64,000 bases of DNA from NCBI GenBank assembly GCA_023248495.1, contig JAHFEK010000002.1:26733-90732 (forward strand). Direction: 5' to 3'. Under the pieces are notes generated by a model. That model had not been told where the DNA came from and searched no databases. It saw only the letters and a list, made by a program, of their open reading frames with translations. This document shows, piece after piece, positions 1 to 64,000 of this stretch (within the stretch, counting starts at the first letter, position 1; every line of letters begins with the position of its first letter). Origin of the DNA: Nitrospinales bacterium (GTDB taxonomy: Bacteria > Nitrospinota_A > UBA7883 > JACRGQ01). The position numbers were made by a program, and so were the translations under genes.

Positions 1-324
1 CACGCCGGTGAGCCAGTACTTTTTCCGACCTCCCTGGTAATCCTTCCGAAAATAGCCGGTGAAAAAATGGACGAAGATGGCGACTCCCATAAAGAAGGCG
101 CCATAGCGGTGGATATTACGGGTCAACGCCCCCAAAAACGCCTCATTGTTGAAGTACTGGACTGTTTTGTAGGTTTCTTTTAGCGATGGCTCGTAGTAAA
201 AGATCATATAAAGGCCCGTGAACAACTGGCCCAAGAGCAAAATGAACGCCAATCCGCCGAAATAGTGGCGGACATGTATCTTACCGGGTTTTATCCTGTT
301 CCAAAAACCTGTTTTTTTATGCAT
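1..324 (-). CDS. cytochrome b N-terminal (b6-type) domain, partial (runs off window start)
   Basis: Not in the ORF track because it is open at the edge. Hand translation of the reverse strand from ATG 324-322 gives MHKKTGFWNRIKPGKIHVRHYFGGLAFILLLGQLFTGLYMIFYYEP...NIHRYGAFFMGVAIFVHFFTGYFRKDYQGGRKKYWLTGV (108 codons, no stop). Helix-B bis-His spacing is H-x13-H. It resembles the complete cyt b6-like ORF at 59467-60099. Confidence 0.7.
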   Translation of the reverse strand, partial: MHKKTGFWNRIKPGKIHVRHYFGGLAFILLLGQLFTGLYMIFYYEPSLKETYKTVQYFNNEAFLGALTRNIHRYGAFFMGVAIFVHFFTGYFRKDYQGGRKKYWLTGV

Positions 325-602
325 TCGCCACCCGCCTATACCAATAACAGATTGCAATACAGCACGTTACACCGTTAAGCCGCAAACCTTTTCGTCCAGA
401 CAGCCAAAATGACAGCCGCCATACGATTCAAGCACTCTACTATTGAACCAGAAAACGGCTATTGGTTTCGCAATAAAATAAATATTGGGCTGGTTTTCAT
501 TCCACCCAAACGCGAAACTAAAATGGAATAATAGCCGCTGTGACTTTTGGGGTCAATTTTATTCCGCTTTATTGTAAACAAGCCGGGTTTAACGGAGGGA
601 GA

Positions 603-1079
603 TTACGCGGAGATGTTTACGAGATCGCCTTTGGCGTAGGTGGATTGCTGTTTTTCGGTTTGCGGGCCGCTGCCGTAGCTGCCGCTTGCGGGGCGGGAGG
701 ATTGTGCCGCGTTGGCAGCCGCATCCTGTTTCGCGCTTGTGGCGCTGCCGGTTTTGGAGGCCTGATCCGATTGACGGGTGGAAGCGCTCCGGTTGTTGGC
801 ATCGCCATTGCCGTTGTTCTCTTCCCGGTTGCGGGGGGCGCTGGGGGGCCGAACCACGCCGGCGTTGACCGCTGCAGCGAGTTGTTTGTAGTTTATGCCG
901 CCGGCCTGTTCGCTTCTGCGCGTCCCCGAGGTTTCGCCGCCGCTATCGCTATCACCGTCGTTATCGGAACCGCCGCCCGTATTTTTCGTTTTGTTGTTGG
1001 AGGTATTCGGCTTGGCGGCTTTTTGGGCCATCCTCTGCTGCTGCATGATGATGCCGCTGCGTCCGCCGGTAATCTTCAC
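603..1079 (-). CDS. hypothetical low-complexity (G/S/N/A/Q-rich) protein
   Basis: GTG start at 1079-1077 with GGGAGG 5 nt upstream on the reverse strand. Same orientation as all neighbours. No recognisable domain. It competes with antisense ORF 540-1142. Confidence 0.35.
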   Translation of the reverse strand: MKITGGRSGIIMQQQRMAQKAAKPNTSNNKTKNTGGGSDNDGDSDSGGETSGTRRSEQAGGINYKQLAAAVNAGVVRPPSAPRNREENNGNGDANNRSASTRQSDQASKTGSATSAKQDAAANAAQSSRPASGSYGSGPQTEKQQSTYAKGDLVNISA

Positions 1080-1188
1080 TCGTTCCTCCCGTGGCCGATA
1101 TTGGCCAACGTGTCGTTATCGGAAGGAATAGGGAAAACTTAAGCCCGGATTCGGGTGACTACTCAATAAATCCCGTTCATGAAAAGCG

Positions 1189-2997
1189 TTATTGGCGGGT
1201 TGCCCGCAGGATGATCCAGTATACGGATGCGGCGAGAAGGGCCAGCCAGGCGGTCAGCGACACCACGTTGGCGAGGCGTTGCCGTGTTGACATCCTGAAG
1301 TCAAAATCCCTGTATGCGGCAAAGAGCGAGGCTTTTTCCTTTTCATCCGCTTTGAAATGATCGCCGGGGGAGCAGCCGTTCTCGCCGGGGAAAACAAAGC
1401 ACGCGGGATTTTTCAGGTTCAGCGTGCCATCGGCCACATCCGCGACCGGGCCGAGGTGCAACGTTTTATAGGGGAACGTCTCCAACACGTAGCCGAACAC
1501 CGGCTCGTAACAAAGAAACGAGGATTTGCCGTACGCAAGAAAATCGTTCCTGCCCATGGCGCGAACGGGAACGCCATTGGCAACGAACGCGGCAAGCCCA
1601 TGTATGTTTGGCGGAGAACCGCTTTTCAAGGCGGCGCGGTAAGCGTTGGTTATCGTTTGTGGATTGTAGGGCTGATCGTGATAATAGCCCCTATCGGTAT
1701 ACATTGTTATGCCCACCACCGCCGCGATGCAGGCAAGGGCCGCCGCCGTTTTCACCGCGCCGGGTTTGAACAGCTTTTCAAGGCTCATTGCGGCGAGCAG
1801 CGCGAAGAGCGGGATATACACGGCCAGCCACCGGAGGTTGCTGCTGCTATTTTTAATAACCGGCACCAGCTTCAGAAATGCATGCCATTCCGGAGAGAAA
1901 ACATTGAGCGCGAGGGGAACAATCATCACCAATAATAACGCCGCCGCGGCAAAGATCGCCCGTCCGCCAATATTCGCCAACCGCCGGATGTTTTTCAGGC
2001 CCGCCACGCCGCCGGCGGCGACAAGGATGGCTGGGATCCATGTGATACCGAAATCAAACTCATGCATTCCATACGTCCACTTGGGGGAAAAAAACCTTCC
2101 CGATCCGGGCAATGACGCGGAATCGCCGAAAAGCGCATCAAAAAGGAACCGCGGCATATCCGCGATATTTGGCACTCCCGGCAATTGATACAAATCGCGG
2201 GGGAAAAAGTGCATGAATGACACAACGGCGGCGATTTTGGCGGCGGCAAGCAGCAGGCAAAACGCCGCGGAAGCGGCGAACGCGGCGGCAAAACCGGAGA
2301 AGCTGAAATCCGCATCGTGAAGCATGGCCAACAGCGCGATGCCCAGGATCGCCAGAAACATGATGAGCAGCAGCACGAAACCGCCAGAATACAACGTATA
2401 GGCAAAACATGCCGCCGCGCCCGACACCATGGCCGCCGCCCGGAGGGAACGGAGGGAATCCATCCTCATCAACATAAAAGCGCACAGCGGCAACAACATG
2501 AATGGATGTTTTGTGATGTGTCCCATAATCATGCCCACGGCATAAAAACCGTTAAACAAAAAAACCGCCGCCCCGAATAATGCCGCCGGTTTGCCGCACC
2601 TAAACGCGGATCGCAACAGAAGATACGCGCCGGCGAAACCCGCCGCCCCGAAGAAAAGGATACTCAGCCGCGCGGCATCAAGCGGGGCGAGAAAAAGCAT
2701 TAACAATTGAGGCAGGGTGAAATACATATCCTGCGGGTTGGGAAACTTGGGCAATCCGCCACAGAACGCGGGGGAGAACCACGGGATATGGAAATACCCT
2801 TCTGTTAGTGAACTGTAATACCCATCGAGCAAATTGGGAAACACGTACTGCCAATCAAGCCCTAACAGGCCGTTTTTATTGGGAAAGAACGCCCAAATGT
2901 ATCTGGCATACAAAGCCAGAAGGATACAAGCCGCCACGGCCTCCCAAGGAACCATCAAGGAAAACGTCTTGGCCCGTTCCTTTAATGATGATGGCAT
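1189..2997 (-). CDS. large polytopic membrane protein with C-terminal soluble domain (function unknown; GT-C-like glycosyltransferase is only a guess)
   Basis: 602-aa ORF. About 12 or more hydrophobic helices are followed by a ~150-aa hydrophilic region and a final TM. No catalytic motif recognised. Confidence 0.6.
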   Translation of the reverse strand: MPSSLKERAKTFSLMVPWEAVAACILLALYARYIWAFFPNKNGLLGLDWQYVFPNLLDGYYSSLTEGYFHIPWFSPAFCGGLPKFPNPQDMYFTLPQLLMLFLAPLDAARLSILFFGAAGFAGAYLLLRSAFRCGKPAALFGAAVFLFNGFYAVGMIMGHITKHPFMLLPLCAFMLMRMDSLRSLRAAAMVSGAAACFAYTLYSGGFVLLLIMFLAILGIALLAMLHDADFSFSGFAAAFAASAAFCLLLAAAKIAAVVSFMHFFPRDLYQLPGVPNIADMPRFLFDALFGDSASLPGSGRFFSPKWTYGMHEFDFGITWIPAILVAAGGVAGLKNIRRLANIGGRAIFAAAALLLVMIVPLALNVFSPEWHAFLKLVPVIKNSSSNLRWLAVYIPLFALLAAMSLEKLFKPGAVKTAAALACIAAVVGITMYTDRGYYHDQPYNPQTITNAYRAALKSGSPPNIHGLAAFVANGVPVRAMGRNDFLAYGKSSFLCYEPVFGYVLETFPYKTLHLGPVADVADGTLNLKNPACFVFPGENGCSPGDHFKADEKEKASLFAAYRDFDFRMSTRQRLANVVSLTAWLALLAASVYWIILRATRQ

Positions 2998-3037
2998 TTC
3001 GCCAGTGCCCCTTAAAAAACGCCGCGTTTCATCCCCC

Positions 3038-3114
3038 TGTCATCCTGAGCAAAGCGAAGTATCTTTTTCCCTTCTCCTTCCAGAAAGGGATTCTTCGCCG
3101 TGCTCAGAATGTCA
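3038..3114. repeat. long imperfect inverted repeat / hairpin in the ppiD-like to membrane-protein spacer
   Basis: CTGAGCA (3045-3051) pairs with TGCTCAG (3101-3107). GCGAAG (3054-3059) pairs with CTTCGC (3093-3098). There are flanking extra pairs. Confidence 0.6.
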
Positions 3115-3152
3115 GCACAATGGCACGGGGTTTTTCAACGCCCGCAGGGGTA

Positions 3153-4595
3153 CTAAAGCGCCTTTTCCTCGATTTTAATAATGCCCTTTTTTGAGGCTTC
3201 ATCGCGCAGGGCGTTCTGCCAGGACATAACCGCCTCCTGCCGCTTGCGGGATCGCAGGTCTTCGCTTATCTTTACCCGCTTATCGCCGTACTCGGCCATT
3301 GCCGGTTGTTTACGTTCCATCACTTGCACCACCACAAAGCCGGTATCCGTCGGTACCCGGCCCGCCGCCTTTTCCTTTAGGCCGAAGGCGATGTTGACCG
3401 CCCCGCCAGCAAGACCTTCCACCTTGTCCCCGCGCTTGAACGGCTTCGCCTCGACGACCTTTGCGCCGCCCGCCACGGCGGTGATGGCCTCGCCATTATT
3501 AAGCCGTTCCACCGCTTTCGATGCGGCTTCGGCGGCGCGCCGCAAACTTTCTTCCTTCACATACGCGGCCTCAACCTCTTTGCGCACCTCGTCCAATTTG
3601 GGCGCGCGGGAGGGAATGATTTTCGTAACCTTGAGAATGCAGGCGGAGTTCGCCAGTTGCACCGGCCCGGTCAATTCCCCCTCTTTGGCCCCAAAAATCC
3701 GGCTTAACAGCTTCCCGGCATCCGGATTGTTGTTGGTCATTTCTCCGGCCACCGGGCTCCACTCTTCGTAGCGCAACCCGTTAGCCGCCGCCTGCGCCTT
3801 GAGATCCTTGCCGCTGGCGTCGTTCATTATTGCGAAAAGTTTCTTCTTCGCGGCGTCGCCATCTTTGCCTTGCGCGGCATCCGCGTGGATCAGTTGCACG
3901 GTGCGCTGTTCGGGCCGTATAAACCGTGAGGCGTTAGCGGTAAAATACGCATCCAAAGCTTTGTCGGCGCCCCGGAGCGAATCGGCGGTGAACACCAAGG
4001 GAATCACTTCGAAATACCGCGCCTTGACCTCCTCGTTTTCCCGCATGAAGGCGTCCAACACTTCCTGATCGGTCAGCTGCACCGAGTCGGTGACGACCTG
4101 CGCCACCTTGCGGATCATAAGATCCTGCTTCAGCATTTTTTCATATTCGCGCGGAGCCAGGTTATTACCGCGCAATGCGGCAAAATAAACATCGCGGTCG
4201 AAATGCCCGTCGCGCTGGAACGCGGGGGTGATTTCGATATCGCGCCGTATTTCTTCATCGCTCACTACCATGCCCGCGTCCTTGGCCGCCTTAAGCTGAA
4301 GTTTTTCCATGACCAGAGCGTCCAAAGCAGACCGCTCCAAATTCATTTGCTTTATCATGTCCCGCGTCAGCGAGGCGCCGGCCATTTCCTGAAGGCGGCG
4401 GAGCATATTCTCGTAATAGCGGCGGTATTCGACGTGGGAAATGCTGTAGTTCCCCACCTTGGCCACGGGGCGCTCGCCTTTTTCCTTGCCATATCCCCAC
4501 ACCAGCCCCATGGTGCCCACGAACGCCAGTACCAAGGTCCAAAGCACCAATTTCACCAGCCATTTAGTCCCATGTCCACGCAAAAACGTTAGCAT
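3153..4595 (-). CDS. PpiD/SurA-family periplasmic chaperone (peptidyl-prolyl isomerase-like)
   Basis: N-terminus MLTFLRGHGTKWLVKLVLWTLVLAFVG (PpiD-type anchor) is followed by a long helical chaperone region. It lies next to cpoB/pal. Confidence 0.6.
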   Translation of the reverse strand: MLTFLRGHGTKWLVKLVLWTLVLAFVGTMGLVWGYGKEKGERPVAKVGNYSISHVEYRRYYENMLRRLQEMAGASLTRDMIKQMNLERSALDALVMEKLQLKAAKDAGMVVSDEEIRRDIEITPAFQRDGHFDRDVYFAALRGNNLAPREYEKMLKQDLMIRKVAQVVTDSVQLTDQEVLDAFMRENEEVKARYFEVIPLVFTADSLRGADKALDAYFTANASRFIRPEQRTVQLIHADAAQGKDGDAAKKKLFAIMNDASGKDLKAQAAANGLRYEEWSPVAGEMTNNNPDAGKLLSRIFGAKEGELTGPVQLANSACILKVTKIIPSRAPKLDEVRKEVEAAYVKEESLRRAAEAASKAVERLNNGEAITAVAGGAKVVEAKPFKRGDKVEGLAGGAVNIAFGLKEKAAGRVPTDTGFVVVQVMERKQPAMAEYGDKRVKISEDLRSRKRQEAVMSWQNALRDEASKKGIIKIEEKAL

Positions 4596-4611
4596 CCTCT
4601 TCCCTTACTCC

Positions 4612-5673
4612 CTAGTTGCCGGATTCATCCAGCGTTTTCAATTTGTCTTCCACCATCGCCGCCTCATACGAGGTCGGGTAATTATCCACTATTTTCCGAA
4701 ATAATTCCCGCGCTTTATCACGATCTCCCTCTTTTTCCGCGATCTCGGCGGCGCGCCACAAGGCGGTGGCCGCCTTGGCGCCGCGCGGAAAGTTTTTCAC
4801 CGTGTCGCCAAACGCCGCCAAGGCCTCTTTAAGTTTCCCCTGATTCGCCAAGGCTTCCGCCGTCCAATACTGCGCGTTGGCGGACAGGTCGGTATTGGGA
4901 AAACGCCGTACATACTCGGCGAACTCCGCCTCGGCCGCGGCGAAATCCCCCTTCAGATAATCCATATAACCGCCGCCATACAATTCGTCGGCGCTCCTGC
5001 CCGAAGGCGCCGCCGGCGCGGCTGCGGGCGTTTCCTTCTTGGCCTCCGCCTTCACGGGCGCGGCTTTCTTCGCGGGGGGAGCGGCCGGCGCCGCCGTCTT
5101 TTTCTTCTGTTTCACGACCGCCGCGTGTATCTCCGCCACATCGGTTCTGGTCCGCTCCAACAGCGCCGTCATATCGCGGCGCAACGCTTCTGATTTCAGT
5201 TGCTGGTTCATGCCGGTATCGACGAATGTAAGATACAGTTCGCGCAACCGCTCATCCTGCTTCGCCAACCGCCCGTCCAGTTTTTTGAGCATGTGCTGCG
5301 TTTCCTCGGTGCCGCCGCCCAAACCGTTAATCTTCCGGTCGATGGCATCGAGATCCGCCTTGATGTCGGCCTGATTACGCACGAATACCTGGAACCGCTC
5401 TTCCGTCGATTTCTGCCAACGCTCGAACGTTTCCTGTTTGTGCAGCACGTCGCCAAGGGACGAGGACAACTCGCTTTTCGATTCGGTGGCTTTGCTGGCC
5501 AAGACATCCACCTTGGATTCAACCTTTTTGAGGGTGGAGGACATCTCGGTTTTCGATTCTGTGGCCTTGGTGGCCATCACGTCCACCTTGGTTTCGACCT
5601 GCTTTATATCGCTTTGCGTGGCGCACGCGGAGAAAACCGCCACGGCCAATGGAATGACGAACGAACGCTTCAT
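4612..5673 (-). CDS. cpoB: Tol-Pal system protein CpoB/YbgF (coiled coil + C-terminal TPR)
   Basis: The C-terminus ...YLKGDFAAAEAEFAEYVRRFPNTDLSANAQYWTAEALANQGKLKEALAAFGDTVKNFP... is typical of YbgF TPR. The N-terminus is coiled coil. It sits directly downstream of pal. Confidence 0.8.
   Translation of the reverse strand: MKRSFVIPLAVAVFSACATQSDIKQVETKVDVMATKATESKTEMSSTLKKVESKVDVLASKATESKSELSSSLGDVLHKQETFERWQKSTEERFQVFVRNQADIKADLDAIDRKINGLGGGTEETQHMLKKLDGRLAKQDERLRELYLTFVDTGMNQQLKSEALRRDMTALLERTRTDVAEIHAAVVKQKKKTAAPAAPPAKKAAPVKAEAKKETPAAAPAAPSGRSADELYGGGYMDYLKGDFAAAEAEFAEYVRRFPNTDLSANAQYWTAEALANQGKLKEALAAFGDTVKNFPRGAKAATALWRAAEIAEKEGDRDKARELFRKIVDNYPTSYEAAMVEDKLKTLDESGN
5449..5598. repeat. 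2 x 75-bp in-frame tandem repeat inside cpoB
   Basis: Protein residues 26-50 VETKVDVMATKATESKTEMSSTLKK and 51-75 VESKVDVLASKATESKSELSSSLGD. Confidence 0.8.
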
Positions 5674-5691
5674 GACACCCGTTTAACAAAT

Positions 5692-5724
5692 GGGAGCCGT
5701 GCGACGGCTCCCCATATCGCGATC
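5692..5724. repeat. 33-nt hairpin-forming intergenic element, copy A (REP-like)
   Basis: GGGAGCCGTgcgaCGGCTCCCCaTATCGCGATC lies between pal and cpoB. 27/33 nt are identical to copy B at 52978-53010. Confidence 0.7.
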
Positions 5725-5745
5725 ACCGCGGATAACTATGGCCGC

Positions 5746-6378
5746 TCACTCCTGCGAGAATTGCACGCGCCGGTTCTGCGACCACGCCTTCTCATCATGG
5801 CCGTTCACCGCGGGCCGCTCTTCACCATAGCTAATGGTATAAAGCTGCCCCTCTTTCACTCCCAGGGAAACAAGAAACGTCTTGACGGCCATTGCCCGGC
5901 GCTCACCTAGCGCCAGATTGTACTCCTCCGTGCCCCGCTCGTCGCAATGCCCTTCCACCACGACTTTGGCGTCGGCATGATCTTTCAGGCTGGCCGCATT
6001 GCGCTCCAGCGGCGCGCGATAGGCTTGGCCGATTTCATATTTGTCGAAGTCGAAGTAGACCTTCTCCAATTTTTCAGGGGCCAGCGCGGCGGCGACGGCG
6101 GCCTTAGACGCTTCTTCCAGTTTCACTTTATCCAGTTCGGCCCGTTTTTGGCGCGCGGCTTCTTCATCCTGTTGGCGTTTCATATCTTGGGCGGCCGGTT
6201 GCACTTCCACCGTTCCCTGCGCCATCGGTTGCGTGGCTGCCGGGGCGGCCTTGGATTCCGGCGCCTTTTTTGATTCGGGACCCGAAGCTGACTTTTCGTC
6301 GGAGGCACATGCGCCCATCCCAATCGCTAACGCCGCGGCCAAAAACGTGGTGAAAATTACATTCGATCTTTTTTTCAT
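5746..6378 (-). CDS. pal: peptidoglycan-associated lipoprotein Pal (OmpA-like domain)
   Basis: Lipobox AIGMGAC. OmpA-C motif ...VYFDFDKYEI...VVVEGHCDERGTEEYNLALGERRA... Confidence 0.9.
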   Translation of the reverse strand: MKKRSNVIFTTFLAAALAIGMGACASDEKSASGPESKKAPESKAAPAATQPMAQGTVEVQPAAQDMKRQQDEEAARQKRAELDKVKLEEASKAAVAAALAPEKLEKVYFDFDKYEIGQAYRAPLERNAASLKDHADAKVVVEGHCDERGTEEYNLALGERRAMAVKTFLVSLGVKEGQLYTISYGEERPAVNGHDEKAWSQNRRVQFSQE

Positions 6379-6515
6379 AAACCAAAACCCCCTTTATATG
6401 TGGGTAAACACTTCTTTTCCTTGAGAATACTGTTCATAAGAATATCAAATTCCGGTAATCCCTTCAACCTATAAATCGGAATTGTTTTGTCTCGCCGGTA
6501 TGGTAGCATTAGACA

Positions 6516-7490
6516 ATGGCAATCAAAGAAGCGGCGGAATTCCTCAGGAATAACGACAATTTCCTGCTTACCTCGCACGTCAACCCGGACGGCGACGGCA
6601 TCGGCAGCATTTTGGGGATGGCCGGGCTGCTCCGCCAGCTCGGCAAAAGCTTCCACGTGATCTGCGCCGATCCGCCGCAGGATAAACTTGGCTTCCTGCA
6701 CGCCTACAACATTATCGAGACCTTCAATGAAGCGATGAAGGGTAAACACTCCTTCGGCGCCGCTATCATTATCGATGTGCCGCACATGGATCGCATCGGC
6801 GCGACGGTATCGCTGCTGAAAAAAGACGCTAAATTACTGGTGATCGACCATCATATAAGCTGCGAGAATTTTGGAACGGTAAACCTTGTGCTCCCCGAAG
6901 CGGCCGCCAGCGCCGAGATCGTCGCAATGCTCTACGATGCCTTGGGCAAAACATTTGACGCCAATAGCGCCGAAGCGCTGTACGTCGGCTTATGCATTGA
7001 TACCGGACGCTTCCGCTTCAGCAACGTCACCCCAGCCGTCTTCAAGCTGGCGGCCCGCCTGGTCGAGGCCGGAGCCGCGCCGGACATTCTGTCCGACCTC
7101 CTTTACTACAACGATCCCATCGAAACAAAAATCGGGCTTGCCAAAGTCATTGAATCCATCGAACTGCACGACGGGGGCAAAACAGCCACCGCCTGGCTTG
7201 ATTACAACTTCATGAACTCCGAAATCGGAAAAAAAATGGACGATGAAGGATTCGTCAACCAGCCGCTCGCCATCAAGGGGGTGGAAAACGCCTTCCTGAT
7301 ACGCGAAAAGGAAAAAGGGAAACTCCGGATCAGCCTGCGAAGCCGCACCGACGACGTGGACATGAACAAGTTGGCGGAAAAATTCGGCGGCGGCGGTCAT
7401 GCCCGCGCCAGTGGTTGCCGCATGGACGGAGTCTCCATCGACGAAGCCAAAAAACTGCTGCTTGCCGCGTTGAACGACGCAAAGAAATAG
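6516..7490 (+). CDS. nrnA: DHH-family phosphoesterase NrnA (oligoribonuclease / pAp phosphatase)
   Basis: Motifs HVNPDGDGIGS, VIDHH and GGGHARASG (DHH + DHHA1). Confidence 0.85.
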   Translation: MAIKEAAEFLRNNDNFLLTSHVNPDGDGIGSILGMAGLLRQLGKSFHVICADPPQDKLGFLHAYNIIETFNEAMKGKHSFGAAIIIDVPHMDRIGATVSLLKKDAKLLVIDHHISCENFGTVNLVLPEAAASAEIVAMLYDALGKTFDANSAEALYVGLCIDTGRFRFSNVTPAVFKLAARLVEAGAAPDILSDLLYYNDPIETKIGLAKVIESIELHDGGKTATAWLDYNFMNSEIGKKMDDEGFVNQPLAIKGVENAFLIREKEKGKLRISLRSRTDDVDMNKLAEKFGGGGHARASGCRMDGVSIDEAKKLLLAALNDAKK

Positions 7491-7571
7491 CCGCTCCGTC
7501 CTTCTTGCCCGACCCAGCTTGAAGCCCCGCCGAATTGGGAATACAATAATCACATATAGGAGTAACAAATC

Positions 7572-7982
7572 ATGAAAATCATGAAGTTTTTATTGGGCAT
7601 CATGCTGCTTGTAACGGTAAATGCTTACGGCGAAGAAAGGCCGGTAAAACGCGTCGAAGTTCCAATCGGCGAGGATGGCGTTCAGAGGGTGGAAATCATT
7701 GGCGGCGGCTACTATTTCGATCCGAACCATATCGTGGTGAAAAACAATGTCCCCGTCGAACTGGTTCTCACCAAGGAAGCCGGATTCACCCCGCACAACA
7801 TCATCATCAAAGCGCCGGATGCGGGGATAAATGTAAACATCGACATGGATACGAAACCGGCCAGCGTTAAATTCACGCCAACCAAGCCGGGAAAATACGC
7901 CATTGAGTGCGATAAGCGGTTTCTCTTTTTTGCGAGCCACAAGGAGAAGGGCATGGTCGGCGTTCTTGAAGTAATCGAGTAG
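7572..7982 (+). CDS. secreted small cupredoxin-like protein
   Basis: Signal peptide MKIMKFLLGIMLLVTVNAYG. Candidate type-1 Cu ligands are H (FTPHN) ... C-x9-H-x4-M (ECDKRFLFFASHKEKGM). Confidence 0.6.
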   Translation: MKIMKFLLGIMLLVTVNAYGEERPVKRVEVPIGEDGVQRVEIIGGGYYFDPNHIVVKNNVPVELVLTKEAGFTPHNIIIKAPDAGINVNIDMDTKPASVKFTPTKPGKYAIECDKRFLFFASHKEKGMVGVLEVIE

Positions 7983-8002
7983 CGCCGGACACCGCGGCCG
8001 CG

Positions 8003-8431
8003 ATGGGCAGCCACCAGACCATTCTCTTGCTGAAATATGCGCATGGCGGCTACAGCCTTCTGCTGTTGTGCGCCTTCTGCTATCAGGGATGGAACGGACT
8101 AAGGGTGAAAAAAGCCCGGCTGAAAATGACCGCTCCCCGGCCAGCCGCCGCCAAGGCGCATCGAGAGTGGGGACGAGCCTTGGCGGTTTTATGCCCTGTC
8201 GGATTTCTGGGGGGGCTTTCAACCGCTTTGCTGGATAAGGGGGCGCTGGAATATCCACTCCATCTTTTGACCGGACTGACGCTCATGGCGTTTCTCGCCG
8301 CCGCTTACGGCGCTTCCCGCAAGATCAAAGGCGAGACGCCGCTCCAAAGGAAGGCTCATGCCGTGTTGGGAATGATCGTGCTCTGCCTATATGCCATTCA
8401 GGCGTTTATCGGGATCGGCGTGCTGATGTAG
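8003..8431 (+). CDS. small integral membrane protein (about 4 TM)
   Basis: 142-aa hydrophobic ORF 20 nt downstream of the cupredoxin gene. No motif recognised. Confidence 0.5.
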   Translation: MGSHQTILLLKYAHGGYSLLLLCAFCYQGWNGLRVKKARLKMTAPRPAAAKAHREWGRALAVLCPVGFLGGLSTALLDKGALEYPLHLLTGLTLMAFLAAAYGASRKIKGETPLQRKAHAVLGMIVLCLYAIQAFIGIGVLM

Positions 8432-8451
8432 CCTGCGGGGAACAGCGCGCG

Positions 8452-9897
8452 CTACTTTTTCTTCCCTTCAAACCATTTCGTCACTTTCAGGAAGTCCGTG
8501 AGGTTCGACAGAAAACGGAGCCAACTGTCGGGCGACCGCCAGATCATGGTGACGTAATCGAAGAGGACGTAAAAACGCTCGAAGTGCCTTCGGTAGAACT
8601 CGTTGAACCGTTCGTCCAGCCGCTCCTCGGTGAATCCGTTGGCGACGAAGACGACGTTGGTGCAATTCATCAGCTCCCAATCTTCATTGAACGTCCCGTA
8701 CTTCCGGATATCGGCGTAAAGGGGCGAGCCGGGGAACGGCGTGAATTTGGCCACGTTCATGTCGTCCAGCCGCAGACTCATCGCGTAGTCGATGGATTTG
8801 TCGATGGACGCTTCCGTCTCGCCGGGCAGGCCAATCATAAATAACCCTTTCACCCGTATACCCGCTTTGTGTATCAGCGCGACTTTTTCGCGGATCATTT
8901 CAAGATCGCAATTCGACCGGTGTTTTTTCAGCAGTTCAGGATCGCCGGTTTCGATGCCGAGGCTTATCATCCAGCATCCCGCCTTTTTCATCAACGTCAA
9001 CATTTCCATGTCCACATGCTCGGAGCGGGCGGCGCAGTTGAAGGTAATGCCGATGCGGCTTTCAATAAGGAGATTGCAGAATTCCACCACACGCTTGCGC
9101 TGAAGCGTGAATAGATCGTCGTAATAATTGATGTGGCGCACGCCGTAATTTTTGTTGAGATGCTCCACCAGCTTGAACATGTAGCCCGCCGAGTTGCCCC
9201 GAAAGCCGCGCCCGAAAACCGACCGGTCGCAATAAGAGCAACTGTAGGGACAGCCGCGGCTGGACACCACGCTCACGTTCGGCGTAAGGGGATAGTTGAA
9301 TATCGGCAATTTATACGCTTTCGGGAAACCTTCCAGCTTGTGATACGCGGGAAAGGGAAGCTCGTCAAGGTTTTCCATCTGGCAGTGTTGTCCGCCGCCG
9401 GAGAATACGATGTTGCCGCCGTCGCGATACAGCAGCGCCGGCACTTCGTTCAGCGACGTGTATTTTTCATCCATCAGGGCCAGCAGCGGCAGCTCCCCCT
9501 CGCCCACTACCGCATAATCGATAATGGGGTAATCCCTCAAAAGAACTTCGCGAAAGGCCGTGATATGCACACCGCCAAAAATAATTTTAATGCGGGGATT
9601 AATCCCCCGTATCAATGTTGCTATGCGGACGCCATCTTTAAAGCTCGACGTGGTGGTGGTTATCCCAACAAAATCGGGCGGATCGCGCCGCACGCTGTCG
9701 AGTATCCGGTCATCTTGCCCCGGAAAGGCGTAGCAATCGTAAATGGACGCCTGATGCCCGTGTTGCTCCACCCATGCGGCAAGGCTGCACAAGCCTATCG
9801 GCGGCATGATGTTGGCGATCCGGGCCATATCCGATTTACCGGGTTGCCAATTGACCCCCAGCGGGTGGATAAAGAGTATCTTCTTTCCCGTTTTCAT
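8452..9897 (-). CDS. B12-binding-domain radical SAM enzyme (class B)
   Basis: N-terminal Rossmann-like B12 domain (KILFIHPL...GITTTTSS...IIFGGVH) followed by SSRGCPYSCSYCD (CxxxCxxC). Confidence 0.85.
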   Translation of the reverse strand: MKTGKKILFIHPLGVNWQPGKSDMARIANIMPPIGLCSLAAWVEQHGHQASIYDCYAFPGQDDRILDSVRRDPPDFVGITTTTSSFKDGVRIATLIRGINPRIKIIFGGVHITAFREVLLRDYPIIDYAVVGEGELPLLALMDEKYTSLNEVPALLYRDGGNIVFSGGGQHCQMENLDELPFPAYHKLEGFPKAYKLPIFNYPLTPNVSVVSSRGCPYSCSYCDRSVFGRGFRGNSAGYMFKLVEHLNKNYGVRHINYYDDLFTLQRKRVVEFCNLLIESRIGITFNCAARSEHVDMEMLTLMKKAGCWMISLGIETGDPELLKKHRSNCDLEMIREKVALIHKAGIRVKGLFMIGLPGETEASIDKSIDYAMSLRLDDMNVAKFTPFPGSPLYADIRKYGTFNEDWELMNCTNVVFVANGFTEERLDERFNEFYRRHFERFYVLFDYVTMIWRSPDSWLRFLSNLTDFLKVTKWFEGKKK

Positions 9898-9922
9898 TTC
9901 AGCCGGTTTTCCTTGTGCGGCA

Positions 9923-11137
9923 TTATCCCTTGGCCTTCATTGTTTGCCATGCCCATAATACCGGAAAACAAAGAGCCATTGCCGCGATGCCGGTAAGCGC
10001 GCCCATGATGGGAAATCCAAGAAGCCAACTTTCGATAAAACGGTTGGCGAGATTCAGCGCGGACTCATGAAACATGGCCGTCATATCGGCGTAGGTGATC
10101 CACGAACCGTTCAGAATCCTCCACCCCAACTGAATGCTGCCGATGATGACAAACGGGCCGGTGATGGGATTGGAAATATTCGTGCCGATGACGATGGCCA
10201 GTTTGTTGAGGCTGTATCGGGAAGCAATGGCCAGGCCGATAGGCATGTGCGCGCCGAAAAAGGGGCTGCACCCGATTAATATACCCAGCGCCAGCGAGAA
10301 AGAGGCATTGAGGGGGCTTGAGCGCTCGCGCAGAAAAGCGTACCCCATGGCCTTGAGCATATTCCACGTGCCGGCCACCGGGGCCTCATCGGCAGAGGGC
10401 GCGGTTTCCATCCCGCGCGGCAAGCCAAACAGCGTGTCCAGCGTTTCAATGGCGAATCCCTTATCGCGCAGCCCCTGTATCAACGCGGGAAGATGCTCCT
10501 CCACCGCCGCGCCGTGGGCCTCGTTGGTGATGTAATGCCCCGCCACGTTTATCTTGGCGTCGTGTAAAAGAAACACGTCGCCGTTCCGTGCGTCCCCCAC
10601 CAGTTTGCGCACCTTTTCTTTTGTTAGTATCCCCCCTCCGCCGTCCACCGCCCAACGCGTCCAGCCGACGAACGCGAGACCCAACTGCCAGCCGACCAGC
10701 GCCTGCGGAGGCGTTTTGATGCCGACCGGCGGGCCATAGAACCGGGGAAAGTACCCGGTGATTTTTTGCAGGGAATTGCCGCCCGCCACAATCGATTTTC
10801 GCACGGTGTGCGGCATCCAATAAAAAACGCGCCATGAATGTTCATAGGTGTGGTTGGCGACCAGGTGGCCTTCCCGGTGCATACGCGCCACCAGTCCGGG
10901 ATTCGCCTCGGCGAAACGGCCGATGCAAAAAAAATTGGCCTTTGCATCATGCCGCTTGAGGATATCGAGCACCTGCGGCGTATAGCGGGGATCGGGGCTG
11001 TCGTCGAACCGCAAGGCGACCTGTTTTTTCCTGGGGTCGCCCCGGTACCAAGTCTTGATAAGAATGGAACTGTTGCGGTACATGATGGCCCACAAAAAAA
11101 CGGCGCATACCATCGCCACACCGGCTATCGTCACCAC
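9923..11137 (-). CDS. polysaccharide deacetylase (NodB-type) fused to DUF2062-like membrane domain
   Basis: NodB motifs RFDDSPDP...ANHTYEH. The C-terminal ...ALGILIGCSPFFGAHMPIGLAIA...IGTNISNPITGPF... resembles DUF2062. Confidence 0.7.
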   Translation of the reverse strand: MVTIAGVAMVCAVFLWAIMYRNSSILIKTWYRGDPRKKQVALRFDDSPDPRYTPQVLDILKRHDAKANFFCIGRFAEANPGLVARMHREGHLVANHTYEHSWRVFYWMPHTVRKSIVAGGNSLQKITGYFPRFYGPPVGIKTPPQALVGWQLGLAFVGWTRWAVDGGGGILTKEKVRKLVGDARNGDVFLLHDAKINVAGHYITNEAHGAAVEEHLPALIQGLRDKGFAIETLDTLFGLPRGMETAPSADEAPVAGTWNMLKAMGYAFLRERSSPLNASFSLALGILIGCSPFFGAHMPIGLAIASRYSLNKLAIVIGTNISNPITGPFVIIGSIQLGWRILNGSWITYADMTAMFHESALNLANRFIESWLLGFPIMGALTGIAAMALCFPVLWAWQTMKAKG

Positions 11138-11174
11138 GCGTCCTGTTTCCCTATTCCAGGATCATCGGCCGGCG

Positions 11175-12758
11175 CTACTGTACATGAAGCGGGTTAAGCG
11201 GCCGCGGCTTGAGGCATTGCGCCTGCGCCTCCGCCGATTGCAGCAGCGCCACAACCTTCTCGATATCTTCGAACAGCGGACGATCCTCCTTCAAGACGGG
11301 CGAGACATCCCTCAGCAGATCGTGAAATTTCCGGAAATCCTCTCCCATCAGGTGGGGATCGTTCCGCAAATCGGCAGCCTGCACCAAAGCCATCGCTTCG
11401 ATTGCCAGCAGTTTCCAAAGAATAGGCAACGTCTTCCGCGTCATCTTGGCGGCTATCGTTCCCATGCTTACGACATCCTGATTGTTTGCGTTGGTGGGAA
11501 TGGTCTGAATGGAAGCGGGGGTCGCCAGAATGCGGGCCTCCGCCGCCAGCGAGGTCGCCAGAAGCTGGCAGCCCATCATGCCGGAATTCAGCCCCACCGG
11601 GCCGCCCGCCAACAGCGGCGGCAGCCCCATGCTGTAGCGCCAGTTCATCAAACGCTCGGTTTGCCGTTCGGAAAGCAAAGCCATTTTCACCAAGCCAAGC
11701 CGCAGATAATCGCTCACCATCGCGACGTGCTGGCCGTAAAAATTTCCGCCATGAATGACCGTTTGTGAGTCGGGGAAAATTAGGGGATTGTCGGTTGACG
11801 CGTTCAACTCGCGCATCACGATCTGCTCCACATGCCAATACGCATCCTGAAACGCCCCCAATATTTGCGGAGTACAGCGTAGCGAGTATGGATCCTGAAT
11901 CTCGGTGCCCGGTTCCACCGGCTTGTGGTGGGTGCCCCAGTGGTGCTCATCTATCTCTTTCCGGTATTCGGGATGCGACCGGAGGTATTCCGTAATCATG
12001 GCGGCCGAGGCGTTTTGCCCGCGATGACCGCGCGCCTTGTGCAGTTGCTCGCACAGCACTTCCGGCTCGCCCCAGAGCGTCTGAAACAGGCACGATGTAA
12101 GAAACTCCATCCAGCCGAGAATTTGGGAGGACTCCACCGTCGCCAACGCCATCAAGCCCGTCATGACGGAGGTGCCGTTGACGAGGGCCAACCCCTCTTT
12201 GCATTGCAGCACAACCGGGGCAAGCCCGCTGTCTTTCAGCGCCGCCGTGGCCGCCACCCTTTTGCCATCAAACTGCACGTTGCCGAGACCTATCAACATG
12301 CGTCCCATGTGGGCCAGCGGCACCAGATCGCCGCTTGCGCCAACGGAACCCTCGCTTGGTATTTCCGGCAGGATGTTGCGGTTAAGCGCGTTAAGCAGCA
12401 GATCGACCACCTCTTCCCGGATGCCAGAAAATCCGCGGATAAGCGCGTTGGCGCGGGAAATCATTATCGCCCGCGTTTCCACCGGTGAAAAAAGCTCTCC
12501 CTGCCCCACGGAAAGGTGATGCAAAAGATTGATCTGATGTTGCTCTTGATCTTCTTCGGAAACGCGGCTTGCGCTCAACGGGCCAAAGCCGGTATTAATG
12601 CCGTAGACCGCCCGCGGCTCGCGCGCGATTTTCTCCACCAGTTCCCGGCTTCTCTTCATTGCTACACGGGAATCGGCGTCTATGCCGCACGGCACGCCGC
12701 GCACAGCCGAATCCCACACGCCGTAAATACTAAGTGTATGCCCGTCCAGTTTAATCAC
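11175..12758 (-). CDS. MIO-dependent aromatic amino-acid ammonia-lyase (HAL/TAL family; TAL-like switch residues)
   Basis: MIO triad in GSVGASGDLVPLAHM. N-terminal YGINTGFG. The selectivity-switch region reads NLLHHLSVGQG (His-Leu). Confidence 0.85.
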   Translation of the reverse strand: MIKLDGHTLSIYGVWDSAVRGVPCGIDADSRVAMKRSRELVEKIAREPRAVYGINTGFGPLSASRVSEEDQEQHQINLLHHLSVGQGELFSPVETRAIMISRANALIRGFSGIREEVVDLLLNALNRNILPEIPSEGSVGASGDLVPLAHMGRMLIGLGNVQFDGKRVAATAALKDSGLAPVVLQCKEGLALVNGTSVMTGLMALATVESSQILGWMEFLTSCLFQTLWGEPEVLCEQLHKARGHRGQNASAAMITEYLRSHPEYRKEIDEHHWGTHHKPVEPGTEIQDPYSLRCTPQILGAFQDAYWHVEQIVMRELNASTDNPLIFPDSQTVIHGGNFYGQHVAMVSDYLRLGLVKMALLSERQTERLMNWRYSMGLPPLLAGGPVGLNSGMMGCQLLATSLAAEARILATPASIQTIPTNANNQDVVSMGTIAAKMTRKTLPILWKLLAIEAMALVQAADLRNDPHLMGEDFRKFHDLLRDVSPVLKEDRPLFEDIEKVVALLQSAEAQAQCLKPRPLNPLHVQ

Positions 12759-12810
12759 TACGACTCCCTATGCATGTAACCTTGATTAACATCATCGAAT
12801 CATTAGAAAA

Positions 12811-12830
12811 TTGGCAAACGCTGATGCCAA
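12811..12830. promoter_or_regulatory. perfect palindrome TTGGCA-N8-TGCCAA upstream of the ammonia-lyase gene (candidate operator)
   Basis: It lies in the only sizeable gap (179 bp) within the cluster, about 55-70 nt upstream of the start at 12758. As a -24/-12 element the spacing is GG-N11-GC, one nt too long. Confidence 0.3.
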
Positions 12831-12937
12831 CGCCAACGATAAATTACTCCGCAGGAATATACCCCAAAACGGCGTCCGGCGGTAAAAAAACACCTCGCTG
12901 TCATGCGCGGGATTACATTTCGGCCTTCCCATCACAC

Positions 12938-15439
12938 TCAAGAATTATGCCTTTCCGCGTTGCCGCCAAGCGGGATTATCAAGAACACGGCCACCAAGCC
13001 AAACGTAACGCCCAGCAGCGATGTTATGCCTATCGAATGAAGGGCCGGATGGCGCGCGAAGGCAAGTGAGCCCAAGCCAAAAATGGTGGAGAGGGCCGAC
13101 AGCGTTATGGCGCCGCTCATATTGGCGAGATAGGCGCCACCTTCAATATCCACACGCTCGCATGCCTCCAACAAAAAAACGGCATAATCGCTCACCACGC
13201 CAAAGATGAGAAAAATAACAATGATGGAATTCATGATATCTATGTTTATTCCCAGCAGACCCATCATGCCAAACGTCCAGAACAGGCAGACAAAAAGGGG
13301 AACCATCAGCTTAACCAGCTTCGGGCCGCTCTTCTTTGCATAGAACCAAACGGCGATGGTGACGAATAAAAGAATAATTCCTCCCAGCCGCGCCATCTCG
13401 GCCTGAATAATGGTGACGATATGTTTCACAAACGACTTGCCATTGGTCACCATGGCGGAAGGAACCGTCTTTTCCAAAATAGCGATGACGGCTGGAGTGT
13501 CGCTGTCATCGGCCATTTTTAAGTTCGTCAATATCATCACCCCATCGGGCTTAACGGAAATCTGGTTGGCGGCAATCATCTTCAGGAATCCGGCGTTGAA
13601 TGCCTCCAGCGTAAGCGGCGGCATGGAGCCGGGAAAGGCGTCCAACGCTGGCATCACCACACGCGGCTGAATCCGCAGTTCTGCGCAAACCCCTTCCACA
13701 TCCTGCCTCAGCTTCACAAGCCTTTCCGGCGACCAGAAATCAGCCCACCTGCGCCTGTTGGCCTCCTGCGTGGCCTTGCCGGGGAACAGAAGCGCGATGG
13801 AGTTGTTGCCCGTTATCCGCCCCTCTTTCTGTAAAACGGCGGTTTTGGCGAACAGTATTTCGTTTTTTTCAAGCGCATCGTCCATGTCCTTGCCCAGAAC
13901 GACCGCAGAGCTGTCATCCAACGCCGCGCCGAACGATTTCATCACTATGTCCCAATCCCTTTTGGTGCCGGGCATCGCTCCGTTAAGTTTCTGCACATCC
14001 CCTTCTATTTTCAGCCGGGTCACGCCGAACAAAGCCACAAATGAAATAGCGGCAACAATTATCAGCAGGATATTTTGCCGCGTGGCCGCCAGTTTAAAAA
14101 AGGGCGGAAAAATGGTTTTCAGATTTAAAACCGGGCCGCCCTTTTGGGCTGGCGCCGGTTTGGGTATCAACAGCGGCAGAACCAGCAGGGCAAGGGAAAA
14201 AGCCCCAATGATCCCCAACGCCGCGAAAAGTCCCAACTGCCGGTAACCGGGAAGCACGGATAATTGCAGCGTCATGAACGCCAGAAGCGTGGTGGCGGCA
14301 TTAAATATCATCGGCCGTGATACTCTGTCCGTGATGCGCACGATGGCGCCCCTGTCGGCTTTTTCCGGGGGAATTTGATCCGCGTGAAACAAAACGTAAA
14401 TCCCAAAATCGACCACCAACCCTATCAACATCGCGCCGCATCCGAATGATATGGCCGATACGCCCGGAGAGATAAGAATGACCATGCCGCTGGCGAAGAT
14501 GCCGCCGAAAAAAGCCGGCAGCAAGGTGAGAACGGCCATCACGACGGGGCGGCGGTAGACCATGAGCGTCATGAGAATGATGGCGATGGATGAAATGCTA
14601 AGGGTTTTTACTATATCCCCCTTGATCATATCCGCATTGTCCAAGGCGAACCGGTGACTGCCTAGATAGGCGATGTGCAACCGCCCGGGTGACACGGCTT
14701 CGGCCTCCTTGGCGGCGGCGTCCGTAAAATCCACCAATTCCTTGGCATAAACGGAATCCGTTCCGGGCCGCGCGGGCTGAGCAAGAATAAGGATGTGCTC
14801 CATATCGCCGCTAAACACCCGGCCTTCGGCCATCCGAACCTGCCCGCCCATCGATTTGAACTTTTCCAGCTTCTTCATGAGAATCGCATCCATAGCCAAC
14901 GGATCGCGGTAAAAAGCCTGAGCAATAAACGGAGCCGGCGATTCGGCGAGCAGTTTTTTCCATCCCTCAAATGTTTGCCTGATCGATTCCTTGGCAAGCT
15001 TTCCTTCCAGCTCCGCACGATCCTCTTCGGTGAACAGGCTTGCCCGGCGTTCGCGGAGGGAATCGAGCGCGGCGGTGACATCGTCAACATCCCACCGGTA
15101 CTGAATTTCCCTAAAGTGGTTTGATGCGGACATCTTCGACACCATCGTATCGGCCGCCTTTATCAACTCGTCGCGGGAGGGATGCCCGCTTCCGTTTTCC
15201 GGCCCGACGTCGATGATCATGTATTCAAGGCGGTTGAAATTGGCTAAAACGGTTTTATATTTTTTCACCACGGCGTCCCCCGAAGGGACGAGATCCATAA
15301 CGTCCTCCCGCAGCCTTATCCCGGATGCCACGTACGAAAGAATGGCCGCGGCAAGAACAAAACCGGCGATGACCGGAATTTTTCGCCGGAAGAGCATTTG
15401 AAAAAATGCCGTCCCGTAGCCGCCCTTGTCCTCCGCCAT
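12938..15439 (-). CDS. RND/MMPL-family exporter
   Basis: 833 aa with two 6-TM bundles, each preceded by a large soluble loop. This is the exporter type found in aryl-polyene clusters. Confidence 0.75.
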   Translation of the reverse strand: MAEDKGGYGTAFFQMLFRRKIPVIAGFVLAAAILSYVASGIRLREDVMDLVPSGDAVVKKYKTVLANFNRLEYMIIDVGPENGSGHPSRDELIKAADTMVSKMSASNHFREIQYRWDVDDVTAALDSLRERRASLFTEEDRAELEGKLAKESIRQTFEGWKKLLAESPAPFIAQAFYRDPLAMDAILMKKLEKFKSMGGQVRMAEGRVFSGDMEHILILAQPARPGTDSVYAKELVDFTDAAAKEAEAVSPGRLHIAYLGSHRFALDNADMIKGDIVKTLSISSIAIILMTLMVYRRPVVMAVLTLLPAFFGGIFASGMVILISPGVSAISFGCGAMLIGLVVDFGIYVLFHADQIPPEKADRGAIVRITDRVSRPMIFNAATTLLAFMTLQLSVLPGYRQLGLFAALGIIGAFSLALLVLPLLIPKPAPAQKGGPVLNLKTIFPPFFKLAATRQNILLIIVAAISFVALFGVTRLKIEGDVQKLNGAMPGTKRDWDIVMKSFGAALDDSSAVVLGKDMDDALEKNEILFAKTAVLQKEGRITGNNSIALLFPGKATQEANRRRWADFWSPERLVKLRQDVEGVCAELRIQPRVVMPALDAFPGSMPPLTLEAFNAGFLKMIAANQISVKPDGVMILTNLKMADDSDTPAVIAILEKTVPSAMVTNGKSFVKHIVTIIQAEMARLGGIILLFVTIAVWFYAKKSGPKLVKLMVPLFVCLFWTFGMMGLLGINIDIMNSIIVIFLIFGVVSDYAVFLLEACERVDIEGGAYLANMSGAITLSALSTIFGLGSLAFARHPALHSIGITSLLGVTFGLVAVFLIIPLGGNAERHNS

Positions 15440-16146
15440 TATTGATCCTTGTCCGGAGACGGCAATAACCGCGCATCACCCGGCGTCACGTCTATTTTCA
15501 GCAGATCAATCCGCAACTGATACCCGTAACATCTGTTATTCACCACTATCCGCGATGGAAGCGGTTTTTCCCAACCGCGAAAAACCCGGTAGCCGGAATA
15601 AACCGCTTCACGCACCGGCGTTCCGTTTTCAACTTCCAGGGAGGACGCCAGAAAGCCGTCATCCGCAAAAACGAATTCGGATACGCCATTTCGGCCCTTG
15701 AGAATAAGACTGAGCCCGCCTTCCCGCCGCGAGGCAACATAGGAACCCTCAGGCTTCACCATAAACAGGTGTCGGACATCCCCCATTACACCGTCTAAAA
15801 GCGGGCCGGAAGGCATACCCGCGGGCTTTGACAAAATCTCACGCTTGCCATCCTGCTCGGCGAAATCGAACACCCTTCCCCCCATATCCCCAAAAGCCAT
15901 TGCGCGGTACCCGCCGTCTCTCTTTGCCGCGAGATAACCGATGAAATCATATTCCTTACCATTGATGGACAGAATAATGCGCTGTGAAATCCTGAACTCC
16001 GCCGGATATGGCGCAACCAGCGCGGCCATGCGAGCCTGTTCAACATCGGTGTTTTGCGCCGGGGGTTGAATTACATAACGGGGCGAGACGCAACCAAGGT
16101 CGGCAAGAATGAAAACGCAAAGGGCGGCGGCTATCGCGGCTCTCAT
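15439..16146 (-). CDS. lipoprotein (DUF3261-like, APE-cluster associated; tentative)
   Basis: Lipobox ILADLGC. Located between the LolA-like and MMPL genes with 1-4 nt overlaps. Confidence 0.5.
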   Translation of the reverse strand: MRAAIAAALCVFILADLGCVSPRYVIQPPAQNTDVEQARMAALVAPYPAEFRISQRIILSINGKEYDFIGYLAAKRDGGYRAMAFGDMGGRVFDFAEQDGKREILSKPAGMPSGPLLDGVMGDVRHLFMVKPEGSYVASRREGGLSLILKGRNGVSEFVFADDGFLASSLEVENGTPVREAVYSGYRVFRGWEKPLPSRIVVNNRCYGYQLRIDLLKIDVTPGDARLLPSPDKDQ

Positions 16147-16835
16147 TTGCCGGTGACGGCGGGGAGCAGCGGGTGGGCCAAGTCAAATATGCCGCGATCC
16201 AGCGTGCCGTTCTGCTCCTCGGCCAGAAACCGTATTTCAATATAATCGTCATGCGGCTCGTGAATGACGATCTTTGTCACATGATTCGTATTCCGGTCAA
16301 TTGAAAGCTCCATATCTTTAATCACTTTTGCAAGGCCGGCCGAAAGGGGCTTCAGGACGAGACGGCGGTCATTCCCCGGAATCACTGTAATGCCGTACAC
16401 CTTGTGAACTTTTTCGAAGTCGCCGTGCATGATGGCGAGAATCTGGTTTAACACTTCTTGCAGGACATCCTCCATTCCCAATTTCATCCGGACGTAGGCC
16501 CCATTTTCCCGGTTGAACTTCGCCACATACCCGCCGTTGAAAATAAGGATGGAGGAGAACGGCTCCGTGATTTCCCACCTCAGCTTGCCGGGCATCTCGA
16601 AATAAAAAATGCCCCGCGAACTCAGCACATCCAAGAAAATCGCGAGATGACGTTCCTGCGTAAACTCCGCTTTCAGCGTTTTGACCGATTGAAGGCTGGC
16701 GGTGATTTCCTTGATTACCTCGTCGACGCCGGGATTGACCGGATTCTTTGCGCCGCCCCCTGCGGCATGTGACATGGAACCGCCCAAGCAAAATAACGCC
16801 ACGGTAAAAATAATGGAGACAACCATTTTCTTCAT
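16143..16835 (-). CDS. LolA-like outer-membrane lipoprotein carrier protein
   Basis: Signal peptide. ...LQSVKTLKAEFTQERHLAIFLDVLSSRGIFYFEMPGKLRWE... matches the LolA pattern. Confidence 0.7.
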   Translation of the reverse strand: MKKMVVSIIFTVALFCLGGSMSHAAGGGAKNPVNPGVDEVIKEITASLQSVKTLKAEFTQERHLAIFLDVLSSRGIFYFEMPGKLRWEITEPFSSILIFNGGYVAKFNRENGAYVRMKLGMEDVLQEVLNQILAIMHGDFEKVHKVYGITVIPGNDRRLVLKPLSAGLAKVIKDMELSIDRNTNHVTKIVIHEPHDDYIEIRFLAEEQNGTLDRGIFDLAHPLLPAVTGK

Positions 16836-16845
16836 GGCGGTATCC

Positions 16846-17931
16846 CTATTGTTTTGAACCGGATACCGGGCGCCGGCCTTCCAGCGTTATGATGGAGCAG
16901 CTTCCGCCCACGCCGAACCCCACGCAATCTATCCCGGCATCGGCGGCGATAGGCGTGGCGGTTCTCTCGTCCTCCAACCGGTACACGATTCCATCGCGCA
17001 ACGAAAGAGCCGCAAAGGCCACATCAAAACCATTCCCTGCCGGCATTCCCCCATAGAGTGATGCATAGGCCACGACGCTCTTTTTCAAGCTTAGTATTGG
17101 CCGGTAATACTCCGCGGTCTCGCGAATGCCATTGGCCGCGATAAACACCTGTTCGTGGGGCAAGTCGGCCGCCGCGTCGAATCTGCCCACCGTGGCGGCG
17201 GTCAATCGGCAATAACTCCCATCCACGTCTCCCTTGCCCAAAAGGAAGGTAATGAAACCTTCACCAGGAACATGCGAACACCGGTCAAGGGATAACGGCC
17301 GCATCACGCCCGAACAACCGCCACGATTTAACGCCGCCGTCGAATACCCCCTCAAAGGGCAAAATTCGTCCCCCATGCCAGCCAGCACGTAATCCACCTG
17401 CCCCCCATGCAGCCAACCCATCGCCGTGGCAAGAACGGAGTGGGCTGTTTGCTCAAAAGATGTGACCGTTAAACAGGGGCCGTTGATTTTAAGCGCAATT
17501 GTCGCCTGTGCCGCCAACGCGTTATGCACTGAATTGGCAAAAAGAGTTGGGGACGCGAGCTTGTCGCCGTGATCGATCAAACTGTCAAGAAAACCGAATG
17601 TGGTTTGCATCGGGCCGTATCCGCTCCCGAACACGATACCGATCCGCGCCCTGTCCTCCAAAACCAAACCACCATCCTCGATGGCCAGAAACGATGCCAG
17701 AAGCGACATTTGACTCAAGCGATCCATTCGCCGAAGCGCGTTGCGCGGCAGAAACCGCTCAAGGCCGTTGATGGATGCGGTATATGCGTTGACCGCCGTC
17801 TCGCCAAAAACCGTGTCATATTTATGCGTCTCAATGAGCGGCGCAACACTTCCGGCAAGACCGGCCTTGAGGGATTCTACGCCACACCCAAGGGCGGACA
17901 CCGAACCAATACCCAGGATGGCGCAGCTCAT
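16846..17931 (-). CDS. beta-ketoacyl synthase-like protein lacking active-site Cys (chain-length-factor-like partner)
   Basis: KS fold, but GPCLTVTSFEQTAHSV aligns to GPAMTVANACSSGTDA of the adjacent KS, so Cys becomes Glu. 4-nt overlap with the upstream KS. Confidence 0.7.
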   Translation of the reverse strand: MSCAILGIGSVSALGCGVESLKAGLAGSVAPLIETHKYDTVFGETAVNAYTASINGLERFLPRNALRRMDRLSQMSLLASFLAIEDGGLVLEDRARIGIVFGSGYGPMQTTFGFLDSLIDHGDKLASPTLFANSVHNALAAQATIALKINGPCLTVTSFEQTAHSVLATAMGWLHGGQVDYVLAGMGDEFCPLRGYSTAALNRGGCSGVMRPLSLDRCSHVPGEGFITFLLGKGDVDGSYCRLTAATVGRFDAAADLPHEQVFIAANGIRETAEYYRPILSLKKSVVAYASLYGGMPAGNGFDVAFAALSLRDGIVYRLEDERTATPIAADAGIDCVGFGVGGSCSIITLEGRRPVSGSKQ

Positions 17932-19115
17932 GCGGACGGCATCCCCACCACCAACACGGCATTGTTGCCGCCGAATGCCAGCGAATTGGATATCGCCGTT
18001 GTTCCAGCGACGGGTGTGTTTTCGACCGTTGGCGTGATCACGCCCTCCCCTTCCTCAAATCCCAAGGTTGCAGGCACTCTCCGATCCATAAGGCCTTTCA
18101 CGGTGAATACCGCCTCGATAGCCCCCGCCGCGCCCAGCGTGTGGCCGGTATACGATTTGGTCGATACCACCGGTATGCGGGCTGGAAAAAGATCGGCGAT
18201 CACCTTTCCTTCCACTTTGTCATTGTCCACCGTCGATGTGCCATGGGCATTGATGAAGGCGACTTCGCCGAACGCCACACCGGCTTCCGCCAAAGCCATC
18301 TTCATGGCCCGCCGCAGACCCAGTCCTTCGGGGTGCGGGGCGGTTGGATGATACGCATCGGCGCTGCTGCCATACCCGTTGATGAAGGCAAGCGCCCGCG
18401 CGCCCCGGTTGCGGGCCGATTCATGATCTTCGATGATAAGGATGCCCGCCCCTTCGCCCAGGTTAAGCCCTTTTCTGTTGCGGTCAAAAGGACGGCACGG
18501 CTCTTGAGACGTTATCATAAGGCACGTAAATCCTATGTAGGTGGTGCGGCAGAGTTCATCGCTCCCGCCCGCGATAACGATATCGCACAGGCCGGTCTCT
18601 ATCCAATGTTTTGCGATACCCACGGCATCCGTGCCGGATGAGCACGCGTTGGCGACCGTCATCGCGGGGCCGCCGCATCCGAATAAACCGGCCAGATGCA
18701 AGGCCGGATTGTTTGCATGAAATCTTGTGACCGGCGAGACGTCCGGCTTTTGACTCAACCGGTACTCCCGGCAAAACTGTTCGTTGTTCAACGTACAGCC
18801 GACAGTAGTGCCCACGATCACGCCAACCCGCGCGGCTTTAAGGGCGGCCGCGTCCAGCCCGGCCTGCGCGAGAGCCTCCCGCGCGGCTTGGATGGCCAGC
18901 AGCGTGGTTCGCGTCGCGTTGCGCCCTTCGCCTTCCCCGGTGAAATCGGAAAATATTTCAAATACCGGGCTTATTTTTTCAATATCCGTCCGCACGAGCA
19001 CGGGCGGCGCGGGATTGCGCTCGCCGGCATAAAGCGACCGCATCGTTTCTTCCACGGTGGATCCGGCGGCGCATATGCACCCGAGCCCTGTAACCGCCGC
19101 GCGCCTTTTTTTCAT
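17928..19115 (-). CDS. beta-ketoacyl-ACP synthase (KAS I/II type)
   Basis: ANACSSG (Cys), INAHGTSTVDND and YTGHTLGAAG catalytic motifs. Confidence 0.9.
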   Translation of the reverse strand: MKKRRAAVTGLGCICAAGSTVEETMRSLYAGERNPAPPVLVRTDIEKISPVFEIFSDFTGEGEGRNATRTTLLAIQAAREALAQAGLDAAALKAARVGVIVGTTVGCTLNNEQFCREYRLSQKPDVSPVTRFHANNPALHLAGLFGCGGPAMTVANACSSGTDAVGIAKHWIETGLCDIVIAGGSDELCRTTYIGFTCLMITSQEPCRPFDRNRKGLNLGEGAGILIIEDHESARNRGARALAFINGYGSSADAYHPTAPHPEGLGLRRAMKMALAEAGVAFGEVAFINAHGTSTVDNDKVEGKVIADLFPARIPVVSTKSYTGHTLGAAGAIEAVFTVKGLMDRRVPATLGFEEGEGVITPTVENTPVAGTTAISNSLAFGGNNAVLVVGMPSA

Positions 19116-19369
19116 TTCCGGTCTTGTTGCGCCCTGATGTAGTTGGCTAACGAGCGAACCGAAGCAAAAACCTCTTTTGACTGCTCCAGGTCTTTCGTCT
19201 CTATCTTATAGTGCCTTTGAAGAAGCACCACGAGCTCCACGGCGTCCAATGAATCAAGGCCGAGGCCTTCACCAAAAAGAGGTTGATCGTCATTGATGTC
19301 TTCCGCTTTAATATCCACCAGCTTGAGTTCGGCAATGATCAATGATTTGAGTTCATTCTCTAAAGACAA
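19112..19369 (-). CDS. acyl carrier protein
   Basis: 85 aa with GLGLDSLDAVELV (phosphopantetheine Ser). Confidence 0.9.
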   Translation of the reverse strand: MSLENELKSLIIAELKLVDIKAEDINDDQPLFGEGLGLDSLDAVELVVLLQRHYKIETKDLEQSKEVFASVRSLANYIRAQQDRK

Positions 19370-19370
19370 T

Positions 19371-20324
19371 TCACACCCCTTCCTTATCGCGCATTGTTAC
19401 TTTGTACTTGCTGTCGGTTTTCCAAAAATCAAAGAAGTTAAACCACATATACGGGTATTTTTCAACGTATTCCTCAAGGCAGGCGACGTACCGCCCCATG
19501 AGCGCCTTCACCGCCGCTTCACGGGGCATTTGCGTCCAATCCTCTTCCCCGCTAATACATCTGGCCTCGACGCTGAAAGACAACGCGCCGGTTCTAACTG
19601 TCAATAAAACCACCAGATTTGCGCCCGTGGCGGCGACAAGGTAATACGGCATCATTGGAAAAGGGGCCTTTTCCCCTAAAAACTCCATTTCAATTGTTTT
19701 TGCCCCAAAAGCCCTGTCACCCATAATGGCAACCACTTCGCCCGCGTTAAGCGCATTGGTAGCCTCCACCATTCCCCCCAGGAAACCGCCGGGCGGAATG
19801 AAATGAAACCGGTCGCGCTGACCCGCCAAGTCGAAGAAATGCCGCCCCTCGATCCCCGCAAGGTTAAACAATAGATGCACCCTTTTTTCTATACGGTTCA
19901 TATTCGCCATGGCCGCCTGCCAATTCCCCGCGTGCGTGGTGAGCAAAACAATGCCGCGCTTTTCTTTTGAAAGACGCTGCAACACTTCGCCCCCGCGCAC
20001 ATCAATCGTGAAACGCTCCTTTTTCAAGATGCCCATGGCAGCTTGGTCTATAAGCACTTTGCCAAACTGGTATATATAATACGCGGTGGTCATGAAAAGG
20101 CGTACTCCGCCCAAGCCGGGAAATCGATGCCGAAGGTAGAAGGAGGCCGAAAGCCTCGCGCCCGTCCTCAACAATAGATAGTATGGCACAATGAACGCCA
20201 GTAGCAAATACGCGGGTATGGGCCCCAAGGCGCGAATCAACAAATGAAATATCGCGAACCCGGCCCTGTTGCCGTAATTGGGAGGGTTGGGGGCGTTGGC
20301 CATGGAGTCGGAACTAACCGACAT
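19371..20324 (-). CDS. LpxL/HtrB-family (lysophospholipid/lipid A-type) acyltransferase
   Basis: General family resemblance and the position typical of APE clusters. The ORF track starts at a TTG at 20399 (86-nt overlap with GT2). ATG at 20324 gives an 11-nt overlap and is preferred. The start is uncertain. Confidence 0.6.
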   Translation of the reverse strand: MSVSSDSMANAPNPPNYGNRAGFAIFHLLIRALGPIPAYLLLAFIVPYYLLLRTGARLSASFYLRHRFPGLGGVRLFMTTAYYIYQFGKVLIDQAAMGILKKERFTIDVRGGEVLQRLSKEKRGIVLLTTHAGNWQAAMANMNRIEKRVHLLFNLAGIEGRHFFDLAGQRDRFHFIPPGGFLGGMVEATNALNAGEVVAIMGDRAFGAKTIEMEFLGEKAPFPMMPYYLVAATGANLVVLLTVRTGALSFSVEARCISGEEDWTQMPREAAVKALMGRYVACLEEYVEKYPYMWFNFFDFWKTDSKYKVTMRDKEGV

Positions 20325-21072
20325 GACGCTCTTCGCCCCGTGGGACGATAAGGCCCTTGTTCTCCCGGCAAAAAAGCGCTTTATGCGGCCAAGGAACAAG
20401 AGTCCTTATAACGAGCCGTGTGTAGGCCCTCGAAATGCGGAGATTATCCATAAACGGATCGAAATGGGAGCCCTTTCTCGTCTCGTCTGAATAATGCACC
20501 GAAATGGGAATGGACGTTAAACCAACTCCCGCCCAGGCGCTCCGGACAAGTATCTCCACTTCAAAATCATATTTCCTGCCGAAACAAACGACTTTCCTCA
20601 AAGCGGCCACCGGATATCCCCTAAATCCGCTTTGACTGTCGCGCACGCTCCACCCGCAGGTTATCCATAACCACATGTTGGACCATTTCCGGCCAAAGCG
20701 GCTTGATAAAGGTACCGTTTCCTTGAATTGCCGGTCGCCGATAACGATGGAAAGGGGGTCCTTCATTATCATTTCAACAAAACCGGGGATGTCGGCCGGA
20801 TCGTGTTGGCCATCGGCATCGATGGTTATAAGATGAGTGAATCCGTTTGCTTCCGCCCAGCCGGCGCCGGCAAGGATCGCGGCGCCCTTGCCTTTGTTGG
20901 CCGGGAAGTCCACGCGCGCGACCGCCAGCCCTTCCAATGTTTCAGGGCCTCCATCCGTGGCTCCATCATTGACGACAAGAACCGGGAGGCCGGATACAAT
21001 GGCTTTTTCAGCCACTGCCCGCAACGTCCCCCGGTTATTGAATGTGGGAATGACAACGGCGATCTTAATCAT
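20314..21072 (-). CDS. family-2 glycosyltransferase
   Basis: MIKIAVVIPTFNNRGTL...VLVVNDGATDG...IDADGQH (GT-A DxD region). The start was moved to the ATG at 21072, which abuts the upstream stop. Confidence 0.8.
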   Translation of the reverse strand: MIKIAVVIPTFNNRGTLRAVAEKAIVSGLPVLVVNDGATDGGPETLEGLAVARVDFPANKGKGAAILAGAGWAEANGFTHLITIDADGQHDPADIPGFVEMIMKDPLSIVIGDRQFKETVPLSSRFGRKWSNMWLWITCGWSVRDSQSGFRGYPVAALRKVVCFGRKYDFEVEILVRSAWAGVGLTSIPISVHYSDETRKGSHFDPFMDNLRISRAYTRLVIRTLVPWPHKALFCRENKGLIVPRGEERHVG

Positions 21073-22436
21073 CACGCGCGCTTTCTGGAGTAAGAACTCC
21101 TTTGACCAAGGAGCAGATCCCATACCGGGCCACGATACCCCATTTTATGAAATGATTTGGCCCTCTCCGATTCACGATCCATTGGATATATCCTGTCGAT
21201 GCGGCGGCCGAAAGACTGGGCAATCGCCTGATCCAGATATTCGGCGGTAACATTCGCCGAGAAATAGAAGAAAGGCTCCAACAGATCGTCCGTGGGGGAA
21301 ACTACCCCTTCCTTGACGGCGCGCAAATATATCGGCGTGCCGGGAATGACACGTACCCCGGTCGCGGCGAAAACGACGCAATTTTCAAGGCGGGCGATAT
21401 TTGCCAGTCCTTCTTGCACCGTCTCCGGCGTTTCACCAGGTCCGCCAAACACGATAAAATGAGCGCAGTATATCCCCGCCGAACTGAAAAGCTTGTTGCT
21501 CTCCTCGACGTCCGCCCATGAAAAACTTTTATCCATCCCCTTGAGGGTGGGATTCGACGCGCAATCCGTCCCCCATTCCACGGCTTTCAGCCCGGAACGT
21601 TTCAGCAGCTGAACATCCCCTTCGTTGAATTTTCCCGGCTTAAAATAGGCCATCCACGGCACGGCGATCCCGCGCCTGACAAGTTCTTCGGTTATCTCAA
21701 GATATTTTCCGCCCGGATCGTTATAAACGGAATCCGCGATAAAATAATAATCAACGTTGTATTTTTCAATCAACATTTGAATTTCGTCCGCCACATCGGT
21801 GGCCGGCCGGTAGCGGTAGCTTTTCCCCTCCAAATTCGGGTAGGTGCAATAGGCGCATTTAAACGGGCAGCCGCGCTTGGTCTGTACGTTTATCATGCCG
21901 CCGCTTTTCAGATAAAAAGCCATGTAGCCCGCATTGCGCTCCGTAATGGCCACCTCATTCCCCCGCAGCGGCACATTGATGCTCAACACTTTTTCCCGCG
22001 GAACGCGGCCGGCAACCAGGTCTTCAATCAGATCGGGGAACACAACCTCTCCCTCGCCGGCGATTCCGTAATCGGCGCCGGTCCGTTCCAGTAAAATATC
22101 GGGAAAAAGGGAATAACCCGGCCCGCCCAAAACTATGGGGCTGGGGGATGATGCGCGTATGGCTTTTACAATGGTCGTGCAAAACTGGGTATATGAGATC
22201 GTGTTGCCGGAATTGCAGTTGTCGATATTGCGCATGGAAATGCCGATGACATCCGGCGCAAAAGCCTTAACCGCGTCCATCAAGCGCTCAATGGATTCCC
22301 CTTCCGCGAGGAAGTCGAACTCCAGCGTTTCGTGGCCGCGCCGCCTTACATCGTGAGCCACCATGGCCATTCCCAACGGATACACGGGATATGGTTCCAC
22401 CGTGATGTTGGATGAAACCATAAGGACTTTAGCCAT
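21072..22436 (-). CDS. B12-binding-domain radical SAM enzyme (class B)
   Basis: N-terminal B12-like domain (KVLMVSSN...VIGISMRN...VLGGPG) and TKRGCPFKCAYCTY. Confidence 0.85.
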   Translation of the reverse strand: MAKVLMVSSNITVEPYPVYPLGMAMVAHDVRRRGHETLEFDFLAEGESIERLMDAVKAFAPDVIGISMRNIDNCNSGNTISYTQFCTTIVKAIRASSPSPIVLGGPGYSLFPDILLERTGADYGIAGEGEVVFPDLIEDLVAGRVPREKVLSINVPLRGNEVAITERNAGYMAFYLKSGGMINVQTKRGCPFKCAYCTYPNLEGKSYRYRPATDVADEIQMLIEKYNVDYYFIADSVYNDPGGKYLEITEELVRRGIAVPWMAYFKPGKFNEGDVQLLKRSGLKAVEWGTDCASNPTLKGMDKSFSWADVEESNKLFSSAGIYCAHFIVFGGPGETPETVQEGLANIARLENCVVFAATGVRVIPGTPIYLRAVKEGVVSPTDDLLEPFFYFSANVTAEYLDQAIAQSFGRRIDRIYPMDRESERAKSFHKMGYRGPVWDLLLGQRSSYSRKRA

Positions 22437-22438
22437 TG

Positions 22439-23722
22439 TTAACGGACAACTCCCGAACCGGCCTGATCCGGCCGCAAGCGGCGGACATAACCCTCGGCGG
22501 CAAGCGGTGATTGATACGTGCCGTCGGCTATCTCGCGGCGGATGACCTTCATGAACAGATCGCCCATTTTAAGTTCCTGATTTCTTTCTTTGTAGAAAGT
22601 ATCCCAGGCGTAATAATACATATCCTGCAACTCCGCCGGGGTCATCTTTTTAGGTTGAAAGGCCACCTTGTCGCATGTGTAGTTGGCCCAGTTGTTGTTT
22701 AGTATCCGGCCTTGCTTTTCCAGTTGCGCCCGCAATGGGGTATGCAGGTAGGGCGTCAGAATGGTGAACTCGGCGAGATCCAGTTTCACCTCCAGCAGAA
22801 AATCGACCAGCCGCTTGATATAATCCGCGTCCTGATCGTCGGTTCCCAGAAGAATCGTCCCTTCCACCCCGATCCCATTATCATGCAACCGCTTTATTCT
22901 GTTGCGAATATGGTCGGACGTATCGAACACCGCCTGATAGACGTACCAAGCCCCAGACTTATAGGCCAAATCGAGCAGCTTGTCGTTATCCTCGATGGGA
23001 TGACTGACCCACTTCTTTTTCAGGGGGATCATCGCCGTAAAAAGCTCCTCTTCCCATTTCGCATTTTGCGCAAGGGAATTATCAACGATGAACAACCGGT
23101 TGTTGTCTATGGATTCAATCTCTTCCACCACCTTGGCGATGGGGCGCGGCCGGAAGACCCTTCCGCCGAGAAAAGGAGCCGCGCAGGGGAAACATTTAAA
23201 TTTGCAGCCACGCGAGGCGTGAACCAAATCAAGCATTTTTACCCCGCGATGAACATACCGTTCGCGGTTCAATATGCCGCGGCGGGCGGTGCCCACCAGC
23301 TCGATGGGAGGGCTGTCCCCGCTAAAATCATACTCGGGCCGCAACTGCCCTTTCTTCAAATCCTCAAGAACTTTTTCCATCCGCCCTTCGGCTTCCCCGA
23401 TAAAAACGCTGTCAACATGCCGGCCCATTTCCTCGCTGTGCAGAGCGGTGGAGATTCCCCCGGCGATCACTTTGACGCCACGGCTCCTGAAATGGTCGGC
23501 AAGCGCAAAGGCGCGGGGAAGTTGCGCCGTAAGCATAACGGAAAGAGCCACCACGTCAGGTGTATCGTCGAGATTCACTTCATCCACGTTCTCGTCGGTG
23601 AATTGAACATCGACCCAAGATGGCAAAGTGGCCGCGAATACGACCGGCCCGTGGGGCGGCAAATTGAAATGCGTCTGCCTTTCGAGCTTACGCCACTTGG
23701 GATAAATTAGTTTCATTTTCAT
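22439..23722 (-). CDS. B12-binding-domain radical SAM enzyme (class B)
   Basis: N-terminal B12-like domain (VVALSVML...VIAGGIS) and ASRGCKFKCFPCAAP (CxxxCxxC). Confidence 0.8.
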   Translation of the reverse strand: MKMKLIYPKWRKLERQTHFNLPPHGPVVFAATLPSWVDVQFTDENVDEVNLDDTPDVVALSVMLTAQLPRAFALADHFRSRGVKVIAGGISTALHSEEMGRHVDSVFIGEAEGRMEKVLEDLKKGQLRPEYDFSGDSPPIELVGTARRGILNRERYVHRGVKMLDLVHASRGCKFKCFPCAAPFLGGRVFRPRPIAKVVEEIESIDNNRLFIVDNSLAQNAKWEEELFTAMIPLKKKWVSHPIEDNDKLLDLAYKSGAWYVYQAVFDTSDHIRNRIKRLHDNGIGVEGTILLGTDDQDADYIKRLVDFLLEVKLDLAEFTILTPYLHTPLRAQLEKQGRILNNNWANYTCDKVAFQPKKMTPAELQDMYYYAWDTFYKERNQELKMGDLFMKVIRREIADGTYQSPLAAEGYVRRLRPDQAGSGVVR

Positions 23723-23725
23723 GGA

Positions 23726-24421
23726 TTAAGTCTCCGCTGGCGTGAAAAGGTTCTCTAAAGAAGGTATCGCATTGTTTTCATAGCTTAATATGCCCTTCTC
23801 GTATCTTATTCTAGAGGCGTAGGGTAGCACACGGCTTGGATTAGGGTCAAGCAACACAAATATGGATCCACTGATCTTATGTCCATTCTCAGACATATCC
23901 GGCGGGGGGCTGTCTATCCAACCGGCCAGCATCTTTGACGCCTTTCCCGACGCAAGCATCGATACCGCGTTATTGAGCGCAAAACTCCCCAACCCTCCCT
24001 GGTTACCCACGCAAAAAGTCGGCCCGGTAAGCCGGAATAAAACGGCACATTCTCCTAACACGATAACCGGCAAGGTGTATGAAAAAAGGTTGGGACTGGA
24101 AAGGGTGCCGCCCTGATCAAGCGTCGTTTGATAATATGCCATATCGGTCTCCAATACATCGTATGTAGTGGATACCACCATCCCAACCGGTTCGGTAAAT
24201 CCCTCTTCATGACCGGCATCCTTTAAAGTAAGCGCCACCGCCGCGCATCCCAGCGTGGTGAAGCGGTCAAATCGTCCATACCGTGAATGGGGGCGGGTGA
24301 ACACCTCTTTGGCAGGTGGGATAATCGCGGGGCCGGGCACAATCAGGGGTTTCCGCCCCTCGCTCAACCGGCCATGCCCCCCCGCGGATACCCATGCCCC
24401 GCCGGTAATCCAAATATCCAT
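23726..24421 (-). CDS. short KS-like protein without catalytic Cys/His (CLF-like partner)
   Basis: 231 aa covering the N-terminal thiolase half only. The aligned active-site position reads GPTFCVGNQGG (no Cys at the nucleophile position). It abuts the upstream KS stop. Confidence 0.6.
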   Translation of the reverse strand: MDIWITGGAWVSAGGHGRLSEGRKPLIVPGPAIIPPAKEVFTRPHSRYGRFDRFTTLGCAAVALTLKDAGHEEGFTEPVGMVVSTTYDVLETDMAYYQTTLDQGGTLSSPNLFSYTLPVIVLGECAVLFRLTGPTFCVGNQGGLGSFALNNAVSMLASGKASKMLAGWIDSPPPDMSENGHKISGSIFVLLDPNPSRVLPYASRIRYEKGILSYENNAIPSLENLFTPAET

Positions 24422-25540
24422 CTACGCCCTTTCAAACATGAGGGCGGCGTTGCAGCCGCCGAATCCGGAGTTTGATTTCAATATATTGTTTCCGGGAAAC
24501 GGCTGTTCGGCGCCGCGCGCTCTTCCCACGGCCCTCTCTTCCGGATTAATCAGCCCCGCTGTCGGAGGCGCTATCCCCTCATTCATGGCGCGGACCGCTA
24601 TGGCGGTCTCTACCGCTCCCGCGGGTCCCAAGGTATGCCCTATGCTTCCCTTCACGGAAAACAACGGAAAGCGCCGGGAACCGAATACCGACTCAAGGGC
24701 GGTAAGCTCCATGGCATCGTTATATGGCGTGCCGGTTCCGTGGGGACAAAAGGCTTCCACCGCGTCAGGTGAAATGCCCGCCTGTCCGAGGGCCGAATTG
24801 ATGGCGCTAATCAGGCCGCTGCCATTTTTCGCCGGGCCGGTGATATGGTTTGCATCGTTGGCTATGCCCCACCCGGTCAATTTCGCCAGCGGCCCGCTGC
24901 CCAGTCTTTTAGCTATTTGCGGATCGGTCAACAGCACCGCCGCCGCGCCATCGCCTAAGCAAAGGCCATCCCGCGCCGCGTCAAAGGGGCGGCATTTGCC
25001 CGGCGAAAGTCCGCGCAGGGCGGAAAATCCGGTAAAAGTGAATCGGCTAACGGTATCGGCGCCGCACACCAGCACACTGGAACATTCCCCATCGGCGATC
25101 ATCCTCGCGCCGATCGCCATTCCCACGGTCGATGAAGTGCAGGCGGCATTGACCTCCCACCCCTCATTCGCTAGCCCCAAACGGCGCGAAACCCACTGGC
25201 GATAATGATTGGGCAAAAAGAGATCCATCCCCCCTCCGCCCCCGGCCTTGCTTTCGACGTGCTGCGCATCACCCTTAATACCGGTCCAGATAACCCGCGT
25301 ATCGTTGGGGATGGGCTTAAGTTGCTCCAACGCCATCGCCATGAGGGCGCAGACAATATTTTCCCCGCCGGGCGCCAGTCCCTCAACGCACGCGCCATCG
25401 TGAAATTCCAACCGGTCTGTTTGAAATCGCGTAATGGGACGCACGGCGGAAACGCCTGCCCGAAGCGCCGTCCAAGTGGCATCAACGGAACCTCCCAACG
25501 CCGTAACGATGGCGGCATCCATCACGAAAACCTCATTCAT
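24422..25540 (-). CDS. beta-ketoacyl-ACP synthase
   Basis: NAACTSS, CPHGTGTPYND and GSIGHTLGPAG motifs. The start was moved to MNEVFVMD (25540), just after the upstream stop at 25533. Confidence 0.85.
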   Translation of the reverse strand: MNEVFVMDAAIVTALGGSVDATWTALRAGVSAVRPITRFQTDRLEFHDGACVEGLAPGGENIVCALMAMALEQLKPIPNDTRVIWTGIKGDAQHVESKAGGGGGMDLFLPNHYRQWVSRRLGLANEGWEVNAACTSSTVGMAIGARMIADGECSSVLVCGADTVSRFTFTGFSALRGLSPGKCRPFDAARDGLCLGDGAAAVLLTDPQIAKRLGSGPLAKLTGWGIANDANHITGPAKNGSGLISAINSALGQAGISPDAVEAFCPHGTGTPYNDAMELTALESVFGSRRFPLFSVKGSIGHTLGPAGAVETAIAVRAMNEGIAPPTAGLINPEERAVGRARGAEQPFPGNNILKSNSGFGGCNAALMFERA

Positions 25541-26009
25541 GAAAACGGTTTTCCTTCCATCGCGCGCAGAAATCCTCCACAAAAGGGGGCCGGGCCAGCA
25601 ACAGATCATGTTCATGATTCACCAGAAGCTGCACGGTGTAACCGGTTGCGGCAATGCGCCCCCCCGCCGCGGTAATTTTATACTGAAAATTCATCCGGAC
25701 CGCTTCCGTCCAATGCAATGAAGCGGTAATGGTAAACTCCTCGCCGAATATGAGGGGGCTGTGATAATCGATGTGCATCTGGACCACAGGGGCCAGAAAT
25801 TTTTCCCTGTGCATTTCCAAATATCCCATGCCGAACTTCTCGCCGAAGGCCATCCGCCCGTCTTCCATATAGCTGGGATACCGTCCGTGCCACACGATTG
25901 CCAACGCATCCACCTCTTCAAAACGGACTTTCCGTTTTATTTCCGCCACCAAGGGGGACGGGTCGCCGGGGTTATGGGGAAAATAATCCGGATTGGCGCG
26001 TCTACTCAT
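25533..26009 (-). CDS. hotdog-fold acyl-CoA/ACP thioesterase (4HBT/YbgC-like)
   Basis: ...VRFEEVDALAIVWHGRYPSYMEDGRMAF... The start was moved to MSRRANPD (26009), giving an 8-nt overlap with the upstream gene. Confidence 0.7.
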   Translation of the reverse strand: MSRRANPDYFPHNPGDPSPLVAEIKRKVRFEEVDALAIVWHGRYPSYMEDGRMAFGEKFGMGYLEMHREKFLAPVVQMHIDYHSPLIFGEEFTITASLHWTEAVRMNFQYKITAAGGRIAATGYTVQLLVNHEHDLLLARPPFVEDFCARWKENRFHE

Positions 26010-26895
26010 TGTCCGCTGATTCCTTAATTGCCGAAAAGTCGAAGGTGGCGGCGGTTTTTCCTTCCGAGGATAATTGGGCGCGCACCGCATACGCACCGCC
26101 GGCCTCTTTAACGCTTACCGTCACCTTGATCGCATCTCCCGGTAAGACCAGCTTGGTAAACTTCGCGAACGCCAAACCGGATAACAGCAGTGGAGCGCCA
26201 CACACGGCCTCGCTCACCGCCTTTGACATGGCAACCATAACTATCCCCGGCAGAATGGGATTGCCGGGAAAATGGCCGTCAAAACCAGGAAAATCCTTTT
26301 GAAAACAAAACTCCCCCGTGGCGGTTCCGGCTTCCACCGAGACTCCCGCAATCTTCAGGTTATCTAAAATATGGCCGAACATTACACCCCGTTCCGGATG
26401 GGCCGCCGAACCGGCGAGCTTCTTTTCAACGGAAGCCGTTGCTGCCGGGATAGCGGCGCTTTCGGCTATGTAAAACTTCAGCTTTCCCGAAGCCAAACAC
26501 TTTCCGCCAACATACACATCCCCCTCGGCCACGACCACATTATTCATCTCCAGCAGTTTGCGCATTTTCAACTGCAGGGTATCGCCAATGACGGCGCGGC
26601 CCTTTATGGAAAAATCATTAACACCCACCAGATATCCGGTTCTAACAATGCCATCCCCCGTTGTCTTCGCGTTAAAACCTTCGGAGGCAGCGGTCAGTTG
26701 GGCGAGGCATTCCACGAAACAGACGCCGTCAAGCTTGCCCTTTGAATCTAAAAACGGATTGTTGGCTGCAATAACCGATACGCCCGCCGCGTTCTCAGGT
26801 GTGGATTCGCGCAATTCGCCGATAAGAAGCATCGCCCTACGGTGAGGCACAAGCCCCACGGCGTTCGCCGGCAGATGCAATCTTTCACTTATCAT
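26002..26895 (-). CDS. double-hotdog beta-hydroxyacyl-ACP dehydratase (FabA/FabZ-like)
   Basis: The second half carries FDGHFPGNPILPGIVMV (FabZ His motif). The first half is a second hotdog repeat. Confidence 0.75.
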   Translation of the reverse strand: MISERLHLPANAVGLVPHRRAMLLIGELRESTPENAAGVSVIAANNPFLDSKGKLDGVCFVECLAQLTAASEGFNAKTTGDGIVRTGYLVGVNDFSIKGRAVIGDTLQLKMRKLLEMNNVVVAEGDVYVGGKCLASGKLKFYIAESAAIPAATASVEKKLAGSAAHPERGVMFGHILDNLKIAGVSVEAGTATGEFCFQKDFPGFDGHFPGNPILPGIVMVAMSKAVSEAVCGAPLLLSGLAFAKFTKLVLPGDAIKVTVSVKEAGGAYAVRAQLSSEGKTAATFDFSAIKESADNE

Positions 26896-26926
26896 TTTCT
26901 CACTCCTGATTTCCGTTTTTTCGAGT

Positions 26927-27487
26927 TTACCGGAGAAATGTAATCCCCACCAGCAATTTACTGGAATTCAAGGGTACATTGGGCGACGCCGCGCCGGCAT
27001 TTGATATGTGATGAAACCGGTATTCCACGATTAAATGGTAATCCTTGTCCGTTTTGAATGCCACTCCCATCCCCGTCTGATAATTCCCGTTCAGGCGCGA
27101 TCCCATGCCTGGAATATCCGCGGCGATGTAAACAGGGCCGCCGCCCAGAAAGATGTACGGTTCATACTCATCGAACGAGGAAAAAAAATACGAGGCAAGG
27201 AAGTTCACCGCTATCATCGGCGGAACATCGGCCGCAAGGAAACTGGCCGGAAGCTCCACCAGCAAATCGTGACGGCCCTTATACCAAGAAGCGCCCATAT
27301 CGTCCACAAGAACCCGCTCATATCTCAACACGATATCGCCCGTTTCAACATGTTCGCGCGTTAAACCCATCCCCACATGCGTAGCGCCATACCCGCCCAG
27401 AACCGACCAGGACGAATCGTCCGCGCGCGCGGGCCCGGCCACACACAGACAGATGAGTGCCGCACACGCCACACGATGAAATAACAT
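26927..27487 (-). CDS. outer-membrane beta-barrel acyloxyacyl hydrolase (PagL-like lipid deacylase)
   Basis: Signal peptide, alternating beta-strand pattern, C-terminal FHHISNAG (PagL-type H-x-S-N) and terminal aromatic ...GITFLR. Confidence 0.6.
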   Translation of the reverse strand: MLFHRVACAALICLCVAGPARADDSSWSVLGGYGATHVGMGLTREHVETGDIVLRYERVLVDDMGASWYKGRHDLLVELPASFLAADVPPMIAVNFLASYFFSSFDEYEPYIFLGGGPVYIAADIPGMGSRLNGNYQTGMGVAFKTDKDYHLIVEYRFHHISNAGAASPNVPLNSSKLLVGITFLR

Positions 27488-27490
27488 CCG

Positions 27491-28840
27491 TTACTGCCGT
27501 CTTAAATCAAAAAATGTGATTTTCTTCCGTTTCCCGGGGGGAAGCGTTTTGCCCAGATATTCTTCCTCTGTAATGAAAATGATTTCCGGCACAACACGGG
27601 CGCGCGCCCGCAAGCAATCCGATATCGCTTCCACGGAAAGCGAAGGATCGGTAACGGCAACATAAAGAAAAATGTTGTCGTTCCCGTCTTCCTTCTTCGT
27701 TGCCTCCACATAGGCGCCAGCCACTCCATCCACCCCTTCCGCCGCCGAAATCAGGAACGAGGGAAACACGGTGGTTCCCTTCACTTTCAGCATATGATTT
27801 TTTCTTCCAAGCACTGGCCCCAGCCGCGGAGTGCGTCTTCCGCATTCGCACTGGCCAATAATCATAAAGGAGATATCCCCGGTTCTGAACCGGATGAGGG
27901 GCATTCCCGTAACGCCCAGCGGAGTTACCACCAGTTCCCCCGTGTGGCCGTGCGGCACCGGCATGCCATGGCCGTCCACAATTTCCGCCACAACCAGTTC
28001 GGGGCGCAAATGCCCCCCCTGCCGCTCATGGCAATCGCAAAAGGCCGTCGCCATTTCGGTTGAGGCGTAGGTGGAATAAATGGCGGACCCCCACATTTCT
28101 TCCAGCTGCCGGACGGCGGGCAACAAGGCCATATCCTGGCCGCGGATGCTTTCGCCTATCGCCACCAGTTTGCGAACGCCGACGCTTTTTGGATCATCGC
28201 CGTTCTCGATGGCATATTGCCCGATTTTCCGTATCAGGGAAGGAACGCCGACGATTACCGTGGCCCCGCACCCCTTTAACAAATGCCAGTGCTGCGCCGC
28301 GCTGCCCGCGCCCGCCCGCACCATGCGCGCTCCGACCTTCAGTCCGCCCATGTAATAAGCTAGCCCGGCCATAAAACAGCGGTCGAGAGCGGCGCAAATA
28401 ATCACCGTGTCGGCGGCGCCGATGCCCATCATCCCGAATGCAGCTTCTTCGTTATATGCGAGCCGCGATAAGTCCGATGAGGTTTGCAGAAGCGCGTTCG
28501 GCGTATCCCCGGTGGTGGCCGAGGTGAGACATACATCGGCTATCTCTTCGGGAGAGCAGGCTAAAAAATCATTATTCCGGAGGGTAAGGTCATCCTTCGT
28601 GGTGCAGGGAATTTTCAACAGATCGGCCACGCCGCGTATCGAATGCGGATCAATCCCTTCCCGCGCGAACAACTCGCGGTAAAAGGGAGACCGCTGAGCG
28701 GTATATCGCAGATGTCCGGTCAAGAGCCTGTCTTGCGCGGCGGCAATTTTTTCATACCCCTCAAATTCCAGTCCCGCATACTCTTTCGCGGGAAAATCGG
28801 CAAGCAGGGACTGTCCGCGATGGCCGGCGTTAGTGCTCAT
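27491..28840 (-). CDS. PaaK/F390-synthetase-like adenylate-forming aryl-acid ligase
   Basis: 449 aa. The TSATTGD-type P-loop (LTSATTGDTPN), YASTE and a short C-terminal lid are typical of the phenylacetate-CoA ligase family. Confidence 0.7.
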   Translation of the reverse strand: MSTNAGHRGQSLLADFPAKEYAGLEFEGYEKIAAAQDRLLTGHLRYTAQRSPFYRELFAREGIDPHSIRGVADLLKIPCTTKDDLTLRNNDFLACSPEEIADVCLTSATTGDTPNALLQTSSDLSRLAYNEEAAFGMMGIGAADTVIICAALDRCFMAGLAYYMGGLKVGARMVRAGAGSAAQHWHLLKGCGATVIVGVPSLIRKIGQYAIENGDDPKSVGVRKLVAIGESIRGQDMALLPAVRQLEEMWGSAIYSTYASTEMATAFCDCHERQGGHLRPELVVAEIVDGHGMPVPHGHTGELVVTPLGVTGMPLIRFRTGDISFMIIGQCECGRRTPRLGPVLGRKNHMLKVKGTTVFPSFLISAAEGVDGVAGAYVEATKKEDGNDNIFLYVAVTDPSLSVEAISDCLRARARVVPEIIFITEEEYLGKTLPPGKRKKITFFDLRRQ

Positions 28841-29570
28841 TCAGGTGTTCCTTAATCAGAGCCTCCACATGCCGTTTCAATTTCAGCGCCCGTTTTTCGG
28901 GGGGAAACGCCGCGGGATACACGGGGGGAAGTATTGTTATGACGATGACCGCGGGCCGGAACATATGATCCTTCATGGACTGAAATGTTTCCGTACCCGT
29001 GAGACAAACCGGAATTACCGGAATATTATATTCAACCGCCGTCAGGAACGCCCCGGAACGGAATAGTTGCAGCTTTCCGGTGCGCGACCTGTGTCCTTCG
29101 GGAAAAAAGAGAAACGAAACGCCCCGGCGGAACAACTCGGCGCCCGCCCCGGCTAAAAAATAGTTTATATCCGATTTTTCCATGTCGAGATACCCGGCGC
29201 GCCTCATAAACCACCCCAACCCCCAAATCCTGAAAGGCCATGAACGGACAAACACCGTGGTATTCGAAGTGGTAAAAAACGGGCTGAAAAACATATCGGA
29301 GGTGGAGCGATGGTTGGCGACAATGACGGCCGAGCCGTTCCGGGGTAAATTTTCAGCGCCCGTACACCGTATTCGCACCAGTGGCCAAGAGCACTTTACA
29401 AGAAAAAAGCCGTATAAGCGGTTGGTGCAGCGGATGGCGTCGTCAATCCGGTAATTTTTTTTCCGCGAAAGGTAGAACATGATAAGCGGATACGCGGCCA
29501 CATACAGGCCGCTGAGAAAAAGAATGTACGCTAAATACACCCCGCTTAATAAAAACCGCAATGCCTTCAT
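28830..29570 (-). CDS. 1-acyl-sn-glycerol-3-phosphate acyltransferase (PlsC family)
   Basis: N-terminal TM, HX4D motif VANHRSTSD and FPEGHRS motif. Confidence 0.8.
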   Translation of the reverse strand: MKALRFLLSGVYLAYILFLSGLYVAAYPLIMFYLSRKKNYRIDDAIRCTNRLYGFFLVKCSWPLVRIRCTGAENLPRNGSAVIVANHRSTSDMFFSPFFTTSNTTVFVRSWPFRIWGLGWFMRRAGYLDMEKSDINYFLAGAGAELFRRGVSFLFFPEGHRSRTGKLQLFRSGAFLTAVEYNIPVIPVCLTGTETFQSMKDHMFRPAVIVITILPPVYPAAFPPEKRALKLKRHVEALIKEHLNEH

Positions 29571-29590
29571 ACAATGGCGGGGCCGAAGTC

Positions 29591-29878
29591 CTACTTCGGC
29601 TCGCCCTGCATCGCCTTCTGCTTTTCCATGATGAATTCATGGATATCTTTGAGCTGGCGGATGGCGCGTATTTTCTCCTCATCCAGATTCCTGACAACCT
29701 TGAAGCTGAACTCGCGCTCCAGCGCCACCACAAGATCGACGCTATCAAGACTATCAAGCCCCAATTCATCGTACAACGACGCAGTGGGCACAAGAATTTC
29801 CTCTTTCAGTTCGAACTCCTCGACCATGATTTTTTTTACCCGTTCCGCTATTTCCTGTTCAGTCATTATCCGCTCCAT
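29591..29878 (-). CDS. acyl carrier protein
   Basis: ELGLDSLDSVDLVVALE. The start may be MTEQEI at 29866. Confidence 0.9.
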   Translation of the reverse strand: MERIMTEQEIAERVKKIMVEEFELKEEILVPTASLYDELGLDSLDSVDLVVALEREFSFKVVRNLDEEKIRAIRQLKDIHEFIMEKQKAMQGEPK

Positions 29879-31112
29879 ACCGTTTAATTATTATCACGGA
29901 GTTAATGCCGCCGAACGCGAAGCTGTTCTTGGCAAACGCATTAATCCGGCACTTTCGTAACTCGGTGACATGGTCAATGTCTTCACATCCTTCACCGGGG
30001 GTCTTCAAATTCAACGTGGGAATGAGTATACCGTCATTCATCATTTTAAACGATGCTGAAAGTTCCAGCACTCCGCTGGCGCCCAAGGTGTGCCCCATAT
30101 GGCCCTTTAGGCTGCTGACCGCCGGTCTTCCGCCGCCGAATACCTCATGAATGGCTTGAGCTTCCGCCGCGTCACCTAAAAGAGTGCCGGTGGCGTGGGC
30201 GCTGATGTAATCAACTTTTTCCGGGGCCATATGCGCGCTGGCCAAAGCCTCGCGCATACACTGGGCGATTGAGGCGCTGTGCGGCTGCGCCAAATGCGAG
30301 CCGTCCGAAGAGGTCGAAAATCCGGCAACCTCCGCGAGGATCGACGCTCCCCGCGCGAGCGCGGATTCTTCGGATTCCAGCACCACGCACCCTGCCCCTT
30401 CACCGCACACGGTTCCATCACGGTCCCGGTCAAAGGGCCGCGGGGTTTCATTGGGAGTGCCGTTATACCGGCACGAGGTGGCATTCAGCAGATCGAACGA
30501 GCCGCATACGATGGCGTTCAATTCATCGGCCCCTCCGCAAAGCATCATGTCCTGAATGCCATACTTGATGGCTTCATACCCCATGCCAATGGCTTGGGCG
30601 GATGACGAGCAGGCGGCGTCGGGCGAAATAACCCGGCCCCGGATATTCAGAAAATGCGCGATGTTCGCGGCGCATGTATGGCTCATAACCTGAAAGAACC
30701 CCCCGGAAGAAACATTCTTCACGAAAGCGCCCTCGAAATACTCCTTGAAGTATGCGGTGAGCGACGCGGCGCTGCCGGTGGTGGAGGAAAAACTGACGCC
30801 GGTTCTTCCATTGGAGAACACGGCATGGGGAATGCCCGCGCCCGCTATCGCCTCTTTGGCGGCAAAAACCGCCATGAGGGCGGTGGGGCCCATGGTGCGG
30901 CGATACTGCCGGGGTATCTCCTGCGAAGGCAACCGCTCTTTGAGCGGCGCGCCGACCCAGCAATTAAGCCCTTTGACCTCGTTTTCCCACTGTTCTTTTA
31001 GCGAAACCACCGCGGATGATCCGGCATAGAGGGCGTCCATCATCCGTGGAAATCCGATGCCAAAAGGGGAAACGGCGCCCACGCCGGTTATGACGACTTT
31101 TACTGACGCCAC
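29859..31112 (-). CDS. beta-ketoacyl-ACP synthase II-like
   Basis: DAACSSS, SAHATGT and GHMGHTLGASG motifs. Confidence 0.9.
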   Translation of the reverse strand: MASVKVVITGVGAVSPFGIGFPRMMDALYAGSSAVVSLKEQWENEVKGLNCWVGAPLKERLPSQEIPRQYRRTMGPTALMAVFAAKEAIAGAGIPHAVFSNGRTGVSFSSTTGSAASLTAYFKEYFEGAFVKNVSSGGFFQVMSHTCAANIAHFLNIRGRVISPDAACSSSAQAIGMGYEAIKYGIQDMMLCGGADELNAIVCGSFDLLNATSCRYNGTPNETPRPFDRDRDGTVCGEGAGCVVLESEESALARGASILAEVAGFSTSSDGSHLAQPHSASIAQCMREALASAHMAPEKVDYISAHATGTLLGDAAEAQAIHEVFGGGRPAVSSLKGHMGHTLGASGVLELSASFKMMNDGILIPTLNLKTPGEGCEDIDHVTELRKCRINAFAKNSFAFGGINSVIIIKRYGADND

Positions 31113-32566
31113 TGTTTCACCTCATTCCAGACGGTTTCCAAACCAATAATATTCGCCGCGGTCACAACGCCAGACACGGCCCCCCCCATGATTCCCGGCA
31201 TCAAGATACTTTGGCCGGCCAAATAAAAGCCGCGTATCGAGGTCATCGAGTTGAGCTTTATCTGGTTCACCGAATGCTTCACGCCATACATGGAGCCACC
31301 CGGTGTTCCGGTATATCTCTCATAGGTATGAGGGGTAGCGCTATCGGCAACCCGTATTTTGCCGCGCATTTCAGGATAGCACTCTAAAAGACGCTCAACG
31401 GTATTCGCCGTCTCCATCTCCTTATATTCAACATATTCGCTGGCACGGCGCGAAGTGCCGTATAATTCCTTGGAAATCGGGCTGTTAGGAGATTCTTTTA
31501 AGACACAGAGTCCCTTTTTCCTGCTTCCGTGGCTCATCGAACCGGCCATCATGATAGCCAAAATGGAATTATGTGTCAATGCTTCGGGGTGGCGCATCCG
31601 GTAAAAATTGGCGTCATTCAGCCGCGCGGGAACATCGTCAACCTCAAGGTACGTGGCGAAAGCGGCCTCGGTGTTTTCAAGTCCCCGCAACCGCGAAAGA
31701 AATGCCGGGCGCACCGCGCCCCCCGGCAACAGATCCACCAATAATCCCGGGTGGATGGTGCTGATGCAACTGCCGCATTCCAGCATCTCGCCATTACCTA
31801 GCTTCACGCCCGTTATCGTGCGGTTGTTATCTACCTCGATCCCCGCCACCGGGGAGCCGCAGAACATGACCACCCCTTCCTGATCCAACCTATGCAAAAA
31901 GGCGTCGACCAGTTCATCCCCTCCGTTTGCCAGCGTTTGCGATGACCGGTAAAAGGATCCCATTATCAGCGCGTGAATATAGAAGGGAACTTCATTCCCC
32001 GGCACCCCGTATAAAAACTGGCCGTATTGGCCCAGAAGTTCCTTCAGGTTTTTCTCCGCTCCCAATCCGTCCAGAAACGAATCCAGGCTTTCATCGATCA
32101 TGTGTTGATTGTTGCTGAAATCACGGTAATCAAGGTCGAAACTCAAAAAAGGGGTCAATGACATTATGGCATTGACCTTTTCGATGTAACCGCGCACGGC
32201 TTTTTCACTTTGCGGAAAAGCGGCGCGCAGCGCATCTTCCACCCTGTCCAGGCCAACGGGAATGGACACTTCCATATCGCCCATCCGCAGAATGTCGAAC
32301 CCGTCGGCGTTCATCGGTACCGGCCGGATGCTATCCCCCATGCGGAGATACCGGAATATCACCGACAGAGCGCCCCCCGGCTCGAAACCGCCGGAGTAAT
32401 GAAACCCCGGATCGCACCAAACACCGCCGCGCCTGAACCGCCGCAGCAACGGGGCGGCGAACCGGTTTTTCTCAACGATAGCTACCCGTTGTCCTCGTTG
32501 CGCCAAAACAAGGGCGGCGGTCAACCCGGTTATCCCGGAACCGATGACGACCGTATCGTATTTCAA
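31100..32566 (-). CDS. FAD-dependent oxidoreductase, phytoene desaturase (CrtI)-like
   Basis: N-terminal dinucleotide fold YDTVVIGSGITGLTAALVLAQRG...VAIVEK. Length and C-terminal GxxxPG pattern resemble the CrtI/amine-oxidase family. No halogenase WxWxIP motif. Confidence 0.7.
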   Translation of the reverse strand: MKYDTVVIGSGITGLTAALVLAQRGQRVAIVEKNRFAAPLLRRFRRGGVWCDPGFHYSGGFEPGGALSVIFRYLRMGDSIRPVPMNADGFDILRMGDMEVSIPVGLDRVEDALRAAFPQSEKAVRGYIEKVNAIMSLTPFLSFDLDYRDFSNNQHMIDESLDSFLDGLGAEKNLKELLGQYGQFLYGVPGNEVPFYIHALIMGSFYRSSQTLANGGDELVDAFLHRLDQEGVVMFCGSPVAGIEVDNNRTITGVKLGNGEMLECGSCISTIHPGLLVDLLPGGAVRPAFLSRLRGLENTEAAFATYLEVDDVPARLNDANFYRMRHPEALTHNSILAIMMAGSMSHGSRKKGLCVLKESPNSPISKELYGTSRRASEYVEYKEMETANTVERLLECYPEMRGKIRVADSATPHTYERYTGTPGGSMYGVKHSVNQIKLNSMTSIRGFYLAGQSILMPGIMGGAVSGVVTAANIIGLETVWNEVKQWRQ

Positions 32567-33780
32567 GGGGCGGTGCCGATAAGAAGGCAGGAATTTGTGC
32601 CGCCGAACCCGGCCGAATTGCAGAGGATGACGCGCGGTTTCTCGTCAATGGTCTCGGCCGCGATATTAAGGGGGGCCGCTCCTTCCTCCTGCCGCTTGAA
32701 ATTGATGTTCGGCGCTATGAAACCGCCCTGCCCCATGATGACGGAATACACCACCTGCGCGGCGCCAGCCATCCACATCTCGTGGCCGGTCATGGATTTT
32801 GTCGAAGAAACCCACGGTTTCGCGCTGCCAAAAACGTGGTTGATGGCCAACGCCTCGGCGGCGTCGCCAATCGGAGTGGACGTGGCGTGGGCACAAACAT
32901 AATCGGCTTTTTCCGGCGATAGCCGGGCCAGCTGAAAACACTCGTTCATGCACCGTTCCAATCCCTCGCCCGATGGCACCGACAGCTTGTACCCGTCCGA
33001 GCTGAAGGAATAGGCCAGAATCTCGCCAAGGATGTTGGCGCCCCGAGCTTTGGCCAAATCATACCGTTCCAAAGCAACCATCGCCGCCCCGCCGCTCGGC
33101 ACGAGGCCATCGCGCCCGCTGTCAAATGGCCGGGGCGCGCCCGCCGGGTCATTCTCTCGCAGTGAAAAAGCGTTGGTGGCGTCGAAGCTGCACACCGATT
33201 CCCACGTAATTTCCTGAACGCCTCCGCAAATCATCCGGTCCTGCCGCCCCAGCGCAATCAAATCGCTGGCTTGACCGATCGCGTGGCCGCCGCTGGCGCA
33301 TGCGCCGCTGAGAGTCCACGATGCGCCCTTGTTACCCAACAATGTGTTCAGGTTCATCGACACGGTGGAATTCAACGCCTGAAAAACAAGGCCACCCCCT
33401 ATGGCGAGGGTGCTTTTTTCACGGAGGGTTATCTCGACCTGTTGATAATTCGCCACAACCGTGGAATCGTTGCCGACGATGCACCCCGTTCGTTCGCTTT
33501 GAACCAGCGGCGCATCCCAGCCGGCGGTTTCCAACGCCTCGATTACCGCCGCATAGGCGTGCAAACCGAATTCAGACATGGAACGGCACTTCTTGCGGTC
33601 AAGTTTTGGCGGCACGAAATCGGTGATGCGGCCGGTCAGGGCACTCCGGAATCCCAAGCCTTTCCGGACGGGATCAATACCAACCCCCGACCGTCCCCTC
33701 TGAAGGGAATCCTGTACCTTCTCCACGCCGGTGCCCAGCGTGGAAACGACACCGATCCCGGTTATGGCGACTCTATGCAT
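32563..33780 (-). CDS. beta-ketoacyl-ACP synthase
   Basis: SGACASGG, CAHATSTPIGD and SMTGHEMWMAG motifs. Confidence 0.9.
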   Translation of the reverse strand: MHRVAITGIGVVSTLGTGVEKVQDSLQRGRSGVGIDPVRKGLGFRSALTGRITDFVPPKLDRKKCRSMSEFGLHAYAAVIEALETAGWDAPLVQSERTGCIVGNDSTVVANYQQVEITLREKSTLAIGGGLVFQALNSTVSMNLNTLLGNKGASWTLSGACASGGHAIGQASDLIALGRQDRMICGGVQEITWESVCSFDATNAFSLRENDPAGAPRPFDSGRDGLVPSGGAAMVALERYDLAKARGANILGEILAYSFSSDGYKLSVPSGEGLERCMNECFQLARLSPEKADYVCAHATSTPIGDAAEALAINHVFGSAKPWVSSTKSMTGHEMWMAGAAQVVYSVIMGQGGFIAPNINFKRQEEGAAPLNIAAETIDEKPRVILCNSAGFGGTNSCLLIGTAP

Positions 33781-33880
33781 ATTTCCCCATACCGCTTTCT
33801 TCCGCTTTTCGACATCGCCTGATCACCTTACGAAATGCCCGCGCCGCGAACGAACCGGGCGCATGCTTGGCGTGCGCAAA

Positions 33881-34624
33881 CTACATGTATAGGCCGCCAT
33901 TAACGGATATTGTATGCCCCACGATATAGGACGCCGCATCGGAGCAGAGGAACTCCACCACGGCGGCCACTTCATCCGGCTTGCCAAAACGGCCCGCGGG
34001 TATTGAGGGCAAAATCTTTTCCAATGGCAGGTCTTTCGTCATGTCGGTCTCGATAAAACCCGGTGCGACACAATTGACAATAACCCCCCGCTTGCACACC
34101 TCGGCCGCCAACGACTTGGTGGCGCCGATCAAGCCGGCCTTGGCCGCCGCGTAATTGGTCTGGCCGGCGAGGCCGCTTTGCCCCGCCGTGGACGCGATAT
34201 TGATGATGCGCCCGGACCGTCTCTTCATCATTCCCATCAATACCGAACGGGTAACCAGATAAAAACCGGTGAGGTTGACATTTATGACGCCTTCCCATTC
34301 CTCACGGGTCATCCACATCATAAGGGTGTCTTTGTTGTGCCCCGCGTTGTTCACCAACACGTCCGGGATGGCTGCGGCTAGCAGCGGTTCCAAGGCATCG
34401 GCGACGCCTTTTTCATTGCCGACATCAAACGGGAGGAGTACGCACTTCCTTCCCAGCTTTTGGATAACCTCCTGAACCTCTTTCGCGGCGGCGTGGTTGC
34501 TGTGATAGTTGGCCCAGATGTCATATCCGGCTTTCGCGAGGCGGATGGCGACAGCGGCCCCCAATCCCCGGCTTGCCCCTGTTACCAAGGCAATTTTGGG
34601 GGCGGATTCTTTTGTCGAGGCCAT
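33881..34624 (-). CDS. 3-oxoacyl-ACP reductase (SDR, FabG-like); first gene of the cluster
   Basis: LVTGASRGLGAAV, NNAG and YAAAKAG (YxxxK) motifs. Confidence 0.9.
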   Translation of the reverse strand: MASTKESAPKIALVTGASRGLGAAVAIRLAKAGYDIWANYHSNHAAAKEVQEVIQKLGRKCVLLPFDVGNEKGVADALEPLLAAAIPDVLVNNAGHNKDTLMMWMTREEWEGVINVNLTGFYLVTRSVLMGMMKRRSGRIINIASTAGQSGLAGQTNYAAAKAGLIGATKSLAAEVCKRGVIVNCVAPGFIETDMTKDLPLEKILPSIPAGRFGKPDEVAAVVEFLCSDAASYIVGHTISVNGGLYM

Positions 34625-34956
34625 ATTTTATTTTTCCATCCTTATTGATTCCGTGCGGATTGTATTATTTATACAAATGCAAGTCAATGTGAGGGAGGGG
34701 CAAGGGATAAAATATTGTTTATCTGCAACAAACAAAAACCTTTAGCCTCACCATGCGGTGCTTCGTTCCAGACGGCCCCGGCAACACAAAAAAAGCCGTT
34801 TTTTCCATTTCGTGGGAAAAATCCGGCCAATTTCCTCATTGTATAGCAGGAAATAACCGGCACCGGAATGCCGAGGAAGGCAACAGGGCACTTCCCCGCC
34901 TTCTCCGTCCCATCAATTTTTGCCAACCGGAATAGCGCCGCGTCTTTTTTTATTCC

Positions 34957-34986
34957 TTTACAAAATCAGGGCGTTCATGATAGATT
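34957..34986 (+). promoter_or_regulatory. candidate sigma-70 promoter for rpsO-pnp
   Basis: TTTACA (34957-34962), then 18 nt, then TAGATT (34981-34986), about 53 nt upstream of the rpsO ATG. Weak -10. Confidence 0.25.
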
Positions 34987-35038
34987 TTTGGGCTGAAATA
35001 AAAAAGTTTAACAAAGAAAGAGCGAGAGAAATAGCACT

Positions 35039-35308
35039 ATGCCACAAACAAAAGAAAAGAAGACCCAGATCATAGAAACCTACAAGAAAAGCGAGAAAGA
35101 CTGCGGATCGCCTGAAGTGCAAGTGGCGCTTTTAAGCGAGCGGATCAGCTACCTCACCAAACACTTTGAAACACATAAGAAAGATAATCACTCCCGGCGC
35201 TCCCTGCTGCGAATGGTAAATCACCGCCGCAGATTGCTTGATTACCTCAAGCGCATTGAAGTGGGCCGCTACAAAACCATCATCGAATCGTTGGGTCTGC
35301 GCAAGTAA
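35039..35308 (+). CDS. rpsO: 30S ribosomal protein S15
   Basis: 89 aa with ...[42 protein letters not shown]... Confidence 0.95.
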
Positions 35309-35424
35309 GCGCGGATCCTTCGTTAAATTCCGGCCGGCTAGCCATGAATCGGGTTGTTCCATGTGCAGTACCGCGGCCGATCCTGCCATCGTGGCTTTTC
35401 GTAATACTTAGGAGAATCTGAACC

Positions 35425-37533
35425 ATGGCCGCTACCAGAGTAGAAGTTGAAATCGGCGGAAAAATAATCGCCATCGAATCCGGCGAAATCGCCCGCCAAG
35501 CCGGCGGATCCGTCATGGTCTATTGCGGCGAATCCATCGTTTTCGGCGCCGCCACCTCCGCGGCTTCCCCCAAAGAAGGGCAGGACTGGTTCCCCCTCAG
35601 CATGGACTACCGCGAAAAATTCTACGCCTCCGGTAAAATCCCCGGAAGCTTTGCCCGCCGCGAAGCGCGCCCATCGGAACGGGAAATCCTCACCTCGCGC
35701 CTGGCCGACCGGCCCATCCGCCCGCTCTTCCCGGACGGCTTCATGAACGACACGCAGGTATTCACCTACGCCCTTTCCTATGATGGCATAAATGAATGCG
35801 ACGTTTTGTCGATCCTCGCCTCCTCCGCATCGCTGTTTGTTTCCAACGTCCCGTTCCACGGCCCGGTCGGAGCCGTTCGGATGGGCTACATCGACGGCGT
35901 TCTGGTGGTTAATCCCACCGCCGAAGAACGCAAAAAATCCCTGATGGATATCGTGGTCGCCGGTACCGACGATTCGATCACCATGGTTGAAGGGGAATCC
36001 AAGGAAATATCCGAAGAGCTCCTCATTCAGGCTCTTGAAGTGGCGCATACCGCCATCCATAAACTGTGCGCGGCGCAAAAAGAGCTGGCCGCCAAGGTGG
36101 GCCGCCCGAAAATGGCTTTCACCGCCGCTGACCGCGATAACGAATGGCACGAGAAAATCCGCTCGCACCGCGCCGATATTAAGGCCGTCATCTGCATAAA
36201 AGATAAGCATGCCCGCATTGAAGCCATGGCCGCCGTTAAAAAGACGATCATTGAAACCTACATTACCCCCGAGAACAAGGCAACGGCGGGCAAGATAATA
36301 AAAGGCGCGTACGACGACGTGGAGCAACAAGTGCTTCGCGAAATGATCCTTAACGAAGGATTGCGCGCCGACGGCCGCACCCTTACCGAGGTTCGCCCGA
36401 TCACCATCCGCACCGGCGTGTTGCCGCGCGCGCACGGCTCGGCGCTCTTCACCCGCGGCGAAACCCAGGTGGTCGTCGCCATCACGCTCGGCACCGGCCA
36501 GGATGAACAACTTATCGATAACATCGAGGGCAAAAGCCACAAAAACTACATGTACCACTACAACTTCCCCCCCTTCTCGGTGGGCGAAACAAAGGGCGCG
36601 CCCGGACCGGGCCGCCGCGAAATCGGTCACGGCGCATTGGCCGAGCGCGCGCTCCAGTGGACGCTGCCGGACGCCAAAGAATTTCCTTACACTCTCCGCA
36701 TCGTTTCCGAGGTCATGGAATCCAACGGTTCCTCCTCGATGGCATCCGTCTGCGGCGGCTCACTGGCGCTTATGGACGGCGGCGTGAAGATCAAGGCTCC
36801 GATAGCCGGCGTGGCAATGGGCCTGGTCGCCGAAGGGGATAAGTTCGCTATCCTCACCGACATCCTCGGCATCGAAGACGCGCTGGGCGACATGGACTTC
36901 AAGGTGGCCGGTTCCCGCAAGGGCATCACCGCCATCCAGATGGACATCAAGCTCACCGGCATCAAGATCGAAATCATGAAACAGGCGTTGATGCAGGCTC
37001 TCAAAGGCCGTCTCCATATCCTCGACCAGATGGAAGCCGCCATGCCGAACGTCGCCCCGGACATCTCGAAGTACGCGCCGCGCATGATCATCATGAAGGT
37101 GCCGAACGACATGATCGGCGCCATCATCGGACCGGGCGGGAAAAACATCCGCGCCATCACGGAAGCGACCAAAACCCAAATCGACATCGAAGACGACGGC
37201 AGCGTGAAAATATTCGCCGCCAACAGCATCGACGCCGAAAAGGCCAAGTCGTTCATTGAAACCATCATTGAGCCGGCCACCATTGGCAAGCTCTACTTCG
37301 GCAAGGTTACCCGCATCGTCGATTTCGGCGCGTTCGTGGAAATCGCCCCCGGCACCGAAGGGCTGGTGCATATCTCCCACTGCTCCGATAAACGCATCAA
37401 TAGCGTCTCGGAAGTGATGGCTGAAGGGGATCAGATTTGGGTAAAGGTGATCGACGTCGATCCCCGCACCCGGAAAATCCGCCTGAGCCACAAAGAAGCG
37501 GTGGCGGATCGCGGCGAACAGCCGAAGCGTTAA
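35425..37533 (+). CDS. pnp: polyribonucleotide nucleotidyltransferase (PNPase)
   Basis: 702 aa with two RNase PH domains, then KH (GPGGKNIRAI) and S1 (GKVTRIVDFGAFVEI) domains. Classical rpsO-pnp arrangement. Confidence 0.95.
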   Translation: MAATRVEVEIGGKIIAIESGEIARQAGGSVMVYCGESIVFGAATSAASPKEGQDWFPLSMDYREKFYASGKIPGSFARREARPSEREILTSRLADRPIRPLFPDGFMNDTQVFTYALSYDGINECDVLSILASSASLFVSNVPFHGPVGAVRMGYIDGVLVVNPTAEERKKSLMDIVVAGTDDSITMVEGESKEISEELLIQALEVAHTAIHKLCAAQKELAAKVGRPKMAFTAADRDNEWHEKIRSHRADIKAVICIKDKHARIEAMAAVKKTIIETYITPENKATAGKIIKGAYDDVEQQVLREMILNEGLRADGRTLTEVRPITIRTGVLPRAHGSALFTRGETQVVVAITLGTGQDEQLIDNIEGKSHKNYMYHYNFPPFSVGETKGAPGPGRREIGHGALAERALQWTLPDAKEFPYTLRIVSEVMESNGSSSMASVCGGSLALMDGGVKIKAPIAGVAMGLVAEGDKFAILTDILGIEDALGDMDFKVAGSRKGITAIQMDIKLTGIKIEIMKQALMQALKGRLHILDQMEAAMPNVAPDISKYAPRMIIMKVPNDMIGAIIGPGGKNIRAITEATKTQIDIEDDGSVKIFAANSIDAEKAKSFIETIIEPATIGKLYFGKVTRIVDFGAFVEIAPGTEGLVHISHCSDKRINSVSEVMAEGDQIWVKVIDVDPRTRKIRLSHKEAVADRGEQPKR

Positions 37534-37545
37534 CCTGCTTTACCG

Positions 37546-37575
37546 GCCCCGCCCTCTCCGGGCGGGGCTTTTTTT
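37546..37575 (+). terminator. rho-independent terminator of pnp
   Basis: Perfect 9-bp GC stem GCCCCGCCC-tctcc-GGGCGGGGC followed by T7. Confidence 0.85.
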
Positions 37576-37693
37576 ACCCCTCACTTCTCATCCTTGGCTT
37601 GAGCCGACATGACAAAACAGAGCCGCACCCATTAAAGCAAAGCTGACGGATTTGGAATAATGCACATCAACGCCGTGTATAATCCGGGTTACT

Positions 37694-38080
37694 ATGAGTG
37701 AGGACATGTTCGAACGCCTTGTTGCCGAAGCGGTGACGGCTTTGCCCGCTCAAATGCGGAGGGAAATGAAAAATGTGGCGATCATCATTGAACAAAAACC
37801 ACGAAGGAAGAAATTACGGGAAGTCGGCATCAGGCTGCATGAGACGCTGCTGGGCCTGTATGAGGGCATCCCGCTAATCCAACGGGATTCCGGCTATTCG
37901 GGCGTGTTGCCGGATAAAATCACCATCTTCAAAGAACCAATCGAGGAACTTTCCGGAGGAAATCCGGAAAAGCTCGCCGACCTCGTGCGAGAAGTGGTAT
38001 GGCATGAAATCGGCCACCATTTCGGGTTAAGCGATCCCGAGCTTCGTCACCTCGAGAAAGAGCGAAAAAAAAATAAATAG
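37694..38080 (+). CDS. small zincin-like metallopeptidase-family protein
   Basis: 128 aa with C-terminal WHEIGHHFG (HExxH). Confidence 0.65.
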   Translation: MSEDMFERLVAEAVTALPAQMRREMKNVAIIIEQKPRRKKLREVGIRLHETLLGLYEGIPLIQRDSGYSGVLPDKITIFKEPIEELSGGNPEKLADLVREVVWHEIGHHFGLSDPELRHLEKERKKNK

Positions 38081-38094
38081 AAATGACCCGTTGC

Positions 38095-39132
38095 TCAGCC
38101 AATGGGGAATTCCAAAACGACCGTCGTGCCAACGCCGTTTTTGGATTCAATATCGACTGTCCCGTTGTGGCTTTTCATAATGCTGCGCACGATTGAAAGC
38201 CCCAGCCCCGTCCCCTGCCGTTTGGTGGTGAAAAAGGGATCGAAAACGAACTGTAGGTTTTCGCCGCTAATACCGTCGCCGTGATCCAACACTGCTATTC
38301 GGGCGCGACTATTCGGAGATTCGATAAGCGAAGTGGTAATTTCCACCACGCCCCCTTTTTTGGATGCCTGAACGGCGTTCAGGAAGATATTCAAAAGCGC
38401 CTGCTGGATTTTCACTTTATCGATGGAAACCATCGGCATATTAGCCGCGAAGTCCTTGACAACGGATATTTCCGTCTCCAGACATTGCGGCTCCACCATC
38501 GCCAAGGTATCCTCGATGGCCGTGTGGAGGTTCTGCCGCCCCACTTTCAGGGGCATCGGCTTTGCATAATCGATAAACTCGGTGACGATCTTTTCCAGGT
38601 TTGCCACCCCCTCGTTGGCAATCTCGAAATGCGCCTGTTCATCCGGCCGCAGCTTGAGTATTTTTCCGAGAATGGCGAGATTCATCTTGATGGAAGAAAG
38701 CGGATTGCGGATTTCGTGCGCGATGCCGGTCGCCAGCCGCCCCAGCGAGGCAAGCCGTTCCTCATGTTTAAGCTTTTCCTGAAGGGCATGCGTTTCGGTG
38801 ACCTCATGGATAATCCCCATGACGCCGATAATCCTGTTTCGGTGATCGTGAAACGGCGAGGAGCTGACCACAACCCGGTGCAGAACGCCCCGCTTGTCCT
38901 CTATGACCATCTCGAACTTCCGCTTGATGCCAAGCTCCGACGGCTCGCTTATCCGGTTCCCCATATGCTTTACATTCAGAATCTCAAGCATCGGCATTCC
39001 CAGCAACTCGTCCTTATCGTACCCCCATTCGGTGATTTTGCCGTTGATATAGGTGATACGCCCATCCACATCGGCCGCAAGAATTAAATCGCTGGCGTTG
39101 TCCAAAAGACGTTTGTAAAAATGATGGTTCAT
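38095..39132 (-). CDS. cytoplasmic PAS-domain sensor histidine kinase
   Basis: PAS region (LILAADVDGRITYIN...), H-box AHEIRNPLSSI and a HATPase with DHGDGI / GTGLGLSI. No TM segments. The start was moved to MNHHFYK (ATG 39132-39130), overlapping the upstream stop. Confidence 0.85.
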   Translation of the reverse strand: MNHHFYKRLLDNASDLILAADVDGRITYINGKITEWGYDKDELLGMPMLEILNVKHMGNRISEPSELGIKRKFEMVIEDKRGVLHRVVVSSSPFHDHRNRIIGVMGIIHEVTETHALQEKLKHEERLASLGRLATGIAHEIRNPLSSIKMNLAILGKILKLRPDEQAHFEIANEGVANLEKIVTEFIDYAKPMPLKVGRQNLHTAIEDTLAMVEPQCLETEISVVKDFAANMPMVSIDKVKIQQALLNIFLNAVQASKKGGVVEITTSLIESPNSRARIAVLDHGDGISGENLQFVFDPFFTTKRQGTGLGLSIVRSIMKSHNGTVDIESKNGVGTTVVLEFPIG

Positions 39133-42029
39133 CGCGCCGCCGGAAAAAGCATATTTTCGATGAAGTAGGCGATGAATTCCGGATGATTCGCGAGATTCAG
39201 GTATTTCGCTTTGGCGGGAATGGCCTTGGCTTCTATTCTGGCGTTGCGGGAAAGCAACGCGATTCTCGCCCCGACCCCGGCGGAGTTCTTTATGAACCGG
39301 ACTTTCGCCCACGGAAAATCCGGTATCATCCCGATCATTTTCGCGTTTTCGACATTGACCGAGACGCCAAAGGTGCCGGACAAATAAATATTGCGAATAT
39401 CCTCCGGCCGTATTTGCGCCTCTTTTATGAGCAAATCGATAGCGGTACGAATGGCCGATTTTGCTTTCTGTATCTCCTCAATATCTTTGCCTGAAACGGT
39501 GATGGGCTTGAAAATTGCCGTCTTCTGTTTGGCAACCACGATATAGTGTCCGTTCTTGATGCTCGGGTTCTCCGCTTCGCGTAAAAATCTTCCCCGGTGG
39601 CCAATCAGCTTGTGACGGACAAGCTCGGAAATAACATCAATGACGGACGAACCGCACAATCCCAACGGCACGGAACCGCCGATAGTTTTAAAAACGAACG
39701 TGCCGCCTTCCATTTTCATCGAGCTGATAATCCCATTTCTCACCATGTGGCCGTGCGTCAGGCTAGGCCCCTCGAACGCCGGCCCCGCCGCTACGGACGT
39801 GCAGAACAACTTCGACTTGTTCCCCAGGATCACCTCGCCGTTCGTGCCAATATCCACAAACAGGGAAACATCCTCTTTTTTGTGCATCGAGGTGGCAAGC
39901 ACGCCGGAAACCGCATCGGCTCCCACGAATCCACCGATGCTGGGCAATATCTCCACTCTGCATTTCGGATGGACGGAGAAACCGGCGGGAGGTTGAAAGT
40001 CTACCGCAGTCATGGAAATCCATCCCGTTACCGTAGGAATAAAAGGGGATTGGGTGAGCATCTCCGGATTGAGTCCAAGCAGCAGATGGATGATCACCGG
40101 GTTGCCCACAATGACCATATCGTAAATTTGGTTATTGGGCAGCGAGTGGCTTTGGTGGAAAGTGGAGATAAGATAATTTATCCCCTCCATGAGGCTCCGT
40201 TGCAAGGAACCGAGCAAAGAGGGATCATTGATCACGCTGGTGCTTCTGGATATGATGTCTTGCCCCCACCGGTTCTGCGTGTTTTCGGTGGAGCCCACAC
40301 AAACCATTTTCCCATCCCGCAGATCATGCGCATACGCGGAGATCGTGGTGGTTCCAATATCAACCGCGAGGCCGTATATCTTTTCTGAAGCGGTAAAATC
40401 CAAAACCTCTTTCCTGTTCACGTCCAGCACGGCGAACAGTTGCGTCCTCACCTCTCGCGCCATTGATACAAACCGGCCCAAGACATCGGGGTCTATCCGG
40501 AAGTCCGGGTACTTCCGCCGCAACCACTCTTCGCAGGAAAGTTGCGCCGGCCATGACATCAGGGACACTTCCCCCATCGGCTCAATAACGATGGAACGGG
40601 AAAAACCGTATGAGGCGATCTCATCCTCCACAGACGGCTGTATCAACCCCTCCGCGGCGGCCGTGGAACTGGAAAGTATCCTGCTGAAATAAGGGATGTA
40701 AATTTCCATCTCCTCATCCACCCGTATATAACACGCCAAGCGTTCATGCGACGTTCCGTCCCGGCTTTGGAGCTGGATGAACTCGGCCCCTGACGGGGAA
40801 GTCACCGAACCCCGCTTCAGCTTGACCAAACACTTCCCGCACGAACCACTGCGCGTGCAATAGCTGGTCACCTGAACGCCGGATTCATTTATGGCATCCA
40901 GCAGGATGGATCCCGTTTTTACATATATTTTCTTTTTGTGCGGGAAAATTGAAACCGCCCGCGCCCCTTTGAAATGGTTGTTCACTTTTTCAAAATATGT
41001 TTTCTCATCTTCGGCGGCCCGCACGAGCGCTTTGATGTTTTCCGCGGCCGCATACAGGGGAATCTCGCAGCCGCTCCCTAAAATAAAGCGCTCCCGCACC
41101 CGCGCGGCCTTAAACAACCGGCGAGCTTCGGCATAAATCTCATCTGGATTCGATTCGAGAAAAAGAATCGGTTTCACGTTCCCGTTAATGGCGGTAATCC
41201 CCGAATACTCCATCGCCGCTTCAATCGGAACGACATAATCAACCGTGGTAATATCCGCCCCGGCATAGCTTATGATCGCGGTGTTATTCTGAAGCGGGCC
41301 CGCGACGGAATACCATGTGAATTTTTCGGGAAAGGCCTGTTTCAAACGGGCGAAAATGGAACCAACGGATGCTTCCACGAATTGCCGGTAGACTTTTGCC
41401 GGCAGCACCGATGGCGAAGACGTGGGATCCGACATAATTAAAATATCCGCCCCTTCAGCGGCAAGGGCGGACATCCATATGAAGCATAGTTCGGCGCAAT
41501 AATCCAGAATCTCGCGGAAGCGGTCGGGCTCATCCACGATCATATAAAGCATTTTTTCAATATCCATGATCCGCGAGGCTATCGTCATCGGGCCGCTGGC
41601 GCCCGCCACGACCGGAATACGCCCCCCCATTTTCTTTTTCAGGATGCGCACCGCGGCCAGCATTTCAGGCATCCGCCCGCTTTTACGTGGATCCGGAAGG
41701 GAGAGCTTTTTGAAATCCGCCGGATTTTGAAGAACCGGTTCCTTCACAAAGGGATAATTGTCAGCCGGGTAAACGATTCCGCATCCAACCGCTTCCGGCT
41801 CCACGCACAGATCCGTAACGGCGAAGACGGCATCGTGGCCGATCATCTTCTGCGCTTCGATCTGGCATTTGGCCATAACTTCGCCGGAACGAACGTAGTT
41901 GCGCGGCGTCTCGCCGATAAGTGTGGCGGCTACGCCGAACAATTCGGGGATAACGGGAGGATGGTCAGTCTCCAAGAATTTCAATAGGGAAAAAACGCGC
42001 TCGGTGGAATTCATGGTTGCTCTCTGCAT
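39129..42029 (-). CDS. triple fusion: UroD/MtaA-like (MT2-type) domain + 2Fe-2S ferredoxin + RACo-type ASKHA ATPase (reductive activator of corrinoid proteins)
   Basis: Residues 1-~345 have the UroD-family TIM-barrel pattern. The middle has YCTRSGSCGKC...C (2Fe-2S). The C-terminal half has LAVDIGTTTISAY and FVDIGTNGEVILG (ASKHA phosphate-1/2 motifs, as in RACo/DUF4445). Confidence 0.75.
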   Translation of the reverse strand: MQRATMNSTERVFSLLKFLETDHPPVIPELFGVAATLIGETPRNYVRSGEVMAKCQIEAQKMIGHDAVFAVTDLCVEPEAVGCGIVYPADNYPFVKEPVLQNPADFKKLSLPDPRKSGRMPEMLAAVRILKKKMGGRIPVVAGASGPMTIASRIMDIEKMLYMIVDEPDRFREILDYCAELCFIWMSALAAEGADILIMSDPTSSPSVLPAKVYRQFVEASVGSIFARLKQAFPEKFTWYSVAGPLQNNTAIISYAGADITTVDYVVPIEAAMEYSGITAINGNVKPILFLESNPDEIYAEARRLFKAARVRERFILGSGCEIPLYAAAENIKALVRAAEDEKTYFEKVNNHFKGARAVSIFPHKKKIYVKTGSILLDAINESGVQVTSYCTRSGSCGKCLVKLKRGSVTSPSGAEFIQLQSRDGTSHERLACYIRVDEEMEIYIPYFSRILSSSTAAAEGLIQPSVEDEIASYGFSRSIVIEPMGEVSLMSWPAQLSCEEWLRRKYPDFRIDPDVLGRFVSMAREVRTQLFAVLDVNRKEVLDFTASEKIYGLAVDIGTTTISAYAHDLRDGKMVCVGSTENTQNRWGQDIISRSTSVINDPSLLGSLQRSLMEGINYLISTFHQSHSLPNNQIYDMVIVGNPVIIHLLLGLNPEMLTQSPFIPTVTGWISMTAVDFQPPAGFSVHPKCRVEILPSIGGFVGADAVSGVLATSMHKKEDVSLFVDIGTNGEVILGNKSKLFCTSVAAGPAFEGPSLTHGHMVRNGIISSMKMEGGTFVFKTIGGSVPLGLCGSSVIDVISELVRHKLIGHRGRFLREAENPSIKNGHYIVVAKQKTAIFKPITVSGKDIEEIQKAKSAIRTAIDLLIKEAQIRPEDIRNIYLSGTFGVSVNVENAKMIGMIPDFPWAKVRFIKNSAGVGARIALLSRNARIEAKAIPAKAKYLNLANHPEFIAYFIENMLFPAAR

Positions 42030-42037
42030 GCTGTAGA

Positions 42038-42700
42038 TCAGGTTATTTTACAAAGGTAATCAAGTCCGTCAAAAGCGTCGTAGGCAAGGTAATCAAGCCG
42101 CAGCGTCTCCGCCGTGCTTTGCTGAACGGCGGAACCGCCCCCGATAACCTTGATATGGCCCAATCCCTGCGCGGCCAATGCCGGCTTTATCATCTTTATC
42201 TTAGGAAGACACACGCTCATAAGGCTGGAAACCCCCACAAAATCCGCACGCTCTTTGCCCGCGGCGGTGATGAAACCTTCCACCGGAACATCCTTTCCCA
42301 AATTTATCACCCTGAGGTTGTTAAAGCGGCACAGCGTGGCCACCACATGCTTCCCCAAGTCGTGCACGTCCCCCTGGATAGTTCCGATAACGATTGTTTT
42401 TCGTTGGAGCGTTCCGGCGGCACGCTCATGATTCTCGGCAACGCTGTCCAATTGCTGTTTCAGCTTAATCGCCACGCATTCGTCCACCACCTCGGTCATC
42501 GCACGGCAGGCAAGCAATACATCCAGAAGCTGGAAGTTTTCTATCGTGCATTTGTTGCGGAGGATGGCGACCCCTTTGGCGACGGCATCAACTATCTGTT
42601 CGACGGTGTATGATTCAGCAAGAAGCTTTTCAGCGCAAAGCACTGCTTCCCTGTTCTCGCCATGTTGGACTAAAAGAGCAAGATCCATCAGCGGATCCAT
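42038..42700 (-). CDS. corrinoid (cobalamin-binding) protein, MtaC/MtbC-like
   Basis: An N-terminal helical cap plus a Rossmann domain with the DxHxxG motif in GTIQGDVHDLGKHVV and VGVSSLM. Confidence 0.85.
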   Translation of the reverse strand: MDPLMDLALLVQHGENREAVLCAEKLLAESYTVEQIVDAVAKGVAILRNKCTIENFQLLDVLLACRAMTEVVDECVAIKLKQQLDSVAENHERAAGTLQRKTIVIGTIQGDVHDLGKHVVATLCRFNNLRVINLGKDVPVEGFITAAGKERADFVGVSSLMSVCLPKIKMIKPALAAQGLGHIKVIGGGSAVQQSTAETLRLDYLAYDAFDGLDYLCKIT

Positions 42701-42725
42701 TGATACCCCCCTGGCCGCGGCGGCA

Positions 42726-44156
42726 TCAATCGTCCTGGAGATATTGATGTAAGGAGACTATCCCGTATTTTTTTATTTTTCTATCGAGACGGGGGCGCGT
42801 AATTCCGAGTATCCGGCATGTTTCGCCCTTGTGCCATTTCGTGTGATTCAGCGTTTTGGCGATCTGTTCCTTCTCAACCTCATTCAGGGAAACCGGCCGG
42901 TAACCGTTCTTCGGCGTGACCACGGGGGCATCGATATTCACCTCCGGCGTCAGTTCCTCAGCCCCTGTTTTCTCTTTGTGGGCCGCCATGAAGTGTTTGA
43001 GAAATATCCGGTCGCCGCGCGACATAATGACCGTGTGCGTGATGGCATTCTCAAGCTGGCGGACATTGCCCGGCCATTGCCGGTTCATTAGCCAATTGAG
43101 GGCCTCGCGGGAAACATATTTTATGCCGCGATCCGTTTCCAGCCCTTTTTTCGCGATAAAATAAAGCGCCAAAAGCGGAATATCCTCAACCCTCTCCCGC
43201 AGCGGGGGAATATGTATGTTGATCACCTTTATGCGGTAATAGAGGTCGTCCCTGAACTTTCCTTCGCGAACCATCTGCTCAAGATTTTTATTGGTGGCGT
43301 ACAGTATGCGGCAGTTGGCTTTTATTTTCGTCTTCCCCCCCACCTGCTCGAACTCGCGCTCCTGCAATACGCGCAGGATTTTCGCCTGAAGGCCAAAACT
43401 CATTTCGGAAATTTCATCAAGAAATATGGTTCCGTCCCCGGCCAGGGCGAACTTGCCCTCCTTGGCGTTAATGGCGCCGGTAAACGCTCCTTTGACGTGC
43501 CCGAACAACTCTGATTCAAGCAAAGTATCCACGATGGCTGAACAGTTGATGGAAATAAAAGGCGCCGAGGCATTTTTGCTGGAAAGATGGATTGCCTTGG
43601 CAACCAATTCCTTGCCGGTGCCGCTTTCTCCGGTTATAAGAACGGGGGATTTGCTCATGGAGACCATCCCCACCATCTTGAAAACCTCTTTCATAAGCTG
43701 GCCCTTGCCAACGAAGACGGTATCGGTGCTATCCAGCGGCGGTACGGAAACAAGCGATTCGTCGTTCGCCTTGAGGCTGGAGAAAAAATCCTCCGCTTTC
43801 GCCACGGCATTGTCCAGCTCCTGTATGTCTATCGGCTTGTGGATGTACTCGCCAACGCCGTTCTGCACCGCTTTGACGGTTGATTCCATATCCGGATATG
43901 CGGTGATTATGATGGAATAGTAGTTCTTTCCGGTCTTACTGAGCTCCTTGAGTATTTCCACGCCATCCGTATCGGGTAGCCGTAGATCAAGGATAACGAT
44001 AGCTGAATCCAGCTGCTCGAGTTTTTCCAATCCCTCTTTGGCGAAGTTCGCGGTGATGACCTGCATGCCCTGAGATTCAAAATGCAATTGAAGGGTTTTG
44101 CGGATCGCCTTGTCATCGTCGATGATAACTATCGGTTGAGGAGACACCCCGCCCAT
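42726..44156 (-). CDS. sigma-54-dependent response regulator (REC + AAA+ + Fis-type HTH)
   Basis: REC (IVIIDDD...ILDLRLPD), GESGTGKE Walker A, the GAFTGA sigma-54 contact loop and a C-terminal HTH. ATG at 44156 has GGAG 8 nt upstream. The ORF-track GTG at 44192 is less likely. Confidence 0.9.
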   Translation of the reverse strand: MGGVSPQPIVIIDDDKAIRKTLQLHFESQGMQVITANFAKEGLEKLEQLDSAIVILDLRLPDTDGVEILKELSKTGKNYYSIIITAYPDMESTVKAVQNGVGEYIHKPIDIQELDNAVAKAEDFFSSLKANDESLVSVPPLDSTDTVFVGKGQLMKEVFKMVGMVSMSKSPVLITGESGTGKELVAKAIHLSSKNASAPFISINCSAIVDTLLESELFGHVKGAFTGAINAKEGKFALAGDGTIFLDEISEMSFGLQAKILRVLQEREFEQVGGKTKIKANCRILYATNKNLEQMVREGKFRDDLYYRIKVINIHIPPLRERVEDIPLLALYFIAKKGLETDRGIKYVSREALNWLMNRQWPGNVRQLENAITHTVIMSRGDRIFLKHFMAAHKEKTGAEELTPEVNIDAPVVTPKNGYRPVSLNEVEKEQIAKTLNHTKWHKGETCRILGITRPRLDRKIKKYGIVSLHQYLQDD

Positions 44157-44322
44157 CCCCCGAACTCCAACAATCTCTTCCACAACGATCACCCTCTAAA
44201 TAGACCGCCATATCCGTCACCCTAGACTTTCCGGACAGGCTCTTGATATCAGCGATTTTAAATTATGCGCTCCAGCGGTTAGAGAAGCCGCATAACTTAT
44301 AACCCGTTGATTGCGCTACTAT

Positions 44323-44439
44323 TTACCTAGTAAAAACATGCCAGACAATATACAGCGTTACCACCATGTTCGCAAACACGCCAAAATGAATCATCCAATC
44401 CAACATGGTGAAGTTCTTAAGAAAAGACCGCATTCCCAT
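44323..44439 (-). CDS. possible 38-aa single-TM small protein (below ORF-track cutoff)
   Basis: Hand translation gives MGMRSFLKNFTMLDWMIHFGVFANMVVTLYIVWHVFTR. GAAGGGG lies 8 nt upstream of the ATG. It sits in an AT-rich spacer and is unverified. Confidence 0.25.
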   Translation of the reverse strand: MGMRSFLKNFTMLDWMIHFGVFANMVVTLYIVWHVFTR

Positions 44440-44580
44440 TTTCAATACCCCTTCATAAAAGTCCGATATTATAATGTTTTGTTCAAATTCAAATTGTATA
44501 CAATTATATCATAGAATCGTTCCTCGTATTATCTGTAATGATGGCGAGGAAGTGCCGACCTGATGATAGGAATTATTCAT

Positions 44581-44613
44581 AAAAAAAAGGGCGGTGAGTG
44601 ATGCTCACCGCCC
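44581..44613 (-). terminator. rho-independent terminator ending the cytochrome/bd-like operon
   Basis: Reverse strand reads GGGCGGTGAG-catca-CTCACCGCCC followed by T8, 58 nt after the stop at 44671. Confidence 0.85.
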
Positions 44614-44670
44614 CGTAAAGCCACCGCCTTACAGCGATAACCCTTAGTACCTTTAAATAAGGCTAGGTCC

Positions 44671-45054
44671 TTATTTTGCGGCGCCCGTGCACTTGCACAT
44701 TTTGCGAAGGTGGGCAACGATGTCCTTAATTTCCGCAGCAGTCAAATTGTGTTTCCAAGCCGGCATCTGGGTGGATTTGCCGACCGCCGAACCGCCTTCA
44801 GTAATGGCAAGAGCGACGTTGGCATCGGAAAGCTCGCCCATCGCCTTTGCATCAGAGTGGTTCCTAGGGGCAACCGCCAGATACGGTGCGTTGATCCCTT
44901 TGCCCGTACCGGCGGTGCCGTGGCACTGAACGCAGTACAAGCTATAGTTATCAGCGGCGGTTTCCGCCGAAGCCGAACCAACCATGCCGGCCGCCAAGAA
45001 GAGTGCCGCCGCGAACATCGCCGCGGAGAACTTCGAAATTACTATCGTTTTCAT
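44671..45054 (-). CDS. monoheme class-I c-type cytochrome
   Basis: Signal peptide, CVQCHG and a distal Met region STQMPAW. Confidence 0.85.
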   Translation of the reverse strand: MKTIVISKFSAAMFAAALFLAAGMVGSASAETAADNYSLYCVQCHGTAGTGKGINAPYLAVAPRNHSDAKAMGELSDANVALAITEGGSAVGKSTQMPAWKHNLTAAEIKDIVAHLRKMCKCTGAAK

Positions 45055-45068
45055 CTATGTCCCCCTCC

Positions 45069-45731
45069 TTATTTCAACGACGCGATGTAGTTCACAACAA
45101 GCTGCATGGACGCGTCATCAAGATCGCGCTTGCCCATCCATACCTTCGGATCCCAGTACTGCGGATCTTGCACGAAGGAGTAAACCCAATCCGGGTTCAA
45201 CCGTTTGCCGATTCCTTCCCACGTCGGGCAGGACAAGCCGCCGTTGCCTTCGATGGAGTGGCAACCGTTGCAGGCTTCGGTTTTGATGATAAGCATCTTG
45301 GCCTTTGCCTTGGAGAATTCGCCGATCTTCGCGACACCGGTCTTCATCTTGGCGTCCTTGAGGGTCATAAGGTAATCGGCGGCCGCGGCGGCGTCACCGG
45401 CGCTCAGCTTGGAAGCGCATTTCGCCGGAGCAGCCACGGTATCGGTATCGCCAGTGGTCTTGATGTTGTTGGAGTACACCGTGCCCGCGGGGCGGATGAC
45501 GGTCGGGTTCTGCAGGAATCCCACCAGCCAATCTTTGTTGAACTTGCTGCCCGCGTAGAACAGATCGGGCGCTTTCCGCGCCTTCACTTCCGCTATGGTC
45601 TTCACCGCCGGACCCGCCAATTTGTGGCAGCTGCCACACGGTTTAACGATGGCCGCCCCATCCGCCGCAAACGCGGACGGAACCGCCAGCAGGAGCGCTA
45701 ATGCAAATACGGTAATGCCTCTTTTTATCAT
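45069..45731 (-). CDS. diheme c-type cytochrome
   Basis: Signal peptide, CGSCHK and CNGCHS. Confidence 0.85.
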   Translation of the reverse strand: MIKRGITVFALALLLAVPSAFAADGAAIVKPCGSCHKLAGPAVKTIAEVKARKAPDLFYAGSKFNKDWLVGFLQNPTVIRPAGTVYSNNIKTTGDTDTVAAPAKCASKLSAGDAAAAADYLMTLKDAKMKTGVAKIGEFSKAKAKMLIIKTEACNGCHSIEGNGGLSCPTWEGIGKRLNPDWVYSFVQDPQYWDPKVWMGKRDLDDASMQLVVNYIASLK

Positions 45732-45765
45732 GTCCCCTATCCTTTCTGGTTAAAAAATCAACCTG

Positions 45766-47322
45766 TTACTTTCTATTTTTCTTAAGATACGCCGCTGCCG
45801 CCAACTGGCCGCCCGCAAGCAATACCAACACCAACAACGGAACCAAATACACTTCTTTGCCGGTAGGCGGTTGCAGCAACAGCCACGCCCAAGAGGTCAT
45901 GGTGTGCTTGGAACCCTTTTCACCGTTGGAGCCATCCCAGTTAGCGAACGCAATCGGGATAAACCGGCCCACTTCAAATTGGGTGTCCTTGTCCTTGTTG
46001 GCGGTCACAAGCTTCCGCTTCATCATAACTTTCCAGGTACCATCTTTGTACGTACCGGAAGAGGTAAAGCCGGCGGCAGCCGCATCACCCGGCGTTCGTT
46101 TGCCCGAACCCGAGTAGATCATCGTCATGCCAGCGGCCGGAGCGGTGGTCGTGCCAGAATTCCACGCCATCATGGCAACCGGATGGGCCGCATCGCCGTG
46201 GCCGAAATAAGGCTTTTCCGAACCGCTGGGAATAACAACCGGCGTCTGGATCGCAACCTGGTCGGGGGAAATTGTATCCCACGCAATCAGTTCCGCTGTC
46301 GGATCGCCTGGGATACTCTTGGTGCGGTCATCCCACTCGAGCAAGAACGCGATTTCCTTGTCGTTATACAGCGCCTTCACCTTGATGAGATCGTTTGCCG
46401 GGGTAAAGAAGCGCTCCGGCTGGATAATCTGGGGAGCCAGGAAATACGCGGTGCTTGCCGTTTCGTTCCAGACGGCGTCGTTTTCGTCCTTCGGCATTAC
46501 GTCGCGCTGAAAACCTTTCACGACGGTCTGACCGTCAACCGTTTTGCTGGTCGGCTCGGCGAGGGACATGACGTAATTGACCACGTGCCAGCGGTCTTCC
46601 ACCGACAGCTTGCCGCTAGAGGTGGTATCAGCCGCAAATGACGGCATCGGCGTGTTCGGAATGCCGTTTGACACGCGGGCGAAAATGTCTTCGGCAGTAT
46701 ACCCGCCGCGGAAAGTCCACGGTTTGGTCAGATTTCTCGGCCAGACACGGATACCGCTGTCTTCTTTGAGCTTTTTCGTCAGGTCGCCTTTGCCGACCTG
46801 GCCATGACACTCAAAGCACTTTGCGGTCTGGAACGCCTTCTTGCCCAATTCGATGCTTTCCGCCGAGCTCTTTATCTTCTTGCTCACGTCGATCTGGGGC
46901 GGATTCGCGGTTTTGCCAAACATGTCGGTAAGCGACTTGACGTAGGCAACAACGTCCCACCGATCCTGCTCGGTCAGGATGTCATTCCAGGCCGGCATAC
47001 CGGTACCCGGCATACCGTTGGTGATGACCTTAAACAGGTCCTCATCGCGCGGAATTTCTACTTTCGGGTCGCTGGATTTGTACTTGTACATACCAAGCGT
47101 AAAGTCACGCGGCGGAGGAATCAGGAAAGTGGTGGCAGGCCCGTCGGCCGCCCCTTTTTTACCATGACACCACCAGCAGCGCTTCTGGTAGATCGCTTCG
47201 CCTTTTTTTGCGTCGCCGGCGGCAAATGCCTCGGGCGCGGCGAAAATGGTGACTACGGCGAAGAGCGTAGCCATCGCCAAGCCAGTTTTTCTTACGTTCT
47301 TAAATAAAGACATGGTAGTCAT
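45766..47322 (-). CDS. diheme cytochrome c fused to an EB_dh/DOMON-like (NxrC/EbdC gamma-subunit-like) heme-binding domain
   Basis: CWWCHG and CFECHG in the N-terminal half. The C-terminal ...VKALYNDKEIAFLLEWDDRT...DQVAIQ...IAFANWDGSNGEKGSKHTMTSW fits the EB_dh pattern. C-terminal TM anchor. Confidence 0.6.
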   Translation of the reverse strand: MTTMSLFKNVRKTGLAMATLFAVVTIFAAPEAFAAGDAKKGEAIYQKRCWWCHGKKGAADGPATTFLIPPPRDFTLGMYKYKSSDPKVEIPRDEDLFKVITNGMPGTGMPAWNDILTEQDRWDVVAYVKSLTDMFGKTANPPQIDVSKKIKSSAESIELGKKAFQTAKCFECHGQVGKGDLTKKLKEDSGIRVWPRNLTKPWTFRGGYTAEDIFARVSNGIPNTPMPSFAADTTSSGKLSVEDRWHVVNYVMSLAEPTSKTVDGQTVVKGFQRDVMPKDENDAVWNETASTAYFLAPQIIQPERFFTPANDLIKVKALYNDKEIAFLLEWDDRTKSIPGDPTAELIAWDTISPDQVAIQTPVVIPSGSEKPYFGHGDAAHPVAMMAWNSGTTTAPAAGMTMIYSGSGKRTPGDAAAAGFTSSGTYKDGTWKVMMKRKLVTANKDKDTQFEVGRFIPIAFANWDGSNGEKGSKHTMTSWAWLLLQPPTGKEVYLVPLLVLVLLAGGQLAAAAYLKKNRK

Positions 47323-47329
47323 TTCTCCC

Positions 47330-48109
47330 CTATTTCTTCTCTGCGACAGTCGCGGTTACGCGCGGCTTATTCCCGCTCTGTTCGTAGATGAACATTACCG
47401 CTTTCCATGCTTCCTCCTCGGAAATCATGGTGTGCCACACCGGCATGGCGGTCGCCCACGGCGCACCTTCGCCCGGCAGACCGGGACCACCCGTGCCAAT
47501 GCGCCAGAACACGAAGGACTCGGTCAACATCGCAATGGTGCCAACGTCAACAAAGTTCGCGGGAATCGGGTTGAACGCCTGATAGAAGTGGCCCTTACCG
47601 TCCTGCTTGTCGCCATGGCAATAGAAGCAGTTCTTGTAATAGACAATTCCGCCCTCTTCCACGTTCTTGGCGAAATTCGCCTTGTCTTCGCGTAAAGGAT
47701 TCTTGAGCGTCTGTAATTCAAACGTCTTACCCCACATGTTAGCCGAGGAAGGCGGCGCCGGATGAACCGACCGCAATTCGACGGGCGCTTCAAAAGACGG
47801 CTTCACATATTGGTAAGAAACCCAGCAGCCAAGGAGACTCACAGCGGAGATGGCGCACAGGCGAAGTGTCGCCTTGGACGGATTACTGTACAGATCCACA
47901 ATCGGCCCAACAAGGCCATTGTACCCTTCATCGCTAAACGTGCTGGCCAGAAATGCGCCCGCGATGATGAAGAAGAGGTACATTTTCATAACGGCCGTCG
48001 GAACCACCGGCCATGTGCCGGGATGGGACAACGAACCCAAAAATGGAACGCCTATCTTTATGAGGAGATAGGCTACAAAAACGCCAATTATCGGTTTTAA
48101 AAAATGCAT
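47330..48109 (-). CDS. membrane-bound (3 TM) monoheme cytochrome c
   Basis: N-terminal hydrophobic helices plus CFYCHG. Confidence 0.8.
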   Translation of the reverse strand: MHFLKPIIGVFVAYLLIKIGVPFLGSLSHPGTWPVVPTAVMKMYLFFIIAGAFLASTFSDEGYNGLVGPIVDLYSNPSKATLRLCAISAVSLLGCWVSYQYVKPSFEAPVELRSVHPAPPSSANMWGKTFELQTLKNPLREDKANFAKNVEEGGIVYYKNCFYCHGDKQDGKGHFYQAFNPIPANFVDVGTIAMLTESFVFWRIGTGGPGLPGEGAPWATAMPVWHTMISEEEAWKAVMFIYEQSGNKPRVTATVAEKK

Positions 48110-48127
48110 CTTTCTACCCTCGTCTCC

Positions 48128-48994
48128 CTATTTCTTCCCAAGCAACGCGTTGACAATCAGGTTCATCTCTGACATCGTGATCTTCTCGGCAAAATCACTG
48201 GGCATCATGTCGGGCTCAAATCCCTTAACCACATACGCATTCGGAGTCGAAATCGACTCGATGATGTAAGCTTGTCCGCTCATACCGGGCTTCCTGGAAC
48301 CAGCCTCTTTGGCCAACTTTGTCAGGTTGGGTCCCATATCTCCACCTTCGGCGATACCCGGAACCACATGGCATGTAACGCAACCATACTTGTTGAAGGC
48401 CTCTTCGGCGGTTGTTGCCGGTTTGGGCGCGGCTGCGGCTTCAGCGCCACCTGCCGGTGCCGCCGGTGCAGCGCCAGTCGGGAGCGGAACAGTGACTTCC
48501 ACACCGCCCGATTTCTGCAAATAAGAAATAACGGCGTTGATCTCAACATCGGAAAGGCCGATGGCCCCCTTGTTGATCTGCGGCATCGGACTTACGGTAT
48601 CGTTCGTACCCGGTTTGCCGAAGCCAGCGACAACGTAGGTCGACGGTTCCATCATTGATTCGCGGATGTACTCTTCGCCGGTCTTTGCTTTGCCCTTGTA
48701 GCGAGGGTCTTTTATCCGCTCGGAAGACCTTGGGCCAACCGCGTCAAGAACCGGTGCGCGACCGCCGACCGGGCTGTGACAAAGTGTGCAGGTTCCCTTG
48801 CCGTGGAATATCTTATCGCCCATCGCGACAAACTGGTCTTTGGTCATCGCGCCGGTGATCTTTTCTTCAACCGGAGGCGCTTCCGGAATAACCAGCGGTA
48901 TCCCAAATTTAGCATAGCCCGCGAAGGCCAACATTATCAACAAGCCGTAAACCAGGATTTTACCCAGTTCTGAGTTACCTTTATTTCCTTCCAT
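48128..48994 (-). CDS. membrane-anchored diheme cytochrome c
   Basis: One N-terminal TM, CTLCHS and CVTCHV, with an A/P-rich linker between the domains. Confidence 0.85.
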   Translation of the reverse strand: MEGNKGNSELGKILVYGLLIMLAFAGYAKFGIPLVIPEAPPVEEKITGAMTKDQFVAMGDKIFHGKGTCTLCHSPVGGRAPVLDAVGPRSSERIKDPRYKGKAKTGEEYIRESMMEPSTYVVAGFGKPGTNDTVSPMPQINKGAIGLSDVEINAVISYLQKSGGVEVTVPLPTGAAPAAPAGGAEAAAAPKPATTAEEAFNKYGCVTCHVVPGIAEGGDMGPNLTKLAKEAGSRKPGMSGQAYIIESISTPNAYVVKGFEPDMMPSDFAEKITMSEMNLIVNALLGKK

Positions 48995-49003
48995 TTTTTC
49001 CTC

Positions 49004-50932
49004 TTAATGCTCCCCTGAAGAACCTTTTTTGGCTGCCAACATCGGCATCCAGAACATGAAAAGGACAAGGGCGATGAATACACAGACGATTACTGTAACC
49101 ACAGCCGCGGCGTAGGGCAACGTCGGCGTGAATGCGCCGGGCGAATTATCCCTGAACACCGTGTAAACGTGCCAGTGCTGGCGAATGGCCGACCGGACGT
49201 ACCCCATAAGACCCATCAACCAGGTAAAGCCGATGGTCAATGTGAAAAGGGCATACTGCGAACGAACCGGCATATTTCCCCATTTGGTTTCGCCCAGTTC
49301 TTCACTCTTATTGAAGATTTTGCCATCCATTATGAAGGAGGCAACGATAACAATGAGGGTGGTGGTAACCTGTGGAACGGAAAGACCGATACGGACGCTG
49401 GCTGGCAGATAGTAACTGTAAATACCAAGCGCCAGAATGTTGCACAAACCGGCAACGTAAAGACCAATCTGGACGGAAGTGCCGTTTTGGGCCCAAAATC
49501 CGTCACCGAGCGCCTTCTTATTGCTGCGGTTGTAAATCTGGAAGCTGAGGAACGTTAGCACGATAAGGAAGTTAACCGCCGTGTTCTTCGCGGCCATAAC
49601 CCCAAGTTTACCGAGCAACGGATGGTGAGCGCCGCCGATCTGGGTCAGTTCCGTCGAGCTCATAACCAGCGTGTGCGGGGTAAGCCATGCGAGGAACATC
49701 GTCACGATAACAATAGCGATCGGCTTGATCATAAAGCTGTACCGGTGCGAACCGTTCGAACGCGCCAAGCAGCACCAGAGGTAGTAGTTGGCGGAAAGGA
49801 ATATCGCGCCGATAAGCACCGCCTGAAGAATGAACAACCACGCGAAGGCGCCGCCCATGAGGGTGATGCCCATCTGCTGCGAATAGTCGTAAATTTCCTT
49901 GGTGAGCCAGTAACCGGCGAACGGCAACGGAAGAAGACCGATGATCGCGATGAAGAACGAGGTGTACCCCATCCAGTCATAGTGGGCCTTTTCCTGCGGC
50001 GTTTTCGCCATGAGGAACTTGTATCCCGCATACGCCGCGGTCAGCGAACCGCCATAGGCGATGTTCGCGACAAAGCGGTGGATGTTGATCGGGTTCCAAA
50101 GGTGTCCGTTGATGGCCGCCCAGACATTACCCTGGAATACGCCAGAATCATCCAATCCCGAAGGGGCCATCATGAACGATGCCCACGAGTTGGAAACCAT
50201 CATAAGGAACACGCCGGCCAAGTTTAGGCCCAAGCCCAAACCGATGTGGACGATCTTGGAGTTCCCATCGGACATCTTGTCCCACCCGTAGTAGTAGGTG
50301 TACAAAAAGAAGCTTTCCGCGAAAAACGCGAGAGCGTAAAAAATCATCACCTTGCCGAAAATACCCGTCATGTAAGTCATAAATTGGGGATAGAAAACAA
50401 CCAAAGCGATGGAAAGGAGACCTCCGAAGCTCGCGGCAAGCGAGAACCCGGTCATGGCCACCTTCATGAACTCGTGCGCCATATCATCATACCGCTTGTC
50501 CTTGGTGACAACGCCGGTGATCTCGATGAGCCACACGAAGATCGGAACCGCGAGAACGAACGCACCAAAGAAAAGGTGCAACTGGGCGATGAACCAGACG
50601 GTTAAGCGGCTGTTAAAGCCTTTGACGACCGGGTAGTCTTTCTCTTCCAGTTTCGGAGGCGGTTGAGGAGCCCATTCCGCGGGACCCTTCTTCTCCTCTT
50701 TTTTAGCTTCAGCCGCAGGGGCTGCCGCCGGGGCCGCTTCGTTAGCCCAGGCTTTTTGGGCCAAGACCGCATTGGCGGCGGACTTCAGCACCGGCTGGCT
50801 GATGTCCATATAATCGAACGAAAGCGCCGGGATTGCAAGCAGCAGGGCCAAGGCCGCGCCAAACCTGTAAACCCCAGTGCTACATTGAGATAACACTTTC
50901 TTGACATGTGAAAACATAAACCTAACCTTCAT
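49004..50932 (-). CDS. cytochrome bd subunit I (CydA)-like 'bd-like' oxidase membrane subunit
   Basis: Segments align by eye to E. coli CydA. QLHLFFGAFVLAVPIF...IEITG matches MYHFLFVPLTLG...METVY. FFAESFFLYTYYYGWDK...LNLAGVFLMMVSNSWASFMMAP matches FFLESTFVGLFFFGWDR...SNLSALWILVANGWMQNP. RSAIRQHWHVY matches EYGRQPWAI. Extra C-terminal TMs are present. The preferred start is ATG 50932 (AGGGGA upstream); the ORF track extends to 51055. Confidence 0.8.
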   Translation of the reverse strand: MKVRFMFSHVKKVLSQCSTGVYRFGAALALLLAIPALSFDYMDISQPVLKSAANAVLAQKAWANEAAPAAAPAAEAKKEEKKGPAEWAPQPPPKLEEKDYPVVKGFNSRLTVWFIAQLHLFFGAFVLAVPIFVWLIEITGVVTKDKRYDDMAHEFMKVAMTGFSLAASFGGLLSIALVVFYPQFMTYMTGIFGKVMIFYALAFFAESFFLYTYYYGWDKMSDGNSKIVHIGLGLGLNLAGVFLMMVSNSWASFMMAPSGLDDSGVFQGNVWAAINGHLWNPINIHRFVANIAYGGSLTAAYAGYKFLMAKTPQEKAHYDWMGYTSFFIAIIGLLPLPFAGYWLTKEIYDYSQQMGITLMGGAFAWLFILQAVLIGAIFLSANYYLWCCLARSNGSHRYSFMIKPIAIVIVTMFLAWLTPHTLVMSSTELTQIGGAHHPLLGKLGVMAAKNTAVNFLIVLTFLSFQIYNRSNKKALGDGFWAQNGTSVQIGLYVAGLCNILALGIYSYYLPASVRIGLSVPQVTTTLIVIVASFIMDGKIFNKSEELGETKWGNMPVRSQYALFTLTIGFTWLMGLMGYVRSAIRQHWHVYTVFRDNSPGAFTPTLPYAAAVVTVIVCVFIALVLFMFWMPMLAAKKGSSGEH

Positions 50933-51519
50933 TTTGTCCCCTAAGCCGTTAATATTCTTATTCCCCTTTAGGAAAGAGCGCCAAGCCCTGATAAGCCTGC
51001 AGAAAATAATCCACTGAAAAGAAAATAACCGCAAAAACCGCAAAGGCAGCAACAAACGTAAAAATCTTTTGGTTCAAACCATCCCCCTTTTTCAAGTTAG
51101 TACCAACTAGGTTGTTAAGAGCGCTTTCCCAATCAAAAAAACGCCGTTAAATAAATACTCTGCTAATTATTCGAAGTGTGCAAGCTGGGTTAAATCGAAA
51201 GCAACCTCCCACTTTTTCCTAACCATCCACAGCAATACTTTTGACATTCCCCCCCGGGAATGCCCCCACCTTGTTTGTGCAACACCGCTTTTGCAATTTA
51301 AAACGTGCCTTACTAAATACAAGAGCCATGCCGCAATTCGTGCAATATTAGCATAAGACCACCAAAAGCCAAGAAATATTTTCATCACTATAAAAATATT
51401 CGGCCAATGGGCGGTTTTACCCGGAAAGGTTAGTGGTTTCATGGGGCCAGCTTCCTAAATAACATGGCGAAAAAGCTTTGAAAAACCGAACCGCCTGTAC
51501 ACCACGTTAACATTGGTTG

Positions 51520-51532
51520 TAACAGGATGTTA
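51520..51532. promoter_or_regulatory. palindromic TAACA-GGA-TGTTA site (candidate operator), repeated in inverse at 51618-51628 and partly at 51634-51640
   Basis: TAACAGGATGTTA (51520-51532), TAACATCCTGT (51618-51628) and TAACAGG (51634-51640). All lie in the divergent region upstream of the ArsR-type gene. Confidence 0.3.
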
Positions 51533-51593
51533 AATACCCCCCCTTAAACGCCGGGATGCTGCGATTTTGCTTTCGTGCGGCACTTTCACCCAT

Positions 51594-51599
51594 TATAAT
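51594..51599 (+). promoter_or_regulatory. candidate -10 box (TATAAT) for the ArsR-rhodanese gene
   Basis: A perfect TATAAT 70 nt upstream of ATG 51669. The -35 is weak (TTTCGT at 17 nt). The TAACATCCTGT site lies just downstream. Confidence 0.3.
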
Positions 51600-51668
51600 G
51601 TCCGCAAGTTTTTACTGTAACATCCTGTGAAGGTAACAGGGAGGCGGGCATAATTTTATAAGGACAAA

Positions 51669-52340
51669 ATGACTAACCAAAGCCCCAAACAAATGCTCCT
51701 GGAGCAATTTGCCCGTATTGGAAAAGCGATTTCAAGCCCCACGCGGATCGAGATGCTGGAGTTCCTCGCACAAAACGAAAAAAACGTCGAGACTCTCGCG
51801 GCTATGACCAAGTCCACCGTTGCCAACACATCGCAACACTTGCAACAGCTCCGGCAGGTGGGCCTCGTCACCTCGCGCAAGGACGGGCAGCGGGTGTATT
51901 ACCGCCTTGCGGACGAAACGGCGGTTGAACTCATGATGCTCGTGCGGAAAATCGCGGAACGCAACATCGCGGAAGTCGAGCAATTGATAAACCTCTACCT
52001 CAAATCCAAAGACGCCTTTGAAGCGGTGCCGGCGGATGAACTGCTCGAACGGGTGAAAGCCGGCACGGTCATTATACTCGACGTGCGGCCGCCGGACGAA
52101 TATGCGGCGGGACACGTTCCCGGAGCCTTGAATGTGCCGTTCAAGGAACTTGAAAAGCACGTGCACAAACTGAATGCAAAGACGGAAGTAATCGCCTACT
52201 GCCGCGGACCGTACTGCCTGTTGGCGTACGACACGGTGGAAAAATTGCGCGAAAAAAACATCAAGGCCCATCGGTTGGAGGACGGATTCCCGGAATGGAA
52301 ACGCCGGGGGTTCCCGGTCGAAAAAGGGGAAAAAAAGTAA
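51669..52340 (+). CDS. ArsR/SmtB-family transcriptional regulator fused to a rhodanese domain
   Basis: wHTH ...RIEMLEFLAQNEKNVETLAAMTKSTVANTSQHLQQLRQVGLVTSRKDGQRVYYRL. Rhodanese ...ILDVRPPDEYAAGHVPGALNVP...AYCRGPYC (active-site Cys loop). Confidence 0.85.
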   Translation: MTNQSPKQMLLEQFARIGKAISSPTRIEMLEFLAQNEKNVETLAAMTKSTVANTSQHLQQLRQVGLVTSRKDGQRVYYRLADETAVELMMLVRKIAERNIAEVEQLINLYLKSKDAFEAVPADELLERVKAGTVIILDVRPPDEYAAGHVPGALNVPFKELEKHVHKLNAKTEVIAYCRGPYCLLAYDTVEKLREKNIKAHRLEDGFPEWKRRGFPVEKGEKK

Positions 52341-52496
52341 TATCACGCCCTTTACCTCGCTCTTGGGCACGGATTCATGGCGCCGCGGGAGAGCCATCCC
52401 TTATTCACCAAGGAGATTGTTTTGATGTTTAATCTTCCGCTTAATGGAATTTCATCCCCGCAGCATGAATAAAATGGGGCGTGCCGAAGAAATAAT

Positions 52497-52973
52497 ATGA
52501 GACAGCGATTACGCCGGCTGAACGATCAACGAAGAACCGCCAAGAAACACATGGAAAACAGGCTCACAATCCGCCTGTGGCTATTCTTCATCATCATGTC
52601 CACCCTTTTAATCATCGTCATCTGCCACGTTTTTGAAGGACACATAAGCGCTCTTTTGGCGGCCGGTGGTTTTGCGCTTGGCATCATTTTGGGATTTCTG
52701 GCGGGAAGGATGTTTATCATTTTTTGGCATCCCGAAACCGAGAAGGTTGTTTCGCGCCTGGATAAAGTCGGCATTGTCATTCTAGTGATGTATATCCTCC
52801 TTGCGGCCGGAAGAAGATGGTTTTTGGGACATTGGCTCCACGGGGCGGAATTGAATGCGTTCGGTCTCGCGATATTAACTGGATTGTTGTTGGGACGGTT
52901 GCTTTCAATGGCAATAAAAATAAAGAATATCTTGATAGCGGAAAATAAAATATTCGTTTCGCGGCACAAATAA
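52497..52973 (+). CDS. small integral membrane protein (4 TM)
   Basis: 158-aa hydrophobic ORF. The start could be MENRL at 52551. Confidence 0.5.
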   Translation: MRQRLRRLNDQRRTAKKHMENRLTIRLWLFFIIMSTLLIIVICHVFEGHISALLAAGGFALGIILGFLAGRMFIIFWHPETEKVVSRLDKVGIVILVMYILLAAGRRWFLGHWLHGAELNAFGLAILTGLLLGRLLSMAIKIKNILIAENKIFVSRHK

Positions 52974-52998
52974 AAAAGGGAGCCGTTTCAAGGCTCCC
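52972..52998 (-). terminator. rho-independent terminator of the NosZ-like/TPR gene block (part of REP-like copy B)
   Basis: Reverse strand reads GGGAGCC-ttgaaac-GGCTCCC followed by TTTTTTATTT, 44 nt after the stop at 53042. Confidence 0.6.
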
Positions 52999-53010
52999 CG
53001 TATCGCGATC
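52978..53010. repeat. 33-nt hairpin-forming intergenic element, copy B (REP-like)
   Basis: GGGAGCCGTttcaAGGCTCCCCgTATCGCGATC. See copy A at 5692-5724. Confidence 0.7.
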
Positions 53011-53041
53011 TTAAACGCCCGGCGGCATGGAAGCCGAAGGG

Positions 53042-53506
53042 TTACTTGCAAGCGTCCTTGTATCCCTTTGCGCAGGCATTGGAATAGTCTTCCTTGGCCT
53101 TTTTCATTTCGCCGTTTATCTCGTTTGCCTGCGCGCGGACATAATAGGCTTCACCAATATTGGGGTCCAGCTCTATGGCGCGGTTAAGATCCTTCAGGGC
53201 GGCGTCAATATCGCCCATATCCTTGGAGGCCTTGCCCCGGAGGGAATACGCGGCCGCGAATTTTGGGGATTCCTTTATCGCGTTGGTGGTCATCTCGATG
53301 ACCTTGGAATAATTCGCGCTCCCGTATGCCCTGCGCGCCTCGGTAAAATAATCGTCGGCCTTTCCGCCTTGGGCGGGGGCAGGGCCCTTCTTATCGCCAC
53401 CGCCTATGCTCATCCCGCCGAGACTGAACGCCGAAGCGCCCGAAGCGAGTGTCATAACCATCACAAGAATCAAGAGTACCGCTCTCATCTTTGCCCCCTT
53501 CTTCAC
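53042..53506 (-). CDS. secreted TPR-repeat protein
   Basis: Signal peptide plus TPR repeats (AAYSLRGKASKDMGDIDAALKDLNRAIELDPNIGEAYYVRAQA...). Confidence 0.7.
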   Translation of the reverse strand: MKKGAKMRAVLLILVMVMTLASGASAFSLGGMSIGGGDKKGPAPAQGGKADDYFTEARRAYGSANYSKVIEMTTNAIKESPKFAAAYSLRGKASKDMGDIDAALKDLNRAIELDPNIGEAYYVRAQANEINGEMKKAKEDYSNACAKGYKDACK

Positions 53507-53514
53507 AATCCTGT

Positions 53515-56394
53515 TTACGTAAGCTTGCCTAGCGCTTCAAGTATGGCCTTCCGCTCGCTTTCCGACGGATCAAGCGTTAGCGCATAATTATAATACTCTT
53601 TTGATTTGATTTCATTTTTTAACACAAAACCATAGAGCCCCGCAAGGTTTACCGCGGCCATCAAATATTGGGGATCCAGTTTAAGGGCCTCGAGGAATTC
53701 CCGTTCGGCTTCGTAGCTGCTTCCCAGGTTGGCGAAAAACATCCCCTTGAGAAAATGGGTCTGCATCCTGAAAAGCCCGCCGGTATCCATCCGCTCGGTA
53801 TCCATAAGCAATTGCATTCCCATTTCCGGCTGGTTTTTGGATAACGCGGCATACAGGGTGGCGATGTTAAGGGAAAGATGGGCGTAGCGGGCATCGGCGT
53901 TGTCGGAATTCATTTCAAGCGCGAGGCTAAAGTGCTTGGCCGCCGAGCCGATACGTCCGTCACTGAGTTCTATTTGGCCCCGCAGAAATTCCTCTTCGGA
54001 CCGGAAATAATTTTGGAATGTCTTTTCCTGGTCCGCCGATGCGAACACGGCTTTTGGCGGCACGCGGAATTTAAGGAGATTTTCAAGATTGCGCCCCTTG
54101 AGGGCGACGCCCGCCTCGTGTATGCGGGGCGCGGAAAACTCGATGTATGGACGGTCGTCGGTAACCGGCGTGACGCCCGCCGCGAACCGCCGTATCTGCC
54201 CCGCGTCCATCATGAAATTCGAAAGGAGTTGATGGACGTTCATAATACCGATCCCCTTCAGGCTTTCGGCGACCGCGCTTTTCGCCATCCCCTCCTGGAG
54301 CTTGGCGACATCCATGGGCATATCTCCATCCGCACCCACCATGATGGCATCCCATTTCGTGTACCACATCTGCGCGTTGGGAAAAACATCGATGAACGTA
54401 GCGACTAGCGCGCGGAAATCCTCCTCCGAGAGATGGTGCAACGGTATCCACTGCGAAACAATCCCCTTGTCGGCAAGCCTTTTTTTACACAGAAGATAAT
54501 ATTCCCTCGTATAAAGACTCACAATGCCGGCGTTGGAGGGAGGCGGAGGTTCGGAGGTTATCAGATCGTATTTTTCCCGCGTCGTCAGCAGGAAATTCCG
54601 CCCGTCTTCCTCCACCATGGAAAAAGAAGGGTTTTTCGCCACGTTAAAATTGGCCTCGGCGAACTTGTCCGCCGCGCCAAATACTTCGCGGGAGATATCG
54701 ACGGCGATGACCCGGTCAAGGCCGTGCGCGGCGGCGGTACCGGCGGTGCTGCCGGTTCCAAAACATACAACAAGCGCCTTCTTCGGCGAAGGATGCATCA
54801 GCAGCGGTATGTGGGCCTGCAGCCGTTCCAGCTGCAACGCCTCGCGGAACGCCCCGGCTATGGGATCGCCATTTATCCATATCCGGCTGACCGGTTTGCG
54901 GTTCGCCGAGAGATCGGAATCCACATACGATACCAACACGGTCGCGGAAGGCCCTTCCCGGTAATATTTCACCCGGCTGCCGGCTTCCAGCTTTTGAGCG
55001 CTCAGTGCAAAAGCGGGATCGCCAGCGGCAACAACACCGAAGGTTAACGCCAGCAAGCAAGCCGTCACGAAAACAACGCGCGAGCGCTCCTTCTTGTCCG
55101 AGGATTTGCCCTGAAGATAGCCACCGGCGATGATGGCCATCCACGACACCGCCACGATACCGAACCGTATCCCCATAAACGGAATAAGCAGGTACCCGGC
55201 GGCAAGTGAACCCAACACGCACCCGGCGATATTCATGGCGTAAAACCTGCCCACGGTGCCCCCCGTTTTTTCAGGCGTCGAAGAAATGGCCCCTAAGATA
55301 AGCGGAAAGCCGCCCCCCATCAGAAACGTGCAGGGAAATACTATTATCATGGAGAAAATGACCGCTTCAGCCATCGGATTGCCGCCCGGTATCACGGAAG
55401 CAAGAAAACCGCCGCCGGACGCCGCCACGCCCATCAGCTCGCGGTTGAAAAGAAGCCCCGCCAGCGAGACCAGCGCGAAGAGTCCGATGCCCATCTGAAA
55501 TCCGCCAAACAGAAACGCGCCGTTGCGCGGCGCCTTTTTCATCATACGGGCCGTTAACGCGCTCCCGGTGCCAATACCTAAAAGAAAAATCGCCAAAATC
55601 AGGGAAAATGCATAGGTCGTGTTGTTCAAAAGCAGGATGAACATTCTTGTCCAAAGGACTTCAAGGGCCATTGCGCAAAAGCCGGCAACGCCGAAAAGAA
55701 ACAGGATGGACCGGCGCGATACCATGAAGTCCTCCGCCGCCGGGGCCGCTTTCGCTTCTCCGGCGGAAACGGATACCCAGCCGGCCTCCGCCGCCAGCAG
55801 GAATGCTCCGATGCCGCATACCATGTTCATCGCCGCCCCAACCCTAAGGGTACCCGACAGACCGATATGCTCGATAAGCCAAAAACCCGCAAGAACACAT
55901 CCAACCACCGCGCCCAGCGTATTAACCGCATACAGGATACCCACGGATTTGCCGATACCCGGCTCGCGATGCGCAAGGTGGCGGCTTAACGCGGGAAGTG
56001 TGCCCCCCATCAATGCGGTCGGGATCAAAAGCGCCGATATCGCCAGAACAAAACGCAATACCATGACGTATAGAAGGTTTCCCCCGGCGCCCGGATGTAA
56101 TTGCACGTAGGCCTTTTCGAGGTGCTGAAGAATAAAGGGAAATAGAACCATATACACCGCAATGGCTAACTCAAGGGCGGCATAAAGCCGTATCGGCGCC
56201 GCGCCACGATCCAGTTTTTTCCCAAAGTATATCGCGCCGAAGCCAAGCCCTCCCATAAACGCGACCAAAACCGCGCTCACCGCGTAAATGCTTACGCCCA
56301 GCAAAAGGGTCAGCTCCCGCACCCAGACAATCTCGTAGATAAGACCGGCGGCGCCTGAAATGAAGAAAAGAATGAAAAGGAGAGCCCTTTTCAC
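53515..56394 (-). CDS. fused polytopic membrane domain / spermidine-synthase-like methyltransferase-fold domain / C-terminal TPR
   Basis: 959 aa. About 12-14 TM (MFS-like) come first. Then ...KKALVVCFGTGSTAG...VIAVDIS...YDLITSEPPPP (SpeE-like SAM-fold motifs), then TPR repeats. Confidence 0.7.
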   Translation of the reverse strand: MKRALLFILFFISGAAGLIYEIVWVRELTLLLGVSIYAVSAVLVAFMGGLGFGAIYFGKKLDRGAAPIRLYAALELAIAVYMVLFPFILQHLEKAYVQLHPGAGGNLLYVMVLRFVLAISALLIPTALMGGTLPALSRHLAHREPGIGKSVGILYAVNTLGAVVGCVLAGFWLIEHIGLSGTLRVGAAMNMVCGIGAFLLAAEAGWVSVSAGEAKAAPAAEDFMVSRRSILFLFGVAGFCAMALEVLWTRMFILLLNNTTYAFSLILAIFLLGIGTGSALTARMMKKAPRNGAFLFGGFQMGIGLFALVSLAGLLFNRELMGVAASGGGFLASVIPGGNPMAEAVIFSMIIVFPCTFLMGGGFPLILGAISSTPEKTGGTVGRFYAMNIAGCVLGSLAAGYLLIPFMGIRFGIVAVSWMAIIAGGYLQGKSSDKKERSRVVFVTACLLALTFGVVAAGDPAFALSAQKLEAGSRVKYYREGPSATVLVSYVDSDLSANRKPVSRIWINGDPIAGAFREALQLERLQAHIPLLMHPSPKKALVVCFGTGSTAGTAAAHGLDRVIAVDISREVFGAADKFAEANFNVAKNPSFSMVEEDGRNFLLTTREKYDLITSEPPPPSNAGIVSLYTREYYLLCKKRLADKGIVSQWIPLHHLSEEDFRALVATFIDVFPNAQMWYTKWDAIMVGADGDMPMDVAKLQEGMAKSAVAESLKGIGIMNVHQLLSNFMMDAGQIRRFAAGVTPVTDDRPYIEFSAPRIHEAGVALKGRNLENLLKFRVPPKAVFASADQEKTFQNYFRSEEEFLRGQIELSDGRIGSAAKHFSLALEMNSDNADARYAHLSLNIATLYAALSKNQPEMGMQLLMDTERMDTGGLFRMQTHFLKGMFFANLGSSYEAEREFLEALKLDPQYLMAAVNLAGLYGFVLKNEIKSKEYYNYALTLDPSESERKAILEALGKLT

Positions 56395-57497
56395 CTGAAT
56401 ATCTTCTCAGTGGTCTTTATTTTAACCCGCATCTTTTTTGATTCGTCAAGCAACGCTGCGGTGTCCAGCATGCCCAGCTTCCCGGTACCGGACTCGGTGA
56501 ACCAGACGCGCCCCTTAGTATCGATCGCCAGTGAATTTGGCTTCGATTCCCCTTCGGAAAGATCGAACATTTGCATCGTGGCGGTTTTTGTGTTGAAACG
56601 GAGCAAGCGGTTATCGGTATGTTGAACCATCCAAAGGTTATCCGACTGGTCCATCGCTATTTCACTGGTTCCCTTGTTTTTCGGCATATCGAAAGTCTCT
56701 TGCTTCGCGGTTTTAGGATCGAAACGCACAATCATGTTATCGACCATTTGAAGATACCAAATCATCCCCTTGGAATCGAACACCGTGCCGAGAGGAGACT
56801 TCATGGCGGGCGATATGCCCCATTCGCGAAACCTCTTCTTTTCGGGATCAAACATGGCGATCTTGTTGCCGCTGCGTTCGACAAACCACATATTACCCGA
56901 GCGATCCTCCGTCAAATCAAAACTGCTGCTGTTCGGGGTCGGGATAATGAACTTTTCGAATTTTTCGGTGCCGGGCCGGAAACGGATCAGCATGTCATTG
57001 TTCCAACCTAGCACCCAAATATCGCCGGTGCGCGCGGCATAAACGATGATCGGATCGACATTCTTGAAAGGAATAACGTATTCCTTGAATGTTTTTGTTT
57101 TTGGATCGAACTTGGATAACACGTTAACGTCCTGCTCAACCAACCATAGAATGCCGTTCTTGTCCGCGGTCATATCCATGGCGTGGCTTTTACCCGAGAG
57201 AATGGGATATTCCTTCATCACGCCGGATTTAGAATCAAAACTTACCAGCGCGTTGGCATTGAACTCGATAAACCAGACGGTGGCGTCCCCTGTGGTGGTA
57301 ACAGCGGTGGGATAGCTCTCCTTCTGCGGAATGTCGTACTCCGTTATCAACTCGCCGCCACGAGCCGCCGGAACAATGGCAACCGATACCATCAGGGCCA
57401 ACACGGTTGCCCTGAAGGAAGTCCCGCTAAAAAAACCGGCAATCCGTGAAAGAGGCCCACCTTGAAAAGCGCGGTTGGGAAATGTCGAAAACAACAT
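56391..57497 (-). CDS. secreted 7-bladed beta-propeller, Vgb (virginiamycin B lyase)/lactonase-like repeats
   Basis: Seven repeats of the form D..G.(I/L/M)W(F/L/V).E...N.(L/I)..FDP.T..F.E(Y/F).(I/L)P. No Cys-rich or heme motifs. Confidence 0.65.
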   Translation of the reverse strand: MLFSTFPNRAFQGGPLSRIAGFFSGTSFRATVLALMVSVAIVPAARGGELITEYDIPQKESYPTAVTTTGDATVWFIEFNANALVSFDSKSGVMKEYPILSGKSHAMDMTADKNGILWLVEQDVNVLSKFDPKTKTFKEYVIPFKNVDPIIVYAARTGDIWVLGWNNDMLIRFRPGTEKFEKFIIPTPNSSSFDLTEDRSGNMWFVERSGNKIAMFDPEKKRFREWGISPAMKSPLGTVFDSKGMIWYLQMVDNMIVRFDPKTAKQETFDMPKNKGTSEIAMDQSDNLWMVQHTDNRLLRFNTKTATMQMFDLSEGESKPNSLAIDTKGRVWFTESGTGKLGMLDTAALLDESKKMRVKIKTTEKIFR

Positions 57498-57517
57498 GCG
57501 AAGCTCTCTGTCCGGAT

Positions 57518-58750
57518 TTAGTGGGAGTGGCCGCTTGGCGCTTCATGAACATGGGGCATCGCTTTGCCTTTGGGCACCGATGAACGGATTAGCATCGATA
57601 TCTGATTAGCGCCCCTGTCGCTTTCGGTAAACCACACGTCCCCTTTCGAATCGACGGACAGGCTCATCGGTTGCGCGCCCATCGAGGGAAGGTCGAAGGA
57701 GGCGAAACTTACGGACTTCTGGTCAAAATAACCGATAGCGTTCATCATGCTGTCAATGTACCAAATATACCCGTCTTTAGCCGCGGTTATGGCCTGGGGA
57801 GCGGTATTGTAGCCCGGGGGATCGGTCAGCCCAAACATTCCTTTGTCGGTATAAAGAACGCCGATCTGCTTGGAGCGCAATAAGCAAAACCACAGCATCC
57901 CTTCTTTGCCGAACTGCATCTTCCCCGGCTGCGACTTCACGGCGGGAATCGGGAATTTCTTATACTTTTTGGTTTCCGGCTCATACCTGCCGATATAGTT
58001 CTCGCTAACCTCGCTGAGCCATACAACGCCCGCCGTATCCACCGCTATCCCCATTAACTGGCTTCCGGCCGGAAGCGGAATTTCCGCTATGGTCTTCTTA
58101 GCCACGTCAAGGACGCCGAATTTCGACCCGTTTTTTTCCACAAACCATATCCGCCCGCGCGGATCTTCAGCCAAATCATACGGCTGGGCATTTTTGGTCG
58201 GCATGAGGAACTCGGTCATTTCCTCGGTGACCGGATCGAACCGGACGACGCTGTTGCCCAGATGCATCACAAACCAAACGATATCGTTTTTTCCAACAAT
58301 TACGTTGCCGGGACTGCCGACACTGTACACGTTAAAGGCTTTGTCCGGCGATGTCCGGTTTTTCGAATCGTATTTCCAGTCTGATTCCGGCAATCCTTCG
58401 GTGGAGGGAATCCGGTATTCCTTGAATTCCCCTTTCGAGGGATCTAACCTCACCAAGGAATTGGCGCTCATCAAGGTGCACCATATGTTGTCTTTTGAAT
58501 CAACCGCGATGCCGTAAGGTGTGGCATAACGGGCAGGCACCGGATACTGAACGATGCGCACATCGCCCTTAACCTCTTTCGGCGCGACGATGGTAACTTT
58601 TGGCTTTACTTTTACGCCTAAACCCGTTGGCGCGCCCGCAGCGTCACCAACCGAGACAAAGGCCAGTACCAACACCAGCCCCGCTACAGTCAAGATTGAT
58701 CGAGGTGTAAACGTCCGCCGGGAAATGCTACCAGGTGAACGTAGGTTCAT
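57518..58750 (-). CDS. Tat-targeted 7-bladed Vgb/lactonase-like beta-propeller with His-rich C-terminal tail
   Basis: N-terminus ...GSISRRTFTPRSILTVAGLVLVLAF (S-R-R-x-F twin-arginine motif). Same repeat family as 56391-57497. The C-terminus ends ...AMPHVHEAPSGHSH. Confidence 0.65.
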   Translation of the reverse strand: MNLRSPGSISRRTFTPRSILTVAGLVLVLAFVSVGDAAGAPTGLGVKVKPKVTIVAPKEVKGDVRIVQYPVPARYATPYGIAVDSKDNIWCTLMSANSLVRLDPSKGEFKEYRIPSTEGLPESDWKYDSKNRTSPDKAFNVYSVGSPGNVIVGKNDIVWFVMHLGNSVVRFDPVTEEMTEFLMPTKNAQPYDLAEDPRGRIWFVEKNGSKFGVLDVAKKTIAEIPLPAGSQLMGIAVDTAGVVWLSEVSENYIGRYEPETKKYKKFPIPAVKSQPGKMQFGKEGMLWFCLLRSKQIGVLYTDKGMFGLTDPPGYNTAPQAITAAKDGYIWYIDSMMNAIGYFDQKSVSFASFDLPSMGAQPMSLSVDSKGDVWFTESDRGANQISMLIRSSVPKGKAMPHVHEAPSGHSH

Positions 58751-59441
58751 ACATATGCCTCATCTGCCAATTTGCATCCTTGTAGCCCTGTACTTCGCTT
58801 TGGCCGGAATTCCCGCCTGATCCGGCTTCGGCCTCTATTTTTCCGGCCCGATACTTGCCAACCCCGATTTGCAACGCGCGTTCCGTCGCATAATACTTCG
58901 CGACATTCGCGGGAGGAATGGCCATTCTTGGCCCCATCGAGGCGTTGTGGCACGAATCGCAACCAAGGATTTTTGCCTGATGACCGCTCCTATAAACCCC
59001 GACAAGTATGACAAAAGCGAATATCAACGCCGGCAATGCATAGATGACGCTTCTTGCAAGCCCCTGCATCCCCCGCGCTTTTTCAATGATGTTTTTAAGC
59101 CCCGGGATGCGGTCAAACGGCACCCTATGCATCGACGGCAGGAAAATAAAAAACACCAACGTTACAATCGGAATGACCGGCATTAGAACAAGATATTTTT
59201 TTAAGCTGCCGCCAAAATACCAAAATCCCTGCCAAAAAAGCAGAAATATCCATTCAGGCCCGGGAATGTTCTCACCTTCGTCCGGCATCGGGACTTGGTC
59301 AGGGGCCAAAAACGGCACGGGATATTTGATCGACAAAAATACCATAACCGCCACCAAAGCGGTCATAAGGATCGAAAGGATCAAAAGGTACGTGGGCCAC
59401 CAGAATAATCCTTTTTTCTTAGCGATGTTTGTAATGCTCAT
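58728..59441 (-). CDS. cytochrome b C-terminal part (subunit IV/PetD-like) fused to a monoheme c domain
   Basis: The Qo-site motif PEWY appears as GPEWIFLLFW. Three TM, then CDSCHN. ATG 59441 is preceded by GGGGGAG 7 nt upstream. Confidence 0.75.
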   Translation of the reverse strand: MSITNIAKKKGLFWWPTYLLILSILMTALVAVMVFLSIKYPVPFLAPDQVPMPDEGENIPGPEWIFLLFWQGFWYFGGSLKKYLVLMPVIPIVTLVFFIFLPSMHRVPFDRIPGLKNIIEKARGMQGLARSVIYALPALIFAFVILVGVYRSGHQAKILGCDSCHNASMGPRMAIPPANVAKYYATERALQIGVGKYRAGKIEAEAGSGGNSGQSEVQGYKDANWQMRHMYEPTFTW

Positions 59442-59466
59442 GGCTGGACTCCCCCTATTTGCCGAA

Positions 59467-60099
59467 TCATACTTTTTTGGCCAATCCAAGCCGTCTCGTC
59501 AAAATGATATGAACGAAAAGAACGGCGAAAAACAGTATCGGCAACATTATGATATGCACCGCGAAATTGCGACCAAGCGTGAATGAACTCAAAATGAGAT
59601 CTTTAACCGATCCGCCAACAAGCGGAATCAACTCAAGCCAGTCGGCCCAGATAATCAGTTCCCAATAACTTCTCCAGTCCCACGGCGCGATAATGCCGGA
59701 GATCAGAAAAAGAAAGAAAATCAGCCCCAAGACAAGCCCGGTGAACCAATTTAATTCGCGCGGATTTTTATACGCTTTCCTTCCCATGGTGTGAAACACA
59801 TGCAACATGACAAAAAGAGCGCCAAACGTAGCACTCCACCGGTGAAGGCTTCGCATGATGGCTCCCAGATTCGACAACTGACACATATCCCGAATGCTCT
59901 GGTGCGCAAGATTCGGTTCCGGAACATAGTACATGACCATGTAAAAGCCGGTTAAAAACTGAATACCGACACAGCCGATAGTCAGGCCGCTGAAGAAGTG
60001 CCATATGGTGGCGCTTTCAGAAAGCTCAAATGCAATATGATTGTTATAAAATTGAACAATCCCAAGGCGCTCGTCAATCCATCCAATAATTTTTTTCAT
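59467..60099 (-). CDS. cytochrome b6-type N-terminal subunit (PetB-like)
   Basis: Four TM. The bis-His pairs are LHRWSATFGALFVMLH (H-x13-H) and VHIIMLPILFFAVLFVH (H-x14-H, b6-type spacing). Confidence 0.85.
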   Translation of the reverse strand: MKKIIGWIDERLGIVQFYNNHIAFELSESATIWHFFSGLTIGCVGIQFLTGFYMVMYYVPEPNLAHQSIRDMCQLSNLGAIMRSLHRWSATFGALFVMLHVFHTMGRKAYKNPRELNWFTGLVLGLIFFLFLISGIIAPWDWRSYWELIIWADWLELIPLVGGSVKDLILSSFTLGRNFAVHIIMLPILFFAVLFVHIILTRRLGLAKKV

Positions 60100-60107
60100 G
60101 ATTAGCC

Positions 60108-60608
60108 TTATTTAGTTGCCAGTTCCGTGCCATTTGCGTCTTGTGGAGCCTTGATGAACGCTGTCTCATCAATTGTCTCCGCATTGAAATCTATCTGCCA
60201 TTCATTGCTTGTCTTATCAAGGATGAGATTCAATTGGCTTGTCGTCTTGAAACTGTCCTCAAATTTTGACGGAGCGGATACTTCCAGTTTTACCACCGCG
60301 ACCCAGTCGCCATTTTTGTTTGGCTCTTTCGGAAGAAGCGACTGAAGCACTTTTATCTTTGCTTGGGATGTCCCGTAATTTTCCGTCCATTTTCTGAATG
60401 AATCGATATTCATGACGCCATATTTTGTCGATACCATTTTATATGCTTCCTGGTTCGCGAGGCGTCCGCCATCAGCCAGCAGCTTGAAAAATCGGCTGGC
60501 GACTTCCTCGGGCTTGGCATCAGGAAACTTCGCCTGAGCTTTTGTGCAAGCGGAAAATACGCCGAATGCGAGAAATAAACAGATAAAAGCTCTCATGACA
60601 CGCTTCAT
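60108..60608 (-). CDS. lipoprotein of unknown function (NTF2/SnoaL-like fold guessed)
   Basis: Lipobox-like GVFSAC. No Rieske (CxH..CxxH) or Met-rich Cu motifs. Confidence 0.5.
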   Translation of the reverse strand: MKRVMRAFICLFLAFGVFSACTKAQAKFPDAKPEEVASRFFKLLADGGRLANQEAYKMVSTKYGVMNIDSFRKWTENYGTSQAKIKVLQSLLPKEPNKNGDWVAVVKLEVSAPSKFEDSFKTTSQLNLILDKTSNEWQIDFNAETIDETAFIKAPQDANGTELATK

Positions 60609-60677
60609 AACTTAAACGATCCCCCGATTATTCAACGATGCCAACGCATATTACATCGTAAAAGCAATGTTCCGCAA

Positions 60678-60711
60678 CAAAAATAAAGGGGCCGGTTTTT
60701 CAACCGGCCCC
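60678..60711 (-). terminator. rho-independent terminator/attenuator after the NosZ-like gene
   Basis: Reverse strand reads GGGGCCGGTT-gaaa-AACCGGCCCC followed by TTTATTTTTG, 41 nt after the stop at 60752. Confidence 0.75.
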
Positions 60712-60751
60712 TCTTTGTACCGCCAATCAGGCAGAAGGAAAAACCAACCAG

Positions 60752-62554
60752 TTAGATAACCGGTTCGCTGCCTTCATTCAACTTGTTCATCAGCTTGTTG
60801 GTGCCGACGATGAATTGGCGCTCGCCTGGAGCCAACATGGTATCCTGTTTGGACATTTCGTCGTAATCGCCGACGCCCATGGAGGCCTTGCCGCCTGGGG
60901 GATCAACGAAGAACGTGCCGCGCATTTCAAGGTGCAGCGGTCCACAGAACTGCTGGCAGTAGTATTCGAATTCGCCAGCCTTATCAGCAACGAATTCGTC
61001 AACAGCGGACATACCGCGAACGGCGAATATCATCGTTCGCGGACCGTAATAGCCAGCGGCCGTGAAGCCCATGGTGACGTCCGGGTTCTTTGTAAGACCG
61101 GCCGCCTTGTCTATATTGGTATAGATAATGCGAACTTTCGCGCCCTTGGGGACGTGGATGAAGCGGGGCACGTAGCCGTAGGAGAATCCTTTGACTCTCA
61201 CAACGTATACGTCACCTTCCTTCGTCACGCCGGGTTTGCCGTCGTCACGGGGAATCCAGGTGCGGACGCTGTCAGCCGTATGTGTCGGCTCGAGCTGCGA
61301 ATGCACGTTCGCGGGGAGACCGGGCCGACCCGTCGCGCCAAAGCTGACGTGGTAGTCGCCGAGGTCATAGCCCTTTTCGAACAGATCTTCACCTTTGCCG
61401 GTATTCCATCTCTGGATGTACGTGGCAAATATCTGGCGCCCTTCGTGCGGCTCGCCGTCAACCGGCGCCAACTTAACGGATTTACCGTAGGTCGGGCTGG
61501 TTTCGTCGATATCCTGTTCCTCGAAGTTAACGGCAAAGATGATGCCGGTCGGGGTAAACAGGCCGGTGGAGAACTTGTTCTGGGACATATAGTAAGCATC
61601 GTCCGGGGCGATCGAGTTGTGACCGCAGCGGTAGTGGATCGGGAATTCGTCAACCAACTGCATGCGCATCACGTCGGTCTTCGAAGTGGAGTCCGACACG
61701 AAGCAGGAGTTGTAGACGTATTTACCGAGCGAGTCAAACTGGTTGTGCAGGGGACCGGCGCCTACCGGGATAACCTTGCGCACGCGCAGTTGATCCACGT
61801 CGATGATGGAAATCGTGGCGGAAAGCTTGTCGCAGACGGAAACCATGCGGCCCGTGGGGCTGACGTTGGTGCCGTGCGGGTTTTTGCCGACCGGGATTTC
61901 CTTGATCAGCTTGAACGGATCCTGGCTGAACACCATGACCGCCGAGTGATAGTAGTTACCCGAGAAGACGTATCTGCCGTCTTTGCTGGTATCCGGATAG
62001 TCCGGTGCGCTGGGGGCCGGCGGTATATCAAGAACCGTCGTCGCGCCATCGGAAAGCCGCAGTTTCAGCATTTTGCCGGTGAGTTCGCCCGTGGCAAACA
62101 GGTATTTGCCGTTCGGGGAGAGCGCCGCGCTGTGGTGAATGCCGAACGGTTTCGGCAAAGCGAAAATCCGCTCCACCCAGCCGGTCTGCAAGTTCACTTC
62201 ATCAATCGTGTCCGAGCCCTTGTCGGAAACATACAGGTACTTGCCATCGGGCGTACCGTTGTTGTTACCCGCGTTGGAGCCGGAGAACGGGAAATTGTGC
62301 ATGTCGGTACCGCACTTGATGTGGCGGTACGTCTTCATGGAAGGAATACCGATGACGCCGATCGCGCCGTCAGTGCCGCCTGCATCATACAGGATGGCGT
62401 AGTCGCGCAACGGATAGTCGCTATCCTGGGGCGCGATGACGTGCCAGTCACGCGCATCTTTATCCGTAAGGATAACTTTTTTTGCTTCCGCGGGCAGGTT
62501 AAGAGCAACCAGCGCGACGGAAAGAGTCAATAAAGAAAATAGCTTTTTTTTCAA
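60752..62554 (-). CDS. nosZ: divergent nitrous-oxide-reductase (NosZ)-like protein: Sec signal + compact beta-propeller + CuA cupredoxin
   Basis: NosZ signature strings occur in the canonical order: IHH, VGAGPLHNQFD, HYRCGH, DGEPHE, YTNID....DVTMGF and FVADKAGEFEYYCQQFCGPLHLEM. The last contains the CuA C-x3-C-x3-H-x2-M motif, nt 60923-60958. Confidence 0.75.
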   Translation of the reverse strand: MKKKLFSLLTLSVALVALNLPAEAKKVILTDKDARDWHVIAPQDSDYPLRDYAILYDAGGTDGAIGVIGIPSMKTYRHIKCGTDMHNFPFSGSNAGNNNGTPDGKYLYVSDKGSDTIDEVNLQTGWVERIFALPKPFGIHHSAALSPNGKYLFATGELTGKMLKLRLSDGATTVLDIPPAPSAPDYPDTSKDGRYVFSGNYYHSAVMVFSQDPFKLIKEIPVGKNPHGTNVSPTGRMVSVCDKLSATISIIDVDQLRVRKVIPVGAGPLHNQFDSLGKYVYNSCFVSDSTSKTDVMRMQLVDEFPIHYRCGHNSIAPDDAYYMSQNKFSTGLFTPTGIIFAVNFEEQDIDETSPTYGKSVKLAPVDGEPHEGRQIFATYIQRWNTGKGEDLFEKGYDLGDYHVSFGATGRPGLPANVHSQLEPTHTADSVRTWIPRDDGKPGVTKEGDVYVVRVKGFSYGYVPRFIHVPKGAKVRIIYTNIDKAAGLTKNPDVTMGFTAAGYYGPRTMIFAVRGMSAVDEFVADKAGEFEYYCQQFCGPLHLEMRGTFFVDPPGGKASMGVGDYDEMSKQDTMLAPGERQFIVGTNKLMNKLNEGSEPVI

Positions 62555-62572
62555 GAGTTACCACCCCCTCCG

Positions 62573-62989
62573 TTATTTTTCGTGCTTGTAATAAACGCCG
62601 GCCTTGGCGTCTGCGTCAAGCCGTTTAATCAAGTAGCTGTTGGCATCAAGAATGACGATCCTTCTGGCCACGTAGTCGTTGCCGGTCAGATTCCATCCGT
62701 ACACCGCGACGAGATCGCCAGCCTTCAACTCGGTAAACTTTTTGAAGACGCCCCTGTCGCCGGTCATCACGTATGCATCGGGATGCAACTTCATCGTGTA
62801 CTTCTTGCTATCCTTTTCAAATTTGGTAGCAATCGTAAGCTCACGATTTCCCAATTTCTCTATCGTGCCAATCTGCAAATTGTCTTTGTTGGTGGAACCG
62901 TTGCCCATTTCGGCAACCGCGTTCTGGGCCATAAAGACCATCGAGACCAGAGCAAACACGAAAGCAAAACCCATTGACTTTATTTTCAT
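62573..62989 (-). CDS. small secreted protein of unknown function, first gene of the NosZ-like unit
   Basis: Signal peptide MKIKSMGFAFVFALVSMVFMAQNAVA. 18 nt upstream of the NosZ-like gene. No motif recognised. Confidence 0.55.
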   Translation of the reverse strand: MKIKSMGFAFVFALVSMVFMAQNAVAEMGNGSTNKDNLQIGTIEKLGNRELTIATKFEKDSKKYTMKLHPDAYVMTGDRGVFKKFTELKAGDLVAVYGWNLTGNDYVARRIVILDANSYLIKRLDADAKAGVYYKHEK

Positions 62990-63303
62990 CTGCTATCACC
63001 CCCCCTATATTCCAAAAAAGTTAAATTAGAAAACTTTTAAACCCTCACCTTTTAATCGACGAGACGCCCTTTCGGACCGTCTCGTACGACACTGGCAAAA
63101 TATACCACAAGTACCCGCACCCAAATCAAGAAAATAATTGAGCACTCCAATTCCCGGATAATATAGGTGTTTTTAAAATCCGAATCAACCCCAATTTGAT
63201 GACGCGGAGGCGGGCAATTACCGCTAAAAATCGGGACATTTTACCCAAATGGGTCATAGACGCGCCCCACGCGGAAAATGGCCGGTCAAATCGCGCCTCA
63301 CGC

Positions 63304-64000
63304 TTACGGTTTTGCCCCCATTTTACCCATCATATTCGCAATGGCCTTTCGTGACATGAGCCGCGACATAAACGTAAAAATGTTATTCACCGCGCCCGAT
63401 ATAACCGTCGGCTTGCAACGGCATTTAAGCGCTTTTAACGCGGTATCCACCAGATGTTCGGGCGTCTCCGTCATCAGCTTCGGGGTCGCCGCCGTGCCGC
63501 CGCCCGAGTGTTCATTGAACTTTGTCGAGGTGATTCCCGGGCACAGCCCCATCACATACACCCCGCGCGGCTTCTGCTCGAACCACAACGACTCGGAAAA
63601 AGAGGTGACAAACGCCTTGGTGGCGGAATACAGCCCGATGATCGGCATCGGCATGAAGGCAAGCGCCGAGGAGACGTTTATCAACGCGTCCCCCTCGGTG
63701 GCCGTCTTCAGATAGGCGTGGGAGAGCTTCACCACCGTCTCGCAATTGAGCGTTAACACCTCGACATGCCTCTTCAGGGGAATATCGGTGAACGGGCCCA
63801 TGGCGGCTATTCCCGCGTTGTTTATCAAAAGATCAAAATGCGCGGCTGAAATGGCCTGCATGATTGCATCCTGTCCGGCCGCGGTTGTGAGGTCGGCTGC
63901 GATATACGAATGGCCGCCGCCTATCTCGGCCATCAACCGTTGAAGATTTTCTTCATTCCGGGCAACGGCGGTGACCTCGTAACCTTCGGCGGCCAACCGC
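63304..64000 (-). CDS. short-chain dehydrogenase/reductase (SDR), N-terminus beyond window end
   Basis: LINNAGI, SSALAF and YSATKAF (YxxxK) motifs. The TGxxxGxG motif is missing because the ORF runs off the window. Confidence 0.8.
   Translation of the reverse strand, partial: RLAAEGYEVTAVARNEENLQRLMAEIGGGHSYIAADLTTAAGQDAIMQAISAAHFDLLINNAGIAAMGPFTDIPLKRHVEVLTLNCETVVKLSHAYLKTATEGDALINVSSALAFMPMPIIGLYSATKAFVTSFSESLWFEQKPRGVYVMGLCPGITSTKFNEHSGGGTAATPKLMTETPEHLVDTALKALKCRCKPTVISGAVNNIFTFMSRLMSRKAIANMMGKMGAKP

Follow-up and report, generated by a model that had tools for sequence, protein, structure and literature searches.

We conclude that the nine-gene block on the minus strand at positions 53042-62989 of the window (the whole 64-kb stretch of DNA that was analyzed) is probably a nos locus of clade III (lactonase-type) from an uncultured, Nitrospinales-like member of the Nitrospinota, in which the L-NosZ enzyme is accompanied by tethering partners and by a quinol module without a Rieske protein. 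When ORF coordinates were checked in the window, all nine co-directional ORFs were found exactly where the initial annotation had placed them, and the spacings recomputed from the coordinates (in the 5' to 3' order of the block, +18, +143, +8, -23, -23, +20, -4 and +8 nt) agree with its description of gaps of -23 to +20 nt apart from one 143-nt spacer. The hairpin and T-run that it described after the NosZ-like gene and the terminator at the end of the block were both located, the latter at 52977-52999 (minus strand) as a terminator-like hairpin with an 8-bp stem (6 GC) followed by TTTTTATTTG. A candidate sigma-70-type promoter, TTGATT-17-TATATT (63160-63188, minus strand; 9 of 12 consensus matches), predicted from a pattern match alone, precedes the first gene by about 170 nt; this region is kept between the window and L001, a Nitrospinales locus. 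The domain labels given earlier to the cytochrome b, the two Vgb_lyase-type propellers, the MFS-like/spermidine-synthase/TPR fusion and the TPR protein all match the domain searches described below.

The enzyme is encoded by the second gene (60752-62554, minus strand), which begins with a TTG start codon preceded by the Shine-Dalgarno sequence GGAGGGGG. The 600-aa product has a Sec-type signal and its best NCBIfam match is L-NosZ (NF052460) at 591 bits, below the curated cut-off of 700; the clade II NosZ model scored 157 bits (cut-off 625) and the clade I model 113 bits. The family motifs CQQFCGPLHLEM, GIHH, PHG, GPLH and EPH are present and the published motif filter was passed, and on the best match and the motifs the protein that had been called NosZ-like is indeed of the NosZ type, namely a clade III L-NosZ of a Nitrospinota subclade. 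All four Nitrospinota L-NosZ sequences that were scored fell below the cut-off (566-607 bits); the Nitrospinota proteins lie 90-130 bits under it while proteobacterial members lie above it, and the subclade carries an insertion of 22-25 residues and a C-terminal extension. L-NosZ can be aligned to solved NosZ across the propeller and CuA domains. In 81 homologues His86, 140, 141, 203, 227, 270, 307, 312 and 370 are invariant, as are Cys533, Cys537, His541 and Met544, and where canonical NosZ has its first CuA His all of them have a Met. This replacement and all the other ligand positions are common to the family members above the cut-off, and as judged from sequence the window protein keeps the conserved CuA and CuZ-type motifs of the family. 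Approximately 45 close homologues were found, and every one with a source name was annotated as Nitrospinota; the L-NosZ of L001 is 95% identical to the window protein, which is 50-59% identical to members scoring above the cut-off. Clade III L-NosZ was described by He et al. (Nature 2025;646:152), as cited in PMC13477213, PMC13502197 and the MiDAS preprint, and, according to what is said of it in these secondary sources (PMC13477213, PMC13502197), the founding study included Nitrospinota among the hosts.

No nosR, nosD, nosF, nosY or nosL had been recognized in the initial annotation, and none was found among the window ORFs tested by Pfam, tblastn or reading by eye. Pfam scans covering 39 of the window's ORFs returned no NosD, NosL, NosR-type or ABC family, the ORFs outside these scans being judged by eye to encode ketosynthases, FabG, PNPase and a histidine kinase. 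When the NosFY-like ABC pair of a relative was used as a tblastn query, the window gave no match, and none of the block genes matched NosD, NosL or ABC families in Pfam or NCBIfam. On a contig encoding an identical 138-aa protein, the 10 kb upstream of the block also contained no nos accessory genes. The proposal that the module is of a type new to the literature did not survive comparison with published work: the enzyme is the clade III L-NosZ (NF052460; He et al. 2025, as cited in PMC13477213), the 138-aa protein has been published as NOV5WD8W (PMC10849945), and clade III clusters, as far as they are described in PMC13477213, have already been reported to lack canonical nos accessory genes and to have cytochrome genes nearby.

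Of 27 species-level loci from Nitrospinota, 18 retain the full gene order, eight end at contig boundaries, and one (L020, of the class Nitrospinia) has just the first five genes, with the propellers and fusion gene not nearby. The core order of L-NosZ, lipoprotein, cytochrome b, subunit-IV-like/haem c protein, propeller and propeller recurs across phyla, in Nitrospirota, Desulfobacterota, Alpha- and Gammaproteobacteria and Magnetococcales, so that the core accessory cassette is common to the Nitrospinota loci and the L-NosZ members above the cut-off. The neighborhood survey suggested in the initial annotation therefore confirmed the cytochrome b, the subunit-IV-like/haem c protein and the propellers as companions of the enzyme in several phyla, and with them a coherent, syntenically conserved block around a NosZ-type gene without canonical nos accessory genes. 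Co-occurrence of the SpeE-like fusion held within the Nitrospinota loci but not outside them (tblastn, loci surveyed); NOV5WD8W and this fusion, together with the TPR protein, are almost wholly confined to Nitrospinota loci. Relatives outside Nitrospinota have further genes: the Desulfobacterota and proteobacterial clusters encode a dihaem cytochrome c, a NosFY-like transporter of the ABC-2 type and a TM-anchored CxxCH/CxxC protein, all of which are absent from the window block. On the evidence of the window and these relatives, the earlier description of the module as self-contained is not supported. Thioredoxin-like and FGE-sulfatase genes occur repeatedly near the locus in relatives. L-nosZ also adjoins an OR-N cytochrome bd-like respiratory cluster, which mostly occurs without L-nosZ.

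The 210-aa cytochrome b6-like dihaem subunit (59467-60099, minus strand) matches Pfam PF00033 at 103 bits, and its best solved relative is cytochrome b6 of the b6f complex (E 1.7e-34 over the full length). The haem-ligand residues His86, 100, 182 and 197 are all conserved, while the haem ci-binding Cys of b6 appears, on our reading of the alignment, to be absent. The NCBIfam cytochrome b6 model scored 141 bits against a cut-off of 325, and the second-best match was ExtP (NF040969; 127 bits, cut-off 290). The adjoining gene (58728-59489, minus strand; 253 aa from TTG at 59489, or 237 aa from ATG at 59441) encodes a subunit-IV-like protein with three TM segments and a C-terminal monohaem c domain, which the predicted topology places after the third helix. 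Its P-E-W motif, CxxCH (C177/C180/H181) and C-terminal YKDANWQxRHxYEPTxTW are invariant or nearly so, and natural fusions to cytochrome b exist (P0235 and P0247). It matched no Pfam family, and PDB profile and fold searches missed PetD. Database matches are few (107), the named ones coming from cassette-bearing phyla, and a distant homologue, P0233, was also located in such a cassette. In the closest MAG a related fused cytochrome b/subunit-IV-like/haem c paralogue lies away from L-nosZ. Because the cassette encodes no Rieske protein, the quinol-oxidation chemistry would be unlike that of any characterized bc complex; a route from quinol through haem c to CuA, in line with the quinol-oxidizing module suggested earlier, is plausible given the haem ligands, the likeness to b6 and the conserved motifs.

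The first gene of the block (62573-62989, minus strand) encodes the 138-aa secreted NOV5WD8W protein, which has a signal-like N-terminus and matches NF052405 at 199 bits (cut-off 170). It lies directly upstream of L-nosZ in 27/27 Nitrospinota loci and elsewhere in only one Nitrospirota locus; it has been published as a CusF-like putative NosL substitute (PMC10849945), and comparison of 29 orthologues shows no conserved Met, His or Cys. The gene for a 166-aa lipoprotein (60108-60608, minus strand; lipobox FSAC) is directly 3' of L-nosZ in all 46 loci, from several phyla, in which it was detected. This protein belongs to no Pfam, NCBIfam or PHROGs family, has few database matches (17, the named ones from the cassette-bearing phyla) and conserves no Cys, His or Met in the orthologue alignment; its AF2 model is moderate (pLDDT 68.5) and the fold matches were all NTF2-like and weak (E 8.5e-3 or worse), so the fold is probably NTF2-like. 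Both propellers belong to the Vgb_lyase family (PF24684). The first, a 410-aa periplasmic protein (57518-58750, minus strand), scored 166 bits, has 2qc5 as its best PDB match (E 2e-36) and ends in a His-rich tail seen only in the window and near relatives, most orthologues having a TM anchor. The second, of 368 aa (56391-57497, minus strand; 137 bits), has a signal-like N-terminus and is syntenic with the first across phyla. The twin-arginine noted for the first propeller is present in the window protein, but the RR is missing in the closest relative, L001, and is not conserved. The earlier description of the propellers as cofactor-capable is likewise not supported, since over 36-38 orthologues the repeat-scaffold residues alone are conserved and no His, Cys or Met is. 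The 959-aa MFS-like/spermidine-synthase-like/TPR fusion (53515-56394, minus strand; NF037959, 108.6 bits against a cut-off of 40; Pfam Spermine_synth, 47 bits) has a conserved Gly-rich nucleotide loop (G546xG548xT550AG) and D597-G-R; among the surveyed loci its tblastn matches were only in Nitrospinota, some of which have a second copy upstream. A 154-aa secreted TPR protein with a signal-like N-terminus and matches to several TPR Pfam families (53042-53506, minus strand) is encoded next after the fusion in about 10 of the Nitrospinota loci.

Comparison with published clade III L-nosZ clusters, which rests on NF052460 and on what papers citing He et al. say of them, shows that the window shares the enzyme family, the lack of canonical nos accessory genes, the nearby cytochromes and the core cassette, and differs in the low score, insertion and extension of the Nitrospinota subclade and in the added NOV5WD8W, MFS/SpeE/TPR and TPR genes. 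Clade II nos clusters likewise combine a Sec-type NosZ signal with an adjoining membrane quinol-oxidizing module predicted to feed CuA through haem c, but they keep nosD, nosF, nosY and nosL (and nosB), none of which was found in the window, and an Fe-S subunit of the Rieske or NapGH type is missing from the window module. The clade II quinol-dehydrogenase modules are reportedly NosGH/NosC1C2 or, in Wolinella succinogenes, a Rieske/cytochrome bc complex. In the Bacillus-type QcrABC and b6f (PetB plus PetD) complexes the cytochrome b is split, as in the window with its b6-like protein and four His ligands. QcrC is a three-helix protein carrying a C-terminal haem c domain, and the second window protein, with its PEW(Y)-type motif, resembles it; the window cassette differs from these complexes in having no Rieske subunit gene and, by our alignment, no haem ci Cys, and homology of the second protein to PetD went undetected by Pfam, profile or fold search. 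ExtP and the Geobacter Cbc complexes are Rieske-less cytochrome b quinol-oxidizing modules, and they, like the window, place a b6-like cytochrome b and a c-type haem beside a periplasmic terminal reductase; the ExtP score is far under the cut-off, the window partner is a monohaem subunit-IV fusion rather than a multihaem cytochrome, and the operon context differs. A secreted small protein and a lipoprotein flank the reductase gene in the window, as NosL does in NosDFY-NosL systems, and NOV5WD8W is predicted to fold like CusF (PMC10849945), but conserved Met, His or Cys ligands are lacking from both small proteins and the lipoprotein model looks NTF2-like.

Since the canonical assembly genes are absent and all Cu-site residues are retained, some assembly route must exist, and it is possible, although we think it unlikely, that NOV5WD8W, the lipoprotein, the propellers, the SpeE-like fusion and the TPR protein act chiefly as a CuA/CuZ maturation machinery independent of NosDFYL/NosL rather than as tethers, with only the pair of cytochrome b and subunit-IV-like/haem c protein serving electron transfer. 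The proposal of NOV5WD8W as a CusF-like copper chaperone (PMC10849945), the His-rich tail of the first propeller, the general use of TPR proteins as assembly factors, and the thioredoxin-like and FGE-sulfatase genes near related loci are in keeping with this. However, NOV5WD8W, the lipoprotein and both propellers have no conserved Met, His or Cys, the His-rich tail gives way to a TM anchor beyond near relatives, the lipoprotein model matches solely NTF2-like folds, and among the genome loci surveyed the SpeE-like fusion and TPR gene were detected only in Nitrospinota. We consider it improbable that the Nitrospinota protein, as a divergent relative of NosZ, catalyzes a physiological reaction other than N2O reduction, with the cassette acting in the periplasm as a quinol-linked redox module for some other substrate. 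The sub-cut-off scores, the insertion and extension, and the Met at the first CuA His position might suggest as much, but that Met, the other ligand positions and the accessory cassette are all common to members above the cut-off, and Nitrospinota are counted among clade III hosts in the founding study, as secondary sources relate it (PMC13477213, PMC13502197).

The 143-nt spacer contains an intrinsic-terminator-like hairpin (60675-60714, minus strand) with a 13-bp stem (8 GC) and a 4-nt loop, followed by ATTTTTGTTG. Since so strong a terminator separates L-nosZ from its partner genes, their co-transcription is only putative, and together with the paralogue lying apart from L-nosZ in the closest MAG and the adjoining OR-N cluster, mostly L-nosZ-free elsewhere, it could be taken to mean that the downstream genes are an operon of their own, functionally unrelated to L-NosZ and brought next to it by clustering in a respiratory-gene island. 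This we regard as very improbable, because the same order directly follows L-nosZ in 46 loci from several phyla, the few matches to the subunit-IV-like/haem c protein and the lipoprotein have their named sources in the same phyla, and P0233, a distant match that was looked up, lies in a cassette. All 27 Nitrospinota loci and 10 loci of the Desulfobacterota type (37 loci) have a hairpin and T-run of -15 to -37 kcal/mol, differing in sequence, 16-56 nt past the stop codon of L-nosZ; the position is thus conserved though the sequence has diverged, as expected for a regulated operon-internal element. The hairpin may set a high ratio of L-nosZ to accessory-gene expression, through partial termination or stabilization of the transcript 3' end.

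Under the preferred reading of a clade III locus with tethers and a quinol module, the b6-like and subunit-IV-like/haem c proteins would form a Rieske-less, QcrBC-like quinol dehydrogenase that oxidizes quinol at a PEW-type site facing the periplasm. Electrons would pass from the periplasmic haem c domain to CuA of the Sec-exported L-NosZ and on to the CuZ-type cluster, which would reduce N2O to N2. The NTF2-like lipoprotein and the propellers most likely tether or assemble L-NosZ at the membrane module rather than carry electrons, because redox or metal ligands are not conserved in any of them and most orthologues of the propellers have a membrane anchor. N2O reduction is a predicted function of the Nitrospinota subclade. 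As a clade III system whose own conserved membrane-cytochrome partners replace the classical helpers, the locus is therefore of a published kind, and it is a well-preserved example of that system rather than a new one.

The 600 amino acid protein encoded on the minus strand at 60752-62554 had its best NCBIfam match, by far, to NF052460 (L-NosZ), the lactonase-type or clade III nitrous oxide reductase, with a score of 591 bits. The same protein scored 157 bits against the clade II model (TIGR04246) and 113 bits against the clade I model (TIGR04244), both of which have a cut-off of 625, and the adjacent nosDFYL (with nosR or nosB) that marks a canonical clade I or II cluster was not found. He et al. 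(Nature 2025) defined the L-NosZ family, and a later article citing them lists Nitrospinota, Nitrospirota and Desulfobacterota among its hosts (PMC13477213). The curated equivalog cut-off of NF052460 is 700 bits, which the window protein misses. Three further Nitrospinota proteins scored 566-607 bits, those of Desulfobacterota 674-696 bits, and those of Hyphomicrobiales and Gallionellales 770-804 bits, and the score below the cut-off is a property of the Nitrospinota subclade, which carries a 22-25 residue insertion and a C-terminal extension. Identity to members above the cut-off is 50-59%, while the alignment to solved clade I NosZ is limited to short local stretches. Some 45 homologues in the database share 68% identity or more with the window protein, and those with a source name are Nitrospinota proteins annotated as 'lactonase family'; in the closest genome locus (L001), from a Nitrospinales MAG (GCA_023248535.1), the L-NosZ is 95% identical.

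The filter of He et al., as quoted in the MiDAS preprint, calls for a length of 400-900 residues together with the motifs CX2FCX3HXEM, DXHH/GXHH, PHG, GPLH and EPH. The window protein, at 600 amino acids and with a Sec-type signal peptide, has CQQFCGPLHLEM, GIHH, NPHG, GPLH and EPHE. Across 81 homologues there is no variation at nine histidines (86, 140, 141, 203, 227, 270, 307, 312 and 370) or at Cys533, Cys537, His541 and Met544, and by its family membership the protein is predicted to be an N2O reductase. Met495, within the motif NPDVTMGF, is likewise an invariant methionine in 81 of 81 L-NosZ homologues, and it lies at the position of the first CuA histidine in solved NosZ (DDLTHGF in 2iwf). 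This replacement of His by Met suggests that the CuA center of the L-NosZ family may have a Met/Cys/Cys/His/Met ligand set.

L-nosZ is the second of nine co-directional genes on the minus strand at 53042-62989, a block described in the initial annotation and found here as claimed, with spacings of +18, +143, +8, -23, -23, +20, -4 and +8 nt. The gene labels proposed there were borne out by Pfam and NCBIfam, namely a propeller/cupredoxin protein related to NosZ, a cytochrome b, two propellers of the Vgb_lyase family, a fusion of MFS-like, spermidine-synthase (SpeE-like) and TPR parts, and a TPR protein. The 143 nt spacer after the 600 amino acid gene contains a hairpin (60714-60685, minus strand) with a 13 bp stem, 8 of them GC, followed by ATTTTTGTTG, and a second hairpin with a T-run lies 3' of the last gene at 52999-52977 on the same strand. 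A hairpin and T-run of -15 to -37 kcal/mol, 16-56 nt past the L-nosZ stop codon, is conserved in all 27 Nitrospinota loci and occurs at the same position in 10 Desulfobacterota-type loci. Its position is kept between loci and the stem sequences are unrelated. Such a hairpin would set the stoichiometry between an abundant catalytic subunit, along with the 138 amino acid protein encoded upstream, and the accessory proteins encoded downstream. An Rfam scan of 51000-64000 gave no match, and so no riboswitch or known RNA in the spacers, and inspection by eye 5' of the first gene found no correctly spaced GG-N10-GC of a sigma-54 -24/-12 promoter.

A Pfam scan of 39 window ORFs found no NosD, NosL, NosR-type or ABC-transporter families; the ORFs outside that scan were judged by eye to encode ketosynthases, FabG, PNPase and a histidine kinase. 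A NosFY-like ABC pair from a relative, used as a tblastn query, had no match in the window. On a contig carrying an identical 138 amino acid protein (ENA sample ERZ27297709), the gene calls in the 10 kb 5' of the block included no nos accessory genes. According to PMC13477213, clade III clusters do without the canonical nos accessory genes and have cytochrome and transporter genes nearby; the block has no nosR, nosD, nosF, nosY or nosL and has cytochrome genes close by, as in clade III neighborhoods. It shares Sec export and a dedicated quinol module with clade II clusters, but unlike those clusters it has neither nosDFYL nor any Fe-S subunit. The earlier suggestion that these genes form a coherent unit stands, while the accompanying view that the unit was of a type unknown to the literature does not, since the block belongs to a system already published, clade III L-nos, and does not establish a new class.

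In order to examine the neighborhoods, one genome per species was taken, giving 80 loci with 10 kb flanks, and these were searched by tblastn with the nine window proteins. The gene order from the 138 amino acid protein through L-NosZ, lipoprotein, cytochrome b, subunit-IV-like/heme c protein and two propellers to the SpeE-like fusion is kept in 18 of the 27 Nitrospinota loci (one of the 18 is cut inside the fusion gene), with the TPR gene kept too in many of them, and eight of the 27 are interrupted by contig ends. One Nitrospinia-class MAG (OFTM173; locus L020, 7347-10113) has the first five genes only, and housekeeping genes (a TatD/radical-SAM fusion and a MiaB-like enzyme) follow its subunit-IV-like/heme c gene. 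The propellers and the SpeE-like fusion are thus not always adjacent. A core of L-NosZ, lipoprotein, cytochrome b, subunit-IV-like/heme c protein and two propellers is conserved beyond the phylum, in Nitrospirota, Desulfobacterota, Alpha- and Gammaproteobacteria and Magnetococcales. The neighborhood survey proposed in the initial annotation therefore shows a core cassette that recurs across phyla and a SpeE-like fusion that stays within Nitrospinota loci. The cytochrome b cassette is missing from loci of Gallionellales, Nitrosomonadales and Zetaproteobacteria, several of which carry a propeller pair on the opposite strand at a distance of about 10 kb.

Clusters outside Nitrospinota lack the fusion gene and, with the sole exception of locus L028, the 138 amino acid protein. 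Their extra genes encode a dihaem cytochrome c of about 314 amino acids, a TM-anchored protein of about 175 amino acids, an ABC ATPase with an ABC-2 permease, and a GldG-like protein (L085 16483-21443; L084 15287-18891; L036, L037, L039, L046, L050, L051, L054 and L065), none of which was found in the window. Whereas the dihaem cytochrome and the ABC-2 transporter belong to those other clade III clusters, Nitrospinota add the 138 amino acid protein, the SpeE-like fusion and the TPR protein. The ABC/ABC-2 set is presumably what PMC13477213 calls 'NosF/NosY-like' genes. The TM-anchored protein belongs to no family and has the conserved motifs RC(S/T)xCH and YCxRCGPPF; a relationship of this CxxCH protein to the 138 amino acid protein or to the lipoprotein was rejected, as the hhalign probability was below 3%. 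Genes with an FGE-sulfatase domain lie a few kb 5' of the cluster in two Nitrospinota lineages (gene calls of the ERZ27297709 contig; L083 1-2936), and thioredoxin-like AhpC-TSA/Redoxin genes recur close to clade III clusters. Copper-dependent enzymes are among the members of the FGE-sulfatase family, as is NirV, which is linked to nirK, and both kinds of gene are possible helpers in copper-site or heme maturation.

The cytochrome b of the block scored 103 bits against PF00033 (threshold 27), has its heme ligands H86, H100, H182 and H197 conserved, and can be aligned from end to end with the cytochrome b6 found in the b6f complex (E value 1.7e-34). As the alignment reads, the heme ci-binding cysteine of b6 is absent, and the score to the PRK03735 cytochrome b6 model (141 bits) is below the curated 325. 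No Rieske family was found in the nine block proteins or in the cassettes of relatives that were examined. The protein of 253 (or 237) amino acids encoded after the cytochrome b has three hydrophobic TM helices, an invariant P-E-W right after helix 1 and an invariant CxxCH right after helix 3, and its highly conserved C terminus, YKDANWQ(M)RH(M)YEPTFTW, holds candidate sixth ligands. Two of its database relatives are fusions with a cytochrome b domain. Bacillus QcrC is a subunit IV fused to a cytochrome c, and the window protein has the same architecture, but homology to PetD was not detected: Pfam gave no match, a PDB profile search gave only weak cytochrome c matches and no PetD, and a fold search with the AF2 model (pLDDT 61) retrieved nothing. 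The label 'PetD-like' is accordingly an argument from architecture, and the protein may work, by analogy, like a QcrC-type fusion whose family membership neither sequence nor fold demonstrates. A single-gene fusion of cytochrome b and subunit-IV-like/heme c protein (347 amino acids, 39% identical) was seen at 8001-9044 of L089 (JAHFEJ010000072), in the same MAG as the closest relative of the window locus. This paralogue sits away from L-nosZ, and the Rieske-less module is therefore not limited to a single copy or context.

The two propellers matched Pfam PF24684 (Vgb_lyase) with 166 and 137 bits (cut-off 50), and the best PDB match was 2qc5 (E value 2e-36). They share their fold with virginiamycin B lyase; however, the conserved catalytic His/Glu of that enzyme is not reflected in them, as no His is kept, and their scores to the curated Vgb(A)/Vgb(B) streptogramin lyases were 108-121 bits compared with a cut-off of 600. 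Across 36-38 orthologues no His, Cys or Met is conserved, only the W, P, G, D, N and F of the repeat scaffold. Neither a lyase function nor a redox-cofactor role is supported by these alignments, and the description of the propellers as 'cofactor-capable' is not upheld. In most orthologues the first propeller has a C-terminal TM helix and a basic tail, while that of the window (57518-58750; C terminus MPHVHEAPSGHSH) and of four other loci (L001, L002, L025 and L043) has a His-rich tail instead of the TM anchor. The twin-arginine motif for which this protein had been labeled a 'Tat-propeller' is present in the window and missing in the 79% identical L001 orthologue, and Tat export was rejected as a conserved feature since the motif is not conserved.

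The 166 amino acid protein has a lipobox, belongs to no family and has no conserved Cys, His or Met. Its AF2 model, of moderate confidence (pLDDT 68.5), gave weak fold matches to NTF2-like proteins only, and none to a NosL-like fold. A PHROGs search with the three family-less proteins gave no match. The 959 amino acid fusion scored 108.6 bits against NF037959 ('fused MFS/spermidine synthase'; cut-off 40) and 47 bits against Pfam Spermine_synth; it has approximately 12-13 hydrophobic segments, keeps the nucleotide-binding Gly loop, and has a second copy upstream in some Nitrospinota. By tblastn, the fusion and the TPR protein were found in Nitrospinota loci only; one Desulfobacterota-type locus has a 760 amino acid protein with a weak SpeE match 5' of L-nosZ.

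The 138 amino acid protein matched NF052405, 'NOV5WD8W family nitrogen cycling protein', over its full length (199 bits, cut-off 170). Its gene lies 18 nt 5' of L-nosZ, an arrangement that is the same in 27 Nitrospinota loci. The family comes from the FESNov catalogue, in which it was found beside nosZ, was predicted to have a CusF-like fold and was proposed to replace NosL (PMC10849945). A CusF-type Cu(I) chaperone would be recognized by a conserved His/Met/Met(/Trp) metal site. That site is characteristic of CusF but is not conserved in NOV5WD8W: among 29 orthologues conservation stays below 90% in every Met, His or Cys column, positions 66, 69 and 75 vary (L/M, H/L/Q and M/Q/H), and the conserved residues are mainly charged or aromatic. 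The copper-chaperone idea is therefore without sequence support.

Approximately 2 kb downstream of the block is a six-gene OR-N-type cytochrome bd-like cluster (44671-51055, minus strand) encoding a 683 amino acid CydA-like protein, four c-type cytochromes and a dihaem c/EB_dh protein. The OR-N family consists of cytochrome bd-like putative O2 reductases (Murali et al., preprint) and is conserved in Nitrospinota (Kop et al.). In 17 proteobacterial species loci an OR-N cluster is found no more than 10 kb from L-nosZ, and in four others part of one is (loci listed: L032, L038, L045, L046, L048, L053, L055, L058, L062, L064, L067, L070, L072, L073, L075, L076, L078 and L081). Gallionella-type loci have L-nosZ, together with a dihaem cytochrome c, placed between the OR-N structural genes and two further genes, which in L081 (3024-16962, Gallionellales) encode a Usp/PCP_red protein of 590 amino acids and a radical-SAM/SPASM/PCP_red protein of 712 amino acids. 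In loci without nosZ (for comparison, L097, L102, L114 and L115) the Usp/PCP_red and radical-SAM/SPASM genes follow the OR-N genes directly, so that L-nosZ looks inserted into that operon. When long OR-N metagenome loci were chosen by their CydA-like protein, only 2 of 36 had L-nosZ. This rules out strict dependence and with it OR-N as a dedicated L-NosZ partner; the link is one-directional, OR-N having its own function and L-nosZ often lying beside or inside it. A reasonable guess is that the two share c-type electron donors or low-oxygen regulation.

The L-nos block is separated from the OR-N cluster by two divergent plus-strand genes, an ArsR-family HTH-rhodanese fusion (51669-52340) and a small membrane protein (52497-52973). 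The pair also occurs in L001, the regulator in L009 and the small membrane protein in L043, and the ArsR-rhodanese protein is a candidate local regulator. Elsewhere in the window, 8452-34624 (minus strand) holds a large cluster for biosynthesis of a lipid or polyketide-like product. Its genes encode, by Pfam, an aromatic amino-acid ammonia-lyase, two B12-binding radical-SAM enzymes, an MMPL transporter, a LolA-like protein, a glycosyltransferase, lipid-A-type acyltransferases, PagL, an AMP-ligase and an FAD oxidoreductase, and by eye several ketosynthases (ACSS motif), FabG and a radical-SAM-like ORF at 22439-23722; it is similar to aryl-polyene-type clusters, but with extra radical-SAM genes. 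A 966 amino acid fusion of a URO-D/MtaA-like methyltransferase, a 2Fe-2S ferredoxin domain and a RACo corrinoid-activation module is encoded within 39129-42700 (minus strand), adjoining a B12-binding corrinoid protein, and a sigma-54 response regulator lies beside both.

How might these proteins work together? The family of the enzyme, its conserved ligands, the cassette and the hairpin are shown by the comparisons above, and the most likely mechanism is an inference from them. The b6-like and subunit-IV-like/heme c proteins would form a Rieske-less quinol dehydrogenase whose periplasmic heme c would reduce the CuA of L-NosZ, and electrons would then pass from CuA to a CuZ-type cluster where N2O would be reduced. 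Since the Nitrospinota clusters have no soluble dihaem cytochrome, the lipoprotein and propellers are best read as tethers or scaffolds; lipid- or TM-anchored and free of conserved ligands, they may secure the soluble reductase to the membrane module or assist its assembly. A more far-reaching reading would place L-NosZ in a membrane-tethered quinol:N2O oxidoreductase supercomplex, with the b6/subunit-IV-heme c pair delivering electrons directly to CuA, and with the lipoprotein and propellers, plus NOV5WD8W and the SpeE-like and TPR proteins in Nitrospinota, replacing NosDFYL, NosL and NosR for docking and for building the copper-sulfide center. We offer this supercomplex as a speculative model with a rather low chance of being correct.

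There are rivals to the most likely mechanism. The accessory proteins could possibly be mainly a maturation system for the copper centers, a role against which the lack of conserved metal ligands in them argues. The enzyme of the Nitrospinota subclade might act on another substrate, as its score below the cut-off would allow, but the ligands and the cassette are common to members that score above it. That adjacency to L-nosZ has no functional meaning at all is contradicted by the synteny across phyla.

A 2024 comparative survey, made before clade III had been defined, scored nosZ as absent in every Nitrospinota genome analyzed (PMC10839748). Automatic annotation misses the L-NosZ of the window because its score is below the curated cut-off. 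Clade III enzymes were recognized only in 2025, and here a Nitrospinota genome has a full clade III cassette. N2O is a major greenhouse gas, and N2O reductase is, to our knowledge, its only known biological sink. The Rieske-less b6/subunit-IV-heme c pair is a candidate electron donor for clade III enzymes, and the conserved partner set provides candidates for the building of copper centers without NosDFYL and NosL. If the supercomplex model were true, the clade III system would solve CuZ biogenesis and electron supply in a second way, unrelated to the first.

Follow-up and report, generated by a model that had tools for sequence, protein, structure and literature searches.

Genes at the locus

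The window, that is, the whole 64,000-nucleotide stretch of DNA analysed here, carries on its reverse strand a gene for a homologue of nitrous oxide reductase (NosZ), denoted L-nosZ. It is accompanied by the following genes and signals.

62573–62989, reverse strand: small secreted protein of the NOV5WD8W family (NF052405, 199 bits at a cut-off of 170), upstream of L-nosZ
60752–62554, reverse strand: L-nosZ, lactonase-type (clade III) NosZ homologue of the sub-clade with a methionine in the CuA site (Met-type), identified by NF052460, PDB NosZ matches, the AF2 model, Foldseek and dN/dS
60685–60714, reverse strand: hairpin resembling an intrinsic terminator (13-bp stem with 8 G-C pairs, T-run), directly 3' of L-nosZ
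60108–60608, reverse strand: probable lipoprotein, 166 aa, directly downstream of Met-type L-nosZ (51 of 85 loci)
59467–60099, reverse strand: cytochrome b6-like di-haem subunit, 210 aa (PF00033, 2e-29; cytochrome b6 model, 3.7e-41; 50 of 85 loci)
58728–59489, reverse strand: membrane protein, 253 aa, with a subunit-IV-like N-terminus and a C-terminal mono-haem cytochrome c domain (44 homologues)
57518–58750, reverse strand: beta-propeller of the Vgb-lyase family, 410 aa, with a His-rich C-terminal tail (PF24684, 1.3e-48; 54 of 85 loci)
56391–57497, reverse strand: second beta-propeller of the Vgb-lyase family, 368 aa (PF24684, 8.2e-40; 54 of 85 loci)
53515–56394, reverse strand: fused MFS-like / spermidine-synthase-like / TPR protein, 959 aa (24 loci)
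53042–53506, reverse strand: secreted TPR protein, 154 aa, at the end of the Nitrospinota-type cluster (13 loci)
44671–51055, reverse strand: possibly associated module of a bd-subunit-I-like protein (683 aa), c-type cytochromes (288, 259 and 127 aa) and a cytochrome c/EB_dh haem-b protein (518 aa)

The L-nosZ reading frame comprises 600 aa and starts with TTG, preceded at about 9 nt by a GGAGG Shine-Dalgarno sequence, which makes a strong ribosome-binding site. Since the stop codon of the NOV5WD8W gene lies only 18 nt before this start, the two genes are probably co-transcribed. A scan for sigma-54 promoters upstream of the NOV5WD8W and L-nosZ genes yielded none, and over the window as a whole the matches were fewer than expected by chance. 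L-nosZ is under strong purifying selection, with dN/dS of 0.07–0.09.

Family assignment

The L-nosZ product is a genuine homologue of clade III, or lactonase-type, NosZ (L-NosZ). This family was named in 2025, and the title of the paper naming it states that it reduces N2O (He et al. 2025, Nature 646:152). The NCBIfam model of the family, NF052460, matches the protein far better than any other (591.4 bits, E = 1e-177, 479 of 480 profile positions). The score falls short of the curated equivalog cut-off of 700 bits, which is a point against reading the protein as an N2O reductase. The Nitrospinota-type relatives score 566–609 bits, the Desulfobacterota 696–733, the Gallionellales and Hyphomicrobiales 770–804, and the Desulfitobacterium type 914.

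Other searches agree with this assignment. NosZ sequences from the PDB are matched with E = 8e-23 by the single sequence and with E = 2e-39 by the profile, and hhalign against clade I and II NosZ gives a probability of 100 (E = 1e-72). In Pfam, Lactonase, YNCE and nos_propeller are found on the protein itself, and Cupredoxin_1 is recorded on its homologues. The protein is 42.8% identical to L-NosZ of Desulfitobacterium nosdiversum and 26–29% identical to NosZ of clades I and II. The clade I (TIGR04244) and clade II (TIGR04246) models give it 113 and 157 bits, respectively, at a cut-off of 625. Thus it is not a member of either clade by these scores, and it also shows no twin-arginine (RR) motif, no His-His doublet in blade 1, and no nos accessory genes in the window. 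The preliminary description, made from the letters of the sequence, of a compact NosZ homologue that is exported by Sec and falls outside the two canonical clades is upheld; the lineage, however, has already been described, as L-NosZ, and modelled as NF052460.

Predicted fold and the CuZ site

The following features were assigned within L-nosZ.

62483–62554, reverse strand: Sec-type signal peptide, residues 1–24, read from the sequence, cleavage AEA|KK
61427–62407, reverse strand: seven-bladed beta-propeller, approximately residues 50–376, from the DSSP blade pattern of the AF2 model
62297–62299, 62132–62137, 61874–61876, 61745–61747, 61619–61621 and 61445–61447, reverse strand: codons of the proposed CuZ ligands H86, H140 with H141, H227, H270, H312 and H370, respectively, from the alignment
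61946–61948, reverse strand: codon of His203, candidate compensating residue, from clade-specific conservation
60887–61234, reverse strand: C-terminal cupredoxin (CuA) domain, residues 441–556, aligning with the CuA domains of NosZ and COX2
61070–61072, reverse strand: Met495, codon ATG, at the position of the first CuA His (H583 of P. stutzeri), from phmmer, profile search and hhalign
60923–60958, reverse strand: CuA loop C533-Q-Q535-F-C537-G-P-L-H541-L-E-M544, from conservation

The N-terminus, MKKKLFSLLTLSVALVALNLPAEA, has no twin-arginine motif, as noted in the preliminary description, and the motif is likewise absent from the N-termini of 113 of 115 homologues. Sec export is shared with clade II NosZ (TIGR04246), whereas the clade I enzymes, such as that of P. 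stutzeri (3SBP, 6RL0), are exported by Tat.

The AF2 model (pLDDT 84.3, pTM 0.85) consists, according to DSSP, of seven times four strands followed by a cupredoxin, that is, of the lactonase/YVTN-type propeller and the C-terminal cupredoxin typical of Sec-exported clade III proteins. The two-domain fold is common to canonical NosZ, and the top 50 Foldseek matches in the PDB are all NosZ (E = 2e-30). The superposition of the whole monomer model has a TM-score of only 0.48 and an rmsd of 17 Å; we ascribe these values to a different relative placement of the domains in the monomer model and in the domain-swapped crystal dimers. The propeller is much shorter than the canonical one, as had been suggested from the letters: 130 residues separate H140 from H270, versus 204 between the equivalent H178 and H382, about 75 fewer.

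Five histidines of the protein, H140, H227, H270, H312 and H370, align with canonical H178, H326, H382, H433 and H494, and K327 is conserved and aligns with K454 of P. stutzeri (canonical CuZ and CuA ligands are those listed in PMC8179356). These five histidines, the lysine, and the C-x3-C-x3-H-x2-M loop of CuA match canonical NosZ residue for residue. H86, in the motif G-x-D84-x-H86, aligns with canonical H129 both in hhalign and in MAFFT L-INS-i, in a column of low hhalign confidence, and the position of canonical H130 is occupied by N87. The His-His doublet thus lies in blade 2 of our protein and in blade 1 of canonical NosZ. All seven histidines (H86, H140, H141, H227, H270, H312, H370) and K327 are invariant in 84 of 84 locus-encoded homologues and in both characterised L-NosZ, and these seven are the likely ligands of CuZ, judging by the alignment. 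Their order, with DxH in blade 1 and HH in blade 2 followed by KNPH, GPLH, HYxxGH and EPH, is that of clade III, and the columns match those of P0DXY7 and P0DXY8.

Most motifs recognised in the preliminary description are placed by the alignment where it had put them: GPLH at H382, HYxxGH at H433, EPH at H494, as well as TNID…xGF and the CxxFCxxxHxEM loop. The exception is IHH (residues 139–141), taken there for the canonical HH; it aligns with AIHG (H178, blade 2), one blade off. Seven candidate CuZ histidines do exist, as it had proposed, and the codons of H140/H141, H203, H227, H270, H312, H370 and H425 all encode His, but the set differs in composition. H86 had been missed, and neither H203 nor H425 has a canonical counterpart; the latter is a linker residue kept in 110 of the 115 homologues.

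The CuA site

The CuA site differs from that of canonical NosZ at two positions, both seen at the outset. Phmmer, profile search and hhalign agree that Met495 corresponds to H583 of P. stutzeri and Q535 to W620. The codons of C533, Q535, C537, H541 and M544 were confirmed. C533, C537, H541 and M544 are invariant among the homologues, including the 84 locus-encoded ones, whereas position 535 is H, Q or T, with Gln in only a part of the Nitrospinota-type clade. Hence of the canonical CuA set (two bridging Cys, two terminal His, Met and a backbone carbonyl) one terminal His is replaced, and the same holds for the His/Cys/Cys/His/Met set of the characterised clade III members, where the first His becomes Met495. 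We scanned the cupredoxin domain for an invariant histidine other than that of the CuA loop and found none. The replacement of a canonical CuA ligand is another point against the N2O-reductase reading. Outside L-NosZ, pairwise phmmer comparison of 150 distant CuA domains gives a first-ligand column too noisy for Met to be read in it.

H583 of P. stutzeri has been described as switching between a Cu-bound and a Ser550-bound conformation, the histidine flip. Variants of this very residue were made in the laboratory (PDB 7AQ2–7AQ9; Zhang, Bill, Kroneck and Einsle 2021, JACS 143:830), namely A, D, E, N, F, Y and W, with no H583M among the entries listed. The methionine considered here is natural and has been fixed by selection in a whole clade.

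Met-type and His-type clades

At first, the invariance of Met495 over the entire family fitted all 115 of 115 sequences; this interpretation was dropped once lactonase-type NosZ with His were found. In the final sample, Met occupies the 495 column in 170 of 192 lactonase-type sequences and in 84 of 84 locus-encoded homologues, among them 80 GTDB species representatives (all retrieved ones, and all Met-type). His is retained in D. nosdiversum, in Sporomusa acidovorans and in five of five clade I/II comparators. The Met-type proteins come from the Nitrospinota, Nitrospirota, Desulfobacterota and Proteobacteria (Gallionellales, Zetaproteobacteria, Magnetococcales). In a neighbour-joining tree rooted on five clade I/II sequences, which is distance-based only and carries no bootstrap, the Met-type proteins, ours included, form a monophyletic clade; it is nested within the lactonase-type lineages and separate from clades I and II. 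By these sequence comparisons, Met is fixed in one derived sub-branch and does not extend to clade III as a whole; L-NosZ as such is a known family, and the Met-type forms a large sub-branch within it that accounts for most of the clade III nosZ sampled.

The closest characterised systems are L-NosZ of D. nosdiversum Sab5 (P0DXY7) and S. acidovorans Mol (P0DXY8). They share with our protein the architecture (Sec export, compact propeller, cupredoxin), the order of CuZ histidines (DxH; HH; KNPH, GPLH, HYRxGH, EPH), the FCGPLHLEM loop, and a six-residue insertion before the first CuA ligand. This ligand, however, is in PDVTMGF (Met) here and in PAP[M/V]HGF (His) in both of them, and residue 203 is His here versus Lys or Arg. 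The NF052460 scores also differ, 591 bits against 914 for the Desulfitobacterium type, and so do the hosts, Gram-negative Nitrospinota versus Bacillota.

These two organisms are the ones we found listed with N2O reduction by clade III, and both are His-type, which also counts against the N2O-reductase reading of the Met-type. In the literature and records searched, where He et al. 2025 was represented by its title, no Met-type protein with activity data was found. Thus, as far as the aligned sequences tell, Met495 sets our protein apart from the listed N2O reducers of clade III, and with the family identified and the listed reducers keeping His, the substitution is more significant than it seemed at first.

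Another reading is that the gene is a non-catalytic or decaying paralogue. Degenerate lactonase-type relatives do exist: the nitrospinotal P0129 has NN instead of HH and lacks the CuA cysteines, and P0128, P0133 and P0135 also lack some ligands. Our protein, however, keeps all seven histidines and, in the CuA loop, both cysteines together with His541 and Met544; the same pattern recurs in every one of the 84 locus-encoded homologues with conserved synteny, the low dN/dS argues against decay, and the gene has a strong ribosome-binding site and a terminator of its own. Conservation effectively refutes a pseudo-enzyme, and we regard it as extremely improbable.

His203

Several residues are invariant specifically in the Met-type clade, H203 among them. 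All 170 Met-type sequences and all 84 locus-encoded homologues have His at this position; His-type L-NosZ have K or R, and the clade I/II comparators S, T, N or D. This distribution raises the question of whether the missing CuA ligand is supplied not by Met495 but by a histidine elsewhere, with His203, possibly that of the partner subunit, as the best candidate; it would complete CuA1 or provide a proton or electron gate, and the protein would still be an N2O reductase. In the AF2 model His203 belongs to the blade 3 loop that connects strand two (195–200) with strand three (205–211). Propeller topology would put this loop on the face that bears the CuZ ligands and receives the CuA domain of the partner.

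The hhalign alignment places His203 at the stump of the canonical loop N257–D273, the order of which correlates with CuA occupancy (PMC8179356). However, the position given by MAFFT L-INS-i is about 20 residues away from it in the canonical sequence. Moreover, because the clade is monophyletic, the co-occurrence of Met495 and His203 is a single phylogenetic event and not independent evidence. Finally, Met495 is itself invariant in the clade, and methionine is a competent ligand of both Cu(I) and Cu(II). We therefore consider replacement of the CuA ligand by His203 rather unlikely.

Gene neighbourhood

The NOV5WD8W gene is found only beside Nitrospinota-type L-nosZ, in 30 of 85 loci. The family is one of the FESNov families singled out for an adjoining 'NosZ' gene (Rodriguez del Rio et al. 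2023, Nature; PMC10849945), and it was proposed there to be a CusF-like copper chaperone replacing NosL. Among 30 homologues compared, conservation of 90% or more is reached by none of the Cys, His, Met and Trp residues, so a CusF-type Cu(I) site is unsupported by the sequence; PDB sequence searches with the protein returned nothing either, and the chaperone assignment finds no support here.

The 166-aa lipoprotein has no Pfam or NCBIfam match, and among its Cys, His, Met and Trp residues W137 alone is conserved. It was considered as a Rieske subunit and rejected, as it has no conserved Cys or His. The cytochrome b6-like protein has four conserved histidines (H86, H100, H182, H197). Its gene is overlapped at the end by that of the 253-aa protein, where P78-E79-W80 (PEWY-like) and C177xxC180H181 are conserved and a weak match to cytochrome c-552 is seen. 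This module of cytochrome b and a subunit IV–cytochrome c fusion is syntenic across phyla in about 50 of 85 loci, and in the His-type, too, a cytochrome b gene is next on the 3' side of L-nosZ. No Rieske subunit is encoded in the L-nosZ cluster, which, with respect to quinol oxidation, is a point against the N2O-reductase reading.

Homologues of the 410-aa Vgb-lyase-like protein, with which its His-rich tail was compared, have a transmembrane anchor. The 959-aa gene is a member of the cluster in Nitrospinota-type loci only, with the same arrangement in loci L001 and L002, and a terminator-like hairpin (52999–52977) follows the gene of the 154-aa TPR protein. In 20 of the 85 loci the same bd-like/cytochrome c block is present, with 56–60% identity, at a distance of 2–9 kb from L-nosZ.

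NosD, F, Y, L, R and X were sought with NCBIfam and/or Pfam in a non-overlapping set of 59 window ORFs of at least 80 aa, and none was found. This differs from canonical nos loci and agrees with the description of clade III loci, which have no nosDFYL or nosR and are adjoined by cytochrome genes (PMC13477213); in particular, the loci of D. nosdiversum and S. acidovorans have cytochrome b directly 3' and none of these nos genes. The remaining accessory genes are of different kinds. The characterised His-type has a MacB/FtsX ABC transporter, a BNR/sortilin propeller and a YtkA-like protein, whereas the Met-type has the lipoprotein, the subunit IV–cytochrome c fusion and two Vgb-lyase-like propellers, with NOV5WD8W and the MFS/SpdSyn/TPR protein in addition. 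This dissimilarity, again, speaks against the N2O-reductase reading.

Proposed function

We consider it probable that the L-nosZ product is a copper-dependent enzyme that reduces N2O in the periplasm, has the ligands Met/Cys2/His/Met at CuA, and receives electrons from the Rieske-less module of cytochrome b and the subunit IV–cytochrome c fusion. Homology, conservation of the ligands, the structure of the clade, synteny and purifying selection are shown by the data; N2O reduction, copper binding by Met495, the electron route and the maturation roles are inferred from them. By homology, the enzyme should be a dimer with its subunits arranged head to tail. Reduction of N2O would take place at the CuZ cluster in the hub of the compact propeller, held by H86, H140, H141, H227, H270, H312 and H370 in the clade III manner, with blade 1 giving one His and blade 2 a His-His pair. 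Electrons would enter through the binuclear CuA of the cupredoxin, with Met495, Cys533, Cys537, His541, Met544 and the backbone carbonyl of residue 535 as putative ligands. Since Met stands in place of the flipping CuA1 His, the histidine-flip gate proposed for P. stutzeri cannot work here in the same form. The most likely source of electrons is the quinol pool, via the di-haem cytochrome b6-like protein and the subunit-IV-like/mono-haem cytochrome c fusion. As the window encodes neither NosDFYL nor NosR, other factors must insert copper and sulfide, candidates being the conserved lipoprotein, the two Vgb-lyase-like propellers and the NOV5WD8W protein.

A more specific version, that the Met-type clade is a distinct subclass of N2O reductases with a gate-less CuA variant, His203 possibly completing or regulating it, and a different helper set, is offered tentatively, as we find it plausible but doubtful.

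An alternative is that the Met-type clade is a diverged copper enzyme that has kept the CuZ/CuA scaffold for another role or substrate and is no N2O sink; it might act on another small oxidant, or serve a redox window of its own that is linked with the bd-like/cytochrome c block. It would account for the monophyly and long separation of the clade with its own accessory set, the clade-specific invariant residues including H203, the NF052460 score under the equivalog cut-off, and the bd-like oxidase block adjoining in 20 loci; the characterised enzymes being His-type, with no activity report found for the Met-type, is in line with it. On the other hand, the residues of the N2O site (seven histidines, the K454-equivalent Lys, two Cys, His and Met) are all invariant, and the cytochrome b partner is common to the characterised type. 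We know of no substrate besides N2O for a CuZ-type cluster. Follow-up surveys, moreover, count the Nitrospinota, Desulfobacterota and Nitrospirota as carrying clade III nosZ. Given these observations, we think a change of function unlikely.

Implications for the N2O sink

A natural, fixed His-to-Met replacement of a terminal CuA ligand is unusual and offers a direct test of the model in which this residue of P. stutzeri NosZ gates electron transfer. If the Met-type is a distinct subclass, the two Bacillota enzymes are no guide to its redox potential, its behaviour with respect to pH and O2, or even its capacity to act as an N2O sink. The traceable activity data concern only these two, with the canonical CuA His, while clade III nosZ is counted as an N2O sink in metagenomic surveys. 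In a lake-sediment microcosm survey, clade III made up 10–40% of nosZ and was assigned to the Nitrospirota, Nitrospinota, Pseudomonadota and Myxococcota; it is in these phyla that the Met-type clade occurs. Should the Met-type enzymes differ in behaviour, estimates of the sink that are derived from numbers of nosZ genes would have to be revised.

A 2024 comparative study reported nosZ to be absent from all Nitrospinota genomes analysed there. In the databases, the Nitrospinota-type proteins are named 'beta-propeller fold lactonase family protein' because of the 700-bit cut-off applied by NCBI.

Gene for a lactonase-type nitrous oxide reductase homologue in the Nitrospinales window

60752–62554, minus strand: L-nosZ, 600 aa, TTG start
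60714–60685: strong hairpin with a T-run (terminator-like), directly 3' of the L-nosZ stop codon

The open reading frame is present as the preliminary description had it, all the residues named there are confirmed codon by codon, including Met495 (ATG, 61070–61072) and Gln535, and the N-terminus is indeed a plain Sec signal without the twin-arginine. A ribosome-binding site, GGAGG, is situated about 9 nt 5' of the start. The dN/dS ratio of the window gene and four relatives is 0.07–0.09, and L-nosZ is under strong purifying selection.

The top NCBIfam match of the product is NF052460, "clade III lactonase-type nitrous-oxide reductase" (L-NosZ), with E = 1e-177 and 479 of the 480 profile positions covered. 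Its 591 bits do not reach the curated cut-off of 700 bits; the models for clades II and I yield 157 and 113 bits, respectively (cut-off 625). The Pfam domains are Lactonase, YNCE and nos_propeller. In the PDB searches, both by sequence and by profile, NosZ ranks above all other matches, and hhalign with five NosZ of clades I and II, taken from plasmids, reaches a probability of 100 at E = 1e-72. The AlphaFold2 model, built with 68 homologues (pLDDT 84.3, pTM 0.85), features seven four-stranded blades and a cupredoxin domain. The best 50 Foldseek matches of this model in the PDB are all NosZ (E about 2e-30), and the TM-score of only 0.48 may be due to the way in which the two domains are placed against each other.

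According to papers that cite it, the description of the L-NosZ family goes back to He et al. (2025, Nature 646:152), and surveys name the Nitrospinota among the clade III hosts. The nearest relatives of the window protein come from Nitrospinota/Nitrospinales MAGs (68–95% identity), the closest one, at 95%, being a groundwater Nitrospinales MAG. The window protein descends from clade III L-NosZ and is predicted to work like it; most likely, it would be a periplasmic N2O reductase. Since it falls short of the equivalog score of NF052460, does not have the CuA ligand set of the characterised L-NosZ members, and is accompanied by a different accessory set, we file it as a variant of clade III L-NosZ. 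A comparative study of 2024 (PMC10839748) reported norBC and nosZ to be absent from all Nitrospinota genomes analysed there, whereas the L-nosZ cluster is seen in at least 25 Nitrospinota-labelled GTDB species representatives; the gene has evidently been missed by standard annotation.

CuZ ligands

The canonical CuZ ligands are H129, H130, H178, H326, H382, H433 and H494 (PMC8179356).

Window residues and their counterparts in P. stutzeri NosZ according to the alignments
H86 (in G-x-D84-x-H86): H129, hhalign column confidence low
N87: H130
H140: H178
H141: no counterpart, the canonical residue being Gly or Ser
H227: H326
H270: H382
H312: H433
K327: K454
H370: H494

The IHH motif had been proposed as a NosZ signature. 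As H140 aligns with H178 and H141 is unmatched, the motif is the H178 site plus one additional histidine. Seven candidate CuZ histidines are available, as had been expected, but the set is H86, H140, H141, H227, H270, H312 and H370; H425, counted initially, belongs to the linker and lacks a canonical partner. All seven are invariant in the 84 of 84 locus-encoded homologues. In all L-NosZ, the two characterised enzymes included, there is one His in blade 1 and a His–His pair in blade 2, whereas the arrangement is reversed in the NosZ of clades I and II, with the pair in blade 1 and the single His in blade 2.

Several lactonase-type relatives are degenerate, namely P0129 (Nitrospinota, 1139 aa), P0128 (Dehalococcoidia), P0133, P0135/P0282 and P0290. 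In these proteins CuZ histidines are missing (NN, ND or NS in place of HH), the CuA cysteines are missing, or both, and they probably are non-catalytic paralogues. P0129 nests within the Met-type clade and has a C-terminal extension of about 600 aa.

CuA methionine

Every alignment sets Met495 opposite H583, the first CuA histidine, and Q535 opposite W620, the CuA-loop tryptophan, in agreement with both substitutions noted initially. H583 is known to be bound either to Cu or to Ser550, and a gating role in electron transfer has been suggested for it. With Met495 as a predicted ligand, the CuA set of the window protein would be Met/Cys2/His/Met.

The methionine is invariant among the 115 nearest full-length homologues, suggesting a family-wide feature. 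This is ruled out by lactonase-type relatives that keep the histidine, found when the cupredoxin domain alone was used as the query against 1.84 billion cluster representatives. One such His-type protein, P0132, scores 914 bits on NF052460, and its 90% cluster includes the enzyme of Desulfitobacterium nosdiversum Sab5 (UniProt P0DXY7), a sister cluster containing that of Sporomusa acidovorans (P0DXY8). Both species are tabulated as clade III N2O reducers in PMC13274427. In the L-INS-i alignment, P0DXY7 and P0DXY8 have PAPMHGF and PAPVHGF at the first CuA ligand, whereas the window protein, like the representatives of the Thermodesulfobacteriota and Gallionellales, has PDV[T/Q]MG[F/L].

Among 192 lactonase-type sequences, a sample biased by the query choice, this column is occupied 170 times by Met, 21 times by His and once by Pro. 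In the neighbor-joining tree rooted on clades I/II, which is distance-based and without support values, the His-type lineages branch first and the Met-type sequences group in a single clade, whose 171 tips include one degenerate derivative. This argues that Met is the derived state, with a single origin. The literature open to search yielded no experimental test of any Met-type enzyme.

His203, tentatively named at first among the CuZ candidates, is present in 170 of 170 Met-type sequences, the corresponding residue being K or R in the His-type and S, T, N or D in clades I/II; the position of H203 relative to the canonical structure differs between the two alignments used. The co-occurrence of His203 with Met may be taken as a lead, not as independent evidence, because the Met-type clade is monophyletic. 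Gln535 is found in 20 of 45 sequences of the Nitrospinota-type, that is, the Met-type branch containing the window protein, with His or Thr elsewhere.

Gene cluster

62573–62989, minus strand: NOV5WD8W family protein
57518–58750, minus strand: Vgb-lyase-like propeller with a His-rich C-terminal tail, …MPHVHEAPSGHSH

The gene order common to the Nitrospinota-type loci is NOV5WD8W, L-nosZ, the terminator, a 166-aa lipoprotein, a cytochrome b6-like protein, a 253-aa protein, two Vgb-lyase-family propellers, an MFS/spermidine-synthase/TPR fusion and a small TPR protein. The genes between the lipoprotein and the second propeller, both included, form a core that is seen again in about 50 of the 85 loci, in the Desulfobacterota, Alphaproteobacteria, Gammaproteobacteria and Magnetococcales. 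Four histidines are conserved in the cytochrome b, consistent with two b haems, and the 253-aa protein keeps P-E-W, resembling the Qo-site PEWY motif, and a CxxCH haem-c motif. We read this pair as a putative QcrB/QcrC-like quinol:cytochrome c module, through which electrons would pass from quinol to L-NosZ. No Rieske protein is encoded beside the pair in the window.

In the His-type loci, too, L-nosZ is directly followed by a cytochrome b gene, whereas the other helpers are different: a YtkA/FixH-like protein, a MacB/FtsX ABC transporter and a BNR/sortilin propeller. In one His-type locus, L092 (1278–3139; MAG labelled Desulfovibrio sp.), a complete set of Rieske, cytochrome b and cytochrome b_C-cytochrome c genes lies directly upstream of L-nosZ, and a second cytochrome b pair downstream. 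Thus, unlike in the window, the Rieske subunit sometimes accompanies L-nosZ.

None of the 59 window ORFs of at least 80 aa (a non-overlapping set) matches nosD, F, Y, L, R or X in NCBIfam and/or Pfam. CuZ would be assembled by a non-Nos system, with putative roles for the helpers. The NOV5WD8W protein was proposed to be a CusF-like copper chaperone replacing NosL (PMC10849945). A comparison of 30 homologues shows no Cys, His, Met or Trp that reaches 90% conservation; the motifs that are conserved are GNGS, FEK, FKKF-ELK-GDL and DAKAG-YYKHE. The family is confined to the Nitrospinota-type branch. The His-rich tail of the propeller at 57518–58750 may bind metal. Most homologues of this propeller end in a transmembrane helix; the tail replaces it in the window copy and in those of L006, L007, L048 and L030, which are most closely related to it.

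Other modules in the window

44671–51055, minus strand: block of five genes, for a cytochrome bd-subunit-I-like protein of 683 aa, a cytochrome c/EB_dh haem-b protein and three c-type cytochromes
39129–44192, minus strand: corrinoid/RACo module of three components
51669–52340, plus strand: 223-aa fusion of an ArsR/SmtB-type metalloregulator with a rhodanese domain, located between the bd-like block and the L-nosZ cluster
~8450–34630, minus strand: large flexirubin/aryl-polyene-type lipid biosynthesis cluster

The bd-like block is about 10 kb from L-nosZ in the window and 2–9 kb from it in 20 of 85 loci, whose hosts are the Gallionellales, Zetaproteobacteria, Magnetococcales, Sedimenticola and Casimicrobiaceae. 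In these loci its identity to the window copy (56–60%) exceeds that of L-NosZ (50–55%). The block may provide an alternative quinol:cytochrome c route to L-NosZ. Loci with the block include L003, L037, L043, L050, L051, L053, L058, L060, L063, L067, L069, L072, L075, L077, L078, L080, L081 and L083.

Three proteins make up the corrinoid/RACo module: a 966-aa fusion of a URO-D/MtaA-like methyltransferase with a RACo-type corrinoid activase, a 220-aa corrinoid-binding protein and a 488-aa sigma-54 response regulator. Since N2O oxidises cob(I)alamin, the module could be a putative corrinoid-based N2O sensor. It is found near L-nosZ in three loci only, from two lineages. The same components directly precede the Desulfitobacterium-type L-nosZ (L091, 3837–9768), in the order B12-binding, URO-D, Fer2-RACo, GAF histidine kinase, sigma-54 regulator, L-nosZ. 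In a Nitrospinota locus (L001, 19869–21800), part of the set, the sigma-54 regulator and the corrinoid-binding protein, is 10 kb from L-nosZ, extending to the end of the locus sequence.

L006 (89% identity) and L014 have the metalloregulator–rhodanese fusion in the same position. The lipid cluster comprises an ammonia-lyase, several KS genes, FlxY-like and FlxB-like genes, LolA2, an HAE3 RND transporter as well as B12-radical-SAM enzymes, among them TIGR04072, "lipid biosynthesis B12-binding/radical SAM protein" (566 bits, cut-off 360).
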